DNA of 64,000 nucleotides from contig MTMF02000009.1 in the NCBI GenBank assembly GCA_002011125.2, forward strand, positions 872,989 through 936,988, given 5' to 3'. The first letter of the stretch is position 1. Each line of letters begins with the position of its first letter. The notes under the pieces were generated by a model that made no database searches, was not told the origin of the DNA, and saw only the letters and a list, made by a program, of their open reading frames with translations. The translations under genes were made by a program, and so were the position numbers. The DNA is from Candidatus Hydrothermarchaeum profundi. Its GTDB lineage: Archaea > Hydrothermarchaeota > Hydrothermarchaeia > Hydrothermarchaeales > Hydrothermarchaeaceae. Positions 1 to 64,000 of this stretch are shown here, one piece after another.

Positions 1-798
1 AATAGAGAGGTCTAGATACCTTCTCCTATAAAGGATTACTCCTGCAAGAGCGTAAATTAAATACTGGAAGAGATGATCTTCCCCATATATCAAAATCGAC
101 GAAAAAGGATAATTAAAAGCAACCAACCCTGCATTCCATTTGAAATAGGAAAATAAATCTCCAAAAGCTAGGTAATGTAGATAGAAATTTAGAAAAAGAG
201 ATGTTGGGATAATTAAAAAGAGAGGAATTTTTCTATAAAGCCCTCTCCTCAAAGCTAAGATAGCATAGGCTGGAAAAAGGACTATCCCATGAATTCTAGT
301 GGCTGTCGCAAATGCCGCGGAGAGAGAGCAAACCATTAGCCTTTCCTTCTTGAACATATACAGCGAAAGAAGCAAGGAGAAAAGGAATATTGGCTCCGAT
401 GCTCCAACGGAATGGTATATTAGCCACCTTGGAGGGAGAAATATGAAAAGCAGGGCGATGAAAAACGGATTCTTTACGTAATTAAATTCTTCAAGAAGAT
501 AGTAGAACATCAAAACCGACAGAACTGAGAAAATTAAGGTCACAAGAATCATTGAATTGAAAAATCCTATTGGGGAGAAAATACGTATGAGCAGAGGATA
601 AACTATCAAATGGGTTGAATAATAATATTCAGGCAGGGGAAAAGGGTTTGATTGGATATGATAAAAATTCTGGGCCACTATCACATAAAGAGGGCCATCA
701 TAATACCTCAAAATAGTATCGAAGTTTCCTAGAAATGGTAAATACACATAGGCAGACGAAGATAATGTTGCTACTATTAGCATAATCTTCTTATTCAT
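1..798 (-). CDS. Polytopic membrane glycosyltransferase, GT-C fold (PMT/PIG-V-like); runs off the left edge
   Basis: Not in the ORF track. Hand translation from ATG at 798: MNKKIMLIVATLSSSAYVYLPFLGNFDTILRYYDGPLYVIVAQNFY...YPLLIR...SEPIFL...TRIHGIVLFP...GDLFSYF. Many hydrophobic helices with GT-C-like D..Y, YP.L, E..FL and R..G motifs. Confidence 0.65.
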   Translation of the reverse strand, partial: MNKKIMLIVATLSSSAYVYLPFLGNFDTILRYYDGPLYVIVAQNFYHIQSNPFPLPEYYYSTHLIVYPLLIRIFSPIGFFNSMILVTLIFSVLSVLMFYYLLEEFNYVKNPFFIALLFIFLPPRWLIYHSVGASEPIFLFSLLLSLYMFKKERLMVCSLSAAFATATRIHGIVLFPAYAILALRRGLYRKIPLFLIIPTSLFLNFYLHYLAFGDLFSYFKWNAGLVAFNYPFSSILIYGEDHLFQYLIYALAGVILYRRRYLDLSI

Positions 799-1639
799 AT
801 TACATACCTTTTAAATAACGAAAAAGAAACTCAATTGAATACGAGACTAATTTCGTATATATAAATATTTTTTTTATTTGTCGTCTTGGCCGCCAAGGAG
901 GCATGCAGGAGGCTAAAGGAATAAATATAGAGACTGTAGGGAGTTCACTGACGAGAGAGCGAAGGCCCGAAAATGGAGGATCTCCAACTGAGGTCGAGAA
1001 GGTTCTTCAGTGTGTGATCGGAGCCTATGAGTGGGAGAATGGGGAGATACATAGGCTCAGGATAATCTAGAGTCTCTTAAGGAACTACTTATGATAGGAA
1101 AGACAGGCACAGAGAAGAACAGCACTGATCTTACTTTCAGGTTTGTAGGAGAAAAGGGACTCCTCCTTAAGGCATTCAGGTCCTTTACTGAAAAGAGAAG
1201 AAGCTCTATCAGCAGTCGAGGACTTCAAGAAAGTCTTTACGGCAGGCGAGATGGATGTGAAACCTGTCAATTACAAAAAATGTGAGGGCCACGATCCCAG
1301 TGTTGAGAATCTCATAGAGCTGATAGAGATTATAATAATGGACCCGTTCTTAAAGAGTATGATGGCTAGTACTAGGATTAAGCGGATGGAGAAGCTGGGG
1401 GGGACTTGGGGATCTTCTCAGACTCTGGGGATCCCCATGCAGAAGGCATCTTTATACTCAAAGATTAACTCTTGGCAGGGGCGTATTTCAATATATCTCT
1501 TTTACTAAAAGTATTTAATATGTTAATATATTGAGATAATTCTGAGGGGATGGACAGCCCAGATAGTACTCCTCTCTCCTCCTTCCCCTCCTCTCCTTCC
1601 TTACTTTTTTTATATATTCATAGAGTTATTTTCTGATAT

Positions 1640-2743
1640 ATGTTTAAAGAAATTCAAGAAGGTAAAACTAGGTTATTGGTTCCAATTAAAGAGTCACCCC
1701 TAGTAGAGAAACCTCCCGTCTTTTATAATCCACGAATGAAACTCAATAGAGATATCTGCTGTTCTGTTGTAAAAGTTCTAATGAAAAAGGAGGATATCAC
1801 CTTCGCTGACTTGTTGGCAGGTACTGGAGCCAAGGGTATTAGAGTTGCTAATGAGACTGGATGTAAGGTGCATCTTAATGATGCAAATACTGAGGCTTAT
1901 CATCTAATTCTAAAAAATGCGAAACTTAATAATTTACGGGTATATATCTCAAATAAAGAAGCTAATTTATTCCTACACGAAAAAGGGAGATTTGAATTTA
2001 TAGACATAGACCCTTTTGGCACGCCGGTTCCTTTCTTAGACGCTGCAGTTATGAGGGTCAAAAGGACCGGATATCTCGGAGTAACGGCGACTGATACAGC
2101 ACCACTTTGTGGGGTGTACCCTAAGACATGTTATCGAAAATATGGGGCGATTCCCATTAGATCAGAGTTTTGCCATGAGATTGGTCTGCGGATATTACTT
2201 GGATATATAGCTAAGACCGCTGCAAAATATGGTAGAGGGATTAATTGTCTTATCAGTCATTCTACTGACCATTACTTTAGGATATACGTGCAGTTATCTG
2301 AAGGAAACACAATAGCAAAAAAAGCCTTGGAAAATTTAGGCTATGTGTATTATTGCAGAAAATGCAAAATCCGGGAGTATGAAAAAGGAGTTTTTCCATC
2401 TTCTAAAAAATGCAACTGTGATAGATCTTACGAAGTAGGCGGTCCGCTTTGGTTAGGAAAAATAAAAGACCAAAAGTTTAGCAGTGCCGTGTTAAAAGAA
2501 TCTGAGTATTTAAACGACAGGAGACTTCATAACCTCCTTACCCTAATTTGTGAGGAAGTAGAAATACCCTTCTACTATGATATCCACAAGCTCTGCAAAT
2601 CTCTTAAAAGAAGTGCACCGCCGATAGACAAGATCATTTCAAAATTGAGAAGTAAAGGATACATAGCTTCTAGGACTCATTTTTCTCCGACGAGCATTAA
2701 AACAGATGCTCCAATTGAGGAATTAAATTTCATCCTCCTCTAA
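1640..2743 (+). CDS. trm1: tRNA (guanine-26-N2)-dimethyltransferase
   Basis: VFYNPRMKLNRD, DLLAGTGAKGIR, DIDPFGTP, TATDTAPLCG, GPLWLG and RTHFSPTSIKTDA motifs of Trm1. Confidence 0.95.
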   Translation: MFKEIQEGKTRLLVPIKESPLVEKPPVFYNPRMKLNRDICCSVVKVLMKKEDITFADLLAGTGAKGIRVANETGCKVHLNDANTEAYHLILKNAKLNNLRVYISNKEANLFLHEKGRFEFIDIDPFGTPVPFLDAAVMRVKRTGYLGVTATDTAPLCGVYPKTCYRKYGAIPIRSEFCHEIGLRILLGYIAKTAAKYGRGINCLISHSTDHYFRIYVQLSEGNTIAKKALENLGYVYYCRKCKIREYEKGVFPSSKKCNCDRSYEVGGPLWLGKIKDQKFSSAVLKESEYLNDRRLHNLLTLICEEVEIPFYYDIHKLCKSLKRSAPPIDKIISKLRSKGYIASRTHFSPTSIKTDAPIEELNFILL

Positions 2744-2857
2744 GCAATACTCGCAGAGCATTTCAACAGGGTCTCCACATTTGTCGCAGAACTCTATACT
2801 GCACTGTGAGCACTTGTATATCGTTGTTTTATCGTTGCATATACCACATTCCTTCAT
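2723..2857 (-). CDS. 44-aa zinc-finger microprotein with four CxxC motifs
   Basis: Hand translation MKECGICNDKTTIYKCSQCSIEFCDKCGDPVEMLCEYCLEEDEI. The ATG lies 1 nt after the rlmE stop. Paralog at 10630-10770. Confidence 0.75.
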   Translation of the reverse strand: MKECGICNDKTTIYKCSQCSIEFCDKCGDPVEMLCEYCLEEDEI

Positions 2858-2858
2858 G

Positions 2859-3479
2859 CTATCTACCTACTTCTTTTGGATATTTAAATCCTTTTCCAAT
2901 TATGTAGATCTCAGCGCTTTTTCCCCTAGAGGCTTTAGGTTTAGTTCTCTTAGCTAACGTAAAATTGTCTTTTACTTCCTTAAAGAAATCATCTACTTCC
3001 CGCCCTTGGAATATTTTCACTAGAAAGTTTCCTCTATTTCTGAGAACCATAGTTGCAATCTCTAAGGCACTTCTACACAACTCTACCGACCGATAGTGAT
3101 CGATATCCCAAACCCCTGAGATATTGGGTGAGGCATCAGATATCACAGCATCGACATATCCTACTGTATCAATTATTTTCTGTACCGTCTCTTTATTGGT
3201 GAAGTCGCCTTTTAGTGTTATGACATTATCAAATCCAAGTTCTTCTATTTCTTCCAAATCCACTCCTAACACGAAGCCCTCTTTAGCTACCAGCTCTCTA
3301 GTAACTTGCATCCATCCCCCCGGGGCAGCTCCTAAGTCAACGACCTTATAGCCTCTCCTAATTAAATCGAATTTTCTGTTTAACTGCTTCAACTTATAGG
3401 CGGCTCTAGAACGGTATCTCTCTCTTTTTGCCTTTTTATAATAGTATTCGTTTTTCTTATCTTTATACCATCGTGTCAT
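2859..3479 (-). CDS. rlmE: 23S rRNA 2'-O-ribose methyltransferase RlmE/FtsJ
   Basis: YRSRAAYKLKQL, VDLGAAPGGW, SDASPN, VKIFQG and KPKASR..SAEIY motifs. Confidence 0.95.
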   Translation of the reverse strand: MTRWYKDKKNEYYYKKAKRERYRSRAAYKLKQLNRKFDLIRRGYKVVDLGAAPGGWMQVTRELVAKEGFVLGVDLEEIEELGFDNVITLKGDFTNKETVQKIIDTVGYVDAVISDASPNISGVWDIDHYRSVELCRSALEIATMVLRNRGNFLVKIFQGREVDDFFKEVKDNFTLAKRTKPKASRGKSAEIYIIGKGFKYPKEVGR

Positions 3480-3480
3480 T

Positions 3481-3861
3481 TTATTTCTCCAGCATTATCA
3501 CGAGTTCCTCATTCTCAAGCCGTTTCTCTACTATCCTATATTCTTTTGGTATCGCAAAGAGCTTGAAGTATACTTTATCCCCTTTTTTGGCTCTAACTTC
3601 CAGTGAGTTCTCAAGTCTCTTAATATCAACATCTCTTAGGGATACTTCAGGTATTTTTACCCACACCACTATAGAGTGATTTTTTCTAAGGATTTTAGAA
3701 TGCGGCTCTACAACCTCCTTATGACCGATTCTTTTAGCTTTCCTCTTGTTTATCTCCTCTTCTAACTTAAATCTGACTTCGTCAAAAAAACTCTTAAAAA
3801 TGAAAAAAAGCAGTATCAACCCCAAAATCAATGGGATCAATCTTAGGAGAAACATGACCAT
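3481..3861 (-). CDS. Protein with an N-terminal transmembrane helix and an Hsp20/alpha-crystallin-like domain
   Basis: Hydrophobic N-terminus. The C-terminal IVVWVKIPEV..DVDIK...SLEVRA...K.FAIP...LENEELVIML pattern resembles the alpha-crystallin fold. Confidence 0.55.
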   Translation of the reverse strand: MVMFLLRLIPLILGLILLFFIFKSFFDEVRFKLEEEINKRKAKRIGHKEVVEPHSKILRKNHSIVVWVKIPEVSLRDVDIKRLENSLEVRAKKGDKVYFKLFAIPKEYRIVEKRLENEELVIMLEK

Positions 3862-6491
3862 CAGGATTTCCCCTTCAACTCTTTTAATATCTCTTCAAGT
3901 TTAGTTAACTCTTCTCCATATTTTGCCCAGTTACCCTCCCGCAAGTATTCCTTGGCTTTATCGTAATGTGTTAGCGCCTCACTTATCAGTTCTTCTACGG
4001 TCTTTTCCCCCATCTTTTTGACTACAACTTTCTTAGGCGCTTTGCCAAAAATAACTTCTAATGATTCCTCGAGGGTTTCCTGCATTGTTAGCCTATCCCC
4101 GTAAGCTACTATAACTCTCTTTAACTCTGGAAGCGAGCCTTCTTGTTCAGCTCTCAAATATATCGGTTCGACATAAAGCAATGATTTTTTCACCGGTATC
4201 ACAAGAAGATTACCTCTCAAAACCCTAGAACCTGCTTGGCTCCAAAGGGTGAATCTTTGTGATATTTCAGCATCTTGATCTATTCTTGCTTCTATTTGAA
4301 TAGGACCATATACGAGCTTACCTTTGGGGAAAATATAAACAATCTTGTGGCCGTAGTTAGGCACATCTCCCCTAGCCGCTAGCCAAGCTATCATATTGTT
4401 TTTTCCTCTCGGCGTGAAGGGTGTAAGTATTATAAATTCTTCTTTTTCCTCCCCTGGTAGTTTCGTTATAAGATAATACGGCTCTAATTTGATCCTGTTT
4501 CCCTCATATATCTCTTCAGGAATATCCCATGCGTCCTCTCTATTGTAGAAAACTCTAGGATCTTTCATATGGTAGACAGCATATTTCTCTGCCTGTATTT
4601 TGAATAAATCTTCAGGATACCTTATATGCATCTTGGGATCCTTCGGCATTTCAGAAAATGGCTTGAAAAGCTTTGGGAATATGTTCATGTAGGTGCTTAT
4701 AATAGGATCTTCTTCAACAACATAGAAATCTGTGTCTCCATTATATGCGTCTATAGTAATTTTTACTGTGTTTCTGATGTAATTATATCCTCCAGTAGGC
4801 TCAGAGTAGGGGTATCTATTTGTAACGGTATATGCATCTAGCATCCAATATAATCTCCCATCGGAAGACACAACTAGGTAGGGGTCGCTGTCATAAACTA
4901 AAAATGGAGCTATAGCGTTAACTCTTTCCATTATGTTTCTATTGAAAATGATCCTACTCTCACTTGTTACGGAGTTACTTACGAGAATCCTGAGTGTGTT
5001 GAATCTAAATGCCATAGCCATTTTTCTAATGTAAGATGAGAGTGGAATTCCTCCTGTGCCTTGATAGGTTGTATAGACTCCAAGATCTCCTCTGGGATAG
5101 TCGAATTCTTCGGTCGTCGTTTTAACTATCACATAATCTTTCACAATTTCTCCGTAGTATATTTCCGGCCTTGTGATATTGAAGTAGGGAGATACTGGAG
5201 GTATATCTTTAATATAAAAAATTGGCAATCCTTCACTAGAAACCTCTCTCACAGGGCTCATCGCAAGTCCATATCCGTGAGTGAAAGTAAGTCTTTCTTT
5301 AACCCACGACCTCTCTTGGAGAAGTTCTGGGTTAATCTCCCTCGCTGAAAGCATAACTTGTTTGTAGTCTCCGTTAATGTAATATCTATCAACGTCTACA
5401 TCGTTGAACTCGTAGTAAGTTCGTATCAACTGGACCTGCCGATAGGTTCTCATGAGAGGACGCCAGTCCCACAATCGTATATTATCTATTATCTGAGAAT
5501 TATTTGCAATATCCTCGTATGTGAGATCTAAAGCGGCTGGAAATTCGATCTCTTCGATGTCGGTAAGACCGTATGCATATCTTGTCGCATCAATATTGTA
5601 CTTCAGATACTCTTTCTCGAGATTAAACTCATCGGGTGAGACCTCATATTGTTGAACTATCCCCGCGATACTATTACCTATTATCCCAACCACAATTAAG
5701 AGGGCTATTCCAGCAGCCGGGATTTTAATGTTCCTAACTCTCATGGTTGCGAAGAAGGCCAGAGCCACAAATAGAGAAAGGATCGCTGTGAAGGTTATAA
5801 GAGGGAGCTGGACTTTTATATCTGTATAACCGGCACCATAAACTGCGCCTCTAGTTGAATAGAGTATGGAATACCTATCCAGTACATATCCGATGGATAT
5901 CAGGAGGAATATTATGCCAACCAATAAATATAGATGGTTTAATGCGGATTTTTCGAGCTTCGGATATTCTATTCCGTACCTTCCATATTCGTCTTTCACA
6001 ATAGCGCCGCTAAATAGCATATAAAAACCAAAAGACATTAGGGCAACTATACCTATCCCAAAAAGGAGGATGTTTTTAATGTAAAAATAAAAGGGAAGGG
6101 TGAAAACATAGAAACTTATATCTTTATTGAAAATAGGGTCTGCGATATTAAAGGGGACTTGGTTTTTGTACTTTAAAACCGTCTCCCATCCTACGGTGGA
6201 GACAAGTCCCATGAAAATAGCGAAAATTAGAATAACGGTTAAAGTTATAGGGGTAAAGCCTGCGCCTTCTCCTAATGAGGCTTTCATCGCCCATTTCACA
6301 TTTATATAGGCTAATACGAAAAATAAGACGCCCCATATAATGGCGAGAGTTACTTTAGTTTCTAAAATAGTTAAGAAAACGCTTAGATACCCCACTTCTG
6401 TAAACCACAAGTAGTCTACGTAGAATCCTATTAATGCCGGTATGAATAGAAAGGAAGCTACTATTAGGCCTATGATGAGTTTGAAGTTCAT
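3861..6491 (-). CDS. UPF0182 family membrane protein
   Basis: DYLWF.EVGY, DPIFNKDISFYVF.LP, NIRLWD, YYEF.DVDVDRY, FTHGYG, HIRYPEDLF, LVYGP.QIEARI.QD and GNLLVIP...LLYVEPIY motifs. Confidence 0.92.
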   Translation of the reverse strand: MNFKLIIGLIVASFLFIPALIGFYVDYLWFTEVGYLSVFLTILETKVTLAIIWGVLFFVLAYINVKWAMKASLGEGAGFTPITLTVILIFAIFMGLVSTVGWETVLKYKNQVPFNIADPIFNKDISFYVFTLPFYFYIKNILLFGIGIVALMSFGFYMLFSGAIVKDEYGRYGIEYPKLEKSALNHLYLLVGIIFLLISIGYVLDRYSILYSTRGAVYGAGYTDIKVQLPLITFTAILSLFVALAFFATMRVRNIKIPAAGIALLIVVGIIGNSIAGIVQQYEVSPDEFNLEKEYLKYNIDATRYAYGLTDIEEIEFPAALDLTYEDIANNSQIIDNIRLWDWRPLMRTYRQVQLIRTYYEFNDVDVDRYYINGDYKQVMLSAREINPELLQERSWVKERLTFTHGYGLAMSPVREVSSEGLPIFYIKDIPPVSPYFNITRPEIYYGEIVKDYVIVKTTTEEFDYPRGDLGVYTTYQGTGGIPLSSYIRKMAMAFRFNTLRILVSNSVTSESRIIFNRNIMERVNAIAPFLVYDSDPYLVVSSDGRLYWMLDAYTVTNRYPYSEPTGGYNYIRNTVKITIDAYNGDTDFYVVEEDPIISTYMNIFPKLFKPFSEMPKDPKMHIRYPEDLFKIQAEKYAVYHMKDPRVFYNREDAWDIPEEIYEGNRIKLEPYYLITKLPGEEKEEFIILTPFTPRGKNNMIAWLAARGDVPNYGHKIVYIFPKGKLVYGPIQIEARIDQDAEISQRFTLWSQAGSRVLRGNLLVIPVKKSLLYVEPIYLRAEQEGSLPELKRVIVAYGDRLTMQETLEESLEVIFGKAPKKVVVKKMGEKTVEELISEALTHYDKAKEYLREGNWAKYGEELTKLEEILKELKGKS

Positions 6492-6621
6492 GGAATTAAT
6501 GTAAAATTTATAGTATATATGGATTTAGGATGCAATATGTAAAGACAACCCATATTTGAAATGACACTACAATAAAATTTTTATACGATAATTTAGTAAC
6601 TTTTTGTAGAAAAAAGGTGGG

Positions 6622-6736
6622 CACTAGAACTTTCGTGATGTTGCAAATCTAGGTCTGCGACATCTAACATGATGTTGATAGGCCTTCTTTGAAGTAGCTA
6701 AAAAATTCTGGAGGTACTTTCATGAAGGTTCTGGTG
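6622..6736 (+). ncRNA. Candidate structured leader RNA upstream of ino1-IPCT/DIPPS
   Basis: 6622-6638 pairs with 6720-6736 over 17 contiguous bp; the only three non-Watson-Crick pairs are G-U. The stem encloses further hairpins. A TATA-like TTTTATAC lies about 35-45 nt upstream. Confidence 0.45.
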
Positions 6737-6885
6737 AATGGTCGGGGTAAAAATTTAAAGCAGGGTATAGTAGGGGTCTTGTATCAAGTACTACCTCTAA
6801 TTAATCAGGGAAGACTATCGAAGTATAATTACCAGAGTTATTCTGTGCTGACTCTTACTTTTAATACTTAAATAATAAGTAGGAG

Positions 6886-7998
6886 GTGAAGGCGTTGGGA
6901 AAGGTAAAAGTAGCTATAGCTGGCGTGGGCAATTGTGCCTCATCTTTAGTGCAAGGTGTGGAATACTATAAAGACGCAGACCCAGAGGACTTTATACCCG
7001 GGCTTATGCACGTAAATTTTGGGGGATACCACATTTCTGATATAGAATTCGTTGCAGCCTTTGATGTAAATGCAAATAAAGTAGGAAAAGATTTAAGCGA
7101 AGCTATCTTTACTGAACCCAACTGCACCACAAAGTTTTCAGAAGTTCCCTATTTAGGAGTAGAAGTTCAAAAAGCTCCAGTAATGGATGGAATAGGTAAA
7201 TACCTGAGGGGGGTCGTTCCTATAGACAAGCATCAAGAGCCAGTGGATGTGGTGGAAGTCTTAGAAGATGCTGGAGCTGATATATTAGTAAATTATCTAC
7301 CGGTAGGAAGCGCTAAATCAACACAATTCTATGCACAGGCAGCCATAGATGCCGGATGTGGTTTTGTAAACTGTATACCAGAATTTATAGCCTCCGACCA
7401 AAAGTGGGCGGACATGTTCGATAAGGCAGGGCTCCCTGTTGCAGGCGATGACATAAAGAGTCAGGTCGGTGCAACGATATTACACAGAACATTGATTCAG
7501 TTGCTGAAGGATAGGGGAGTTAAGGTCAAGAAGACTTATCAGCTTAATATCGGAGGAAATACCGATTTCCAGAATATGCTACAAGAGTCCCGGCTGAAAT
7601 CAAAGAGAATATCCAAAACAGAGGCAGTGACCTCTATCTTAGACTACGATTTTCCAACAAGGATAGGTCCAAGCGATTATGTACCTTTCTTGAATGATAA
7701 TAAACAGGCCTTTATACATGTAGAGGGGGAGAAGTTTGGTGGTGTGCCGTTAACTATCGATCTACGGCTGTCAGTAGAAGACTCTCCAAACAGCGCTGGG
7801 GTATCTGTGGATGCGATAAGAGCAGTAAAGATAGCGTTGGATAATGGCGTATCAGGACCATTGGAGGGCGTTTCAGCATATTTCTTCAAGCATCCACCGG
7901 TCCAGTATCCAGATAGGATAGCGAGACAAATGGTCGAAGAATTTATAGAGAAATACAGTGTTTCTCCAAAAGTTGCTCCAGAGATTGAAGTTCCCTGA
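6886..7998 (+). CDS. ino1: Myo-inositol-1-phosphate synthase
   Basis: GVGNCASSLVQG, NYLPVGS, GDDIKSQVGAT, QLNIGGNTDF, SK.ISKT and EDSPNSAG motifs; AGGAGG at the start. Confidence 0.96.
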   Translation: MKALGKVKVAIAGVGNCASSLVQGVEYYKDADPEDFIPGLMHVNFGGYHISDIEFVAAFDVNANKVGKDLSEAIFTEPNCTTKFSEVPYLGVEVQKAPVMDGIGKYLRGVVPIDKHQEPVDVVEVLEDAGADILVNYLPVGSAKSTQFYAQAAIDAGCGFVNCIPEFIASDQKWADMFDKAGLPVAGDDIKSQVGATILHRTLIQLLKDRGVKVKKTYQLNIGGNTDFQNMLQESRLKSKRISKTEAVTSILDYDFPTRIGPSDYVPFLNDNKQAFIHVEGEKFGGVPLTIDLRLSVEDSPNSAGVSVDAIRAVKIALDNGVSGPLEGVSAYFFKHPPVQYPDRIARQMVEEFIEKYSVSPKVAPEIEVP

Positions 7999-8008
7999 GT
8001 TGAATAAA

Positions 8009-9301
8009 ATGGGGGGTTTAAAAATTAAGGCGGTCATACTGGCTGCCGGGAAAGGCGAGAGGTTCGGGGATAGTTTGCCTAAGCCTCTCGCGAAACTCTT
8101 TGAAAAGCCATTGATAGAGTATATAATAGAGAGCTTAGAAAAAGTTGGTATTTCCGAGATAATTGTTGTATACCATGATGAAAGAGTTCGAGATTTTGTG
8201 CGGAGCAGATGTAAAACCGTCTACAACCCGCATGTTGAAAGAGGAGAAGGTTATTCTCTCTTACTAGGTGCAAAAGCATCTGGAGGCGGTCCATTTCTAC
8301 TTTTAATGTCAGATCATTTTTTTGATAGAGAAATTCTTAGTAGACTCTTAAATTCTAACACAAAAAGCACTACTCTCTGTATTGACAAGGATATCTATGA
8401 TAAAGACTTGGATGAAGCAACTAAAGTTCTAGTGGAAGGCTCTAAAATAATAAGTATAGGAAAAAATATAAAGAAATTTAATGCTATAGACACAGGGATT
8501 TTTCTCTGCACTAATGAAGTAACCGAGATCGCTGGGGAGTTTGAGGGTAAGTTTACTGTGACCGATGTAATGAGTAAACTATCTCAAAAGGGAAAACTAT
8601 TGGCATGCGATGTAACAGGATTCTTTTGGCGTGATATAGATACAAAAGAGGAACTCATAAAAGTAGAGAATTTTATTTTAAAATCGTTGGTGAAACCTTC
8701 TGATGGCATTATTTCGAGGCATATTAACAGGAAGCTTTCTATACCTCTTTCAAGATTGCTCGTAAAGACTAGGATAACTCCGAATCAAATGACTTTTGTT
8801 TCATTCTTTTTCGGCATCCTATCCGCAGTTCTCTTTGGGTTGAATAAAAATATATATGCCGGTATATTCGCACAGATTACCTCAATATTAGATGGATGCG
8901 ATGGCGAAATAGCGAGAATAAAGGGCACGGAATCAAAGTTTGGAGCATATTTTGATTCTATCACAGATAGATACGCGGATATCGCTATTATCCTTGGCAT
9001 GATTGCCACAGCACCTGACAAGCTCTGGCTTATAGGAAGCCTAGCTCTTTTGGGTACTTACTCTATAAGCTATAGCGTTTCAAGGATGGAGACTTTAGCA
9101 AACAAGAGGTTTATTGGCGGTATAGCGGGATTTATGACGCGAGATGTTAGACTCTTTATAATAATGATAGGGGGCCTCTTTAACCAAATATTTCTGACTC
9201 TCTTAATTCTCGCAATTTTCACGAATTTCGTAGTGTTATCAAGGATACTTAGTGCTAGAAAGGTGATGGAACATGTCTCGCTTACTAAGCAAGGCATGTA
9301 G
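8009..9301 (+). CDS. Bifunctional CTP:inositol-1-phosphate cytidylyltransferase / di-myo-inositol-phosphate-phosphate synthase (IPCT/DIPPS)
   Basis: N-terminal NTP-transferase domain (AVILAAGKGERF...PKPL, WRDIDT) fused to a CDP-alcohol phosphotransferase (DGIISRHINRKLS, DGCDGEIAR...G.YFDSITD). Directly after ino1. Start moved to ATG 8009. Confidence 0.9.
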   Translation: MGGLKIKAVILAAGKGERFGDSLPKPLAKLFEKPLIEYIIESLEKVGISEIIVVYHDERVRDFVRSRCKTVYNPHVERGEGYSLLLGAKASGGGPFLLLMSDHFFDREILSRLLNSNTKSTTLCIDKDIYDKDLDEATKVLVEGSKIISIGKNIKKFNAIDTGIFLCTNEVTEIAGEFEGKFTVTDVMSKLSQKGKLLACDVTGFFWRDIDTKEELIKVENFILKSLVKPSDGIISRHINRKLSIPLSRLLVKTRITPNQMTFVSFFFGILSAVLFGLNKNIYAGIFAQITSILDGCDGEIARIKGTESKFGAYFDSITDRYADIAIILGMIATAPDKLWLIGSLALLGTYSISYSVSRMETLANKRFIGGIAGFMTRDVRLFIIMIGGLFNQIFLTLLILAIFTNFVVLSRILSARKVMEHVSLTKQGM

Positions 9302-10652
9302 GCATTTTTTAAACCATGTAGTTGCGGGATACCTTGGATCAGATAATGGTTCTTCTTTGGGAAAGCTATATTCTCTACCTGTGAAAGAGTTAGAGGAATT
9401 TGTAAGAAGAAGAATGAGGGTAAGTAAGGAGGAGGTAGAGGGGATTCTGGAGAACCCTGCCTATAGGAGGGCTCTGTTTATCGCTGCTAAAAGTGTCGCT
9501 GAATATGGTGTAACAAAACCACAAAAGCTTATTTCTCCCTTTTTGGTTGTATGGAACTTTACCAACCGGTGTAACCTCAAATGTAAACATTGCTATCAAT
9601 CCGCTGGCAAAGCATTAGATAACGAGCTAAGTTTAGAAGAAAAACTTGATACTGTGCATCAACTTGCTTCAGCAAACTTACCCTATTTAGCGCTCTCGGG
9701 AGGTGAACCACTTTTATCCGAGGATATATTCCCTGTAGCTAAAGAGGCTTCCTCTCTAGGTATTTATACTTCGATCGCTACAAATGGCACATTGTTAACC
9801 AAAAAAATAGTGAAGAGGCTAAAGGTATCCGGGATTTCTTATATACAAGTTAGTGTAGATGGAGCTTTTCCTGAGCTTCATGACTCCTTTCGCGGGGTAG
9901 AGGGATGTTGGAAAAGAACTATTAAAGGTATAAAAAATGCTGTTGAAGAAGGTCTTACTGTTTCAATAGCTACTACTATAACCACTTACAACTATCACCA
10001 TTTTGATGAAATACTTCAATTAGCTAAAAAGTTAAAGGTTAACAAGTTAACTATATACAATTTTATTCCGACAGGTAGAGGGAGGGATATAGTGAAAAAC
10101 GACCTTAGTCCACAGATGAGGGAAACTATACTGAAAAAAGCTCAAAAAGAACTTTCCAATGGTTTTGATGTACTAACAACGGCTCCACAGTTTTCTAGAG
10201 TATGTATTGAAGCTGGCGGAGGAACGGTTGGGGTAGCACATTTTGGCAGAATAGGAAATGACAAAGGAAATAACAAGGCAGAATTTATTGCGGATTTCTT
10301 AGGAGGATGTGGTGCGGGAAGGACTTATTGTGCTATCCAGCCAAATGGAAAAGTTACTCCCTGTGTTTTCATTCCTCTTGAAGCAGGAGACTTGAGGAAA
10401 GAGAAATTTATATCTATTTGGAGGAATTCTCCATTACTAAATCTCTTAAGAGACAGAGAGGACTTGAAAGGCCATTGCGGGAAATGTAGATTTAGGGCCT
10501 CATGTGGCGGATGTCGGGCTAGGGCATTAAGTTACTTTAATGACCTTAAAGCTCCAGATGCTGGTTGTATATTTAATCTTCATGCGTGGGAAGCCTTAAA
10601 TAAATTTGAATTCCTAGGGGAGGTAGAAAGTGCCCATATGTCATGTATGTAA
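9273..10652 (+). CDS. Radical SAM/SPASM domain protein
   Basis: CNLKCKHC radical SAM motif, SGGEPL, and SPASM cysteines (GCGAGR..C...PC...CGKC...CGGCRARA...C). Confidence 0.9.
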   Translation: MSRLLSKACRHFLNHVVAGYLGSDNGSSLGKLYSLPVKELEEFVRRRMRVSKEEVEGILENPAYRRALFIAAKSVAEYGVTKPQKLISPFLVVWNFTNRCNLKCKHCYQSAGKALDNELSLEEKLDTVHQLASANLPYLALSGGEPLLSEDIFPVAKEASSLGIYTSIATNGTLLTKKIVKRLKVSGISYIQVSVDGAFPELHDSFRGVEGCWKRTIKGIKNAVEEGLTVSIATTITTYNYHHFDEILQLAKKLKVNKLTIYNFIPTGRGRDIVKNDLSPQMRETILKKAQKELSNGFDVLTTAPQFSRVCIEAGGGTVGVAHFGRIGNDKGNNKAEFIADFLGGCGAGRTYCAIQPNGKVTPCVFIPLEAGDLRKEKFISIWRNSPLLNLLRDREDLKGHCGKCRFRASCGGCRARALSYFNDLKAPDAGCIFNLHAWEALNKFEFLGEVESAHMSCM

Positions 10653-10770
10653 AAAAGAATCAGAAGTGCTCTATACATGTATGAGTTGTGGGATGCCTTA
10701 CTGTACAGACTGCGGGGACATTGACGAGCAAATATGTGACGAGTGCTTAGCTGAGTGGCAACCAGAGTAA
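10630..10770 (+). CDS. 46-aa zinc-finger microprotein with four CxxC motifs
   Basis: Hand translation from GTG 10630, preceded by GGGGAGGT: MPICHVCKKESEVLYTCMSCGMPYCTDCGDIDEQICDECLAEWQPE. Near-identical Cys spacing to 2723-2857. Confidence 0.78.
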   Translation: MPICHVCKKESEVLYTCMSCGMPYCTDCGDIDEQICDECLAEWQPE

Positions 10771-10778
10771 TCTTGATA

Positions 10779-11312
10779 TCACACAAATCTTCTTGTTTCC
10801 AGCTCTGTTATAACTTTCACAGGATTTTTCAGGATACTTCCTACTGGAGAGGTTTTTACAACTGCTTCATTTAGTTCTTTAAGTTTTTCTTTACTTAGCG
10901 GCTCTTTCGTTTTCAAAAAAACTCTTGCTCGAACTTCTGTAAATCCAGGCCAAACTTTTTCTGGGGGTTCTAGTCCAAGGAAGCCTGGGAGATCTATGTT
11001 GCCTTCTAATTCTATTTCAACTTTAGCTAATTCTATTCCTCTTACTGCGGCATTCATAACGTACCCCACTATGAGGCAACAGCCATAAGCACCCAAAACC
11101 ATCTCCACCATATTTGGAGCCGTATTAGTTCCCCCTAAGTCTTCAGGTTCATCCATATTAACGACAAAGTCTCTTATTCTTGCTTCGCATTTAAATCCGC
11201 TCTTCCACTTTGTATTAGCTCTCCAGATTGTTTTTCCTAAATCTGGATTTTCTTTAACTAACTCTACAACTTTCTTGAGGTGATCTACATCTACACCGTT
11301 TACTATTTTCAT
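10779..11312 (-). CDS. OsmC-like family protein
   Basis: IVNGVDV, DEPEDLGGTNTAPN.VE..LGA.G.C, IDL.GFLGL and TSPV motifs. Confidence 0.85.
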   Translation of the reverse strand: MKIVNGVDVDHLKKVVELVKENPDLGKTIWRANTKWKSGFKCEARIRDFVVNMDEPEDLGGTNTAPNMVEMVLGAYGCCLIVGYVMNAAVRGIELAKVEIELEGNIDLPGFLGLEPPEKVWPGFTEVRARVFLKTKEPLSKEKLKELNEAVVKTSPVGSILKNPVKVITELETRRFV

Positions 11313-11398
11313 AAAAACACAAAGAGAGTTACTTATGTTTAATACTTTTTATTTCAAAAAAGAAACTTTCAAGATAGTTTTTTGACATAGTGGAATGA

Positions 11399-11953
11399 TT
11401 GAAAATGAATAGGAATGCAATATATACAAAATACTCTAGTATACTTCAGGGCCACCTCGACGTAAACTCCAAAATACTGGAACTTGAAGGCGCCATAGCC
11501 AACCCTAAGGAACTGACCCACCCAGCAGAAATTTTGAAGAAAAATTTTATAATTTATGTATCAACCGATGTATCTTCCCAGCTCAAGGAAGTAAAGGAGC
11601 ATAAAAAAATTGATTGCGTCGTAGTAGATAGCAGAATTTTACCTTTCAAGAATAAAACTTTTGACCTTGTTCATGTTACTTTCCCTGCAAGGGTCCCAGA
11701 ATTCAGGTATAAAGGCAAAACTATTAACCCTACCTTCTCGGGTAGGGGTATACCTAAAAGTGCTGCTGAGATTCAAAGAGTATTAAAAGAGGATGGCTTA
11801 TTAGTTATATTTCCATTTTTTAAATATAAGGACGATCTAGATGAATTTTGGCAAAATAGAATTAGTAAGACGTTCATTAGTATGGGTTTTAAGATGGATG
11901 AAAAAGAAGTGTATCCCCAACATTCAGCTGCTATTTTCACAGTAGTAAGATAA
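11399..11953 (+). CDS. Putative class I SAM-dependent methyltransferase-like protein (divergent)
   Basis: D...LPFKNKTFDLV and EIQRVLKEDGLLVI motifs; glycine-rich motif I is degenerate. Confidence 0.5.
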   Translation: MKMNRNAIYTKYSSILQGHLDVNSKILELEGAIANPKELTHPAEILKKNFIIYVSTDVSSQLKEVKEHKKIDCVVVDSRILPFKNKTFDLVHVTFPARVPEFRYKGKTINPTFSGRGIPKSAAEIQRVLKEDGLLVIFPFFKYKDDLDEFWQNRISKTFISMGFKMDEKEVYPQHSAAIFTVVR

Positions 11954-11971
11954 TGAGGTAATAATGAATAG

Positions 11972-12046
11972 TGGGGCCGCTGAGATTTGAACTCAGGTCC
12001 ATGGCTCCCGAAGCCACGAGGATAGACCAAACTACCCTACGGCCCC
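11972..12046 (-). tRNA. tRNA-Pro (anticodon CGG), no intron, CCA not encoded
   Basis: Minus strand reads GGGGCCG...GTGGC-TTCGGGA-GCCAT...CTGAG-TTCAAAT-CTCAG-CGGCCCC-A, a complete cloverleaf. Confidence 0.96.
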
Positions 12047-12074
12047 TTTTTTTAATGAATATCTGGTACTTGGT

Positions 12075-12088
12075 CTTTAAATTTTTTC
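12075..12088 (-). promoter_or_regulatory. BRE/TATA box of the tRNA-Pro gene
   Basis: GAAAAAATTTAAAG on the minus strand, about 30 nt upstream of the tRNA 5' end. Confidence 0.55.
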
Positions 12089-12167
12089 TATTACGACTAT
12101 AGACGAATTTTAATTAGATTTATGCCGAAAAACATATATATCTGAGATTAAAAGAAGGCAATGAAAG

Positions 12168-12881
12168 GTGGCATTAGTGACTCTTGAGGAAGAATTTTCC
12201 AAAATGATCGCAGGTGAAATCGTGTTGTCAGCAAATCCGAGCAACACACTAAGAAAATGGAGAGAAACTTTCGGTCTTTCTAAGACGGATTTAGCAAAGC
12301 GCATAGGAATTTCACCTTCAGTTATATGCGACTACGAGAAAGGGAGGCGGAAATCTCCTGGAACCAAGATTATTAAAAAAATCATATCTGCATTATTGGA
12401 GAGCGACATTGAGAGGGGTAGACCAGTCCTAAAGAGTTATGAAAGGTGTATAGGAGTAACTCGAGGAGGAGCTATACTTGATATTAAGGAATTCTCAATG
12501 CCACTCAAAGCTAGAGATATATGCGATATAGCTAGAGGCAAGGTTCTAGTCAATAAAGATCAGCTAGGAAAAGAGCTATATGGGTATACAGTATTAGACA
12601 GCCTTAAAGCTATACTTGAGATGTCTTCCGATGAGTTTTTAAAGGTGTATGGCCTTACTTCGGAGAGAGCGCTTATATTCACGAAAGTTGCTAGCGGGAG
12701 GTCCCCCTTTGTCGCAATTAGAGTTACTAGTATAAAACCTGGGCTAGTGATTTTGCATGGATTGAAAGATGTTGACTCTTTAGGATTGGAAATAGCATTA
12801 AAAGAAAAGATTCCAGTAGCTATTTCCGAGATTGATGACGTTCAAGTGTTAATAGAGGAGTTGAGGAGAAACACTTCATGA
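12168..12881 (+). CDS. XRE-family HTH regulator with DRTGG-like domain (COG1709 type)
   Basis: [45 protein letters not shown] motifs; usual position before the HMG-CoA synthase cluster. Confidence 0.85.
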
Positions 12882-13933
12882 AGCTTGAGGGAGTAGGAAT
12901 AGTAGGTTATGGGGTATACATCCCCCGATACAGGATAAAGGTCGAAGAAATCGCAAAAATATGGGGTGGAGACGCAAAAAGCATTTCTAATGGTCTTAAA
13001 ATATTTGAAAAGGCCGTAGCAGATTACGATGAAGATGCAGCTACGATAGCAGTTGAGGCTGCTAGAAACGCTGTTAGGATGGCGAGTATTGATCCAAAAG
13101 ACATAGGTGCAATTTATGTTGGATCGGAAAGCCATCCATACACAGTAAAACCTACTGCAACGATTGTTGCTGAGGCCATAGGGGCTTCCCCAGAACTCAC
13201 GGCGGCAGATTATGAATTCGCTTGTAAGGCGGGTACTGCTGGAATCCAAACATGCATGGGATTAGTAGCCTCAAATATAATAAAATATGGATTAGCTATA
13301 GGAAGCGATACTGCTCAGGGGGCTCCAGGAGATGCCTTGGAATATACAGCATCATCAGGAGGGGTAGCGTATATAATAGGTAAGGATAAGCTAATTGCAA
13401 GTATTGAGGGTACATACTCATATACTACTGACACACCTGATTTTTGGAGAAAAGAAGGCCAGCCCTATCCTAGGCATGGTGGAAGGTTTACAGGTGCGCC
13501 CGCATTTTTTAAGCACGTGTATAATGCGTCAATAGGGTTGATGGAGTCTTTGAATCTTAAGCCGCAAGATTTTGATTATGCGGTATTCCATCAGCCAAAT
13601 GGAAAGTTTCCAAGAAAAGTTGCAAAAATGCTAGGCTTTACAATAGAGCAGATAGAGGAGGGTATACTCGTTGATAAAATAGGAAATACTTACTCTGGGT
13701 CCTCTCTTATGGGGCTTGCAGCGGTCTTAGATAAGGCAGAGTCTGGTGAAAGAATAATGCTCACATCATTTGGTTCTGGTGCGGGGAGTGATAGTTTTAG
13801 CATACTTGTTGAAGAGGGTATAAAAAAAATTAGAGGAAAGGTTCCATCAGTTGAAGATTACATTAAAAGGAAAAAATACTTGGATTATGCAACCTACGCC
13901 AAGTTAAGAAGAAAAATAAAGGTGATCTCGTGA
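12878..13933 (+). CDS. Hydroxymethylglutaryl-CoA synthase (archaeal)
   Basis: [31 protein letters not shown] and IGNTYSG motifs. Confidence 0.95.
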
Positions 13934-15084
13934 AAGTAGCGATAATAGGGGTAGGGCTTACAAGATTTGGGGAGCTCTGGGAAACCTCATTTAGTCATCT
14001 ATTTGTAGAAGCAGGGGCAAATGCGTTACGGGATGCGGGAGTAGACGGTAAAGATGTGGAGGCAATTTTTGTTGGAAACATGTCTGCAGGTAGATTTGTT
14101 GATCAAGAGCATATCTCATGTCTCATTGCAGATCAAGCCGGATTAAACCCTATACCCGCTACAAGAATAGAGGCAGCATGCGCATCTGGAGGTCATGCTT
14201 TACGACAAGGTATTATGTCGATTTTATCCGGATTTCATGATTTAGTAGTTGTAGGTGGAGTAGAAAAGATGACTGACGTTATGACGGAGAGTACAACCCA
14301 GACTTTAGCTACGGCAGCAGATCAAGAGTGGGAAGCATTCTTAGGCATGACTTTCCCCGGGTTATATGCAATGATGGCGAGACGTCACATGTACGAATTC
14401 GGAACTACTCGAGAGCAACTTGCACTTGTGTCTGTGAAGAACCATAGGAATGCTATTCATAATCCCTATGCTCAGTATCATGTTGAGATAACGGTTGACG
14501 ATGTATTAAATTCCCCTATAATAGCAGATCCATTAAGATTGCTTGATTGTTCTCCAATCACAGATGGTGCAGCATGTGTGGTGTTAGCGTCAGAACGTAA
14601 AGCTAGGGAATATACTGATTCTCCGATATATATAACGGGTAGCGGTCAGGCAACAAGTACTTTATCTCTACATAGCAGGAAGCAAATCCCGGTTGTGGAT
14701 TCCACAATTAATGCAGCAAAGGAAGCATATAAGAGAGCAGGGAAAAGTCCAAAAGATATTCAGGTAGCGGAAGTGCATGATGCTTTTACCATTGGGGAGA
14801 TAATGGCAATAGAAAATTTAGGGTTTTTCAATATTGGAGAAGGAGGGAAGGCAACAGAAGAAGGGGAGACTGAGATTGGTGGTAAAATACCAGTGAACAC
14901 GTCAGGAGGCCTTAAAGCGAAAGGTCATCCAGTAGGAGCTACGGGTGTAGCTCAGGCAGTCGAGATAGTACTACAATTACGAGGAGATGCTAAGGGTAGG
15001 CAAGTTGATGCTGATATAGGATTAACGCACAATGTGGGCGGCTCAGGAGGAACTGCAGTGGTGCATATTTATGAGAAGGGATAA
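13930..15084 (+). CDS. Acetoacetyl-CoA thiolase (SCP-x type, mevalonate pathway)
   Basis: [37 protein letters not shown] and HNVGGSG motifs; between HMGS and DUF35. Confidence 0.93.
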
Positions 15085-15087
15085 AAG

Positions 15088-15489
15088 ATGAGTAACGTTC
15101 CAAGATTTTGGAGAAACTTAAAGCGCAGATATAATTTGATAGGTACTAAATGTCTAAACTGTAATGAGCTCTATTTTCCTCCTAGACAGCTTTGTCCAAA
15201 ATGTAGAAGAGCGAGTAAAATAGAAGATGTGCAGCTTAAGGGACGAGGAGAAGTTTTAACTTATACAATAATTCATTCGGCACCTAAGAGATTTGAAGGA
15301 CAGACTCCTTACATAATGGCAATAATCCAGCTTGAAGAGGGCCCCAAACTTACAGCCCAGATAGTAGACTGTGATCCTACTGAAATTGATATAGGAATGA
15401 AAGTGGAGATGGTGTTTAGGAGGATACAAGAAGATGGAGACGCAGGGCTCATTTACTATGGGTACAAATTTAGACCTATAGCAAACTAA
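15088..15489 (+). CDS. DUF35 Zn-ribbon/OB-fold scaffold of the thiolase-HMGS complex
   Basis: VPRFWR, C..C...FPPR..CP.C and GLIYYGYKFRP motifs; operon context. Confidence 0.92.
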   Translation: MSNVPRFWRNLKRRYNLIGTKCLNCNELYFPPRQLCPKCRRASKIEDVQLKGRGEVLTYTIIHSAPKRFEGQTPYIMAIIQLEEGPKLTAQIVDCDPTEIDIGMKVEMVFRRIQEDGDAGLIYYGYKFRPIAN

Positions 15490-15512
15490 GCTCAAATTGT
15501 CACGTTTGTCTC

Positions 15513-16442
15513 TTAGTCTCTCACGCCCACTTCAGATAGGGAGAATATTGCTTCTCCTTCAGGTAGGTTTGGAGAATCGATCAGCCGGCCAACTCTCTTA
15601 CCGCCTTTAGATTTTCTGAGATATATCCGGAAAGTAGATGAATGTCCTACGACATGTCCCCCAATAGGAGCAGTAGGGTCTCCAAAGAAGAAGTCAGGTC
15701 TGGCCATTACCTGATTAGTAACGACCACCGCTAAATTATGTATGTCACATAACCGTTGAAGATCATGCATATGGCGATTCAATTTTTGCTGCCGGTCAGC
15801 GAGCATGCCTCTGCCGGTATAGTCCGACCTAAAGTGTGAAGTAAGTGAATCAACCGCGATTAATCCTATATTTTTTTCTTTAATAAGTTCGCTTGCTTTC
15901 TCTGTAATAAGGATCTGATGATCACTATTGTAGGCTCTAGCAATTATTATATTTTCAAGAACTGTGTCGGGATCTAGATCCATACCTTTTGCCATCTGAA
16001 TTATACGCTCTGGTCTGAACGTATTTTCAGTATCAATATACAGCGCATTTCTCTCTAATCCGCCTCTTTCTTCTGGTAGCTGGACGTTTACTGCCAACTG
16101 ATGACAGATCTGAGTTTTTCCAGAACCGAATTCTCCAAATAGTTCAGTAATAGCTTGAGTCTCAATTCCCCCTCCAAGGAGTTCATCAAGTTTTTTGCTG
16201 CCAAGTGTAATCTTCCGCATATTCTTTCTTTTTTCCATAACTTCGGTACCGGTCATAAAACGCATCTGTAGTGTATTGCGCGCTGCATCTATTATCTTCA
16301 TTAATGTGCCCTCCCCCATGCCTGAAATCTCTTTTAGCTCTCCAATACTGGCAACGGCTATAGATTCTACGGTTTTATAACCAGCTTCCCTTAATTTTTC
16401 GGCAGTAGCTTCCCCAACCCCAGGTAATTCTTCAAGTTCCAT
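15513..16442 (-). CDS. radA: DNA repair and recombination protein RadA
   Basis: N-terminal HhH domain, Walker [21 protein letters not shown] and LADRQQKL; no intein. Confidence 0.97.
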
Positions 16443-16446
16443 CTAA

Positions 16447-17748
16447 TTACTCCTCCTTAGTTCTTTGTTTAGCCTCCTTTAATAAAATTTCAGCTTCAAC
16501 TTTCGGATCTGGATTAAGGTTTATATCTTCCACAACCAACTCAGCTCTGCCAGAAAATTCGTTATGAATTACTCTAACTATTGCGATAACCTCTTTGCCT
16601 AATAGTTGTTTTCTTCGCTGGGAGATCTCTTCTGTAATATCGCTTTCTAAAGCTTTTTTTAGAGGCATATTTAAAAGAATCTCAGCCATCCTGTCGTAAA
16701 ATGCTGCTCTCATAGCAGCTGTACCATCATCTATCACTGCATTTATTACCATTCCTTTTCCATCATCTCTGTCGAAGATTTTGAGGTTTTCGTAAACTTC
16801 TACCAAAGCTCCTCTAATCTCAGCTTTTTCGCCAACTGAAAGGTCGCTCATATTCTTTCTAGTGATCTCTGCAGGACTCTCTTCTGGAACTTCTCCAATT
16901 TCTTCTTCAGGATTAAGCACTATTTTGCCGTATCTTCCAACGTTTATCTCCGGCTCCTGAAATCTCATCTTTACATATCCTCTCTTTACCTTTATAGTGT
17001 CTCCCTCTTTTATTCTACCTTCTTCTACTAGTGCTACATCTTCGTCCCACAACACAAGCTTCCCTCTCCCCGTTTCATCCCCTACGATAAGATTTACAAC
17101 TTTACCTTTTGTATCATCATCTCTCTCGAATTCTCTAGGTTCATAGATCCTTATAATTTTACAAACTACATCCACGCTACTCGTATCTTCTGTTAGATCT
17201 GCAATTTTTTTCTTTCTTTCCTCTGGTAAGGGTATTTCCTTATCATCGACATCCTTTGGGTTAGGTATTACTCTCGTTCTTATGCCGATATGTAGTTCTG
17301 GTTCTCCGTTAATATTCTCCTTAGTATACCCGTCTCTAATTCTAAGAATTTTTCCTTCTTCAATGTCCCCTCTCTCAATTAATGAAACATCCTTTCCCCA
17401 GAAAACCGTTCTTATCGTACCAGTGTCGTCTCCTAATATTATACTGCAAACCCTTCCCCTACTTCCATCCTCTTTTTCAAACTCCTTAGGTTCAAAAACT
17501 CGCATTACCCTGCCAATGATATCTACGCTGTTCATACCTGGAATGATATTCTCTATCTTCAACTCAGGCTTTTTAGATATACTTTCAAACAAGTTTATTC
17601 CCATTTCATTGGCAACTATATGGGCGGCCCCTTCTATTGTAATTAGGCCCCCAAGCTCTTTCTGTTTATTCTCTATTTTTACTTTAATCTCTTTTTCTTC
17701 TATATTAGTTTCCTCAGAAATCTTCCTAATTATATCTGCTATATCCAT
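16447..17748 (-). CDS. rpa: Replication protein A (multi-OB-fold ssDNA-binding protein)
   Basis: LI..EGAAHIVA N-terminal domain, repeated OB folds (GD.TG.IR.V.W), adjacent to radA. Confidence 0.85.
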   Translation of the reverse strand: MDIADIIRKISEETNIEEKEIKVKIENKQKELGGLITIEGAAHIVANEMGINLFESISKKPELKIENIIPGMNSVDIIGRVMRVFEPKEFEKEDGSRGRVCSIILGDDTGTIRTVFWGKDVSLIERGDIEEGKILRIRDGYTKENINGEPELHIGIRTRVIPNPKDVDDKEIPLPEERKKKIADLTEDTSSVDVVCKIIRIYEPREFERDDDTKGKVVNLIVGDETGRGKLVLWDEDVALVEEGRIKEGDTIKVKRGYVKMRFQEPEINVGRYGKIVLNPEEEIGEVPEESPAEITRKNMSDLSVGEKAEIRGALVEVYENLKIFDRDDGKGMVINAVIDDGTAAMRAAFYDRMAEILLNMPLKKALESDITEEISQRRKQLLGKEVIAIVRVIHNEFSGRAELVVEDINLNPDPKVEAEILLKEAKQRTKEE

Positions 17749-17941
17749 ATCTTATACACCCTAAAAGCGGATAAGGCTGCCCCCTTATAAAGTGGTTGAA
17801 TATCGGAAAAATATTTACCTTCATGCTATTTATAGTTAAACTCTACAAATATACTTTTTTCGTAAGAGCACAGGAAAAGTATATTCATTTCAAGTAGGTT
17901 AAATCATATCGTATGAGCAAAATAAAAAGGAGGCATATCAA

Positions 17942-18445
17942 ATGGGAGATGTAATGAAAGACTTGGCGGATGCTTTTTCTGGAGAAAGTCAAGCCAATAG
18001 GAAATATACGATATTTGCCAGCAAGGCCGAGCAGGAGGGGCTGCCAAATATTGCTTTGTTATTTAAGGCAGCAGCGGAAGCTGAAGCGGTACATGCTCAA
18101 GCTCATTTAAGAGTTATAGGAGGAGTGAAATCTACAAAAGAAAACCTAGAAGCAGCTATAAGAGGCGAAGCGCACGAGTTTAAAGAAATGTATCCTAGTT
18201 TCATAAAAGACGCTGAGGAAGAAGGCAATAAGTCTGCGTTAATAAGTTTTAAGAACGCTAATGCAGTTGAGGAGATACATCACAATCTCTACAAAGAGGC
18301 TTTAGAAGCGGTAGAGAAGGGGCAAGATTTGCCTAAGAGGGATATCTATGTATGCCAAATCTGTGGTAATACCGTATATGGTGAACCTCCTGAAAGATGT
18401 CCTATATGCAATGCGCCTAGAAAGCGGTTTAAGAAGATAGAATAA
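17942..18445 (+). CDS. rbr: Rubrerythrin
   Basis: AFSGESQANRKY, EAVHA, E.HE..EMYP, EEIH and a C-terminal CQICG...CPICNA rubredoxin-like site. Confidence 0.93.
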   Translation: MGDVMKDLADAFSGESQANRKYTIFASKAEQEGLPNIALLFKAAAEAEAVHAQAHLRVIGGVKSTKENLEAAIRGEAHEFKEMYPSFIKDAEEEGNKSALISFKNANAVEEIHHNLYKEALEAVEKGQDLPKRDIYVCQICGNTVYGEPPERCPICNAPRKRFKKIE

Positions 18446-18482
18446 GAGGCATCTGAGAGTATTCTCATCTTTGTACTAAACA

Positions 18483-20063
18483 TTAAAACTGGATAATCGC
18501 TCTAGTCATTTCAATAGGCTTGCACATGCCGGTATTTCTCCAGGCTTCATAAAGCTTCTCACCAGCCTTAAAAAAATCTATATCATTGTTTAAGTTTTCG
18601 GCATAGAGGAACTCTACATACTCTCTACTGAGAGATTGATAATAGAGCCGTACCTCTGCAGAAACAGAGTTTTGGGGTATTGAGTATAGAGTTATATCCC
18701 AATTCTGGCCATCAGCGTAGGATGCTCCTCTTATATATGCTTTATATTCTTCGTAATCTTTATTTCTGAATCCCGCGGGCGGTATCCGGTTGTCATAGTA
18801 TATGTAATTATTTGCTGCGAAATGGAAGCTTGGCCCTTCCGGAATTCCAAGGCGATCAGGGAGAGCTTCAGTTATGCCGACATATTTTATACCTGGTTTT
18901 ATTTCGTAGGTCTTAAGTTCTGGGTCCACTAGCAGTCTAGCTTCCTCGGGATCATACTTCCCAGATTCTTTAATTATTTTTCCATTAGAGTCATAAAATT
19001 TAACATTAACCCACATGATTCTCCCCTCACTATACCCTGTAGGTAATTTGTGGCCAGCTCTGTTTATAACTTTTACTTTCAGATTCCCTCCGTCTTTTGA
19101 GAGTTCGAGCTCAGCCGCGCTCTGGAGCATCTTTTCTGCATTTTCTTTCGATTTTTGTAATGCTTTAAGGGTAGTTTGGTCTTTTATGTCGTAGAGATAA
19201 ACTAACATATCTTGGACGCAGGTACTGCCTCCAGCAAAATCATGTCTATAGACCTTATCTCGTAGTACACGAGCCTCTCTTATTGCACATGCGAATCCAT
19301 CCTCTACGGCGGGCATATGGCAATCCTGACATGATACTTGATTGCCGTCGGAAGCGTATAGTCCGTAGGCGCTATATCTCCATTCGGTATATGTTCTTTC
19401 GAGGGGCTCATTCCCGTATAGGGGGTTATCAATGTCGTGACATGTACCGCAAAAGTCGGATCTTGTATGGAAATCCGAATACTCGCTTACGTGGCCTGTG
19501 GCTATAGGCTGATATGGTCCTCTCTTAGTTGATTGGGGTGACACTATAAACTGGCTATTGTGGTATGCGTCAACTGTACCATTTGTCTGAAGCTTTTTAC
19601 CTTCCTCAGTGAATGGATCAACCATCCGATGGCAAAAATCACAGATAACTCCGTCAAAGTCTTTTTCCGCCTCGCTAAGAGCTGAGCCGTCTACCGGCTT
19701 AGAGCGGCCTTCTAGCCAAGCCTTGGGAGTATGACATCTTAGGCAGTAATCTCCTACCTCAGCAATGCCATCGAAATCCTTATTTGATATCGCTAATGCT
19801 GCGAGAAATATGGGGTCTCTTCCTGCATGACTCATCATCGATCCCCGCCAAGTATCGTACGGGCTATAGTTAGAATAGTTTCCATGGCAGAAATAGCAAA
19901 AGAGCTGGGTCTCAAAGAGTAACCCCTCTTCTGGCTGGCTTCCTGGGAGGAAAACTTCAGTAGGTTTTATTAGAGTCTCTGTGGTATCCTCTGGGGGAGT
20001 AGTAGGTCCGCTTAAGCATCCACTTACGAATAAAAGAAGCAGGATCGACACGAGAGATTTCAT
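18483..20063 (-). CDS. Pentaheme cytochrome c lipoprotein
   Basis: Lipobox-like LLLLFVSGC; five CxxCH (CYFCH, CLRCH, CDFCH, CGTCH, CQDCH); C-terminal domain with GHKLPTGY.EGR. Confidence 0.88.
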   Translation of the reverse strand: MKSLVSILLLLFVSGCLSGPTTPPEDTTETLIKPTEVFLPGSQPEEGLLFETQLFCYFCHGNYSNYSPYDTWRGSMMSHAGRDPIFLAALAISNKDFDGIAEVGDYCLRCHTPKAWLEGRSKPVDGSALSEAEKDFDGVICDFCHRMVDPFTEEGKKLQTNGTVDAYHNSQFIVSPQSTKRGPYQPIATGHVSEYSDFHTRSDFCGTCHDIDNPLYGNEPLERTYTEWRYSAYGLYASDGNQVSCQDCHMPAVEDGFACAIREARVLRDKVYRHDFAGGSTCVQDMLVYLYDIKDQTTLKALQKSKENAEKMLQSAAELELSKDGGNLKVKVINRAGHKLPTGYSEGRIMWVNVKFYDSNGKIIKESGKYDPEEARLLVDPELKTYEIKPGIKYVGITEALPDRLGIPEGPSFHFAANNYIYYDNRIPPAGFRNKDYEEYKAYIRGASYADGQNWDITLYSIPQNSVSAEVRLYYQSLSREYVEFLYAENLNNDIDFFKAGEKLYEAWRNTGMCKPIEMTRAIIQF

Positions 20064-20131
20064 TATTATTTATTTTTTCTTATTTTTTATAAACTCTTTT
20101 TGCTGAAATCTCAGGTGTTTTGATATTGATT

Positions 20132-21151
20132 TTAGTGTACTCCCTTAACAGCTTTGACTGTTCTTTTAAGCAATAATTGAGCAACTTTTTGATCTGGCCA
20201 TGCGCCTAATCCACAATCAGGACCAGCGTATAACATTCTGTCGCCAAAAAATTCTTTTGCTTTAATATACCTTTTTCTTATTTCATTTACATCGTCTACT
20301 AATTTGTTTCCCTCTGGGGTAATTCCTTTTTCCATCAGTTCTGCGATTATGTAATCGATATTTGTCCGACTAACGCCTCCTCTTATAAATTTATCATAAT
20401 TCTCTAGCTCACTTTTCTTAATTAACTCCATATTCATAGGTGAAGATGCAAACTCCCCGGTTAATATGTCTACTCCTGAGGCTCTTAGAGGTAACTCTGC
20501 GGCCTTCAAAGAGTGTAAGTGTATTTGCACATCTGTAGAGACAGATTCAACAGATTTTTCTATAGAGGATACTAAGTCATCCTTTTCGACATCTAACAGA
20601 TCGACTATTCCCAGACTAGGCTCGTCTATAGCTACTGCTTGAGTTTTTACATATTTCGTGTTCAAAATAGAGTTTTTAAGAAAACGGTTTACGCTCTTAG
20701 CTAGATTGTCTAAAACATCCTTATAGATGTGATATCCGAAGGGGGTTTTAAGATAGAGTTCAATGCATCCAGTTACGCATACTTTTAGCTTTAACTTTTC
20801 TTCCTTATTTTCATAATATCCTTTGGCTTCTGATTCGACGATAGAAAGCTCTGGAATTACAGCATATTTTCTTTCTATTAAGTAGGGCTCTCTTTGATGT
20901 TCCTCTATAGCATCTAAAAACTGTTTATGCATATCATAATGCTGTGGATAATTAATTACATCTAAACCTGAATTGATCTTATATCTCAATGAACTTTCAA
21001 CAGCTAGACAAAACGCTTTTAACTCAGATAGCTCATGTAGGTCTTTACCCTCTGCGTATGCTTTTTGAGCGAGGGGATATATCTTATTAAATTCGTCTTT
21101 AGTTACCTCTTGAGGGAGAGGAAAGCTGCCTATGTCGTCGACATATACCAT
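20132..21151 (-). CDS. Core (folate-independent) methionine synthase, probably MesC type
   Basis: Single MetE C-terminal-like domain: DDIGSFPLP, IDEPSLG, Zn site HLH in place of HxC, and GPDCGL. Confidence 0.8.
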   Translation of the reverse strand: MVYVDDIGSFPLPQEVTKDEFNKIYPLAQKAYAEGKDLHELSELKAFCLAVESSLRYKINSGLDVINYPQHYDMHKQFLDAIEEHQREPYLIERKYAVIPELSIVESEAKGYYENKEEKLKLKVCVTGCIELYLKTPFGYHIYKDVLDNLAKSVNRFLKNSILNTKYVKTQAVAIDEPSLGIVDLLDVEKDDLVSSIEKSVESVSTDVQIHLHSLKAAELPLRASGVDILTGEFASSPMNMELIKKSELENYDKFIRGGVSRTNIDYIIAELMEKGITPEGNKLVDDVNEIRKRYIKAKEFFGDRMLYAGPDCGLGAWPDQKVAQLLLKRTVKAVKGVH

Positions 21152-21190
21152 AGTAAGTATGCGGCTTTTATTTTATAATTTTCTTTCGAA

Positions 21191-21706
21191 TTAAAGTATC
21201 AGATTTTCCTCAGTCATGCCACCACAACCATTGGATCCAAATGACCTGTAACATCCTCCCGGGGAATAGCATGCATCTCCAGTATACCCACTAGGATTAG
21301 TGAACTTGATCCATTCTCTTACAGCTCTCTCGAGTTGTTCGGCATTATAATTGTGCTCGGCGATAAGATAGTTCGAGAGACCCCATACGCTTTTAGCTAG
21401 ATTACATTCGCAACAGCAGGTTAAAACTGGATAGTCTGAGCAGCATGGGGCAGGGATAGATTTTAGGACTTCCCATTTTATTTTTTCTTGCTCTGGTGTT
21501 AGTTTTATAGAGTGGAAGTATCCTATGAATTCAGGAGTCTGAGATTTTACGTCGTAGAAGCTAAAATCAGGTATTTTTACTTCACTTTGTTCGCTAAGAG
21601 TATTTTCGCTGCTTGAGCCTATACATCCACCGAATAGAAGGAGGACAACTCCCAGTAAAAATGCTTTTAAAGGCATATTAGGTAGCATTTCTCTATCTAA
21701 CATCAT
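21191..21706 (-). CDS. Cys-rich lipoprotein of unknown function
   Basis: Lipobox-like LLLFGGC; PCCSDY..LTCCCECN and C..PGGC...GCGGM. Confidence 0.7.
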   Translation of the reverse strand: MMLDREMLPNMPLKAFLLGVVLLLFGGCIGSSSENTLSEQSEVKIPDFSFYDVKSQTPEFIGYFHSIKLTPEQEKIKWEVLKSIPAPCCSDYPVLTCCCECNLAKSVWGLSNYLIAEHNYNAEQLERAVREWIKFTNPSGYTGDACYSPGGCYRSFGSNGCGGMTEENLIL

Positions 21707-21715
21707 ATTTAATAT

Positions 21716-22180
21716 TTATAAGTGATCTTTGGCTTCTTTTCCATGATGTTCGTCTTCCCAAGCGGCATATTTAGGATTTAATACCGTATAATGCTGAGGG
21801 GAGTATGGTTTGATATCTAGCACAGGTGAGCCGTCCATAGCGTCTAGGCCTTTCAAATAAAGCTTATTTCCCTTAACTTTCAGTATCCTGCAGGGAGTTA
21901 CGCCTATAGGATTAGGATGGAATGGACCGCCGCTAGCGAAAACTCCTATCTTTGGGAATCTGGGATCGTTGAAGGGTCTTACTATCATATCCGCTCTCTT
22001 AGCCATATGCATGTGGTATACAATAATTACATGGGAGAAATGTTTTTCGATATCTTTTAATCCTCTCTCATATTCAGAAAAAACCTCTACTATGCCTTCT
22101 CCATCTCTTTCGTAATAGTCGCTTTGCTCTGGCGATTTGAAATCTGATCTTACAACTCCAATAGGCTCGTAGTTTATCAT
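21716..22180 (-). CDS. TsaA/TrmO-like (YaeB fold) tRNA methyltransferase family
   Basis: PIGVVRS, FSHVIIVYH.H, GVFA...P..PNPIG and GLDA.DGSPVLDIKPY motifs. Confidence 0.85.
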   Translation of the reverse strand: MINYEPIGVVRSDFKSPEQSDYYERDGEGIVEVFSEYERGLKDIEKHFSHVIIVYHMHMAKRADMIVRPFNDPRFPKIGVFASGGPFHPNPIGVTPCRILKVKGNKLYLKGLDAMDGSPVLDIKPYSPQHYTVLNPKYAAWEDEHHGKEAKDHL

Positions 22181-22297
22181 AGTATCAAAAATTTAATATA
22201 TCCAACAAATAATTTTTGGACTATAATCGGGCCAAACTTTTCTAATGTAGCTGTTGGTTATAAATTGGAGAGGCGATACATAAGGAGTGGTTGAATA

Positions 22298-23230
22298 ATG
22301 AATCTAAATTTGAAGGCAGTTAAAATAGTTGAGGAGCTTATCTTAAAAAAAAGCGAGCTGAAAGTAGGATTTACTGAGCTAGAAAATGGATGTAAAATAG
22401 TAGATTGCGGTATAAAATATGAAGGCTCGCTTGAAGCTGGGAGACTTTACACTTTAGCATGTTTGGGAGGGGTTGCCGATGTTCAGCTGGGAGAAATAGA
22501 CTATGGCGATTTCTCAATGAAAGAAGTGGTGGTGGCGACAGAATATCCGCTTATAGCATGTCTTTCATCTCAGAAAGCAGGATGGAATATAAAGGGTGAT
22601 GGTTTCTTTGCTCTAGGCTCTGGGCCTGCAAGGATACTAGCTAAAAAGCCTAAAGACACTTATGAGAAAATAGGATACTCTGAAAAATCAGAAAAAGCTG
22701 TGTTAGCGTTAGAATGCAGTAAATATCCTCCGGCAGAAGTATGTGACGAAATTGCAAACGCTTGTAATGTAGCCCCTGAAAATCTTTACATTTTAGTTGC
22801 TAGGACGGCTTCTTTGACAGGAACCATTCAAATTTCTGCAAGAGCATTAGAGACGTGTCTTTATAAAATGGACCATCTGGGACTTAATTTAAAATCGGTA
22901 GTAAGAGGCAAAGGTTCTGCTCCTGTGCCTCCAATAGTCGGAGGGGATTCTAAAATGATGGGTATCACGAATGATATGATAATCTACGGAGCCAGAGTTT
23001 ATTTGGAATCTGAAGAGGATATTGATATTAAAAAAGTACCTTCGAATTCTTCTCCAGCCTATGGAAAGCCTTTTGAAGAGATATTCAAAGAAGCAGGATA
23101 CGATTTCTATAAGATTAACCCGGCTATTTTTGCACCAGCCGAGGTAACACTAAAAAATTTAAAAACAGGAAAAACTAGGAAGGCAGGAGAAGTTAATATA
23201 GGAGTATTGAAGAAATCGATTGGCGTATGA
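22298..23230 (+). CDS. mch: Methenyltetrahydromethanopterin cyclohydrolase
   Basis: DCG...GS.EAG, CL.SQKAGW, LGSGPAR, T.S..G.IQISAR..E, TND.IIYG and YGKPF.EIF.EAG.DFYKI...FAPA motifs. Confidence 0.95.
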   Translation: MNLNLKAVKIVEELILKKSELKVGFTELENGCKIVDCGIKYEGSLEAGRLYTLACLGGVADVQLGEIDYGDFSMKEVVVATEYPLIACLSSQKAGWNIKGDGFFALGSGPARILAKKPKDTYEKIGYSEKSEKAVLALECSKYPPAEVCDEIANACNVAPENLYILVARTASLTGTIQISARALETCLYKMDHLGLNLKSVVRGKGSAPVPPIVGGDSKMMGITNDMIIYGARVYLESEEDIDIKKVPSNSSPAYGKPFEEIFKEAGYDFYKINPAIFAPAEVTLKNLKTGKTRKAGEVNIGVLKKSIGV

Positions 23231-23952
23231 GTAAGGTCTATTTGGTTGGAGCAGGCCCTGGTGATCCTGGACTAATCACAGTTAAGGGCATGGAGTTGTT
23301 AAAAAAAGCGGATGTTATAATCTATGATAGGCTTGGAGGTGGAGGTAAGCTTTTAAAACACGCTAGACCTGATGCGGAACTAATTTATGTGGGAAAGAAA
23401 GCTGGTGCTCATACAATTAAGCAGGATAGGATAAATCAGATCTTAGTGGAAAAAGCGAGAGAGGGGAAAATGGTTGTAAGACTTAAAGGAGGGGACCCTT
23501 TTGTCTTTGGTAGAGGCGGGGAAGAAGTAATGCACCTAGTAAAAAAAGGTATAGACTACGAGATTGTTCCAGGCATCACGACACCTATAGCGCTACCAGC
23601 ACTTGCAGGGATACCTATCACTGATCGGAGATATTCTTCTAGCTTCACTGTCGTAACTGGGCATCGTGCTAGAGGGAAGCGTCTAATAAACTACTCTGAG
23701 TTAAAAGCTGATACGATAATTGTTTTAATGGGCGTTAAGAATCTTCCCCTTATAATCGATGATTTACTTAAAACCCGTAGCCCGAAAACCCCGGTGGCTA
23801 TTATAGAAAAAGGGACAACTTCTCAAGAGCGCACTATAATCACCACCTTAGGTGAAGCTAAGGAGGTTGCAAAATCAGAGAATGTTAGGCCGCCAGCAGT
23901 AACGATAATTGGGGAAGTTGTAAATCTCAGGAAGAGATTTGTTAAGGAGTGA
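23227..23952 (+). CDS. cobA: Uroporphyrinogen-III C-methyltransferase
   Basis: VYLVGAGPGDPGLIT, RLKGGDPFVFGRGGEE and VTGH motifs. Confidence 0.94.
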   Translation: MSKVYLVGAGPGDPGLITVKGMELLKKADVIIYDRLGGGGKLLKHARPDAELIYVGKKAGAHTIKQDRINQILVEKAREGKMVVRLKGGDPFVFGRGGEEVMHLVKKGIDYEIVPGITTPIALPALAGIPITDRRYSSSFTVVTGHRARGKRLINYSELKADTIIVLMGVKNLPLIIDDLLKTRSPKTPVAIIEKGTTSQERTIITTLGEAKEVAKSENVRPPAVTIIGEVVNLRKRFVKE

Positions 23953-23954
23953 CT

Positions 23955-24797
23955 CTATCCTTTAATAAGGTGAGAGCCGTCACATGTGACCTCGTTGGGG
24001 AGGCCTTCTCTACAGGTGGCAAACGTGATGCCCCAGTGTCTACAGTTTTCTTTTACCTGTTGCATTAGCTTAACTCGTAGTTCTCTTGGGAGGTAATATG
24101 AGTTGTTATGTTTTGATCCCTTCTTAAAATAAAGTTCCTCTAACTCCTTAGCGATGTCTCTAAATGTAGAGGAAAACCTTTTCCATGAGTCATATCTCGG
24201 TTTAAATGTAGAGGAAACTATGTGTTTGACGCCGATATCTGAAAGTTCTTTGACTATTCTCTTTGTATCTTCGTTTAGTCCTGGTATTATTGGGTCTATT
24301 CTACACGAGACAGGTATCCCCTTTTCAATAAGTTCGTGAATCGCTCGCAATCTCTTTTCAGGTGTAGGTGCATGCGGCTCTAACTTCCTCGCTAGATTCT
24401 CGTCTAGTGTTGTTATCGTCATACTCACGCTAGTCCGCATGTTCTTTAATAGGTCTGCGTCTCTTACAACGAGATCGGATTTTGTTATTATCAGTATTTT
24501 AAAGTCCTTCAATATTTTTAGGCAGGCTCTCGTAATCTTATGAGTCTTCTCTAGGGGAGTGTAAGGATCAGAGCTGTTTGACATGGATATAGGTATGTTT
24601 GGATTTAGTTTTTTCTTTTCCTTCATAACGGTCTTAAGCAGATTCTTTTTAATTCTCCCCTCATGTCCCCGTGGAATGTATGAAGTAATATAACAGTATA
24701 CACATTTATGCTCGCATCCAGTGTAAGGATTAAATGAGTATTTCTTTGGGCACGTGCACAGATCTCCTTTCCATGGGTCGAAGTATCGTATGAGCAT
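23955..24797 (-). CDS. Radical SAM protein, SplB-like family
   Basis: FDPWK..LCTCP.KYS.NPYTGCEHKCVYCY, SSDPY.P.E and TKS.LV.RD motifs. Confidence 0.85.
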   Translation of the reverse strand: MLIRYFDPWKGDLCTCPKKYSFNPYTGCEHKCVYCYITSYIPRGHEGRIKKNLLKTVMKEKKKLNPNIPISMSNSSDPYTPLEKTHKITRACLKILKDFKILIITKSDLVVRDADLLKNMRTSVSMTITTLDENLARKLEPHAPTPEKRLRAIHELIEKGIPVSCRIDPIIPGLNEDTKRIVKELSDIGVKHIVSSTFKPRYDSWKRFSSTFRDIAKELEELYFKKGSKHNNSYYLPRELRVKLMQQVKENCRHWGITFATCREGLPNEVTCDGSHLIKG

Positions 24798-24866
24798 CTT
24801 TCAAGCTCCGCTTGCTTTAATAGAAGTTCTACTTTTATTTATGAGAAGTGACGTTTTCCTTCAATT

Positions 24867-25241
24867 ATGAAAGTGGTTAATAGGAATAAAATTAGGGCGT
24901 TCATTACTAAAGATAAGTCCCTCATTAGAGAAATATTGCATCCTAAAAATTCAGAGGTTAAAAACCAAAGTCTCGCAGAAGCTATTGTAAAACCCGGGGG
25001 ATCCACTCTACCCCACAAGCACATTAGATCTGAGGAAATATACTATATTTTAGAAGGTAGAGGAAGGGTCACGGTCGGTGAGGAAACTGCGGTGGTTTCT
25101 GAGTTTGACGCTATCCTTATACCTCCCGGCATGATTCATTATATTGAAAATATAGGAGATAAGGACTTGGTATTTCTTTGCGTGAGTTCTCCGCCATATT
25201 CTCACACCGATTCACAATTATGTAGTAATTCTTATATATAA
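24867..25241 (+). CDS. Cupin domain protein
   Basis: FITKD.S.IRE, H.H..SEEIYYIL.G.G and IPPG..H motifs. Confidence 0.88.
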   Translation: MKVVNRNKIRAFITKDKSLIREILHPKNSEVKNQSLAEAIVKPGGSTLPHKHIRSEEIYYILEGRGRVTVGEETAVVSEFDAILIPPGMIHYIENIGDKDLVFLCVSSPPYSHTDSQLCSNSYI

Positions 25242-25262
25242 AAAAAGCTACATATCAGAAGG

Positions 25263-25592
25263 ATGCAAGACGATCTCGCTATTAAAAAGATGGTCAAGGG
25301 ATTTCGGGAATTAATTATAATTCTCTTCTTAACACAGAAGCCTATGCATGGCTACGAAATAAAAAAGAAGTTCGAAGACTTGTTCTATGTTAATTATCCT
25401 TCGAGTGTCATTTATCCCATGTTGCGTGGGCTTGAAAAAAAAGGGTACATAAAATCTGAATGGAAACAGGCTGGCGGTAGGAGAAAGAGGCTGTACTCAG
25501 CGACTGAGGAAGGCAGAGCCGTTTTAAAGAGATCTAGGGAGATACTTGAAAAGCCTGCAAGAGAGGTTTTGATGTCTATAATTGGGGAATGA
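25263..25592 (+). CDS. PadR-family transcriptional regulator
   Basis: PMHGYEI, IYP.L..LEKKG.I and RKRLYS.TEEG motifs. Confidence 0.9.
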   Translation: MQDDLAIKKMVKGFRELIIILFLTQKPMHGYEIKKKFEDLFYVNYPSSVIYPMLRGLEKKGYIKSEWKQAGGRRKRLYSATEEGRAVLKRSREILEKPAREVLMSIIGE

Positions 25593-25596
25593 TCCC

Positions 25597-26655
25597 ATGG
25601 GACTCAGATATTGGCTGTGGAAGCTAGGCGAATTTCAAGCAAAACATGCGGCAGCGATATTTGCGGTTTCTTTAGCGTTTACTGTCTTTATGGGAGTTGG
25701 AGTAACTAAGATAAAGCTACAAACAGATCTATCAAAGGAGTTGCCAGAGGATGCACCGCCTATAGAGTTAATGAGAGATGTCGCCTCAAAGTTTGGAGGG
25801 AATGACCTATTTATTATTTTATTTGAAGTAGACAGAGAAGCAAAAGACCCGGATAGAGTCGTTGACATTAGGGACCCCAGAGCGTTATACATTATATCGG
25901 AGCTTGAAAATAAGCTTAGGAGAGAAGCAGAAATCGCTGAGGTTATATCTTTTGCGTCAAATGGGGAATTTAGCAAAGATTATTCTTCTACTGTTATATT
26001 CGCAACAGTTGATCTAGGGGGTAAAGAGGAAAGAATTAAAGAAGTAGCCGAGTTAGTAGGAGAGGATATTGAGTCCCTACCATTGATACCCGGTCTTAAA
26101 ATCAGGCTTACGGGTACCCCTTTAATGAGAACCACTCTAATGGAGCTTCTCGTAAGTGATGCAACCTACACTATATTTTTGTCTGCAGTCATAATACTGA
26201 TAATGCTTATTTTCATGAGTAGACCTTTCACTCGGGGTTTCCTTATTTTCCTCCCTTTAATAAATGGGCTTACCTGGACCCTTGGAACGATGGGTTGGTT
26301 GAATATCCCCCTCTCCATAGCTACGGTGGGTATTGGTGCTATGATCCTTGGGCTTGGAGTTGAGTATGGGGTCTTTATTGTTAGGGGTTATGAGGCCGAG
26401 AGGCGTAAAGGTAGAAGCCAGCGAGAGGCTTTAACGACGGTTATTTCAGGCATAGGCACCGCTATTACTGGCTCTGCTACCACTACAATCATAGGTTTTC
26501 TCGCATTGCTTCTAGCAAGTATGCCTATGATTCAACACATGGGAAGTACTTTAGCCCTCGGTATATTCTACTGTTTTGTCGCTGCAGTAATAGTGAATCC
26601 CTCTTTTATCGTACTAGAAGAAAATTTTATGAGGAGGCTGAGGCATGCCAGTTAG
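25597..26655 (+). CDS. RND/MMPL-family transporter, half-size subunit 1
   Basis: TM helix, extracytoplasmic domain, then five TM helices with GLGVEYG and TT.IGFLAL. Start moved to ATG 25597. Confidence 0.85.
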   Translation: MGLRYWLWKLGEFQAKHAAAIFAVSLAFTVFMGVGVTKIKLQTDLSKELPEDAPPIELMRDVASKFGGNDLFIILFEVDREAKDPDRVVDIRDPRALYIISELENKLRREAEIAEVISFASNGEFSKDYSSTVIFATVDLGGKEERIKEVAELVGEDIESLPLIPGLKIRLTGTPLMRTTLMELLVSDATYTIFLSAVIILIMLIFMSRPFTRGFLIFLPLINGLTWTLGTMGWLNIPLSIATVGIGAMILGLGVEYGVFIVRGYEAERRKGRSQREALTTVISGIGTAITGSATTTIIGFLALLLASMPMIQHMGSTLALGIFYCFVAAVIVNPSFIVLEENFMRRLRHAS

Positions 26656-27784
26656 ACTTATAGAGAGGTATGGCCAATTAGTTGCTCGTTATCCCTTTAT
26701 ATCCTTAGTGTTTGTGATCATGATCACAGTGGGAGCATTCTATGGTGCTTCTAGGGTTTCTATGAGAGGCATGAGCTTTAGTTCAATGTTTCCTAGTGAT
26801 ATAGAAGTTAAAAGGACCATGAAGGTAGTTGAGGATAACTTCGGAGGCTCAGAAAGTGTGAATATAGTAGTCCATCTTGATCCGGAACAAACAGGTTATA
26901 ATTCGATTATGGATATCCGTGATCCAGAAGTTTTGAGATTTGTTGATATACTAAGTAAAAAAAGTAGGGATGTAGAGAATGTTCTACAAGTGACGTCTAT
27001 AGCTGATATATTAAGGAATGAGAATAATGGCATACTACCGAATTCTAAAAGAGAGATTCTCTCTTTACTTAAAGCCTCACAGAGGAGTAGAAGTTATGTT
27101 TCCGAAGACTATTCTACAACCTTAGTTAAGATTAGATTAGGTAATATTGAAGGCCAGGAAGAAGTATTAGTATCTGATCTTGAGGAAATTATAGCTCAGA
27201 CTACGCCCCCCTCTGGCGTAAAGGCCGAAATCTCAGGTTCTCCTGTAATATATGTGCTTTTCAAAGAGTCAACTGGGCCTGATATGTCGAGGACTACTAT
27301 GTATTCTTTTATAGGAATCTTGGTCGTAGCAATCTTGTTATTTGCTTCGATAAAGCATGGAATTATACCTATCATTAGTGTGGCTATAGGACTTTTGTGG
27401 GCTTTTGGATTAATGGGGGTCCTTGGAATAAGAATAAGCTCTAATATGGCGGGGTTTGGCTCGATGGTCATGGGGATAGGTATAGATTTCGCTATACAAG
27501 TTGTAAACAGGTTCAGATTGGAGAAAGAAGGGCTTTTCAGCGATAACCAGAAGAAAAAGCCTGAAGAGGCTCTAGCAAAAGCTCTTTCGAACACTTTTAT
27601 TCCTATGAGTACAACTACTCTAGCGGCGTTAATCGGGTTTAGAGCTATGTCTTTAGGTAAACTAACGATAATGGGAGATCTTGGAACTGTTATGTCTCTT
27701 GGGGTACTCGCATGTATGGGCACCGCTCTAACATTAGTTCCATCTCTCCTTATTATAAGTGAAAAATTTGAGAAGGTGGTTTAA
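26645..27784 (+). CDS. RND/MMPL-family transporter, half-size subunit 2
   Basis: Same topology as subunit 1, with GIGIDFAI and TT.A..GF motifs. Confidence 0.85.
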   Translation: MPVRLIERYGQLVARYPFISLVFVIMITVGAFYGASRVSMRGMSFSSMFPSDIEVKRTMKVVEDNFGGSESVNIVVHLDPEQTGYNSIMDIRDPEVLRFVDILSKKSRDVENVLQVTSIADILRNENNGILPNSKREILSLLKASQRSRSYVSEDYSTTLVKIRLGNIEGQEEVLVSDLEEIIAQTTPPSGVKAEISGSPVIYVLFKESTGPDMSRTTMYSFIGILVVAILLFASIKHGIIPIISVAIGLLWAFGLMGVLGIRISSNMAGFGSMVMGIGIDFAIQVVNRFRLEKEGLFSDNQKKKPEEALAKALSNTFIPMSTTTLAALIGFRAMSLGKLTIMGDLGTVMSLGVLACMGTALTLVPSLLIISEKFEKVV

Positions 27785-29032
27785 ATGAGAATATTATTAA
27801 TATTAGTGGTTTTGTGTCTTGTCCCGGCTTCTTATGCTATAGAGGCTGATTTTTATCTTATGGATATCAGTCCACAAAAAGTTGTGCCAGGTGAGAATAC
27901 AACTCTGAACATAACCCTTAAGAATCTTGCTCCCGCGCTAGCCAGCTATGTGAAAGCGAGTCTGGATCCTGAAGATGTAGCCCCTATAGACCCATTGGGG
28001 GCTGGAAAATATTTCTTAACTAAGAAGGCTGTTAAAGCGTCAGGAGATGAGAAGTATTTTGGGGCCGTATGGCAATATGAGGAGCTGTATTTGTCAATAC
28101 CTATCTACACCAAGTCCGGCACAGCTGAAGGTGTATACAATGTCCCTCTGGTAGTAGAATGGAAAAATGAGAAGCTTGAAGACAAGTCTCAAACCCTATA
28201 TGTCAACTTACTTGTTCAAGGCGAGATTGATATTGGACTAACTTCATTCTCTACCGAGCCATCTAAGATTAGGAGTGGTGATGAGGATATTAAAGTAACA
28301 TTCACCTTTGAGAATACTGGGGAGGCTGCAGCTCAAAATATTGAGATCCGTCTACTACTAGCGCCACCTTTTTCCACTACTTATTCTCACGGTGATAGGG
28401 CCTATATAGGGAGCTTAGGACCAGGTGAAGCGCAGTCAGTGACTTTTTATATAGATATCGACGAAAACGTAAAGCCAGGAAAATACTCTATACCATTCGA
28501 GATAACTTACAAGGATAAAAGAAACGACAGGTATGCAAAGAAAGATAGCGTAGAGGTTATTATAGAACCAAAACCCTATTTTGAAATCTCTAGCACCAAT
28601 TTGAAGCCCTCTACTCTAAAGCCTGGAGATCATTCGCTTCTCTATATAAATTTGAAGAACATAGGATTTGAGAAGGCAGAAGCTGTTGACGTAAGAGTAG
28701 TAAGAGAGACTGGGCAGCCTTTCAGATATGATGTAAGAAGTGACTTTATTGGAACTTTGAAACCGAACGAGACAGGTACAGCGGTTCTAGAATTTGATGT
28801 TGAGAAAGATGCAATTCCAAAAGAATACCTTTTAAGGATTATAGTTAGATGTACAGGAGACACTGAAAAAGGAGATACAAATGTTTACACTCAAGAATTA
28901 AAGGTGCCATTATTAGTTAATGAAGGAAGTTCTGAAAATATAAGCTTAAAATATCTCGCAGTAATTGTAGTGTTGTTAGCGGGTTTAATAGCTTGGCTAA
29001 AGTTAAGAAAGCCAAAGGAAACCGAAGAATAA
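27785..29032 (+). CDS. COG1361 S-layer-like Ig-repeat protein with C-terminal membrane anchor
   Basis: Signal peptide, repeated I..G....N.G...A..I Ig-like units and a C-terminal TM helix plus basic tail; typical partner of archaeal RND exporters. Confidence 0.82.
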   Translation: MRILLILVVLCLVPASYAIEADFYLMDISPQKVVPGENTTLNITLKNLAPALASYVKASLDPEDVAPIDPLGAGKYFLTKKAVKASGDEKYFGAVWQYEELYLSIPIYTKSGTAEGVYNVPLVVEWKNEKLEDKSQTLYVNLLVQGEIDIGLTSFSTEPSKIRSGDEDIKVTFTFENTGEAAAQNIEIRLLLAPPFSTTYSHGDRAYIGSLGPGEAQSVTFYIDIDENVKPGKYSIPFEITYKDKRNDRYAKKDSVEVIIEPKPYFEISSTNLKPSTLKPGDHSLLYINLKNIGFEKAEAVDVRVVRETGQPFRYDVRSDFIGTLKPNETGTAVLEFDVEKDAIPKEYLLRIIVRCTGDTEKGDTNVYTQELKVPLLVNEGSSENISLKYLAVIVVLLAGLIAWLKLRKPKETEE

Positions 29033-29066
29033 AAAGTAGCCAGGTCTTTCGGAAAAATTGTGAAAA

Positions 29067-29702
29067 CTATTCAGTCCTAGCCATTTCTATGAATCTTTTT
29101 ACCTTCTCTAGGTCTTTTATCCCTTTTTCAGTCTCCACACCGCTTGAAACATCAACTGCATAAGGCCTAACAACTTTAATAGCATCTTTGACGTTCTCCG
29201 GGGTTAGACCACCTGCCAAAAATACAGGCTTTTCTACTTCCTCAACTATCCTTCTAGAAATCTCCCAGTCATGCGTTTCCCCCGAGCCGCCCATTTCTTT
29301 AGAGCTTGTATCTAACAAGATAGCATCACTAAACTTGGAGTGATCTTTTGCTTTCTTGATTGCATCTTCTCCTACATGTATCGTCTTAATAATATTGCAA
29401 GGAATGAGGCTTCGGAGCTGTTTAACGAAAGCTGGGGGTTCATTTCCATGTAGTTGTAGATAGTCAGGTCTCACTGTATTATACAGTCTAACAGCTTCTT
29501 CAATAGTCGTAGGCATTATTACAGCTACGCCGGAGGCCTCGTATTCTACTGCTCTGAGTATTTCTCTTGCTTTAGATGCGGTTACTTTTCTTGGCGTATT
29601 CACAGGCACTTCTACAATGACGCCAATATAGTCCGCTCCCATTTGTGCTATTTTAACTGCAAGTTCTGGCTCGGTATTTCCGCATATTTTTACTGCAACC
29701 AT
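29067..29702 (-). CDS. trpF: Phosphoribosylanthranilate isomerase
   Basis: VKICG, QLHG.E, LLD, GGSG.T.DW, LAGGL.PENV and VDVSSGVE motifs. Confidence 0.95.
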   Translation of the reverse strand: MVAVKICGNTEPELAVKIAQMGADYIGVIVEVPVNTPRKVTASKAREILRAVEYEASGVAVIMPTTIEEAVRLYNTVRPDYLQLHGNEPPAFVKQLRSLIPCNIIKTIHVGEDAIKKAKDHSKFSDAILLDTSSKEMGGSGETHDWEISRRIVEEVEKPVFLAGGLTPENVKDAIKVVRPYAVDVSSGVETEKGIKDLEKVKRFIEMARTE

Positions 29703-29751
29703 GATTTCACTTTGATTATGTTACCCCTGATAAACTTTGTCAATCTGGTAG

Positions 29752-30831
29752 TTATTTTGCTACACCGGTCTTTTCAAGGCATATCTCGAAGTCTTTTTTC
29801 TGCGGATCTTGATCCTCTATAATCGTGTATCTGTGGGGTCTGATAGTTTTCGAATACATAAGAGCTTCCAGCATCATTTTTTTGTTTAAGTTAATCTCTT
29901 TTGCTGTGGTTGGGGCAAGAATTTTCTCTAGCGAGTTTTTAAGTATCTCCCAGTCCCCTTCTCCATAACATTGCTGGTGCATGTATTCCATTATTATGGT
30001 GCCAATACCAACTTGTTCTCCATGAGTTCCGTCGCCGTAGCCCAAGTAATCTAGAGCATGGCTAAACTTATGGGCTGAGCCAGATACCGGTCTAGATGAC
30101 CCATACATGTTAATCGCTAGTCCACTCAATATCAGTCCACGCACTAGAAGCCTTAGAGAGCTGGTATTTTGGAAATTTAGTTCTCTAGAACTCTTTAAAA
30201 GCAGCATCGCAGGCATTGTAGATATGCTCGCGACTATTTCATCGTAGTCTTCGTCTCTCTTTTCTACTCCTAACATCCAATCTTTAACTTCAACGACATT
30301 TGATATAAGGTCCCCATATCCTGATCTTAGAAGTCTAACAGGACTGTCCTTAATGATTTCAAGGTCTGCGATAATAGAAACAGGGGATCCGACTTTGATT
30401 GAGATAGGTTTTCCTCTCTCCTTAAAACTAGCCAATGGTGAAGCTATTCCATCATGGGCCGCATTCGTAGGTATACTGATTAGAGGAGCATTTGAATGAA
30501 AGGCAACAACCTTAGCGACATCTAGCACTTTTCCACCGCCAACGCCAATAACAGCATCAGCATCACCTAAGCCGGCTCCTATCTCTTCCTCAATTTTCTT
30601 TGCAACTTGGCGTGAAGCGTTTCTGACAATAAATTTTTTAGTTCTACACTCCATAAGTTTCTGAACTTTTCTACCGGCCACCTTATCTGTTTTAGCTCCC
30701 GTCAATAATACTGCAAAGTTTATATCGTACTTTCTAGCGATTTTTTTTACATGCTCTATAGCGCCCCTATATACCCTAACATCAACAGGCAGGGATATCT
30801 GTTTTAAATGTTTAAACATCATATTTATCAC
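29752..30831 (-). CDS. egsA: sn-glycerol-1-phosphate dehydrogenase
   Basis: GVGGGKVLDVAK, PT.A.HDGIASP, SG.GDL, SRP.SGS.H.FSHALD and HGEQVG motifs. Confidence 0.88.
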   Translation of the reverse strand: MINMMFKHLKQISLPVDVRVYRGAIEHVKKIARKYDINFAVLLTGAKTDKVAGRKVQKLMECRTKKFIVRNASRQVAKKIEEEIGAGLGDADAVIGVGGGKVLDVAKVVAFHSNAPLISIPTNAAHDGIASPLASFKERGKPISIKVGSPVSIIADLEIIKDSPVRLLRSGYGDLISNVVEVKDWMLGVEKRDEDYDEIVASISTMPAMLLLKSSRELNFQNTSSLRLLVRGLILSGLAINMYGSSRPVSGSAHKFSHALDYLGYGDGTHGEQVGIGTIIMEYMHQQCYGEGDWEILKNSLEKILAPTTAKEINLNKKMMLEALMYSKTIRPHRYTIIEDQDPQKKDFEICLEKTGVAK

Positions 30832-31397
30832 ATCTGTTTCATTGAGTATATCATTCTATGAAATGTTGTAATAAATCCCAGCAGAGCTAGGAAAGCTAAG
30901 AGGTAGTAAATTTCTCCTATAAGCACTCCTATTATTATTGCCAGTATTCTGAAGTCTCGGGTTGCTAGGCCTACTTTACATTCAGCATCTACAGCTTCAG
31001 CCATTATCCTAGATACACTAACCAAGAAAGTTCCAACGATGGCGAGAGTACCCACCAGCCAGTATTTAAATGGATTAAGCGCTATTAAGGCGATTATCAG
31101 TCCTGCGTCTACAAATCGGTCTAATACTCTATCCAGATATGCGCCTTTTTTAGTCACCTTACCCGTCAACCTCGCTAAATCACCATCTGCGCAGTCCAGT
31201 ATTTGAGAGAATAGCAATACAACTACCCCGGCTATCGCATTATTTTTGGAAAGTAAATATGCTGCATAAAAGCCCGAAAATGTAGCAATCCATGTTACAT
31301 AGTTAGGGGAGATACCCGTAGGTATTAGCAGCCTAGCGAGAGGTATGGAAAATCTCCTGTAAACATAATTTGTTAAAGGATACTTCAGCTCTATCAT
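30828..31397 (-). CDS. CDP-alcohol phosphotransferase family protein
   Basis: SPN.VT and D.ADG.LAR.....T..GAYLD.VLDR signature. Confidence 0.9.
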   Translation of the reverse strand: MIELKYPLTNYVYRRFSIPLARLLIPTGISPNYVTWIATFSGFYAAYLLSKNNAIAGVVVLLFSQILDCADGDLARLTGKVTKKGAYLDRVLDRFVDAGLIIALIALNPFKYWLVGTLAIVGTFLVSVSRIMAEAVDAECKVGLATRDFRILAIIIGVLIGEIYYLLAFLALLGFITTFHRMIYSMKQM

Positions 31398-31555
31398 TTT
31401 TATTTTAAAGTTACTACGCGAAATATTAAAAGGGGACTCCGCGCATTTTCCTCTTTCTTATTTATTATTTTGCTTTTATTCCAACTAAACCCTATTTATC
31501 AGACAAAATTACTTACAACAAAACTTATTATAGTTCAATTTGTCTCTAAAGTAAA

Positions 31556-32302
31556 ATGAAGGCAGTGATTTTAGCAGCGGGAATGGGGAATAGGTTAGGG
31601 AGGCATACAGAGAACCTACCTAAGACTCTTTTACAGGTTGGCGGTAAGCCTCTATTACTCCATATTGTAGAGTGTATATACTCTAATGGTTTCAAAAAGC
31701 TGGTGATAGTTACAGGTTTTCAGCAAGATAAGATAAAGAAAGCCGTAGAGGAATTCTCCCTTCCAGATCTAGATGTAATCTATGCTCATAACCCGGATTA
31801 TGATTCTACAAACAACATATACAGCCTTAGGCTATCCGAGGAAGCTGTCCTCCCAGATGGTTTCCTTATCCTCAATTCTGATGTATATTTTCACCCATCT
31901 ATCTTGCAAAGGCTCATCGAATATAAAAAAGAGGGAATTATCTTATCGGTGGACGTAGAAAAAAAGTTGGGCAAGGAAGAGATGAAAGTGTCAATTAAGG
32001 AAGATAAAATAGAGAGCATCGGAAAAGATCTACCCCCTCACAAGTCAGACGGCGAGTACATAGGCATTGCAAGGGTAGATAAGAATTTTGCTCACATATT
32101 CTATGAAGTCCTCTCTGAAGTTATAGCAGATGAGGGTAAAGGGGTTTTTTATGAGGAAGTTTTTAAGAGATTGATCGACATGGGCTATGAAGTAAACTAT
32201 ACCACTACTGGCGGGTTACCATGGATAGAGATTGATACTCCCCGGGATCTTAAAACCGCCGAGGCAGATATTGCACCCGATATAGAGGGTCATATCAGCT
32301 AA
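31556..32302 (+). CDS. NTP transferase, phosphocholine/inositol-phosphate cytidylyltransferase-like (LicC/IPCT type)
   Basis: AVILAAG.G.RL, PK.LL, TNNIYSL, EEMKV, GEYIGI and W.EIDT..DL motifs. Confidence 0.85.
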   Translation: MKAVILAAGMGNRLGRHTENLPKTLLQVGGKPLLLHIVECIYSNGFKKLVIVTGFQQDKIKKAVEEFSLPDLDVIYAHNPDYDSTNNIYSLRLSEEAVLPDGFLILNSDVYFHPSILQRLIEYKKEGIILSVDVEKKLGKEEMKVSIKEDKIESIGKDLPPHKSDGEYIGIARVDKNFAHIFYEVLSEVIADEGKGVFYEEVFKRLIDMGYEVNYTTTGGLPWIEIDTPRDLKTAEADIAPDIEGHIS

Positions 32303-32345
32303 AAAAACATATTCTTTTCTTGTAGTCATTAAAACCTAGTTTTGT

Positions 32346-33869
32346 ATGCTTGAGAGAAATGTGGTATTCAAAGATTTTCGGGATAAAATACGGGTTGCAT
32401 TGGTCTATCCTAATAGCTATACTATTGGAATGGCTAATCTGGGGTTTAGGATTTTATATGACTTACTAAACTCTATGGAAAATGTTTACGCAGAGAGATT
32501 TTTCCTTGATTTTAACAAAAGTTTAGAAACAAAGTCTGAACTTAAGGAATTTGAAATCATCGCATTTACCTGGCAGTTTGAGCTAGACGCTCTTAACATA
32601 CTTGATATCTTATATAGGAATAAAATCCCTCTCAGGCGAGATAGGAGAAAGCAAGTGGTTATCGTAGGAGGTCCTTGTGCAGTAAACCCCTACCCGCTGA
32701 AAAAATTTGTAGACTTCTTTTTCATCGGTGAGGCAGAAGAGAATCTTGTATCTTTTATAAACGATTTCTCTCGGGGGGGTGATATTTATTCTCTATCAAA
32801 AATTGAAGGAGTCTACTCCTCTGAGTTGGATAATTATACGAGGAAGGTTTACGTAAGTGACTTGGATAGATATCATCCAATAAAGCAAATAATGTCTCCT
32901 GAGGCCGCATTGGGAGAAAGTTTCTTACTAGAGGTTTCTAGGGGCTGTGGCAGAGGCTGTAGATTTTGTATGAGTGGATACACTTTTAGACCTCAAAGGG
33001 AGAGAAGTTTTGAAAGGTTGCAGGAAATAGCTGATCGAGGTATTGAAGCGTGCGCGTCAAGGAAAATTTCATTAATAGGTGCCAGTGCCTCGGATTACCC
33101 CCGGATAGAAGATCTTTGTGAGTATCTTTCGGCTAGGGGCGTAGGGCTATCAATACCCTCATTAAGAGCGGATTCTCTCACAGAGCCAATAGTTGAGGCG
33201 CTTGTTAAGACAGGACAGCGAAGCCTTACTCTCGCTCCAGAATCTAACTGGAGGTTGAGGACTCTAGTAAACAAGCCTATCGAAGATGAGGATATACTCA
33301 GAGCTTATAAGATGTCAATTGATAGGGGCATAAAGAATATAAAGCTATATCTGATGGTAGGCATACCTACTGAGACTTCCGAGGATTTAAATGAGCTTGT
33401 TGGCTTGATAAAGGAACTTAAGAAAATATCTGGTAGAGTAAGACTTAGCGTTAATCCACTTATACCTAAGCCTCATACGCCTTTCCAGTGGCTTGGTTTA
33501 GAAAAATTGAGCGATTTAAGAGAAAAAATAGAGGTACTAAAGAAAGCCCGGGTACAGATGGAGGTCGAGGACTTAAAAATGGCACATATTCAAGCTACTA
33601 TATCCCTAGGGGACGAAGGACTCTCGGATATCCTTGAAAAAGCTTACTTCTATGGAAAGGGCTTAGGAGCTTTTAGGAGAGCTTTCAAAGAAGAAGGCGT
33701 AGAGTTTGACTATTATATTAGGGGAAGAGATACATCTGAGATTCTCCCTTGGGAAAAGATTGATGTCGGAGTAAAGAAAAGTTTTTTAATTAGGGAGTTT
33801 AAGAAATCTTTTAAAGGAGAGGTAACGAGCATTTGCAGAGAAGGTTGCAGGGTCTGCGGTGTCTGCTAA
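32346..33869 (+). CDS. Radical SAM protein with B12-binding-like N-terminus (TIGR03960-like)
   Basis: YPN.Y.IGM.NLG, GGP....NP.P, EVSRGCGRGCRFC, PSLR.D and PKPHTPFQW motifs. Confidence 0.85.
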   Translation: MLERNVVFKDFRDKIRVALVYPNSYTIGMANLGFRILYDLLNSMENVYAERFFLDFNKSLETKSELKEFEIIAFTWQFELDALNILDILYRNKIPLRRDRRKQVVIVGGPCAVNPYPLKKFVDFFFIGEAEENLVSFINDFSRGGDIYSLSKIEGVYSSELDNYTRKVYVSDLDRYHPIKQIMSPEAALGESFLLEVSRGCGRGCRFCMSGYTFRPQRERSFERLQEIADRGIEACASRKISLIGASASDYPRIEDLCEYLSARGVGLSIPSLRADSLTEPIVEALVKTGQRSLTLAPESNWRLRTLVNKPIEDEDILRAYKMSIDRGIKNIKLYLMVGIPTETSEDLNELVGLIKELKKISGRVRLSVNPLIPKPHTPFQWLGLEKLSDLREKIEVLKKARVQMEVEDLKMAHIQATISLGDEGLSDILEKAYFYGKGLGAFRRAFKEEGVEFDYYIRGRDTSEILPWEKIDVGVKKSFLIREFKKSFKGEVTSICREGCRVCGVC

Positions 33870-33904
33870 GCCTTCCTTTACCTCTTGTTATAGTGTGGTT
33901 AGAA

Positions 33905-34219
33905 ATGAGAATTAGTTGGAGCGACTTCAAAAAAATGTTTCCGCACCTTGCTAAGGAATTAGAGGGGGAATGGATGCAGATAGAAGCCGTTAGGACGGAT
34001 TCATTAGAGGCTGAGAAAGCATATAGGGATGGACTTGAGGGCTATGATCCTACTGTTATAGATTTTCTTAGGAGATGTGATACTGAAGAGCAGGGATTAG
34101 AGATTATAGACTATATGAAGGAGAGGAAGGAGATATCTGAGAAATATGCCACGGAGTTGAAGGTTCAACTCCTTAGGAATGGTATAAGGAGCTTTGGTCC
34201 AAAAAGAGAGAGTTACTGA
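33905..34219 (+). CDS. DUF2095 family protein
   Basis: FKKMFPHLAKELE, GY.PTVIDFLRRCDT.E...EII.Y...R.EI and G.RSFG motifs. Start moved to ATG 33905. Confidence 0.85.
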   Translation: MRISWSDFKKMFPHLAKELEGEWMQIEAVRTDSLEAEKAYRDGLEGYDPTVIDFLRRCDTEEQGLEIIDYMKERKEISEKYATELKVQLLRNGIRSFGPKRESY

Positions 34220-34770
34220 GTGAGATATTCTATTAGTCCAGGGGTTATGAGTACTTTTTCATTGAAGACAACATATCCATAAGGCAGGACAATTGACTCG
34301 TTTTCGTTACTCTTTATCTCCACTTCTGAGGTTATCTCTATCTCTTCTAGTTTCATTCCAAGGTAAATCATCTTTGATACTAATACAGCTGAATCTATGG
34401 AGAGTTGGATTTTACCTAGGTTCCTCGCTCTGCTCCCTTTTGATTTTGTGGTAATTAGTTTTTTTGTCCTTCCCTTAGGTTTAAAGTATCCCAGTATGCC
34501 TCCTACCACTAGGGCTTTTGCCGAGGCAAAGTCCTCCGTGCATAGTTCTCTATCAGCTAGGGGGTCAAGTATGATTAGCTCACTGGGTTTAAATAATTCA
34601 TAAAAAGAGGATTTTTCGACCCTTCCAATTTTTGAGAGGATTTCCTTGTCTTTTTGAGATTTGACTCCGGTGAAAATCAAATTATCCCATATCTCAGATG
34701 TATTCTTGTATTCTAAATATAGCCACTCTGATACTGCAGGTTCGCAATGTTCTATAATCATAACTACCAT
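34213..34770 (-). CDS. SPOUT-class methyltransferase (Sfm1/COG2428-like)
   Basis: IIEH.E...SEWL.LEY, LDP.A..EL, VGGILG...P.GRT, RNLG..Q.SID and LPY.Y motifs. Confidence 0.85.
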   Translation of the reverse strand: MVVMIIEHCEPAVSEWLYLEYKNTSEIWDNLIFTGVKSQKDKEILSKIGRVEKSSFYELFKPSELIILDPLADRELCTEDFASAKALVVGGILGYFKPKGRTKKLITTKSKGSRARNLGKIQLSIDSAVLVSKMIYLGMKLEEIEITSEVEIKSNENESIVLPYGYVVFNEKVLITPGLIEYLTQ

Positions 34771-34868
34771 AACAAAAAATTAGAAATATATAAGAAATTA
34801 AAATGTTTTTTGTGTAACCAAAATTTATATATGCCATCCGCTGTTGTTAGAAGAAATAAGGTGTCCTA

Positions 34869-35501
34869 ATGTTTGACGGCTTTGGAAAACGGTTCTGGAA
34901 AAAGCTTTTGAGATTATTTAAAAGAAAGAAAATAATACAGCTAGGCTTTTATGGACCAGTAAACGCCGGAAAAACCACCCTTGCAAATCGAATATCTCTT
35001 GACTGGCTTGGAACAGAGGTGGGCACAGTTTCTGAGATTCCGCATGAGACCAGGCATGTCCAAAAGGTTGAGAACGTGAGAGTGGCTACCGACAATGGGG
35101 AGCTAAGAATGAATATAATTGATATGCCTGGAATAGCCACGCAAGTTGATTTTAAGAGCTTCCAAGAGTACGGTATGAGCGAGGAGGATGCTAAGGAAAG
35201 GGCAAAAGAAGCTACGAAGGGAGTGATAGAAGCTATAAAATGGTTAGATGATGTTGATGCAGTACTTATTGTGATGGACTCAACGGAGGATCCATATACC
35301 CAGGTGAATGTTACGATTATTGGAAATCTAGAGGCGAGGGGGATACCTGCTATAATTGTAGCCAATAAGATAGACGACGAAAGAGCATCGCCTTCAAGCA
35401 TAGAAAATGCGTTTCCACAGCATGTTGTCATTCCTATATCTGCGCGGACTGGTGAGAATCTAGACAAGCTTTATCAAGCTATTCAAGAGCATCTTACGTA
35501 G
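34869..35501 (+). CDS. oapA: Era-like GTP-binding protein OapA
   Basis: G.YGP.NAGKTTLANRI, S.IPHETR, EAT.GVIEAIKWL, DP.TQVN and NKID motifs. Confidence 0.9.
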   Translation: MFDGFGKRFWKKLLRLFKRKKIIQLGFYGPVNAGKTTLANRISLDWLGTEVGTVSEIPHETRHVQKVENVRVATDNGELRMNIIDMPGIATQVDFKSFQEYGMSEEDAKERAKEATKGVIEAIKWLDDVDAVLIVMDSTEDPYTQVNVTIIGNLEARGIPAIIVANKIDDERASPSSIENAFPQHVVIPISARTGENLDKLYQAIQEHLT

Positions 35502-35923
35502 TGGTGGTTAAGATGGGAATTCAAGTTGACTTCATATCTTCAGAATCGCTGCGAAGTAAAGGCTCTGTAGAAAAAATAAACATGATCTTGGAGAAGATAA
35601 AAAATAATGTTATTGTGGTGCTTGAAGACGGGCTCACTCCAGTTGAAGAAACAGAACTGATTGAGGCAACTATGCGGGAGATAGATACAGAAGATTTTCA
35701 TGGGATAGAATTCTACAGAATGGATCATAAAACTACTAGGTTGCGGGACAAAATCGCGGACTATATTTCAGGTAGGAAGTCCGGGCTAACTATAGTGGGC
35801 TCTGCTAGGATTGTTGAAGCAATAAGAAAAGAACCAGATTATATATCTATGCTCGCTAAGCTTGAAGAGGAGAGCTCTGAGAAGAAAAAGAAGAGAAAAT
35901 CTAAGAAAAAAGGTGTAAAATAA
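35501..35923 (+). CDS. oapB: DUF2073 family protein OapB
   Basis: EKI..IL..I....IVVLE.GLTP.EE..LIE.TM..I....F.GIE motif; operon context. Confidence 0.88.
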   Translation: MVVKMGIQVDFISSESLRSKGSVEKINMILEKIKNNVIVVLEDGLTPVEETELIEATMREIDTEDFHGIEFYRMDHKTTRLRDKIADYISGRKSGLTIVGSARIVEAIRKEPDYISMLAKLEEESSEKKKKRKSKKKGVK

Positions 35924-36264
35924 TGCCTCACAGATGTACTAGGTGTGGCAAGACCTATGAAGAAGGCTCTGAGGCATTGTTAAAAGGTTGCAGCTGTGGG
36001 AATAGATATTTTTTGTATTACCGGAGAATAACTGATAAGGAAGCTGAAGAATTTAAGACCAAGGAGCAAATTAAAGAAATAACTGGTAAGGACATCTGGA
36101 ATATTAAGGTCAAGAATGGTGTCTACGAAATAGACATAGCTTCTCTTATGAAACAGGAGCCAATAATTGTGGCAGGTGAGGAGGGGAGATATCTTCTGAG
36201 CCTTTCATCAGTTTTTAAAGAAAAAAAGAAGAAAATTAAGTATCCTGAAAGGATTAAGAAGTAA
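35923..36264 (+). CDS. oapC: Zn-ribbon protein OapC (DUF2072)
   Basis: MPHRCT.CG..Y..GS..LL.GC.CG...F.Y and G.YEID...L motifs. Confidence 0.88.
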   Translation: MPHRCTRCGKTYEEGSEALLKGCSCGNRYFLYYRRITDKEAEEFKTKEQIKEITGKDIWNIKVKNGVYEIDIASLMKQEPIIVAGEEGRYLLSLSSVFKEKKKKIKYPERIKK

Positions 36265-37162
36265 GATATTCTAGTAACTCACGTATACCATTCTCTAATC
36301 CTATTTCTGGTCTCCATCCAAGTTTTTTCTTGGCTTTTTTTATATCCAAGCATATACGATACACCTCCCCTTTTATAGGAGGCCCGTATATAGGCGTAAT
36401 ATTTTTTCCTAGTATAGAGCGGATAGTATTAAAAATCTCGTTAACAGAGGTTTCCCTGCCTGTTCCGATATTAAAAGCTTGGCTTGACACCTTTTTTTCA
36501 ATTGCCATGAGATTTGCTTTCGCAACATCTTTAACATAAACGAAATCTCTGGTTTGATTTCCGTCTCCGTTGATTTTAGGCCTATTTCCGTCAAGCATCC
36601 TTTTAGCAAATATTGCGACAACGCCTGCCTCGCCATAAGGGTCTTGCCTCGGTCCATACACATTTCCATATCTCAGCGACACATATTTCAGACCATATGT
36701 TTTACTAAAAGAGTGTAAGTAATTCTCTACCGCAAATTTAGATACTCCATAGGGCGACAGTGGTTTAACCGGGTGTTCTTCGTCCACAGGTAGATATTCA
36801 GGTTCTCCATATATGGCCCCTCCGGATGAGGCATATACAAACTTTTCTACGTCAAGGCAGTTTTCTATTAGATTTATCGACCCCAATATGTTTACCTGAG
36901 AGTCGAATACAGGATCCTCAAGCGACTTTCTTACTTGGACTTGGGCCCCCATATGTAATACGCAGTCGATTTCCTCTTTTTTTATTATGTCGTTTAACTC
37001 ATCTAAGATGCTAGCCCTATAGAAGATTGCCTCTCTATTTATGTACTCTTTTTTTCCTGTAGAGAGGTCGTCGATTACTACTACCTCATAACCTTCAGAT
37101 ATCAAAAGGTCCACAGTATTCGAACCTATAAAGCCTGCCCCGCCTGTTACTAGTACTTTCAT
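36254..37162 (-). CDS. NAD-dependent epimerase/dehydratase (UDP-glucose 4-epimerase-like)
   Basis: VTGGAGFIGS, SSGGAIYG, PYG.SK, RY.NVYGPRQ and GDG.QTRDFVYV motifs. Start moved to ATG 37162. Confidence 0.9.
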   Translation of the reverse strand: MKVLVTGGAGFIGSNTVDLLISEGYEVVVIDDLSTGKKEYINREAIFYRASILDELNDIIKKEEIDCVLHMGAQVQVRKSLEDPVFDSQVNILGSINLIENCLDVEKFVYASSGGAIYGEPEYLPVDEEHPVKPLSPYGVSKFAVENYLHSFSKTYGLKYVSLRYGNVYGPRQDPYGEAGVVAIFAKRMLDGNRPKINGDGNQTRDFVYVKDVAKANLMAIEKKVSSQAFNIGTGRETSVNEIFNTIRSILGKNITPIYGPPIKGEVYRICLDIKKAKKKLGWRPEIGLENGIRELLEYLTS

Positions 37163-38175
37163 CTTGCCCCCGTGAACCATTTTATCGTCTTCTTTATCCC
37201 TTCTTCTAAGGATACTTTAGGTTTCCACTTGAGGAGGCGTTTAGCCTTAGAGATATCCGGGCATCTCCTTTTTGGGTCGTCTTTTGGGAGGGGATAAAAG
37301 GTGATTTTTGATTGAGAACCGGTCAGTCTTTTAACCAGTTCAGCTAATTCAAGTATAGATGTTTCCTTATCGTTGCCAATGTTGACAACCTCTCCTTTAG
37401 CATCCATTGAGGTCAATCTTAGAATACCTTCTATCTGGTCTGTGATGTATGTGAAACTCCTAGTCTGTGAGCCGTCTCCGAACACTGTTATTGGTTCTCC
37501 TTTTAGCGCTTGGTCTATGAATCTCGGCACTACACGACCATATATGTCTCCTGTTCGCATACGAGGTCCGTAGCTATTGAAAATTCTAACTATCCGTGTG
37601 TCAAGACCGTGTTGAAGCTCATAGGCCTTCACAAAGGCCTCGCCTGCCCGCTTTGATTCATCATAGCAACTTCTTGGACCAATTGGGTTCACATTTCCGT
37701 TATAAGTCTCAGGTGTAGGTATGAAGCTTTCATCAGGATCTCCGTATACCTCGCTGGTTGATGTATAGAGGAACCTTGCATTGTGCTCTTTGGCTATTCC
37801 TAGTGCCACCCATATCCCCATTGTGTTAGCTTTAAGAATTTGGATCGGGAACTTATCGAACTCGAAGGGAGAAGCTCTGCTAGCCATGTGCATTACTATA
37901 TCAAATTTCTCTTTGAAATATATGGGTTTAGAAATATCGTGTTCAATGAAATTTAGGTTCTCGTTATTCAGCAGATGTTCTATATTGGACATTTGGCCGC
38001 TGACTAGACTATCTATGCATGTAACTCTGGCCCCCATCTCTATGAGTACGTCACATGTCCAAGAACCTATAAAGCCTGCCCCGCCTGTAATGAGGATATG
38101 TAAATCAGAAAAACTTATCCCCTCTTCTTTCAATGAAGATACGATCTCTCTGACTCCTTCATTGATGACGTTCAA
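37159..38175 (-). CDS. UDP-glucuronate decarboxylase (UDP-xylose synthase) family
   Basis: STSEVYGDP, GNVNPIGPRSCYDESKR, RIFNSYGPRM and DDP.RR.PDI motifs. Confidence 0.9.
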   Translation of the reverse strand: MNVINEGVREIVSSLKEEGISFSDLHILITGGAGFIGSWTCDVLIEMGARVTCIDSLVSGQMSNIEHLLNNENLNFIEHDISKPIYFKEKFDIVMHMASRASPFEFDKFPIQILKANTMGIWVALGIAKEHNARFLYTSTSEVYGDPDESFIPTPETYNGNVNPIGPRSCYDESKRAGEAFVKAYELQHGLDTRIVRIFNSYGPRMRTGDIYGRVVPRFIDQALKGEPITVFGDGSQTRSFTYITDQIEGILRLTSMDAKGEVVNIGNDKETSILELAELVKRLTGSQSKITFYPLPKDDPKRRCPDISKAKRLLKWKPKVSLEEGIKKTIKWFTGAR

Positions 38176-38179
38176 TTGT

Positions 38180-39043
38180 CTACACCTTGTTTAAAAGTTC
38201 TTTGAGATACTTTTTAAGCTCAGGACCGTTTTCCTCGCTATTCAAGGCTATTTCTATCGTACTCTTAAGCCAATCAATCTTTGTTCCTATGTCATACCTT
38301 CTTCCTTGGAAGTTATATGCATAGACAGCTTGGATATCTTTCAGTAGCCGTATAGCATCGGTTAGCTGTATTTCCCCACCAACTCCCGGCTTAGTTTTCC
38401 TAATGCACTCAAAGATTTCAGGAGTAAGAACATATCTGCCGATTATTCCTAAATCAGATGGGGCTTCCTCGGGGCTAGGTTTTTCAACTAGGTCTTCTAT
38501 GCGATAAACGTCATTAATAGGGGTCACCTTAACTATCCCATAGCTCGAGATCTTTTCTTTGTTGACCTTTTCAACCGCTATGATTGAAGCTTTATACTCC
38601 TCATATTTTTTGATTAGCTGCTTTGTGCAGGGAGTCTCGCTAATTGTTATTGTATCCCCTAATAATACAGCAAAGGGCTCATTGCCTACGAACTTTCTAG
38701 CACAGAATATAGCATCTCCTAAGCCCTTCTGTTCTTTCTGCCGAATATAGTGGATATCCGCCATATTAGCACTGGCTTCAAGTTCTTCTATAAGGTCAAA
38801 CTTTTCTCCTTTTATTAGAGTATTCTCCAGCTCAAAAGACCTATCGAAGTGATCTTCTATCGCCCTCTTTCCTCTGCCTGTTATTATTAATATGTTATCT
38901 ATACCTGAATCAACGGCCTCCTTTACAACATACTCTATGGTAGGCCTATCATAAACTGGAAGCATCTCTTTTGGCTGGGCTTTTGTAATTGGAAAAAACC
39001 TTGTTCCTAGTCCTGCGGCAGGGATAACAGCCTTCACCAACAT
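38180..39043 (-). CDS. galU: UTP-glucose-1-phosphate uridylyltransferase (GalU/AglF)
   Basis: KAVIPAAGLGTRF.P.TKAQPKEMLP, LGD, VEKP and GEIQLTDA motifs. Confidence 0.93.
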   Translation of the reverse strand: MLVKAVIPAAGLGTRFFPITKAQPKEMLPVYDRPTIEYVVKEAVDSGIDNILIITGRGKRAIEDHFDRSFELENTLIKGEKFDLIEELEASANMADIHYIRQKEQKGLGDAIFCARKFVGNEPFAVLLGDTITISETPCTKQLIKKYEEYKASIIAVEKVNKEKISSYGIVKVTPINDVYRIEDLVEKPSPEEAPSDLGIIGRYVLTPEIFECIRKTKPGVGGEIQLTDAIRLLKDIQAVYAYNFQGRRYDIGTKIDWLKSTIEIALNSEENGPELKKYLKELLNKV

Positions 39044-40320
39044 ACCCCCTCATAATAATCTGCTACCCTCGCTTCGTCAATTCTTCTCCCATCTATAACT
39101 ATCTTACCTCTGTAGAGGTCCTCTTTTTTATATTCATCCCATTCGGTCACTATGAGCACATATCTACATTTCTTTAGGGCGTCCTCTGCCGTAGTATAAA
39201 ATTTCAGCCGTTCATGTTTTCCAAAAATCTTCTTAGCTTCGTTAATGGCCTTGGGATCAGTAGCGTGGACGACAGCGCCCTTAGAAAGCAAGTTATGTAT
39301 CACTTTAATAGAGGGGGCTTCCCTCATATCATCTGTTCCCGGTTTAAATGCGAGTCCTAGGACCGCCACGTCTACGTCCTTTAGCGAGCCTATTTTTCTC
39401 TCTAAAAGCTCTACGAGTCTCAAGGGTTGCGATTCATTCAATTCGAGGGCTGCATTAAGCACAATTGGCCGATAGTATACCTCCTTGGCTTTCCCCACTA
39501 ATGCTTTTACATCTTTTGGAAAGCAGCTTCCTCCGAAACCGATTCCAGCGTTTAAGAATTTCGGAGAAATCCTAGAGTCCATACTTAGACCCTTAGCTAC
39601 TTGGTATACATCTATCCCAAGGGACTTGCATATGTTCCCTATCTCGTTAATGAAACTTATCTTAGTAACCAAGAATGAGTTGGTAGCATATTTTATCATC
39701 TCTGCAGTCTTAGGATTAGTTAACAATATAGGGCAGTGGAAGTCAAGATATAAGTCGAGTAGATAGTAGTTAGACCGCCGGTCTATCCCCCCTATTACTA
39801 TCCTATCAGGGTTCATGAAGTCCTCAATGGCGTTACCCTCCCTCAGGAACTCCGGATTCATTGCTACACCAAAGTCCGGTCCTGCTTTTTTAACTGAGTA
39901 TCTCTCAAGCAGAGGTATTACAGAGTGCTCGGTCGTACCCGGAACTACAGTACTTTTTACTACCACGAGATGATATCCGTTCTTGTTTTTTAGAGCTTTT
40001 CCAATCCCCTTGCTAACCTCTTCGATATATTTTAAGTCAATATAATCTAAAAGACCAGAGGGAGTTCCAACACAGATAAAGGATATATCAGTTTTTCTTA
40101 CAGAATCTGCGAGGTTTTTAGTTGCCCTAAGCCTACCTTCGTTAACGTTTCTCTCTAGAAGCTCTTCTAGTCCCTTCTCGTAAATAGGAGGTATACGTTG
40201 GTTGATTTTTCTAATTCTTTCTTCATCAACATCAACGCATATAACATTGTGCCCGAGGTCTGCGAAACAAGCGCCTGTGACAAGTCCCACATATCCCGTG
40301 CCTACAATAGAAATATTCAA
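39034..40320 (-). CDS. UDP-glucose 6-dehydrogenase (AglM-like)
   Basis: GTGYVGL, KSTV.PGT, NPEFLREG, GFGGSCFPKD and LAFKPGTDD.RE motifs. Confidence 0.93.
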   Translation of the reverse strand: MNISIVGTGYVGLVTGACFADLGHNVICVDVDEERIRKINQRIPPIYEKGLEELLERNVNEGRLRATKNLADSVRKTDISFICVGTPSGLLDYIDLKYIEEVSKGIGKALKNKNGYHLVVVKSTVVPGTTEHSVIPLLERYSVKKAGPDFGVAMNPEFLREGNAIEDFMNPDRIVIGGIDRRSNYYLLDLYLDFHCPILLTNPKTAEMIKYATNSFLVTKISFINEIGNICKSLGIDVYQVAKGLSMDSRISPKFLNAGIGFGGSCFPKDVKALVGKAKEVYYRPIVLNAALELNESQPLRLVELLERKIGSLKDVDVAVLGLAFKPGTDDMREAPSIKVIHNLLSKGAVVHATDPKAINEAKKIFGKHERLKFYTTAEDALKKCRYVLIVTEWDEYKKEDLYRGKIVIDGRRIDEARVADYYEGVCW

Positions 40321-40448
40321 TTCATCACACTCCTCGCATCGAGAGAACCACAGCTCAGCTGTTTATGAGAACAAACATTAATAACTCCGTAGTATCCATT
40401 TTCATCCTCACATTATAACTTCTATAAAGGCAAATAGTAGGGATTGTT

Positions 40449-42011
40449 TTAAATTATTTTCCCCATATAAGGACCTACTCTTTTGTAGCCAAATCTTCTA
40501 TAATACTCCCGAGTACCTATCGCGCTTGTTATCAATATTTTATTGAAGTTCTTTTCCTTAGAGATCTCTTCTGCCTTCTTAAGGAGGAGTTCTCCCCATC
40601 CTTTATGTTGGGATGCTTTCTCTATTCTCTTACCCAAAGGCACAGAGGTTCCCAAAACTCTCAGCTCTCTGACGATGGATGCTCCTCTAACTTCCTCTCT
40701 ATGAGCTTTTTGAGATGGAAATCGCAGTCTTAGGTAGGCTATAAGAGCGTCATTCTCTTCATCTTCTATTGAAATAAAGTTTTCAATCCCCTGAGATGCG
40801 CTATATGTCTCTACCTCCAATTTCACGTCTCCGCTGAACTCTATCCCTTCGCGATAAGAAAGGTGCCCTATATCCCTACACCTTATACATCTACATTTCA
40901 TACCTTCTTCTTTAAGCCGTCTGTATACAAGTTCACCTAGATCTCCTTTCTTCACTCCCGCCTCTATAAGGTATTTTGGGATATCCCTCTGAATGCGCAT
41001 AGTCCTGACCCATCTTGGCATTATCTTTTTAATCTCACAAATCAACGGCAAGGCATCTTTATCTGAATATGGAGTATACTCCCCTCTTTTCCACAGCTCA
41101 TAAAGCTCTGTGCCCTTAACTACGAGGGTAGGGTATATCTTAATAAAGTCTGGCTTAAATCCGTCTTCACTAAAAATTCTACGAAACATCTCTAAGTCAG
41201 TTTTAAAGTCTGAAAAAAGTCCCGGCATCATGTGATAGCCAACCTTTAGCCCGGAGTCTCTAATTATCCTTGTTGCTTCAATTACATCACTAACCCCATG
41301 TCTCCGCTTCACCTTATCGTACACATGGTCGTAGATGGTCTGGACCCCAAGCTCAACCCGGGTGACTCCCCTGTTCAGCATCATGTCTACATGACGTTCC
41401 TTGGCGAAATCAGGCCGTGTCTCGATGGTGATGCCTACATTTCTAACACGTGACCTCTCATTCTCCTCTTCCACGCTCTCCCAATTCTGCGGTCTATCAT
41501 TCTTTTTCTCTTTATAATCGTTCATGGACTCCAGGCATCTTTTTAAGAACCATTCTTGGTAGGCATCTGGCTGAGCCAGAAAGGTACCTCCCATTACTAT
41601 CAGCTCTACCTTATCTATCGAATGTCCAATCTGTTCTAACTGCCGTAGACGATTTTCAACTTGCTTATACGGGTCATAATTTGCCATCTTAGCTCTTAAG
41701 GCAGCAGGCTCTTCTCCTGTATAGCTCTGGGGAGCATTTTCACCTCTAGGGCAGTATATACACTCTCCAGGGCAAGGATAAGGCTTGGCCATTACAGCGA
41801 CCACAGCTATTCCGGAGATGGTTCTAACAGGCTTACGCATTAATAGCGGAAGTAGAATTTGGATATCCGCTTCTTGTGCGTTGGCTAGGATCTCAGAGTT
41901 GCTAGGTATTTTACTTAATCTATATTTCCTAGCGATTTTCATCTTTAATCTCTGTAAATCTTGCTCAGGATTTCTCTTAATCTCTTTTATGATCTCTTTT
42001 ACTGCCTGCAT
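40449..42011 (-). CDS. elp3: tRNA uridine(34) acetyltransferase Elp3
   Basis: KPVRTISG.AVVAVM..P..CP..C.YCP, ETRPD, KIYP.LV, R.QRDIP and QH.G.G..LL motifs (radical SAM plus GNAT). Start moved to ATG 42011. Confidence 0.94.
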   Translation of the reverse strand: MQAVKEIIKEIKRNPEQDLQRLKMKIARKYRLSKIPSNSEILANAQEADIQILLPLLMRKPVRTISGIAVVAVMAKPYPCPGECIYCPRGENAPQSYTGEEPAALRAKMANYDPYKQVENRLRQLEQIGHSIDKVELIVMGGTFLAQPDAYQEWFLKRCLESMNDYKEKKNDRPQNWESVEEENERSRVRNVGITIETRPDFAKERHVDMMLNRGVTRVELGVQTIYDHVYDKVKRRHGVSDVIEATRIIRDSGLKVGYHMMPGLFSDFKTDLEMFRRIFSEDGFKPDFIKIYPTLVVKGTELYELWKRGEYTPYSDKDALPLICEIKKIMPRWVRTMRIQRDIPKYLIEAGVKKGDLGELVYRRLKEEGMKCRCIRCRDIGHLSYREGIEFSGDVKLEVETYSASQGIENFISIEDEENDALIAYLRLRFPSQKAHREEVRGASIVRELRVLGTSVPLGKRIEKASQHKGWGELLLKKAEEISKEKNFNKILITSAIGTREYYRRFGYKRVGPYMGKII

Positions 42012-42061
42012 TAGTTGATGTAGAAAATCTTGACTTCGACAAATTTTTCCCTCCAAAGTAT

Positions 42062-42223
42062 ATGACTAAACTTCAAAGAACAAGTAAGGACCAGTACTTT
42101 TTGATAATACCAAGAGATCTGATTAGGTTAGTCGGATGGAAAGAAGGAGATGAGATAGATATACGCTCCGGCTCGGAGGTTAGTCCAGGGAAAAAGGATC
42201 TGGTCTTAAGAAAAGTCTCATAA
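42062..42223 (+). CDS. AbrB/MazE/SpoVT-family DNA-binding microprotein (53 aa)
   Basis: Not in the ORF track. MTKLQRTSKDQYFLIIPRDLIRLVGWKEGDEIDI... matches the swapped-hairpin pattern (I.IP..l....g...GD.l). Confidence 0.8.
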   Translation: MTKLQRTSKDQYFLIIPRDLIRLVGWKEGDEIDIRSGSEVSPGKKDLVLRKVS

Positions 42224-42315
42224 AAAATTACTCTACGCTGGTCTAAGTAGAAAACTCGAATTAATAAGATTAGCACTAACATAAGATATATATACATAAA
42301 ACTTATAGCAATACT

Positions 42316-42384
42316 TTAGGGTGGTAGGGTCCTTCTTGAAACCCGCTTGAGGGATAGTAGTAAGGAGAGGAGTTGCCACCCTAA
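42316..42384 (+). other. GC-rich imperfect hairpin in the intergenic region before the cytochrome cassette
   Basis: TTAGGGTGGTA (42316-42326) pairs with TGCCACCCTAA (42374-42384), with inner TCCTT/AAGGA and CCC/GGG stems. Confidence 0.4.
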
Positions 42385-42555
42385 TAGGTATGAGGCCGTC
42401 CAATGAAGGAGAGGAGCAATTTATTAGGCATTTGGACAATTTCACCAAGAGCTTTTAAGGAATTCTATTCAAACCTCCTAGAGTATATATGCATATATAG
42501 AATATTTCCCGAATCTATAAGCCCATGTAGGAACTTAGTATACTATGGAGAGCGA

Positions 42556-43476
42556 ATGATAATAAGAAGGGCGGTAGAATTTATAGTATTATCCATATTT
42601 ATTTTATCCTCAGTAAACATAGTTTTCGCTGATGTCTTCATAGAGTCTCAGGGTCCAGGAGGCTACGGCTGGCAGCAGCTTTTCTATAATACTACTTCTC
42701 CATATAACTTTTACAGGCTGACAGCTTCTGCAGATAGACAATACTACGATTATGGTTATAAGAGCATACAGATATATGCTCGCCAAGAAGACTATTGGTC
42801 TCAGGATAGCGGGTGGTGGTATGTTACAAACCCTACTATTAGTTCCATTAAAATATACGATAATGGATCTGGATTGGTATATTCAAAGACCAGCGGATTT
42901 ACTGTGACAAATGCAACGGTTTACATAACTTATAACTGGGGGACAAATATCAGCGGAACAGAGAAGCCTGGTACTTGGACGGTTAATGTTAGTGACGGCA
43001 CACAGACAGCGACTTTTTACATTTTCGTGAGAGGGCAATTGAATGTCACATCCATAACAACCAGCGCTAGTCCTACGGCTAATAGCCCCGTGACAGTATA
43101 TGCTACAATAAAGGATGCAAGAAGCGGCATTGAAGTGACAAGCGGGATTACCCCAGTGCTCTATGTTACAGGTGGTACAGGATACACTTATAGTACAACG
43201 ATGTCCTACAGTGGGGGGTATTGGAACGCACAGTTTACTCCGCCTTCCCCGGGAGACTATAAGATTATAGTTAAGGCCTCTGACGGTCATAATAAGTGGG
43301 TGGATGGGAGGGGAAGTAAGGACATCTCGGTTGGAGGTGCATTCCCTGCTAGCATGATTGGAGGTAACTCGCTACTCAGGTTAGCGATTTTAATTGCTTT
43401 GATTTTAGGATTTGGAGTGAATAATAGCGTAAGAAGGAGGTTTCTCTACCTATTGAAGGAAAGGAGAGGTAAATGA
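42556..43476 (+). CDS. Secreted, C-terminally anchored beta-rich protein with GPGGYGWQQ motif (first gene of the cytochrome cassette)
   Basis: GGAG then ATG 42556; signal peptide ending VFA; Ig-like C-terminal half; terminal TM helix plus RRR/KERRGK tail; paralog at 63636. Confidence 0.85.
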   Translation: MIIRRAVEFIVLSIFILSSVNIVFADVFIESQGPGGYGWQQLFYNTTSPYNFYRLTASADRQYYDYGYKSIQIYARQEDYWSQDSGWWYVTNPTISSIKIYDNGSGLVYSKTSGFTVTNATVYITYNWGTNISGTEKPGTWTVNVSDGTQTATFYIFVRGQLNVTSITTSASPTANSPVTVYATIKDARSGIEVTSGITPVLYVTGGTGYTYSTTMSYSGGYWNAQFTPPSPGDYKIIVKASDGHNKWVDGRGSKDISVGGAFPASMIGGNSLLRLAILIALILGFGVNNSVRRRFLYLLKERRGK

Positions 43477-46400
43477 AGGGCTGCAGTTCAACAAGACTAT
43501 GCATTGCAGTGCTAGTAGGTATCTTGGCATTATTAGTACTCTCGCCTACAGCAACCGCTTCGGTAGCGACTTCAGGAAGGTACAATCTTTCTAGACCCAC
43601 TAATCTTGAGATAGAACCAAATCCTACTCCTAGTTGCTCTCAAGGTAATGGCGTGTCTGCTACATGTCACTTGCTTAATGCGACTTTCCCGGCGAGCAAA
43701 GCAGGAACTGCTAGAGATGGCTCCATAACAAGTACTTGGGATCATAAAACTTGGTTCAATCTCGGCGATGGGGCTACCCGAGGGGATACTTCTATTGCGC
43801 ATCCTGGTGCCGAGCGGGGGCCTGCTTCAATGTTTCCTCTATGGGTACACCAGCAACATGGTTTGGGTAATTGGCCTACGTGGAATCTGAATCCTAATTA
43901 TCCTGTTAACTACACAGTTGACCCTAATTGGATTAATTCGTCATTATATTCTGCAAGTGCAGCCCCTGGCAAAAGAGATCAAGACGTAGGAGACAATATA
44001 GGTAATGACCAGGGGAATAGGAGATTTCCAGCGCAAGCTGAAAATAACGTGGGACCATATTGGGGGAAGAAAATAAAGGGCGATTCCATAATAATGTCTG
44101 GTGAGGACCCAAATCAAATCTTAGCATTAGCTTTCATAGCTTATCCAACTGCTGACAAAGACCGTACTCCAGCAGGCCTACCTTCCTGTACCTACGGGAG
44201 TCAGGGGAATTCTTATGAAAACACAACCGATACCGTTGGATGTCACGGGATCTATGAGCCTTACAAGGCGAAAGCGGACAATTATCGCTCAGACGAGCCA
44301 GCTTGTACGAAGTGTCATACCACGATAACGTCTGGCGCAGTAACCAGCACTAACAGCAAGCATGGATCAGCTACTAATGCCCAGTTCTGTAGGGACTGTC
44401 ATAAGAATGCCTCTCAATCTCCAACAGCGGATAAGCTTGCAGATAATACCGTTACTGGTACAACAGGGTTTATACCCATGGTCAGAGAATGTTGGGAATG
44501 CCACTCAGGTACAAAACTTGGGGCTTCTGGAGTTAATACAACTTTCGCCCACTCTGGTAAAGACTGCCGCTATTGTCATGGTCACGGACATAACATAACA
44601 AGGCAACTTAACTGGAACACAACTTGTGGAAATAACGATGACATTTGCCATGGTAGCGGATCTACAAAGCCTCAGACTACTTTAGTTACCCACAATAAAA
44701 CCGGTAGCTCTACGCCTAGCCCAACTTGCTTTAATTGTCATGGGTCATCCACCGCCCATAATATAACGATACCGGGGTGCAATAAATGTCATAACTCTAC
44801 CTCAACATGGGGCGCAGCTAGAATAAATGGAACAGGTGCAATACCGGCCTGGGATTCTTCGAATGCTATTTATCATGGGGGGGCAGATAAAAAGTGTAGT
44901 GACTGTCATCAAAGCTCTCCCCACTCTAGGCCGGTGAAAAGAGAGTCATGCGGGATTGATAATAGTAGTTGTCATGGTAGCGGTGCAACCAAGGTTATAA
45001 CTCAGACGCATTCTAATCTTAGTTGTACAGATTGCCACAACAATAACACGATAAAGAGCTATTCCGGAAATCTACAAACCATTAACACTAATTTCCACGC
45101 TACTGAGCGTAGCACATCTGGAGCTAATATGACTCCTTTCAATATCTCTTCACCAATTCAAAAATCTGACTGTACTAAGTGTCATGATAATAGCAGCTAT
45201 ATAGACCCAAGCCTAAGTTGTGATAGTTGTCATACAGATACATCTCAAGGCAAGTTCACTGTCCACAGCAGCGACATGGAGGTGGCTTCTAGAGAACAGG
45301 GCAAGTTGGGTGATGGGAGACATGATGCAGGGGGACCTAATTGTACGCAGTGTCATTGGACGGGCAGCAATGAGAATAGGCCAGATGTTAACATCACAGT
45401 CTTTAACCAGTCTATACATCGATGGATAAACAACGCTAGCGAGCCAGGAATAGATGAGAACGAATCCATCAATAGGGCTTGTAGAGGATGTCACGTTACA
45501 AATGGAGAAGCAAGTCATCACAACAGGTATACTTACTGTTGGGATTGCCACAATGGTACTGCAATGTATAGTAATGTCAGTAATGCCCCAGCTGTGAGAG
45601 AGCACTATAATAACGCTTCAGAACTTAATATCTCCCTATTAAGCGGTGATATAAATTCTTCATGTGTAACATGCCATAATAAAACGGAAATGCTTCTCGA
45701 CTTCTGGGAAAATGCTACGACCACTAAAGGTAGGAATACCTCCTTTTATAATGTCTCGCATTATGGAAAGAAGAGGACCGACTTGAGGTATATCGAGAAC
45801 GGTAAAAATGTCACTTACTGTATATATTGCCATCAGAACTCCAGTACTGCATTTTCAGATGTCATGCAGAATACAGAGCATATCTCTATGTCTAATCACT
45901 CACCAAGGATGGGGGCTCCAACATGTTCTAATGAAACCTGCCATAATCAAGGTAGAATCCACGATGTCTCTCTAACCAAGCCTCAATTTAATGCCACCCT
46001 ATGTAGAACCTGCCATACAGACAGATATAATCATAGTGGCTCTAAACCAACTGGAGGTGTTAATTGTACTGAATGCCACACCAACACCTCTAAGGGAGGA
46101 TGGGATATTCACGGTATTAATGGCACCTATCTTCAGAACACAGGTAATACATATGGTCCTAATACTACCGCTGTTAACTGCTCCACCTGTCATCAGACCG
46201 ATACTCCTCCATCATTAATTAATACGCCACCGAGGATTCCTTCACCTTTGAATCACTCTAATAATGAGTCTGCTGGGCAGCTTTGGGGTGACTACTGGAA
46301 TGATACAGACTCTGTATTGAGTAATGACTCGTGCTATTATTGTCATGGAGATACCAAGCATAATGCCACTGGACTTGGAAATGTTTCCATAATCACAGGC

Positions 46401-49400
46401 ACAGTTAATGGGAGCATAAACTCTACCTCGCAGTGGTGTCGTTCTTGCCATTATAATGATAGCACCTCTATTTATAAAGGAAATAACTTCTCGCCACGTC
46501 CTCCTGAGATAACAAACGACACAGGCGAATTCTACAATAAGGCCCCATCCAAATATTATAATCACTCATTCACAGACACTTATAATGATACTAAATGCGA
46601 TGACTGTCATGCGCCATCTCCTACGCCTACAAATATTACTGCCTTCATGCATAATGTGCAGATCGGGGTGGCAGGAGGACGGAATTGCACAAACTGTCAT
46701 GATATAGGAGGCTCAGCTCCCAAACACATTAATGTATCCGCTTTCAACAGGAGCATCCATGCCAATCTAAACAACAATACTGATCCGGGTTCAGGGATTC
46801 CCAATGTAACTACCGCATGTTGGGCGTGCCATGGAGACGGCACAGATCCTGGAAACAGTCATCCAAGCAACTATAAGAATCCATATACCTGCTCTGATTG
46901 CCATGTACAAGGAGGAGCAAATTATGGGAAGTATCCGAACGCTAAGAACGTATCAGAGCATTATAATAATGGAGCAGATGTCAACGTTTCTAAGTTAACA
47001 GGAGATGTAGACTCCTCCTGTGCCTATTGCCATTATGGGAAGTCAGAGATGCTTCTATCAGCCAGCGAAATAAATGATCCAGATACCGTATCATGGTCCA
47101 TTTACTCAGGCTATAATGGTGGCAATAATAGTGCATCACATTATGGAAAGAAAAGATTCGTGAGCGGAGACGGGCTTTATACGGCGGGCGGATACACTAA
47201 CTGCTCATATTGTCATCAAAATACTGCGACCAACTTCGCAGACGCTATGGAAAACCTCAATAATATTAACCTTTATAACCACACCAATAGGACGGGGGGA
47301 CCATATTGCACGAACTCTACTTGTCATGGTTCCGGTAGGATACATGATGCTATCCTAACAAAACCCTACCTCAACTCTACTCATCAGTCTGGCGGCATGT
47401 ATAATAGTACTCTCTGTATCAGCTGTCACGCTAACAGAAGAGTGCATGCGGATGCTGGAGATATAAATGCTAATACGCTGGAGTGTGCATCTTGTCATGC
47501 TAATCCCACCGCCTACTCTGCGTCAGGCGGTGGAGCAGGGTATTTCAGTATTTCATATGATAGGGTGGTCATGAGAGATACTGATGGTTCGTATAGTGGT
47601 AACGGCTCGCCCTCAGAAGCTATGGTCGGTGACCCTGCAAGTGCCAAAATATCATCTAATATTGAGCCAACTGTTAAAACAGGAGGTTTATTAGATAAAA
47701 TAGGTAAATGGTTCTCTTCGGGCATCAACTCAGCTAAAGCTCTATTAGATAACATTGAGAAAGAGCTATTCAAACCATCAATAGAAATAGTAAACCCTGA
47801 ATCAAGACCTCGATTAGGTGGCGAGTGGGAGGTCTATTTCAAGACTAAGGGTTCAGGGGTGCTAGAAATACGAGATCATTCTTTCCCAGAGGAAGTGGGC
47901 TTCATAGCCCTGCTCTATAAGAAAATAGGAGATCAATGGATACCCGTGCCAATTGAAATATCTGGCGACCTTATTAGAGCCCAATGGAATCACGGTGAAG
48001 GTAAAGCCATCTTCAAGCCCCTCACCACAGGCAAGCACACGGTTGAGTTAAAATTTGGGAATTACGCCTATGCATATAACTATGTAGAACCTGAAGTAAA
48101 CTTTGATAGGCGCTTAGAAGGCCTGAAGACAGGGCAGCATAAAGTGCCACCTACTACTGAAATAGAAATTACAATAACAGCGACAGTTTCCAGCACGGTA
48201 GAAAATGCAATTCTTAGAGACTATGTGCCAAAAGACTTCACTATTATAAAGACTTATGGAGGCACGATAAAGGAGTATAATTCTGAGTACAATGTCATAG
48301 AATGGGAGGTTGGCACGGTAAATAAAAGCATTTCTAAGAAATATACTGTATACTCTCCTGAGAGAACTATACCTCCAACTAAGTACTATTTCTACTCTGA
48401 GCTGAGTCACGACGGGGGGAGCAGGACTAGTGATAAGTGGAGAGTAACTGTGGCTGATCCTAACACTTTGATTATAAGACCAAATGCAGATGGAACGTTA
48501 AACGACTGGAGTATAGGAGGCACTTCACCACCAGCAAACAGGTGGGAGGCCGTAGATGAAACAACACAAAATGATGACACCGACTATGTCTATGCGACAT
48601 CTCAGAATCTTGATCAGTTCTTCAATCTTCAGGATCACACTACAGAAACCGGAACTATAGACAATGTAACCGTGTATATTTACGCCAAACAAACGACTGG
48701 TAATGAGTACCTCCAGGTATGTATATGGGATAATACATACTGTCAGAATACTCCTACAATATCCACTTCTTATACTCTCTATAGCTATAGTTGGACGACT
48801 GATCCTTCAGATAGCCTAGCATGGACTTGGAGTGATATAGATGCTCTAGAAGCAGGGGTGAGGAGTAAAAATTCTGGAGGCTGGGGTGGAGAAATAAGGG
48901 TTACTCAACTCTATGTGGAGATATCATATACTCCTGCTGCCGCAGACAATCCACCCACATGGAGAAACCAGATGCAAAATGTTTCAACTATAAATGTCAG
49001 TGGCGCGGTTAATCTCTCGGCCCAAGGAAATGATGATAATGGCTTGTGGCAAGCTTATCTCGAAACAAATGAATCAGGAGGAACATGGGCTAACATAACC
49101 GATGGCACCTATGGTTCTCCGATTACTCTTAATAATGTAACAAGCTGGACTTGGACTAACTTTACATGGAGCAATTCTTCAATAGGACCCGGTACGAGTA
49201 TTGGCTGGAGGATATGGTATAAGGATAATGCTACTACGCCGCAGTGGAATGTCACAGATATTATGACTTTTGATGTTGTTGATGAGGTTCCGCCAGTGAT
49301 AACGTCCAAGTCTATAAACGAGAGCGGATCAGTAACTGTTGACACCTATGTGTGCATTAACACCACGGTTACAGATAACTGGCAATTAGATAAGGTCTGG

Positions 49401-52400
49401 TCTGTTTTAACTTATCCCAACGGAACAACAGAAAACGTAAGCTTAGCTAATACAGGAGTGCCATGCGCAAGCGGAGATACCTATGGTGCGGAAGTAAATG
49501 TGGGTTCAACTCAAGGGACCTTCTACTTTAATGCCAGTTATGCGAATGATACCTCAGGTAACATCGGGAGTAATACCACCGTACAGAGCTTAACAGTGAC
49601 TTCAGTTGATAATACTCCACCTTATAACATCTCCTTCATACCCCCCACACCTGATAATGCTACAACGTTACCCTCTACTCAAAATTGGACGACTATTAAC
49701 GTAACGGTTGAGGATGCCTCTAGCAGCATTGACACATGCCTGCTCGAATGGAATGGAACCAACGAGTCTATGACGATAGATGGCAGCGGCCTCTCCGTAT
49801 ACTGCTGGAGTAATAAAACCGACCTCTCAAATGGTGTCTATGGCTACCGTGTTTACGCTAATGACTCCTCCGGAAATATAAACGTTAGCGAGTACCGTGA
49901 GGTCACTATAGCTTACACTCCTACCTATAAGCAGATATACCGTTACTATGTCAAATTTGATATCTCAAGCATACCCCAAGGCGCCACCGTTAACGCAGCA
50001 AATCTCACAGTCAATGTCACTAGAGCAGCATCTGGGGCGATAGGTGTTGTAAATAGAACCACAGGGGACTACGACAGTACATCAGGGAACGACACGGTAT
50101 GGGCTGATAGCTCAGGAACAAAGAGCAGTGGAGGAACATTCGATGCAAGTACCACGGGTCTCAAAAACATCACAATCACTGAGGCAGTTCAGGCCGCTGT
50201 AAATGAGGGCGAAGGTTTCGTGGCTTTTGTGATAACAGAACTAAACGAAGACGCAGATCAAAACTTCACCATTGCTGGAAGCCAGAGCGGTTGGCCAAAA
50301 CTCTACATAAACTACTCAACTAATCCTCAAAAGCAAATCCACGGTATAAGATACATAAGAAAAGATGGCACCTATTCTACTCCCTATGACAGTTCCAATG
50401 TAGCCAACTGTACTTCTTGCCATCAAGGAAACATAGCAAGTGTAAATGGAACAAGTACGCCGCAGATTCCCTCTTCTATTACCCATAGTAATGGAAGCAA
50501 GTGGAATACTTCTCCAGGATACTGGGATGCAACCAACAATCTCTCAGCATGCCTCTACTGCCACGGGAATACGACTCATAACGATACAGCCCTAGGCAAC
50601 GCTAGTCAGGGCCTAGTTGATACTAATTATGTCAATGGAAGCATAAATACAACCAGCTACTGGTGCTCTGGCTGCCATAGAGAAGATTATGCTAACTATT
50701 ACGGCGATACTCTCTATCCAATCCCGCCCACCATAAATGCTTCAGGAAATTACTATCCGTCATCAGGAAGCCCAATAGATCACACAGGCTTCATTGCATC
50801 AGATAGCTCGGATTCAAAGTGCTTTGAATGTCATAAAGGCTCTTTGACTGGGGACCCGAAAATAGATGTCTTTTTGCACAAGGTCTCGGAAGGCAGGGCT
50901 GGAGGAGAGAACTGCACAACCTGCCACGATCTAGGGGGATCTGCTCCTAGCTTGCTAAACATATCAGCATTTAGAGAAGGAGTTCACGCTGGACTTAATA
51001 ATTATTCCAGCGATCTCGGTCCAAACAGTGGTTCTTCAGCAGATACCATCAACTATGCCTGCTGGGCCTGCCATGGTAATGGCTCGTCTCCTGGAAGCCA
51101 GCATCCGTCGAACTATAAGAGCCCATATAACTGCACCTCCTGTCACCTCGAGTCAGGGAGCAGGGCAGGTGTCTTCTATGGAGCTAGAAATGTCACTGAG
51201 CATTTCAAGGAAGGTGAAGACATACAAGCAGCAACATCTTATCCAAACAATATTACCTCTTGCCTATCATGCCACAACAAATCAGAGATGATATTATACA
51301 ATGGTAACGTAGGTGACCCTGATTTTGGAGGATTTAGTGATACAGATGGGGATGGAGTAGTAGGCGGAAACTACAGCTTCTATCACTACGGAAAGAACAG
51401 AACCTCTGACTTGGTGGTTAATGGCTACACAAACTGCTCGTATTGTCATCAAGATGCGAGCGATAGCTTTGGAGCGCCTGACGTTACAGAACATACTGAA
51501 GTGGGAGTGAACGTTTCAGTAACTAAAACCTGCGTCAACTCTGACTGCCACAATAGCGGCAGGATTCATGATGCTACGTTAAAGATTAGAACGGATATTG
51601 CACCCTGGACATCCGGCGCAAACGACAGGTGCGCTCCCTGTCATAACTCTACTGGTCCAGGTTCTTCCATTGTAATTTATAATCATACGTCCTCTGTTTC
51701 AGGCATCACCGATTGCTCCTATTGCCATGACAGTAACGCTAAGGGCAGTGGAGGATCGTATCTCATACTTCACAACTCTAGCCTACAGCAACCCTACGAT
51801 TCTAGCTCTTACCAGTGTAGCAACTGCCATCAAAACGCCGAAGACGATTATAACGCAAGAGATATATATGCTCACTCAAATAGCAGCTCTTCCACGCTGA
51901 ATGTAAACGGCTCAGACTGTGGGCGTTGCCATAAGACCGATTATTCTGCATTTACAGCGGGGGATAATCTCCATAACTCTACCCTAATAAAGCCTTCAGA
52001 GACCCAATGCACAGAATGTCATCAGAGTGCTAGTGACAGCGTATCAGCGGTAGATGTATATGAGCATACTACAGCGGCAGCTGCTAATGGACGTGATATT
52101 AACATAAGTAGAGAATGTACTGATAGTGGTTGTCATTGGAATGGCACAGGCAGTACGCCTACAATGCTTCACAACGACACTCTCGAGGTAAAGACAATAT
52201 ACGAGTTTAATCCATCTAATAGCGACGTAGACAGATGTGCTCCTTGCCATAACTCTTCAAGCAGCTGGTCTACGATAAATGTTACAGATCATACCCCAAG
52301 GGCAACGGGTCCAAGCTGCGTTAACTCAACATGCCACAGTGGTCAAAAGTTGCATACAGATTCCATTAAAAAACCGGCTACTATGTTCAATGATAGCCTA

Positions 52401-55247
52401 TGCTTAGAGTGCCACTCAGATCGGCAGCAACACGCCTCTTATGATCTTCCTGAGGTAGCAGATTCAAATAACCTTAACTGTACAGATTGCCATGCAAACT
52501 GGCAAAGCAGCGAGAAGCAGATTCATGGAATCAACAATAGTTACTTACAACAAGATCTTGCTTCATACGGAGCCAATACGACTGCGGTAAATTGCACTTC
52601 ATGTCACACTAATTCTACAGCAGTGATTAATGGCACTTCAGCTCCCTATATAGGAAGTAGCCTGAGACACAGCAATAATGAGTCTGCTGGGCAGCTTTGG
52701 GGTGACTACTGGAATGATACAGACTCTGTGTTGAGTAATGACTCGTGCTATTATTGTCATGGAGATACCAAGCATAATGCTACTGCCCTTGGCTATGTAT
52801 CTATCCTCAACGTAGATAATAATTATGTAAATGGTTCTGTAAATGGTACTTCTCAATGGTGTCGTTCCTGTCATTATAATGATAGCACCTCTATTTATAA
52901 AGGAAATAACTTCTCGCCACGTCCTCCTGAGATAACAAACGACACAGGCGAATTCTACAACCGTAACCCAAGCGGCTATGAATTACACACAGGTTCTAGT
53001 TATCTCGGAAATGACTCCACTTGTTCCAACTGTCATAAGGCAAGTAGTGAAGATGATCCTGGTATGGACAGGTTTGTACACAATGTAAAAATTGGTGTAG
53101 CTGGAGGTCGAAACTGTACTTCGTGCCATTATCTAGGCAGTAGCAACGCTCCTAAACATTTGAATCTCTCTGCAATGAATATCTCAGATAACGCCCACTA
53201 CATGCTTAATAATCGCTCTGGTGATCCTGGAACTACTGATACATCAGGCTCTGACTGGAATAACCGCAGGTGCTGGGCATGCCACAGTAATGGCACTAAT
53301 CCTGCAGACAGTCATAACAAAACCAAGTATAAGTCACCATGGACATGCCCTGACTGCCATCTCTCGAGTGGAGCAATGAACAGCGTATTCAACTGGAGCG
53401 CTGCAGGTCTAAGCAATGTCTCAGAGCATTATAGGAGCGGATCAGATATTCAAGCAACAGCGTTTGAGGCATCAGACCTAGAATCCTGTCTAAATTGCCA
53501 TGAGTATCGCGATGATATATCGCAGCCCATGTCAGAGATGCTTATACCAAATGTTAATGACCCAGATTACGGTAGCTTTACTGGAGATGGTGTAAGACCA
53601 AGTGAGACTGGTGGGAATTACAGTTTCTATCACTACGGAAAGAAAAGGTTTAAGAGTGGAGACGGGCTTTATACGGCGGGCGGATACACTAACTGCTCAT
53701 ATTGTCATCAGAATTCCTCAACAGGCTTCGATTTCACAGATACCAAAAGTTATCTGAAGAGTATAGAACAACATACTACACGACAACAAATCAATTGCAC
53801 TAATTCAACCTGCCACAACTCGGGCAGAATTCATGACTCCACATTGCAAAAGCCGACTTTAAGTATATCTAATGATACGATCTGCGTTACTTGTCATGGT
53901 AGTAGAGAGAGGCATGCTGGAAGCGTTAATTGCACTCAATGCCACACAAACACCTCAAAGGATATAGATATTCATCCAATCAAATATCTACTGCAAAACA
54001 ACACTTTCTCAACTTCAAACTCCTCTGCCGTTAATTGCACCACTTGCCATACAACATCAGCTATAACCGGAACTAACAATTTAGATCCACCGAGAGTACC
54101 TCAGTTAAACCATTCTAACGGCTCAAAATGGAGTTCCACCCCGTATTGGAATGACAGTGCCGGAAGCATGCAAAACTCATCCTGTTATTACTGTCACGGA
54201 GACACAAAACACAACTCTACCGCCCTTGGAAAAAGCTCAGGAGCCCAACAGGCTTGGGACTATATAAATGGTACCATAAATACCACTTCAACATGGTGCC
54301 AGGACTGCCACTATAATGGCAGCTCGAATTATATCGGCAGCTTGTTCTCTCCAGCTCCGCCGGAAATAACTAACGCCACTGGGCTCCTGGGCTCTGTCTC
54401 CGGATACTTTAACCATAGCTTGGGAAGCTATAATGACTCAGCCTGCTTCTCTTGCCATGGAAATAATACGTTAGGGGATAAGTTGGATGAATTCATGCAT
54501 AATATCTCTATTGGTAAGGCCTCAGGAAGCAATCCGAAAAATTGCACCTCATGTCATGCTTTACCCGAAGAAGGAGGAAGCGGAGCTGCTCCAAAAACGA
54601 TTAACAGAACCGCTTTTAACTCCACATATTCGATACATAGGCTATTAAATAGGACTGAAAGTGGAGATGAAAATACACCATGTTGGGCATGCCATGGTAA
54701 TGGCACGGCACCGTCGAGTGATATGAATCATTCTACATGGCCCAATCTGAAGAATCCTAAAGCATGTCCAGCGTGTCACGATCAGGGTAACTTTTCAGCG
54801 CCAGTTGTCTATAAGCATTCTCCAACCAGTTCGGCCGTTACTACAACTGCGGAATGCGAGTCCTGCCATAACAATAGCATGATCACCAATACTGGAGACA
54901 CAGCTACCAACTGGACTGCATTAGTTTCTCATTATGGCACTAACCAAAGTCTTAAGCCTGGAGGAACCTATAATACTACTAAGTGCATTAACTGCCATAA
55001 GAAGACTCTTGCCGAGGATCCTGTAGACGGATGCGCAGAAGCATCTAGTGCAACTGAGAGAGCAAAGTGGGGTAACCCGCCGATCGTTACCATGGGTCAG
55101 TGCGATGAGACACTTTGCTGGACATGCCATATGAGTGCAAACGAGAACAAAAAACCTGGAGAAAGTATCGAGACTCCAGATAATTTCCATAGCGCAACTA
55201 TAGTTGACATGATGTGGAACTGTCAGAGATGTCATGTAATAGACTAA
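43473..55247 (+). CDS. Giant extracellular multiheme cytochrome c (3924 aa; 67 CxxCH plus 10 non-canonical CxnCH)
   Basis: Sec-type signal peptide. Hand count: 67 CxxCH, 6 Cx4CH, 2 Cx6CH, 1 Cx9CH, 1 Cx17CH. Internal 12-heme repeats; no C-terminal TM anchor. Confidence 0.95.
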   Translation: MKGCSSTRLCIAVLVGILALLVLSPTATASVATSGRYNLSRPTNLEIEPNPTPSCSQGNGVSATCHLLNATFPASKAGTARDGSITSTWDHKTWFNLGDGATRGDTSIAHPGAERGPASMFPLWVHQQHGLGNWPTWNLNPNYPVNYTVDPNWINSSLYSASAAPGKRDQDVGDNIGNDQGNRRFPAQAENNVGPYWGKKIKGDSIIMSGEDPNQILALAFIAYPTADKDRTPAGLPSCTYGSQGNSYENTTDTVGCHGIYEPYKAKADNYRSDEPACTKCHTTITSGAVTSTNSKHGSATNAQFCRDCHKNASQSPTADKLADNTVTGTTGFIPMVRECWECHSGTKLGASGVNTTFAHSGKDCRYCHGHGHNITRQLNWNTTCGNNDDICHGSGSTKPQTTLVTHNKTGSSTPSPTCFNCHGSSTAHNITIPGCNKCHNSTSTWGAARINGTGAIPAWDSSNAIYHGGADKKCSDCHQSSPHSRPVKRESCGIDNSSCHGSGATKVITQTHSNLSCTDCHNNNTIKSYSGNLQTINTNFHATERSTSGANMTPFNISSPIQKSDCTKCHDNSSYIDPSLSCDSCHTDTSQGKFTVHSSDMEVASREQGKLGDGRHDAGGPNCTQCHWTGSNENRPDVNITVFNQSIHRWINNASEPGIDENESINRACRGCHVTNGEASHHNRYTYCWDCHNGTAMYSNVSNAPAVREHYNNASELNISLLSGDINSSCVTCHNKTEMLLDFWENATTTKGRNTSFYNVSHYGKKRTDLRYIENGKNVTYCIYCHQNSSTAFSDVMQNTEHISMSNHSPRMGAPTCSNETCHNQGRIHDVSLTKPQFNATLCRTCHTDRYNHSGSKPTGGVNCTECHTNTSKGGWDIHGINGTYLQNTGNTYGPNTTAVNCSTCHQTDTPPSLINTPPRIPSPLNHSNNESAGQLWGDYWNDTDSVLSNDSCYYCHGDTKHNATGLGNVSIITGTVNGSINSTSQWCRSCHYNDSTSIYKGNNFSPRPPEITNDTGEFYNKAPSKYYNHSFTDTYNDTKCDDCHAPSPTPTNITAFMHNVQIGVAGGRNCTNCHDIGGSAPKHINVSAFNRSIHANLNNNTDPGSGIPNVTTACWACHGDGTDPGNSHPSNYKNPYTCSDCHVQGGANYGKYPNAKNVSEHYNNGADVNVSKLTGDVDSSCAYCHYGKSEMLLSASEINDPDTVSWSIYSGYNGGNNSASHYGKKRFVSGDGLYTAGGYTNCSYCHQNTATNFADAMENLNNINLYNHTNRTGGPYCTNSTCHGSGRIHDAILTKPYLNSTHQSGGMYNSTLCISCHANRRVHADAGDINANTLECASCHANPTAYSASGGGAGYFSISYDRVVMRDTDGSYSGNGSPSEAMVGDPASAKISSNIEPTVKTGGLLDKIGKWFSSGINSAKALLDNIEKELFKPSIEIVNPESRPRLGGEWEVYFKTKGSGVLEIRDHSFPEEVGFIALLYKKIGDQWIPVPIEISGDLIRAQWNHGEGKAIFKPLTTGKHTVELKFGNYAYAYNYVEPEVNFDRRLEGLKTGQHKVPPTTEIEITITATVSSTVENAILRDYVPKDFTIIKTYGGTIKEYNSEYNVIEWEVGTVNKSISKKYTVYSPERTIPPTKYYFYSELSHDGGSRTSDKWRVTVADPNTLIIRPNADGTLNDWSIGGTSPPANRWEAVDETTQNDDTDYVYATSQNLDQFFNLQDHTTETGTIDNVTVYIYAKQTTGNEYLQVCIWDNTYCQNTPTISTSYTLYSYSWTTDPSDSLAWTWSDIDALEAGVRSKNSGGWGGEIRVTQLYVEISYTPAAADNPPTWRNQMQNVSTINVSGAVNLSAQGNDDNGLWQAYLETNESGGTWANITDGTYGSPITLNNVTSWTWTNFTWSNSSIGPGTSIGWRIWYKDNATTPQWNVTDIMTFDVVDEVPPVITSKSINESGSVTVDTYVCINTTVTDNWQLDKVWSVLTYPNGTTENVSLANTGVPCASGDTYGAEVNVGSTQGTFYFNASYANDTSGNIGSNTTVQSLTVTSVDNTPPYNISFIPPTPDNATTLPSTQNWTTINVTVEDASSSIDTCLLEWNGTNESMTIDGSGLSVYCWSNKTDLSNGVYGYRVYANDSSGNINVSEYREVTIAYTPTYKQIYRYYVKFDISSIPQGATVNAANLTVNVTRAASGAIGVVNRTTGDYDSTSGNDTVWADSSGTKSSGGTFDASTTGLKNITITEAVQAAVNEGEGFVAFVITELNEDADQNFTIAGSQSGWPKLYINYSTNPQKQIHGIRYIRKDGTYSTPYDSSNVANCTSCHQGNIASVNGTSTPQIPSSITHSNGSKWNTSPGYWDATNNLSACLYCHGNTTHNDTALGNASQGLVDTNYVNGSINTTSYWCSGCHREDYANYYGDTLYPIPPTINASGNYYPSSGSPIDHTGFIASDSSDSKCFECHKGSLTGDPKIDVFLHKVSEGRAGGENCTTCHDLGGSAPSLLNISAFREGVHAGLNNYSSDLGPNSGSSADTINYACWACHGNGSSPGSQHPSNYKSPYNCTSCHLESGSRAGVFYGARNVTEHFKEGEDIQAATSYPNNITSCLSCHNKSEMILYNGNVGDPDFGGFSDTDGDGVVGGNYSFYHYGKNRTSDLVVNGYTNCSYCHQDASDSFGAPDVTEHTEVGVNVSVTKTCVNSDCHNSGRIHDATLKIRTDIAPWTSGANDRCAPCHNSTGPGSSIVIYNHTSSVSGITDCSYCHDSNAKGSGGSYLILHNSSLQQPYDSSSYQCSNCHQNAEDDYNARDIYAHSNSSSSTLNVNGSDCGRCHKTDYSAFTAGDNLHNSTLIKPSETQCTECHQSASDSVSAVDVYEHTTAAAANGRDINISRECTDSGCHWNGTGSTPTMLHNDTLEVKTIYEFNPSNSDVDRCAPCHNSSSSWSTINVTDHTPRATGPSCVNSTCHSGQKLHTDSIKKPATMFNDSLCLECHSDRQQHASYDLPEVADSNNLNCTDCHANWQSSEKQIHGINNSYLQQDLASYGANTTAVNCTSCHTNSTAVINGTSAPYIGSSLRHSNNESAGQLWGDYWNDTDSVLSNDSCYYCHGDTKHNATALGYVSILNVDNNYVNGSVNGTSQWCRSCHYNDSTSIYKGNNFSPRPPEITNDTGEFYNRNPSGYELHTGSSYLGNDSTCSNCHKASSEDDPGMDRFVHNVKIGVAGGRNCTSCHYLGSSNAPKHLNLSAMNISDNAHYMLNNRSGDPGTTDTSGSDWNNRRCWACHSNGTNPADSHNKTKYKSPWTCPDCHLSSGAMNSVFNWSAAGLSNVSEHYRSGSDIQATAFEASDLESCLNCHEYRDDISQPMSEMLIPNVNDPDYGSFTGDGVRPSETGGNYSFYHYGKKRFKSGDGLYTAGGYTNCSYCHQNSSTGFDFTDTKSYLKSIEQHTTRQQINCTNSTCHNSGRIHDSTLQKPTLSISNDTICVTCHGSRERHAGSVNCTQCHTNTSKDIDIHPIKYLLQNNTFSTSNSSAVNCTTCHTTSAITGTNNLDPPRVPQLNHSNGSKWSSTPYWNDSAGSMQNSSCYYCHGDTKHNSTALGKSSGAQQAWDYINGTINTTSTWCQDCHYNGSSNYIGSLFSPAPPEITNATGLLGSVSGYFNHSLGSYNDSACFSCHGNNTLGDKLDEFMHNISIGKASGSNPKNCTSCHALPEEGGSGAAPKTINRTAFNSTYSIHRLLNRTESGDENTPCWACHGNGTAPSSDMNHSTWPNLKNPKACPACHDQGNFSAPVVYKHSPTSSAVTTTAECESCHNNSMITNTGDTATNWTALVSHYGTNQSLKPGGTYNTTKCINCHKKTLAEDPVDGCAEASSATERAKWGNPPIVTMGQCDETLCWTCHMSANENKKPGESIETPDNFHSATIVDMMWNCQRCHVID
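46260..46366 (+). repeat. 107-bp intragenic direct repeat, copy 1 (copy 2 at 52674-52780; 1 mismatch)
   Basis: AATAATGAGTCTGCTGGGCAG...CAAGCATAATGC occurs twice. Confidence 0.92.
46449..46537 (+). repeat. 89-bp identical intragenic direct repeat, copy 1 (copy 2 at 52872-52960)
   Basis: CATTATAATGATAGCACC...GAATTCTACAA occurs twice. Confidence 0.92.
47166..47218 (+). repeat. 53-bp identical intragenic direct repeat, copy 1 (copy 2 at 53658-53710)
   Basis: GGAGACGGGCTTTATACGG...TTGTCATCA occurs twice. Confidence 0.9.
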
Positions 55248-58200
55248 AAGCTATAAAATATCTCATAGCGATAATCTGCTTAATCTATCTTTACCCCAGT
55301 GTATATGCTTTAGGAAACCAGACGGGATGGCCTTATTATGTGGGGAATAGTCTTAGTTCTCCGATAATAGTAAATCTTGATGGCAATTTGTCTACTGGCC
55401 TTGAGATAGTACTCTCAAGAGGCCCAGGAATCCACCAGGGCAGAGGGAGGGTATATGCTTTCTACTATACCAACGAGACTTTATTCCCCTCCGGCTATCT
55501 TGAGGTATCTACCGATGGAGAAAGTATCGGTCCACCAGCAGTAGGAGACTTAATGGGCGATGGTAAACTATCTGTTGTTGTGGGTTCCAGCTTAGGAAAA
55601 ATCTATGCATGGTATTACAATGGTTCTGGAGTTTTAAATCAAAGCGGGCTTTTCACTGTCACTGGTAACAATATTCAGTCCTCTCCTGTTTTAGTAGACT
55701 TAGATAGTAATATTTCTAATGGGCTCGAAATACTTGTAGGTCTAGAAAATGGCAGTTTACAGGCTTGGTATAGTAATGGAAGCCTAATGTGGTCTAAATC
55801 TGTCGGTGGAGCTATATACTCAATTTCGGTTGCTGATTTAGATGGCGATAGTGCGATAGAAATAGTTGCAGGTTCTGGTGATAGTAAAGTTTATGCATTA
55901 CATTGGGATGGAGCCCCTGTTAGTGGATGGCCTGTTGATACGGGCGGGCCCGTGGTAGCATCCCCTGCTACCTGCGACCTAGATAGAGACGGCTATCCAG
56001 AGATAATAACGGGCTCAGAGGACTTTAAAGTATATGCATGGCGGCATGATGGAACTGCTCTAGCAGGTTGGCCTGTTACAACATATAATTATGTAGAGTC
56101 TTCTCCCTCTTGCGGTGATTTGAATGGGGATGGATACTTAGAGGTAGTTGTAGGTAGTAGAGACCACAGTGTATATGTCTGGAATTATAATGGTACCTTA
56201 TTAGATGGCTGGCCAAAATCGACCGAAGGTAATGTGGATTCATCCCCTGCTCTAGGTGACGTGGATGGTGACGGAAGTGTGGATGTAGTAGTAGGTTCAT
56301 CTGACGGTAAAGTGTATGCCTGGAGTTTTAATGGGTCTAATATTGAAGGTTGGCCGATTCAGGTTGATAGTCAAGTTGGATCATCTCCTGCGATAGGGGA
56401 TACAGACTTGGATAATAAAACGGAAGTCATTGTTACCACTCAGGGGGCTTGGATATATGTTTGGGAGACAGGAGTTTATAATAAGTCAAAGGTTCTCTGG
56501 CCAATGTTTCGGCAAAACCCAGCGCAGACAGCTTCAGTCCATCCTATTGTTAAAATAATCTCTCCTCAGGTTATTGGATGGTTTGGGGCATATGAGGACT
56601 CCCTTTTTTCCCTCAATCTTTCCAGTATTACTTTCCCCTATCACAGTGCTGTAACTTTTAATGGTTCTGCTTTTTATCCGAATGGAGAAATTTTAGCTTA
56701 TCACTGGAGTTCCGATATTAATGGAAGCATAGGAAACTCTTCAGACTTTATAATTGAAACCTTAAAAAGAGGATATCATAGAATTACTTTAACGATATCT
56801 ACTGACGATGGCTCATCAGGAAGTGCTACTGGAGACCTGTTTATTTACAATGGCCAGGTGAACTTCTCTGATAACACCTCCCTCTTTGAAATAAACTCTT
56901 CTACAGGGTACATCAGCTTTATTCCAGATAACTGGCAAGTAGGAGACTATGGGATAAATATAACAGTTAGTGATAGCGAAGGTGTTCTAGGATCTAAGAC
57001 ATTTTACCTGACAATTTTTAACACCAATGATCCACCACTAATTAATACCACTTCTCCCCAGACAATAGTTAATGAAGACACCATTTGGAGTTATGATTTC
57101 AATGCCACAGATGATGATGTAGATGCAGGTTATGGGGATACCCTTACATGGTATGTAAACAACACAAAAATCAGCATAGACCCTTCCACTGGATTTGCTA
57201 CATGGATACCAGGTAATAGCGAGGTAGGATATACCACTATAAACATAACAGTTGAAGATAGTGAAGGCGAAAGCGATACCCTCATATTCGATGTCTACGT
57301 GAATAACACTAATGATCCCCCAGTATTAGAGCATATTGGACCCCAAACTGCAATTACTAACCACACTTTTTATCTGAAAATTAATGCGTCCGATATAGAT
57401 AAAGGAGACAATGATACCTTAATATTTTCGGATGATACTCCTCTGTTCGACATTAACTCTACCACAGGAGAAATAAACTTCACTCCCACGTTATCTCAGG
57501 CAGGAAATACCTATTTCGTGAACATCTCGGTCAGAGATAGCAGTGGGGCAGTAGATTATGAGATAGTCCAGTTTTTCATAGATTATGAAATAAAAGAGCT
57601 TGATGTATCATGCTCACTAAATAAGGAGAATTACTATGTCAATGAAAATGTAACTCTAGAATGTACGGTTACTAATTACTATGGGCAAAACGCAACTGCC
57701 GACATAGTACAGGCTATAATAACCACTCCTTGTGGAGAAGTTTGGAAAAATCTTACTAGAGTCGGTGACAACATCTATAAAGCCATAATAGACGATTCTT
57801 TCATCCAAGGAAACTACACCCTAACTATATACGCAAATAAGTCGAACTATACCTCAGGTGAAGCGACGTTAAGCTTTGAGGCACTCCCGCCGGCTACATG
57901 GCACTATTATAAGAACGTAACTGTAAATTCAGGTACGAGTGAAAGGGAGAATGCACCCATTAAGCTGGAATTAAACTTTACTTATGAAATATCTAGTGTA
58001 GGTGGCTCTGGGACGTTCGACAATAACTCCATAAGGATATATGAGGTAGACTCACAAGGAAATGAAGTAGCAGAAGTAGAGTATTTATTTGAAAAGTCTA
58101 CAGGGGAACCTGGGGCAACTAATATAGCGTTAGGTAAAACGGCAACCGCTAGCTCTAGCTATGGGGGAGGCTATGAGCCTTGGAGAGCTGTTGATGGAAA

Positions 58201-61200
58201 TAAAAATACTATGTGGGGAACTGACTGTGGAAGCTGTGGCTGTGAAAACTGGCTAAAAATAGATTTAGGTGAAAAGAGAGATTTGTCTAGCGTAAAAATC
58301 ATAGGATGGGAGGGATATTCTCATCCTAAGGACTATACTATACAAGTTAGTGAGGATGATATCACATATACAACAGTGATTACCGTTGTAGGAAGCTCAA
58401 CTTATTCATCAACACATCAATTTCCGCCTGGCGTGTCTGGTAGGTGGGTCAAAATAAGTATAACTGATAATGGGGGCGCATATGGGTGGTGCTCGGAAAC
58501 CTACGTAGAGGAGCTTGAAGTATATCCTCTTATTAACGCCTATAATGCCTCTACAAATGCGATAGGAAATCTCACATGGATATTAAAAAATATAACTCCA
58601 CCAAACTCTGATAGATTCTACCAAATACGTTTTGATACTATTGAAAATGGCGAGAAAAAGGCCCCTGGCTACCAAGTTAATTATAGTGGATTGCAACCGG
58701 CAGAGGGCTTGAATATTTATGAGTATTCAACATATTTCAACCAGCCTCCTATTGCGTTAATAGAAGCCAATAACTCCACTCTTAGAAATAGGCCATTAAC
58801 CCTAAATGGATCTGGCTCTTATGATCCGGAAGGAGATGAGCTACAGTATATTTGGAATTTAGGCGACTGTAGCAGAGGGTTAGGAGAGTATATAGTACAT
58901 ACTTTCACAGCTAACACATCTTCTGATCTTGGTGTTAAAAATGTAACTCTATCTGTCTATGATAAAGAGGGAGGGGCAGGTATAGGCTCCTTTTTAGTTG
59001 AAGTTAGTAACGAGCCTCCAACGTTATATTTAGGCAACATGACCTTTATAGAAGACAACTTTTCTGTATTCTATGTAAATGCGAGTGATATAGACCAGCT
59101 TAGCTTCAGCGCTACTATAATCCCAAACCTCACAAAATTTAATATCAATGCTACTGGCGCTATATCCTTCACGCCAGACAATTGGGATGTGGGGAATTAT
59201 ACTGTTAACGTTTCAGTATCGGATGGCCTAGTAACGGTCTCGGATACAGCTAGCTTAGAAATAGTAAACGTAAATGATCCCCCTGCGCTCGAGGAGATTG
59301 GAAAGCTAAATGCAACTCAAGATGAACCTTTTTACTATGATGTGAATGCGTCAGACGATGATATCATACATGGTGATGTACTATCCTTCTATGATAATAC
59401 TACTCTTTTTGATATTAATGAATCAACAGGAGTAATATCATTCACACCCAATAATAGTGATGTGGGGATATATTCAATAAATATCTCAGTTACAGATGGC
59501 GAAGAATGGGATTTCGAAGAGATACTATTTAGAGTTGCAAACATCAATGATCCTCCTAACATAACTCAGCATTATCCACAATATAATCCAACTATCAATG
59601 AAACCCAGAATTTCACTTTTAATGTAACGGCAATAGATCCTGATGGAGACCCCTTATTCTATACCTGGTACCTAGATGGCTCGAAGGTCGCTGATGCATC
59701 CGGAAGCTCTTGGACATATCAATCCGATTACAATAGTAGTGGCGTACATGAGGTAAAGGCAATTGTAGATGACATTTCACTGGCAGCACATGTTTCCTGG
59801 AATATTACGGTTTTAAATGTGAACCGTCCCCCAATTATCACGATCCTTTCTCCTACGAATCATTCTTATTACATTGAGAGTCAGAAAATAGAAATAGTGT
59901 CTTCAGCCCAAGACCCTGATGGAGACCAGTTGAATTATAGTATAATGCTAGACGGGGTTGAGATTTCAAATGACTCAAACTATAGCTATACTTGGAGCTA
60001 TGAAAGTGCCGGAAACCATACTATAAATATAACAGTCACAGACAGTAATGGAGCTTCTGCTAGCGAGAGTATTGTGGTTTTTGTAACCGAACCGGACATT
60101 TCTTTGAATTCTTCAGAGGTATACTTCTCTGATTCTCTCGTAGATGGACGTAGAGTATTGATAACAGCCACCGTAAGCAACTTGGGAAATGCAAGTACTT
60201 CTCAACTCTACCTCTTCTTCTATGATGGAAACATCACTAGTGGAGGGTATATCGGTAAGCAGGTTTTCACTCTTCAGCCATATTCAGTAACCAATGTATC
60301 TGTATATTGGACCCCAAGCTATGGAAACCATACCATCACTCTCTATGCCGATCCAAACCAAGTGGCGCCCAATTACGAAACAAGTAGTGAGAACAATCTT
60401 GCTACAAAGGAGGTGTATGTTAAAGCTAAGCCTGACCTTGCAATATACCCGGAGAACATAATTATTAAAGATTCTAATCTCGTGGAGGGGGATAATATAA
60501 GCATAGAGGCAACCATAATAAATGAAAACGAGACTGATGTCAGCTCTTTCATCGCCGAGTTAAGAGTAGATAACATAGTTAAAGCTACAAAAGAGTTATC
60601 TGTATCTGGAAATTCAAATACTACAACAAGCTTCAGTTGGATTGTTCTAGAGGGAGAACAAGAAATATCAATAGTCATAGATCCAGAAGATGTAATTGAT
60701 GAGGGGAATGAATCAAACAATCAAGCATCTGTTAAAATCACAGGAACGAGGGGATCAATAGACTTAACACCGCCTGTTATAAGAGTTTTTAATCCTTCTA
60801 ATGGCTCAAGTATTAATATCTTTAACAACACGGTAAAGGGAGAAGTTAGCGATAGAAGCGGAATTGATAATATAACCCTCAAACTCAATGGGGATATGGT
60901 AGATTCTTGGAACACGCCAGGCACTTTCCTTGAGAAGGTAAGCTATTCCCTAGGAAAAAACATTATAGAAATAATTGCAACCGACGCTTTAGGCCACTCA
61001 TCTACAAAGGAGGTAGAAGTTGAAGTACTGGCGCCGTATGCGAGTTTTCTAAAAAATGCTAGTGAAAAGGAATTCCTCGAAGTGGATGTTAGAAACCTCA
61101 CGAGTACTCTAATAGAGTTTATGCCGGAGACTGATTCCCTATTAAATATAACAATAGAAGCTGGAAGAGAGCCTTCGGACCTCTCAGCAAGACCGATGAC

Positions 61201-61966
61201 ATCCGCATATGGGTTAGAATCTCAGTACTCTCTCAACAAGTTTGTCAAAGTAGATATAACCAAGACTAACGACGGCTCTGGAGCTAATGTCTCATGGGCC
61301 CTTCTAAAGATATATTACAGCGAGGAAGATTTGGATAGAACAGGGGATGGTGAAGGAGGGCAATCTGGGGATATCAGTGAAGATTCTCTCCGGCTATACT
61401 GGTATTCTGAAAGCGAAGAAAAATGGATACCGCTAAGTCAGGAGGTAGGGCTAGTTGAGAAAGGAGCTCCCGATGTTTACAGCAGTGGTATTAATAAAGC
61501 TGAAAACTATATCTGGGCAAACTTGTCTCATTTTTCTGTTTACGGGGTAGCAGGGGATCCGATAACAGAGGGGTACAATAGCGGTAGTGGATATTCACGT
61601 CCACCAGTAGTGTTTCTCGCAAATTCTATTGACGGAAATATCTCCAAGAGCTTCATTTCATTTTTAGAAAAAAATGGAGTAAAAATAATACACGTAGATG
61701 CATCCAATTTCTCGGAATTCAAAAAAAGGAGGTATATCCTTATATTAGGAGGGCCAGATGCATACGAAGGAGTGGGAGACATTGTTAGCGGAATTCTAAC
61801 AGAAAATGAGAAGGAAGCCATTAGAAAAGGAGAAAAAAAGCTGTATATAAGTGATAACGTTTGGGAAGACTTCCAAACAGTAATACTTCTCGCGGGCAGA
61901 GATCGGTGGGCAACAAGAGAAGTTTGTGAAGAAAATAAATATGAGGTCCTAAGAAAAATAAGGTAG
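55229..61966 (+). CDS. Large surface/adhesin protein: FG-GAP/VCBS repeats, PKD, cadherin-like repeats, F5/8-type C (discoidin), CARDB, S-layer-type C-terminal domain
   Basis: Signal peptide; repeated SSPA.GD.DGDG..EVVVGS.D..VY.W...G....GWP; N.NDPP cadherin-like units; NIALGK.ATASS...W.KIDLG discoidin; PD..(E)..NN CARDB; C-terminal LANSID...ILGGPDAYEGVG...AG.DR..T. Start set at ATG 55229. Confidence 0.88.
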   Translation: MSCNRLKAIKYLIAIICLIYLYPSVYALGNQTGWPYYVGNSLSSPIIVNLDGNLSTGLEIVLSRGPGIHQGRGRVYAFYYTNETLFPSGYLEVSTDGESIGPPAVGDLMGDGKLSVVVGSSLGKIYAWYYNGSGVLNQSGLFTVTGNNIQSSPVLVDLDSNISNGLEILVGLENGSLQAWYSNGSLMWSKSVGGAIYSISVADLDGDSAIEIVAGSGDSKVYALHWDGAPVSGWPVDTGGPVVASPATCDLDRDGYPEIITGSEDFKVYAWRHDGTALAGWPVTTYNYVESSPSCGDLNGDGYLEVVVGSRDHSVYVWNYNGTLLDGWPKSTEGNVDSSPALGDVDGDGSVDVVVGSSDGKVYAWSFNGSNIEGWPIQVDSQVGSSPAIGDTDLDNKTEVIVTTQGAWIYVWETGVYNKSKVLWPMFRQNPAQTASVHPIVKIISPQVIGWFGAYEDSLFSLNLSSITFPYHSAVTFNGSAFYPNGEILAYHWSSDINGSIGNSSDFIIETLKRGYHRITLTISTDDGSSGSATGDLFIYNGQVNFSDNTSLFEINSSTGYISFIPDNWQVGDYGINITVSDSEGVLGSKTFYLTIFNTNDPPLINTTSPQTIVNEDTIWSYDFNATDDDVDAGYGDTLTWYVNNTKISIDPSTGFATWIPGNSEVGYTTINITVEDSEGESDTLIFDVYVNNTNDPPVLEHIGPQTAITNHTFYLKINASDIDKGDNDTLIFSDDTPLFDINSTTGEINFTPTLSQAGNTYFVNISVRDSSGAVDYEIVQFFIDYEIKELDVSCSLNKENYYVNENVTLECTVTNYYGQNATADIVQAIITTPCGEVWKNLTRVGDNIYKAIIDDSFIQGNYTLTIYANKSNYTSGEATLSFEALPPATWHYYKNVTVNSGTSERENAPIKLELNFTYEISSVGGSGTFDNNSIRIYEVDSQGNEVAEVEYLFEKSTGEPGATNIALGKTATASSSYGGGYEPWRAVDGNKNTMWGTDCGSCGCENWLKIDLGEKRDLSSVKIIGWEGYSHPKDYTIQVSEDDITYTTVITVVGSSTYSSTHQFPPGVSGRWVKISITDNGGAYGWCSETYVEELEVYPLINAYNASTNAIGNLTWILKNITPPNSDRFYQIRFDTIENGEKKAPGYQVNYSGLQPAEGLNIYEYSTYFNQPPIALIEANNSTLRNRPLTLNGSGSYDPEGDELQYIWNLGDCSRGLGEYIVHTFTANTSSDLGVKNVTLSVYDKEGGAGIGSFLVEVSNEPPTLYLGNMTFIEDNFSVFYVNASDIDQLSFSATIIPNLTKFNINATGAISFTPDNWDVGNYTVNVSVSDGLVTVSDTASLEIVNVNDPPALEEIGKLNATQDEPFYYDVNASDDDIIHGDVLSFYDNTTLFDINESTGVISFTPNNSDVGIYSINISVTDGEEWDFEEILFRVANINDPPNITQHYPQYNPTINETQNFTFNVTAIDPDGDPLFYTWYLDGSKVADASGSSWTYQSDYNSSGVHEVKAIVDDISLAAHVSWNITVLNVNRPPIITILSPTNHSYYIESQKIEIVSSAQDPDGDQLNYSIMLDGVEISNDSNYSYTWSYESAGNHTINITVTDSNGASASESIVVFVTEPDISLNSSEVYFSDSLVDGRRVLITATVSNLGNASTSQLYLFFYDGNITSGGYIGKQVFTLQPYSVTNVSVYWTPSYGNHTITLYADPNQVAPNYETSSENNLATKEVYVKAKPDLAIYPENIIIKDSNLVEGDNISIEATIINENETDVSSFIAELRVDNIVKATKELSVSGNSNTTTSFSWIVLEGEQEISIVIDPEDVIDEGNESNNQASVKITGTRGSIDLTPPVIRVFNPSNGSSINIFNNTVKGEVSDRSGIDNITLKLNGDMVDSWNTPGTFLEKVSYSLGKNIIEIIATDALGHSSTKEVEVEVLAPYASFLKNASEKEFLEVDVRNLTSTLIEFMPETDSLLNITIEAGREPSDLSARPMTSAYGLESQYSLNKFVKVDITKTNDGSGANVSWALLKIYYSEEDLDRTGDGEGGQSGDISEDSLRLYWYSESEEKWIPLSQEVGLVEKGAPDVYSSGINKAENYIWANLSHFSVYGVAGDPITEGYNSGSGYSRPPVVFLANSIDGNISKSFISFLEKNGVKIIHVDASNFSEFKKRRYILILGGPDAYEGVGDIVSGILTENEKEAIRKGEKKLYISDNVWEDFQTVILLAGRDRWATREVCEENKYEVLRKIR

Positions 61967-61975
61967 GTGTTGTGA

Positions 61976-63484
61976 GTGAAGAGTAATATTTTTCTCCCTA
62001 TTCTTATCCTCACTCTTACTTTTTCCGGAGTTAGTGCAGCAAGTTGGGTGCATTTAGATTATGACTGGGAGGGTGATGGTAATGATACAAGCACTATTGG
62101 AGTTGACCCTCCTCAGAAATGGGAAGGCTGTTTCGCATGTCATGAAAACGGAATATGGCCTGGTAAAACACGGATATGCGAAGACTGCCATTTAGAAGGC
62201 GGATTAGGGCCCTTTAATAGTACTGGGACAGGGGAACACTTCCAGTATAGGCTCAGAGAGGATTATAATGCTAGAAAAGTTTACCAGCATTATTTTGGTG
62301 CACCGGTAGGTGTTCCATCTCAAAGGATAAGCGGTGCAGCCGTAACTTCTTCAACATGTTTTGGATACAACAATAATACCGGCGAGGGTAGATGTCATGG
62401 CATATCAAGTGCGCATCCTATTGATGGATATTATTCTTTTGACACCAGTAAAACCCTTAATCAAAGTGACCCCTATACCTTTACTGTAAAAGAGCATCTC
62501 CCAGATACTAATAACTGCTTATACTGTCACAGGCAGGAAAATGAAACCATAAGAATAGCGTGGGGGAATGCGAGTTTTCTAGGAGATCATTATAATTCCA
62601 CGGATAACACAGACTGTTATAGTTGTCATGTTGAGAGGGGGGTTAAGCCTATTTCATTTCACAGAGTTATAGTTAAACTGGCAGAAGGTCAGTCCGAAGA
62701 GACCTCACTACCTATCATAGGAGGAGGGGGATCACCAGCTACCGTTGAATCTGATCCCTTTAAAAGCGGAGTTAGCATCCTAACTACGGAACTTCTAAGG
62801 CAGATTATTATAGAAAAAAACCTAAGGTATGCAGATACTTTTGATGGGCCAAAAACCCTGGTTGGTCCCCTTATATTACTTGGAATGTATCCAAATCCTG
62901 AGGATCCTGGAGCATTAAGGGCTATGGCAAAAACCTCAGAAAAAATTCGAGAAGATGTATACAACATATCTGCCTATAGAGTCCTACAAAAATTCGATTC
63001 AACTGACTCACTAATTTTAGCGAGAGGAGACCTAGAAGTTGACTCTATGGCTGCTATCGCATACGCTAAGTCTGCGGGAATCCCGATATTACTAACTCGT
63101 CCAACCGATTTGCCTCGAAGTACCCTTAGTGCGATATCAAAGTTAAATCCAAAAAAGATCATAATAGTAGGGGGCCCAGTTGCTGTTTCTAAGGAAGTTG
63201 AAACAGCACTAGCGTCTATCGCTAAAGTAGAAAGAATCCAAGGGAAGAACCGTGTTGAAACGTCAATCGAGATTGCAAAGAGATCTTCTTCCAGTATTAT
63301 AGTTATTACTAGCGCTGCTTTCCCGAGCACAGACGCAGCCTTTATATCCTATATCTATGGAGCTCCGATTATATACGTCGATCCCACTGGCCCTTCTAAC
63401 GCTGTGAAAGAATACTTTTCCTCGCTTAGAGGGGTGAAAGTAGTATTAGTGGGCGTGGATACCGAATTACTTAAAGAACTATAG
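61976..63484 (+). CDS. Multiheme cytochrome c fused to cell-wall-binding repeat 2 (CW_binding_2)
   Basis: Signal peptide; CFACH, CEDCH, Cx11CH, CLYCH, CYSCH; C-terminal ILARGD..VD...A...A....PILLT, IVGG..AVS..VE and RI.G.NR.ETS.EIA motifs. Confidence 0.88.
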   Translation: MKSNIFLPILILTLTFSGVSAASWVHLDYDWEGDGNDTSTIGVDPPQKWEGCFACHENGIWPGKTRICEDCHLEGGLGPFNSTGTGEHFQYRLREDYNARKVYQHYFGAPVGVPSQRISGAAVTSSTCFGYNNNTGEGRCHGISSAHPIDGYYSFDTSKTLNQSDPYTFTVKEHLPDTNNCLYCHRQENETIRIAWGNASFLGDHYNSTDNTDCYSCHVERGVKPISFHRVIVKLAEGQSEETSLPIIGGGGSPATVESDPFKSGVSILTTELLRQIIIEKNLRYADTFDGPKTLVGPLILLGMYPNPEDPGALRAMAKTSEKIREDVYNISAYRVLQKFDSTDSLILARGDLEVDSMAAIAYAKSAGIPILLTRPTDLPRSTLSAISKLNPKKIIIVGGPVAVSKEVETALASIAKVERIQGKNRVETSIEIAKRSSSSIIVITSAAFPSTDAAFISYIYGAPIIYVDPTGPSNAVKEYFSSLRGVKVVLVGVDTELLKEL

Positions 63485-63635
63485 AGTAACATGCATATTC
63501 TGCCACACAAGATCTAATATAAGCACTACGGTTTCTAAAAATTTAGCAACATACAAAACAAGCTTATTGTTCGTTTTTACAAATTCTTAAAAGAAACTCT
63601 TATATTTAGAATAAGAGACTATACTTGGAGGAAGG

Positions 63636-64000
63636 ATGTCTATAATCAAAATAGCCGCAATATTAGTTATCCTTGCTTTGCTGTTATCGGCTGGAGATGC
63701 GTATGCAGCTCAGATTAATGAATCTACCGGTCCAGGAGGCTATGGCTGGCAGCAGGTATATGATGTCCCTCCAGGTGCCAAAACAACTGCGGTAACTGCT
63801 ACCAGAATAACAGGTTCTGCAGATAGGAAGTACTACGACTATGGATACAAAAAGATTCAGATCTCAGGGAGATATGAAAACTATTGGTCAACCGACTCTG
63901 GATGGTGGTATGTAAGTGGAACATCTCCAAACATCTATATAACAATATATGATAATGCTAGCAATGTTGTTGTTGGTCCTGATCTAGGCGTTTCTACTAC
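63636..64000 (+). CDS. Paralog of the GPGGYGWQQ protein at 42556 (runs off the right edge)
   Basis: Not in the ORF track. GGAGG then ATG 63636: MSIIKIAAILVILALLLSAGDAYA-AQINESTGPGGYGWQQVY...TRITGSADRKYYDYGYKKIQISGRYENYWSTDSGWWYV...IYDN. Confidence 0.88.
   Translation, partial: MSIIKIAAILVILALLLSAGDAYAAQINESTGPGGYGWQQVYDVPPGAKTTAVTATRITGSADRKYYDYGYKKIQISGRYENYWSTDSGWWYVSGTSPNIYITIYDNASNVVVGPDLGVST

Follow-up and report, generated by a model that had tools for sequence, protein, structure and literature searches.

The gene at positions 42556-43476 (+ strand) of the 64,000-nucleotide stretch of Candidatus Hydrothermarchaeum profundi DNA analysed here (the window) encodes a 306-aa protein (P0001), which we call the header, and lies directly upstream of the gene for a giant multihaem cytochrome. 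We propose, with moderate confidence, that the header acts in trans as the membrane anchor or docking subunit of a giant extracellular protein (its cargo) that would otherwise have no anchor. The question at stake is how archaea keep giant multihaem cytochromes in place and oriented between the cytoplasmic membrane and the cell exterior, and the same question bears on extracellular electron transfer and on syntrophy.

The header consists, in this order, of a signal peptide, two domains (D1 and D2), a TM helix and a basic tail, and it is modelled as a type-I membrane protein with two extracellular beta-sandwich domains and a single C-terminal TM helix. The predicted signal peptide (42556..42630, + strand, residues 1-25, ending in VFA before D) was recognised by its hydrophobic N-terminus and by the small residues at -3/-1, and its position is conserved in an alignment of 34 family members (alignment A1). 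It is followed by D1 (42631..43035, +, residues 26-160), an aromatic-rich, macroglobulin-like beta-sandwich that bears the motifs GPGGYGWQQ, SADRxYYDYGYK and D[CS]GWWY, and by D2 (43036..43347, +, residues 161-264), a filamin-type Ig domain with the conserved motif DGHxYWxDGRG. The remaining part of the gene (43348..43476, +) encodes a GxFP motif, the TM helix (265-292) and the basic cytoplasmic tail (293-306), as delimited by a hydropathy scan, and ends in a TGA stop; the hydrophobic segment is followed by RRRFLYLLKERRGK. The only helices in the header model (DSSP) are 272-288 and 290-305, i.e. the TM helix and the tail. The GxFP/TM/basic-tail architecture is common to the family (alignment A1 and the tails of 30 representatives), and in a crude scan of 25 further candidates for C-terminal anchoring in the genome none shared GxFP. 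One archaeosortase-family gene, of unassigned type, is present in the genome; an archaeosortase sorting signal (PGF-CTERM etc.) was considered for the header and rejected, as P0001 had no NCBIfam sorting-signal match at E<=1. Counted from the 42556 start, the header contains one His, no Cys and no CxxCH motif, the signature of c-type cytochromes.

Modelled alone (AF2), D1 reached a pLDDT of 90.4 and a pTM of 0.84. Its best VIA-align match was the MG domain of alpha2-macroglobulin (2p9r_B; Z 11.3, rmsd 2.1, 96/97 residues aligned), the six rows after it were likewise macroglobulin, complement or TEP chains, and Foldseek matched 2p9r_A with E 5.7e-4. In the model of the whole header (pLDDT 86.7), D2 had a pLDDT of 94-98; it resembled filamin, FN3 and PKD domains (Z 9-10.7), and a profile built from alignment A1 matched filamin-A in the PDB (E 5.2e-5). 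The best score in the ESM Atlas (0.81, lead level) was to archaeal MG2/Big_1 clusters. D1 therefore has the MG fold and D2 resembles filamin repeats, but the header D1 adds two N-terminal strands with GPGGYGWQQ as well as motifs of its own, and MG2 and filamin are fold classes rather than functional families. At the sequence level, the filamin model PF00630 (Filamin/ABP280) gave 17.1 bits (E 0.01) for D2 of P0001 against a gathering cut-off of 26.9 and matched 14/34 family members at E<=0.001 (best E 2.8e-6), and the likeness between D2 and filamin is one of fold only. PF01835 (MG2; gathering cut-off 32.8 bits) did not match D1 of P0001 at E<=1 and matched 1/34 members (E 8.4e-4); P0050 scored 20.1 bits. 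No Pfam or NCBIfam family reached its cut-off on the header, and the preliminary description, which recognised no named family, agrees with the outcome of the Pfam, NCBIfam and PDB profile searches, none of which matched a characterised family. In alignment A1 the D1 residues R54, R61, Y64, K69, R76 and G86-W-W-Y89 are invariant, and charged and aromatic residues are conserved in D1 and D2 alike, as predicted for a conserved interface. The segment that had been described as strongly aromatic and free of CxxCH is indeed both, with 20/86 aromatic residues (23%) at 27-112 versus 12.5% across the rest of the ectodomain. It is not a segment of its own, as had been thought, but the N-terminal part of a single beta-sandwich of ~135 residues (26-160).

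The stop codon of the header gene overlaps the start codon of the cytochrome gene (43473..55247, +; 3924 aa, 67 CxxCH) by 4 nt (ATGA), so the TM helix, basic tail and stop overlap that the preliminary description had reported for this copy are all present. The cytochrome begins with a signal peptide, which is followed by a conserved N-terminal domain without a Pfam model (~residues 30-276; alignment A2) and by 13 MtrC/MtrF-like stretches (PF22113, E 2.5e-77). Its sole hydrophobic segment is the N-terminal signal (3-33), and no S-layer domain was found in it with the Pfam and NCBIfam models. The N-terminal domain starts with G[RK]Y..S.P..LEIE right behind the cleavage site and carries an unusual C-x(4-11)-CH site. 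Further downstream, the gene for a 2250-aa secreted surface protein (55214..61966, +) with FG-GAP propeller, PKD, Big_9, CARDB and discoidin domains overlaps the end of the cytochrome gene by 34 nt and belongs to the same cluster, and 61976..63484 (+) encodes a tetrahaem cytochrome of 502 aa that carries two CWB2 (cell-wall-binding 2) repeats (PF04122, E 1.7e-18). In this genome, 17 ORFs contain at least 3 CxxCH motifs; two of them contain >12, and both have a header. Among the 12 ORFs of >=1200 aa, a header is likewise found only at these two cytochromes.

The second header copy starts at 63636 (63636..64000, +) and is cut by the end of the window. The block around GPGGYGWQQ that the 42556 and 63636 proteins had been said to share was recovered by BLASTP from the in-window translations with 52/96 identities (54%, E 1e-27). 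This copy had been taken for a free header gene; in the genome (C9:936624-942731) it is a fusion, the N-terminus of a 2035-aa ORF with 33 CxxCH, in which the header is followed by its TM helix (278-298), the sequence RSSTKKK, a second signal peptide (302-327, VSA before ID) and then the cytochrome. The fused protein has no C-terminal TM helix by hydropathy. Copy 1 and the full-length copy 2 align with 46% identity (E 2e-62) over residues 4-296 of 306, and therefore the whole ectodomain and the TM helix are alike, beyond the motif. Contigs from two sequencing runs (X1 and X2) cross the fusion junction with 0 differences and 0 gaps, the runs possibly being the source data of the assembly, and two other runs (X3 and X4) gave just short, diverged pieces there.

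Such fusions recur in the family. The preliminary description had raised the possibility that the motif is fused to cytochromes elsewhere, and we found seven fused forms. In the header tree these make up 7/51 rows, the other 44 being free-standing, and fusion or fission occurred at least five times (starred branches; six by parsimony), in an order that the rooting does not fix. All seven fusions retain the same succession of a TM helix, a basic patch, a hydrophobic segment and small residues at -3/-1 (VSA, VNA, AYA, VGA, ALA, ALA and STA). A single-base change at the ATGA junction suffices to join or part the two genes, and the repeated fusions that keep an internal signal peptide are a natural example of how genes fuse and split at such a junction.

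The header family is small, with 24 representatives at E<=1e-30 among 1.84 billion. The features that characterise it (a signal peptide, R..R..Y....K......R and D[CS]GWWY in D1, a D2, a TM helix and a basic tail) are all present in the header. The context of 17 homologues could be assessed, three (G028, G015 and L030) being left out because the header runs past the contig end. In 14/17 the gene directly behind the header, or the continuation of a fused chain, was a multihaem cytochrome showing 11 to 67 CxxCH in its visible part; one of these (L028) was counted by the motif of the cargo N-terminal domain alone as just 190 aa are visible. In 2/17 the partner had no haem motif in view: the overlapping next gene of L022 has 0 CxxCH within the 309 aa visible, and in P0041 the header is fused to a DUF2341-bearing cargo with 0 CxxCH. 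In 1/17 (L027) there was no partner, the nearest downstream ORF lying 425 nt away and having no CxxCH. Thus the partner is not invariably a cytochrome. At nine loci with separate genes the adjacency is strict: the two genes overlap by up to 8 nt or lie no more than 22 nt apart. These contexts are not random, and no characterised family was matched, so that the earlier view that a conserved gene heads cytochrome cassettes withstands the refutation proposed for it in the preliminary description.

Within the phylum, header matches at E<=0.001 were found in 7/38 genomes, including the genome studied here, and many relatives therefore have no header. One of the seven (G006) is not counted as a homologue, its 39-residue match at E 6.5e-4 being too weak. 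A profile of the cargo N-terminal domain (A2) matched in four places in 3/38 phylum genomes, and all four are directly behind a header or fused to one. These related loci are kin rather than independent samples, and co-occurrence of header and cargo is expected for any co-regulated pair because adjacent genes share their history. A header (L019) was also seen in a record that is labelled Methanocellales but belongs to a small class of 14 genomes, only one of which has a header; transfer, misbinning or a coarse taxonomic label may account for this.

How would such a protein hold its cargo? In the anchor or docking reading, header and cytochrome would be made 1:1 through translational coupling, or as a single chain, and the cytochrome would be exported by its own signal peptide beside the TM helix of the header. 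The conserved cargo N-terminal domain, freed with G[RK]Y..S.P..LEIE at its end, would then bind the header ectodomain, and in this way an electron conduit without an anchor of its own would be kept at the cytoplasmic membrane. This reading fits best because the header has a C-terminal TM helix and the cargo has none, and because the two genes are tightly coupled and fuse repeatedly; binding of the cargo, cleavage at the internal signal peptide and the anchoring itself are what we infer from these observations. A prediction of the complex (header ectodomain 26-270, cargo N-terminal domain 31-276 and one haem) scored 0.00 twice, with the partner's own fold uncertain, and speaks neither for nor against binding. 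A more elaborate version is possible, and we put it forward only tentatively: a so far unrecognised archaeal module of two components for extracellular electron transfer, in which the header, as a haem-free, Ig-like membrane stalk, would grab a 30-70-haem conduit by its N-terminal domain while this emerges from the translocon, possibly through strand complementation with G[RK]Y..S.P..LEIE, in which the fused forms would be prokaryotic 'polyproteins' cut at the internal signal-peptidase site, and in which the stalk would be reused for giants that are not cytochromes.

Can the same observations be explained without a contact between header and cytochrome? The header could be a surface adhesin or lectin whose D1 binds a glycan, the S-layer, a mineral or a partner cell, and which shares its regulation with the cytochrome since both take part in extracellular electron transfer. 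The aromatic content of D1 (23%), its invariant Arg, Lys, Tyr and Trp residues and the occasional partner that is not a cytochrome (P0041, L022) are in line with this idea, as are structure matches of the header domains to carbohydrate-binding modules and S-layer domains (Z 7.9-10.7). These fold matches are generic, however; the beta-sandwich folds of the header are uninformative on function, and co-regulation alone explains neither the stop/start overlaps and gaps of <=22 nt, nor at least five independent in-frame fusions with a preserved junction, nor the 4/4 pairing with one particular cargo N-terminal domain; we therefore regard an adhesin as unlikely. A lasting contact would also be dispensable if the header were a secretion pilot, whose signal peptide directs the ribosome with its mRNA to the Sec translocon and thereby lets a cargo of 2000-4000 aa, translated next from that message or chain, be exported co-translationally. 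Translational coupling through the ATGA overlap, the retention in 7/7 fused forms of a second signal peptide whose end resembles a signal-peptidase site, and the finding of the header only with very large secreted proteins all suit a pilot, but for such a role two folded, well-conserved ectodomains with invariant residues on their surface would be superfluous, and the remaining giant secreted ORFs of this genome do without a header (2/12 ORFs of >=1200 aa have one). We consider this quite unlikely.

There is a still slimmer chance that the header is merely an N-terminal cytochrome module detached by a gene split, with no role of its own and with the free copies as recent fissions. Fused forms do occur in several clades, and one base change at the ATGA junction is enough; yet the fused forms, too, keep the TM helix, basic patch and second signal peptide, which amounts to two separately inserted polypeptides or a hairpin, and 44/51 tree rows are free-standing (although the rooting does not order the events). 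As to the suggestion of 'an anchor, nucleator or chaperone' in the preliminary description, anchoring or docking is the part that we would retain, whereas a haem-specific chaperone is disfavoured because the P0041 cargo has 0 CxxCH and the header itself lacks Cys and has only one His. A dedicated extracytoplasmic factor for haem attachment or for the folding of multihaem cytochromes might well be encoded in front of the cytochrome and be produced first, and it might be paired with a cargo domain that bears the C-x(4-11)-CH site, but the header resembles neither the Ccm proteins nor any maturation family in Pfam or NCBIfam, and we think this role highly improbable.

We also compared the anchor or docking reading with known systems. 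SlaB anchors SlaA in the S-layer of Sulfolobales (PDB 8qox). Like SlaB, the header has the features of a Sec-exported protein with beta-sandwich domains in its N-terminal part and a single TM helix near its C-terminus, and its gene adjoins that of a large surface protein without an anchor of its own. D1 superimposes on SlaB residues 25-126 with Z 7.7, rmsd 2.9 and 20% identity over 95 residues, which is within the range of generic beta-sandwiches, and SlaB did not appear among the PDB sequences (25 in all) that profile A1 matched at E<=1. In contrast to SlaB, which has a long coiled-coil stalk, the header model has helices at 272-305 only; moreover, the partner of the header is a multihaem cytochrome and not a lattice protein, and the header stands 5' of its partner and is repeatedly fused to it. 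MtrCAB complexes are extracellular electron conduits of Gram-negative bacteria, in which MtrB forms the outer-membrane beta-barrel sheath. Here, too, an MtrC/MtrF-like cytochrome and a dedicated haem-free partner would share one operon. Unlike MtrB, however, the header is predicted to be a bitopic cytoplasmic-membrane protein with Ig-like domains, and to our knowledge archaea have no outer membrane; the comparison is an analogy of logic only.

An archaeal precedent is provided by ANME. Passages of a 2022 study (PMC9012536) propose that the giant multihaem cytochromes of ANME span from the membrane to the exterior and are held by a single TM helix; the anchor described in these passages acts in cis, at the C-terminus of the cytochrome, which also has an S-layer (DUF1608) domain. 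In Hydrothermarchaeota, by contrast, the cytochromes have neither a C-terminal TM helix nor an S-layer domain, and the anchor would be encoded upstream as a protein of its own, or would form the N-terminal part of a fusion that has an internal second signal peptide. An anchor dedicated to these cytochromes and genetically coupled to them, if true, would close that gap. The header would then serve as a marker gene for such conduits, and as a small and tractable protein (~240 ectodomain residues, no cofactors) it would lend itself to assembly tests on giants that are hard to express. Cytochromes with up to 67 haem motifs have been noted in Hydrothermarchaeota MAGs in a text (PMC6759336) whose relevant passages mention no partner. 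The header protein is not described in the main-text passages of PMC6759336, PMC6775978, PMC6946796, PMC7327174 and PMC9012536.

Finally, we considered the start codon and the region upstream of the header gene. An alternative start, ATG 42403 (357 aa), appears in the ORF list and in the database entry P0003. The start at 42556, chosen in the preliminary description, is favoured over it because of the alignment of homologues and the conserved GGAG and TATA-like blocks. A Shine-Dalgarno-like sequence, TGGAGAGCGA (42545..42555, +), abuts the ATG and corresponds to the previously noted ATACTATGGAG, and both copies as well as the orthologue from G027 have GGAG 6-8 nt 5' of the ATG. About 50-70 nt 5' of the header start, a TATA-like, AT-rich block (42484..42510, +) is a candidate archaeal promoter, judged from its sequence; the block, GTATAT..CATATA..TATTTCCC, is conserved with the region 5' of the G027 orthologue. 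In the 500-nt upstream gap no known RNA or tRNA was found, the sole Rfam row being a chance-level lncRNA match (E 0.084). The reported likeness of the upstream sequences of the two copies is real but short, and comes down to the GGAG Shine-Dalgarno-like site with its AT-rich flanks; the upstream region of copy 1 is far closer to that of the G027 orthologue than to that of copy 2.

The reading frame at window positions 42556-43476 translates into a 306-aa protein, the header, and that at 63636-64000 into the first 121 residues of a paralogue. The kinship of the two copies, proposed in the preliminary description, was borne out by BLASTP of the in-window translations (52/96 identities, E 1e-27). 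When the whole genome (2.19 Mb, 19 contigs) was searched with the 306-aa protein, exactly two places were found, copy 1 itself and copy 2, the latter matching over residues 4-296 (46% identity, E 2e-62). The features noted earlier from the sequence also held on translation and in a hydropathy scan: residues 27-112 are 23% aromatic versus 12.5% in the remaining ectodomain, the 306 residues contain neither Cys nor CxxCH, an N-terminal signal and a transmembrane (TM) segment at 265-292 are followed by RRRFLYLLKERRGK, and the stop codon runs into the start codon of a 3924-aa ORF with 67 CxxCH (ATGA overlap). R54, R61, Y64, K69, R76, G86-W-W-Y89, W128 and G139 are invariant in the header alignment, and a DGHxYWxDGRG motif is conserved, as is a GxFP motif ahead of the TM helix. 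In a crude scan of the genome, 25 further candidates for C-terminal anchoring lacked GxFP. The genome has one archaeosortase-family gene, of unassigned type; the header C-terminus matches no archaeosortase signal recognised in NCBIfam. In some free-standing headers the signal peptide and the first folded domain are separated by an additional domain of ~190-240 aa, which brings the total to 476-535 aa (P0028-P0030, P0035, P0040, P0050; L012:8756-10288; L026:1076-2536).

No Pfam or NCBIfam model reached its cut-off for the header, which agrees with the earlier remark that no named family was recognised; the best matches were Y_Y_Y (20.8 bits, cut-off 26.6) and Filamin (17.1 bits, cut-off 26.9). 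Structure prediction (AF2, 34 homologues as input, pLDDT 86.7) gave two domains, D1 (residues 26-160; pLDDT 90.4 and pTM 0.84 when modelled alone) and D2 (residues 161-264). D1 is a macroglobulin-type beta-sandwich, with 2p9r_B as the top structure match (Z 11.3, rmsd 2.1, 96 residues aligned), alpha2-macroglobulin, complement, TEP or CD109 chains as matches 2-7 and a Foldseek E of 5.7e-4; in the model the GPGGYGWQQ block adds two strands to the N-terminal side of this sandwich. D2 is filamin/Ig-like by structure and profile comparison. Both folds are generic and carry no functional information.

The header family is unannotated and narrow in distribution. A word-indexed search returned 30 homologues of 168-536 aa and two longer ones, all named only 'hypothetical protein' except for an automatic label on P0034. 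A header profile run against 1.84 billion representatives gave 253 matches at E<=0.001, 64 at <=1e-10 and 24 at <=1e-30; about 30 of the 150 matches listed cover D1, and the remaining listed ones are repeated Ig-like alignments of long proteins to profile positions of about 100-270. Of 38 genomes of the phylum, seven had a match, this one included; one of the seven, G006, was too weak to be accepted as a homologue. Outside the phylum we found one fused homologue, in a MAG of another small class in which 1 of 14 genomes has the header. A distant subfamily (G007, P0043, P0052 and others, about 22-25% identity) retains R..R..Y..K..R, D[CS]GWWY and the TM helix with its basic tail.

Next genes and fusions were tabulated for 13 loci and four fused database proteins, a sample that leaves out three headers running off contig ends and the weak G006 match. 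A multihaem cytochrome was the partner in 14 of these 17 homologues, which are not independent, since several are close kin (L025 with G008, P0034 with copy 2). Where the two are separate genes, the junction ranges from an 8-nt overlap to a 22-nt gap. The separate cytochromes carry 67 CxxCH behind copy 1, 34 in G008 (1589 aa), 38 in G027 (at least 2918 aa), 64 in G007 of the distant subfamily (at least 3061 aa), 11 in L026 (at least 693 aa) and 13 in L029 (785 aa; its contig has a broken header frame); L025 has two in succession (923 aa with 17, then 1787 aa with 27). L028 was counted on the motif of the cargo N-domain, with no CxxCH in the 190 aa visible. Fused cytochromes are found in copy 2 (33 CxxCH), L019 (at least 16), L024 (at least 12), P0033 (17), P0034 (33) and P0038 (38). 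Family members can also pair with or fuse to giant proteins without a visible haem motif: P0041 (1596 aa) is a fusion to a non-cytochrome (0 CxxCH, DUF2341 domain), and at L022:1015-1943 the next gene, which overlaps the header, shows 0 CxxCH in 309 aa visible and no Pfam match. In L027, which has no cytochrome partner, the next ORF lies 425 nt off and lacks CxxCH.

A fusion of the motif to a cytochrome, suggested beforehand, thus occurs in the same genome. Copy 2 extends past the window as a 2035-aa ORF (936624-942731 of the contig), and its junction is spanned without a single difference by contigs of two sequencing runs, which are possibly the source data. The alignment of its header part with the free-standing header extends through the TM helix and basic patch (...FRGIIGLFIVFWLLRSSTKKK); then come a second hydrophobic segment ending VSA|ID and TGRYNISKPNLEIE, the same sequence as the start of the mature 3924-aa cytochrome (SGRYNLSRPTNLEIE). 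In all seven fused forms the header TM helix leads into 3-7 mostly basic residues and then a second hydrophobic stretch; small residues occupy -3/-1, and the cargo comes next. Such a junction is what one would expect if two neighbouring genes, the first ending Nout-Cin and the second opening with a signal peptide, had merged at an ATGA-type overlap and stayed functional, and it suggests that signal peptidase may cut header and cargo apart again. In a header tree (51 sequences, 301 columns, IQ-TREE quick mode), the seven fused forms are spread over different, mostly well-supported clades beside free-standing relatives. Parsimony counts six fused/free changes, of which the starred branches force at least five, and the fused label clusters no more than shuffled labels do (137 of 500 shuffles score as low).

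The partner cytochromes have in common a Pfam-less N-terminal region of about 245 residues, beginning 0-6 residues past the predicted cleavage site (behind copy 1, window 43560-44300, cytochrome residues 30-276; alignment A2). It opens with G[RK]Y..S.P..LEIE and continues with S-C-x(4-11)-C-H, of variable spacer, and HPG..R.PA..FP.WVH..HG..NWP.W; the first regular CxxCH follows at residues 236-342. The domain may itself bind haem through the unusually spaced motif. A profile of this region hit four places in 3 of the 38 phylum genomes, all four directly behind or fused to a core-type header. Among the 17 ORFs of the genome with at least 3 CxxCH, only the two with a header exceed 12 motifs, and no other ORF of at least 1200 aa carries a header. 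Most of the 3924-aa cytochrome is made of MtrC/MtrF-like modules (PF22113, 13 stretches, E 2.5e-77), and its signal peptide is its sole hydrophobic segment.

Context, fusion and this reciprocal search support the earlier view of the gene as a header of cytochrome cassettes; the precise role then offered (anchor, nucleator or chaperone) is a matter of interpretation. The header pairs specifically with one cargo N-domain, and on at least five occasions the pair has been merged into one gene. The header is a bitopic membrane protein with its folded part outward, made in step with and beside a giant exported protein that itself lacks an anchor. The simplest reading, to which we give about an even chance, is a putative trans-acting membrane anchor or docking subunit. 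The proposed arrangement parallels, in its anchoring logic, that of Sulfolobales, where SlaB holds SlaA. As such a subunit, the header would belong among the anchor subunits of surface assemblies, a kind already known.

That the header is an adhesin or lectin sharing no more than its regulation with the cytochrome seems unlikely, and that it is a pilot for secretion of the cargo somewhat more so. We regard it as improbable that the header is a detached N-terminal module with no role of its own. Least probable of all is a chaperone of haem maturation, a reading weakened because the P0041 cargo is cytochrome-free and the header has no Cys. No account of such a header or cytochrome partner protein was found in a full-text search of main articles, and PMC6946796 makes no mention of haem.

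The upstream likeness of the two copies reported earlier is present and consists of a GGAG ribosome-binding site 6-8 nt ahead of the ATG with AT-rich flanks. In a three-way alignment, copy 1 has much longer non-coding blocks (window 42395-42420 and 42484-42555) in common with the orthologous locus of G027, from another family of the order, than with copy 2. Conserved with G027 are GAGGCCGTC..ATGAAGGAGAGGA ~150 nt upstream of the header, a TATA-like block and TGGAGAGC before the ATG. These blocks, together with the homologue alignment, favour the start at 42556 over a longer ORF from 42403; conservation of the non-coding blocks upstream of the header also accounts for the longer 'MKER...' start that gene callers assign in several homologues. 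Between the Elp3-like gene and the header lies a 53-aa ORF (42062-42223, +) with a sub-threshold MazE/AbrB-like match (PF04014, 23.3 bits, cut-off 24.7).

Downstream, the gene for a 2250-aa secreted protein (55214-61966, +; FG-GAP propeller, PKD, Big_9, CARDB and discoidin domains) shares 34 nt with the 3' end of the gene for the 67-haem cytochrome and is probably in the same operon. It is followed by a tetrahaem cytochrome (61976-63484, +) with two CWB2 cell-wall-binding repeats (PF04122, E 1.7e-18), a different mode of envelope attachment in the same cluster. Five related loci (L011:15862-17829, L012:16795-18711, L013:2867-4834, L019:6886-8841, L025:5099-7069) encode, no more than a few kb from the header-cytochrome pair, a ~650-aa protein with a signal peptide, no Pfam match and a C-terminus that is conserved (...ARLAFKEGT...); the copy of this protein in the present genome (1166092-1168005 of the contig; 55% identity, E 2e-224) is 230 kb from the header. 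Also outside the window, positions 1094345-1126852 of the contig are taken up by one ORF of 10,835 aa, which has a signal-like segment at its N-terminus and lacks CxxCH.
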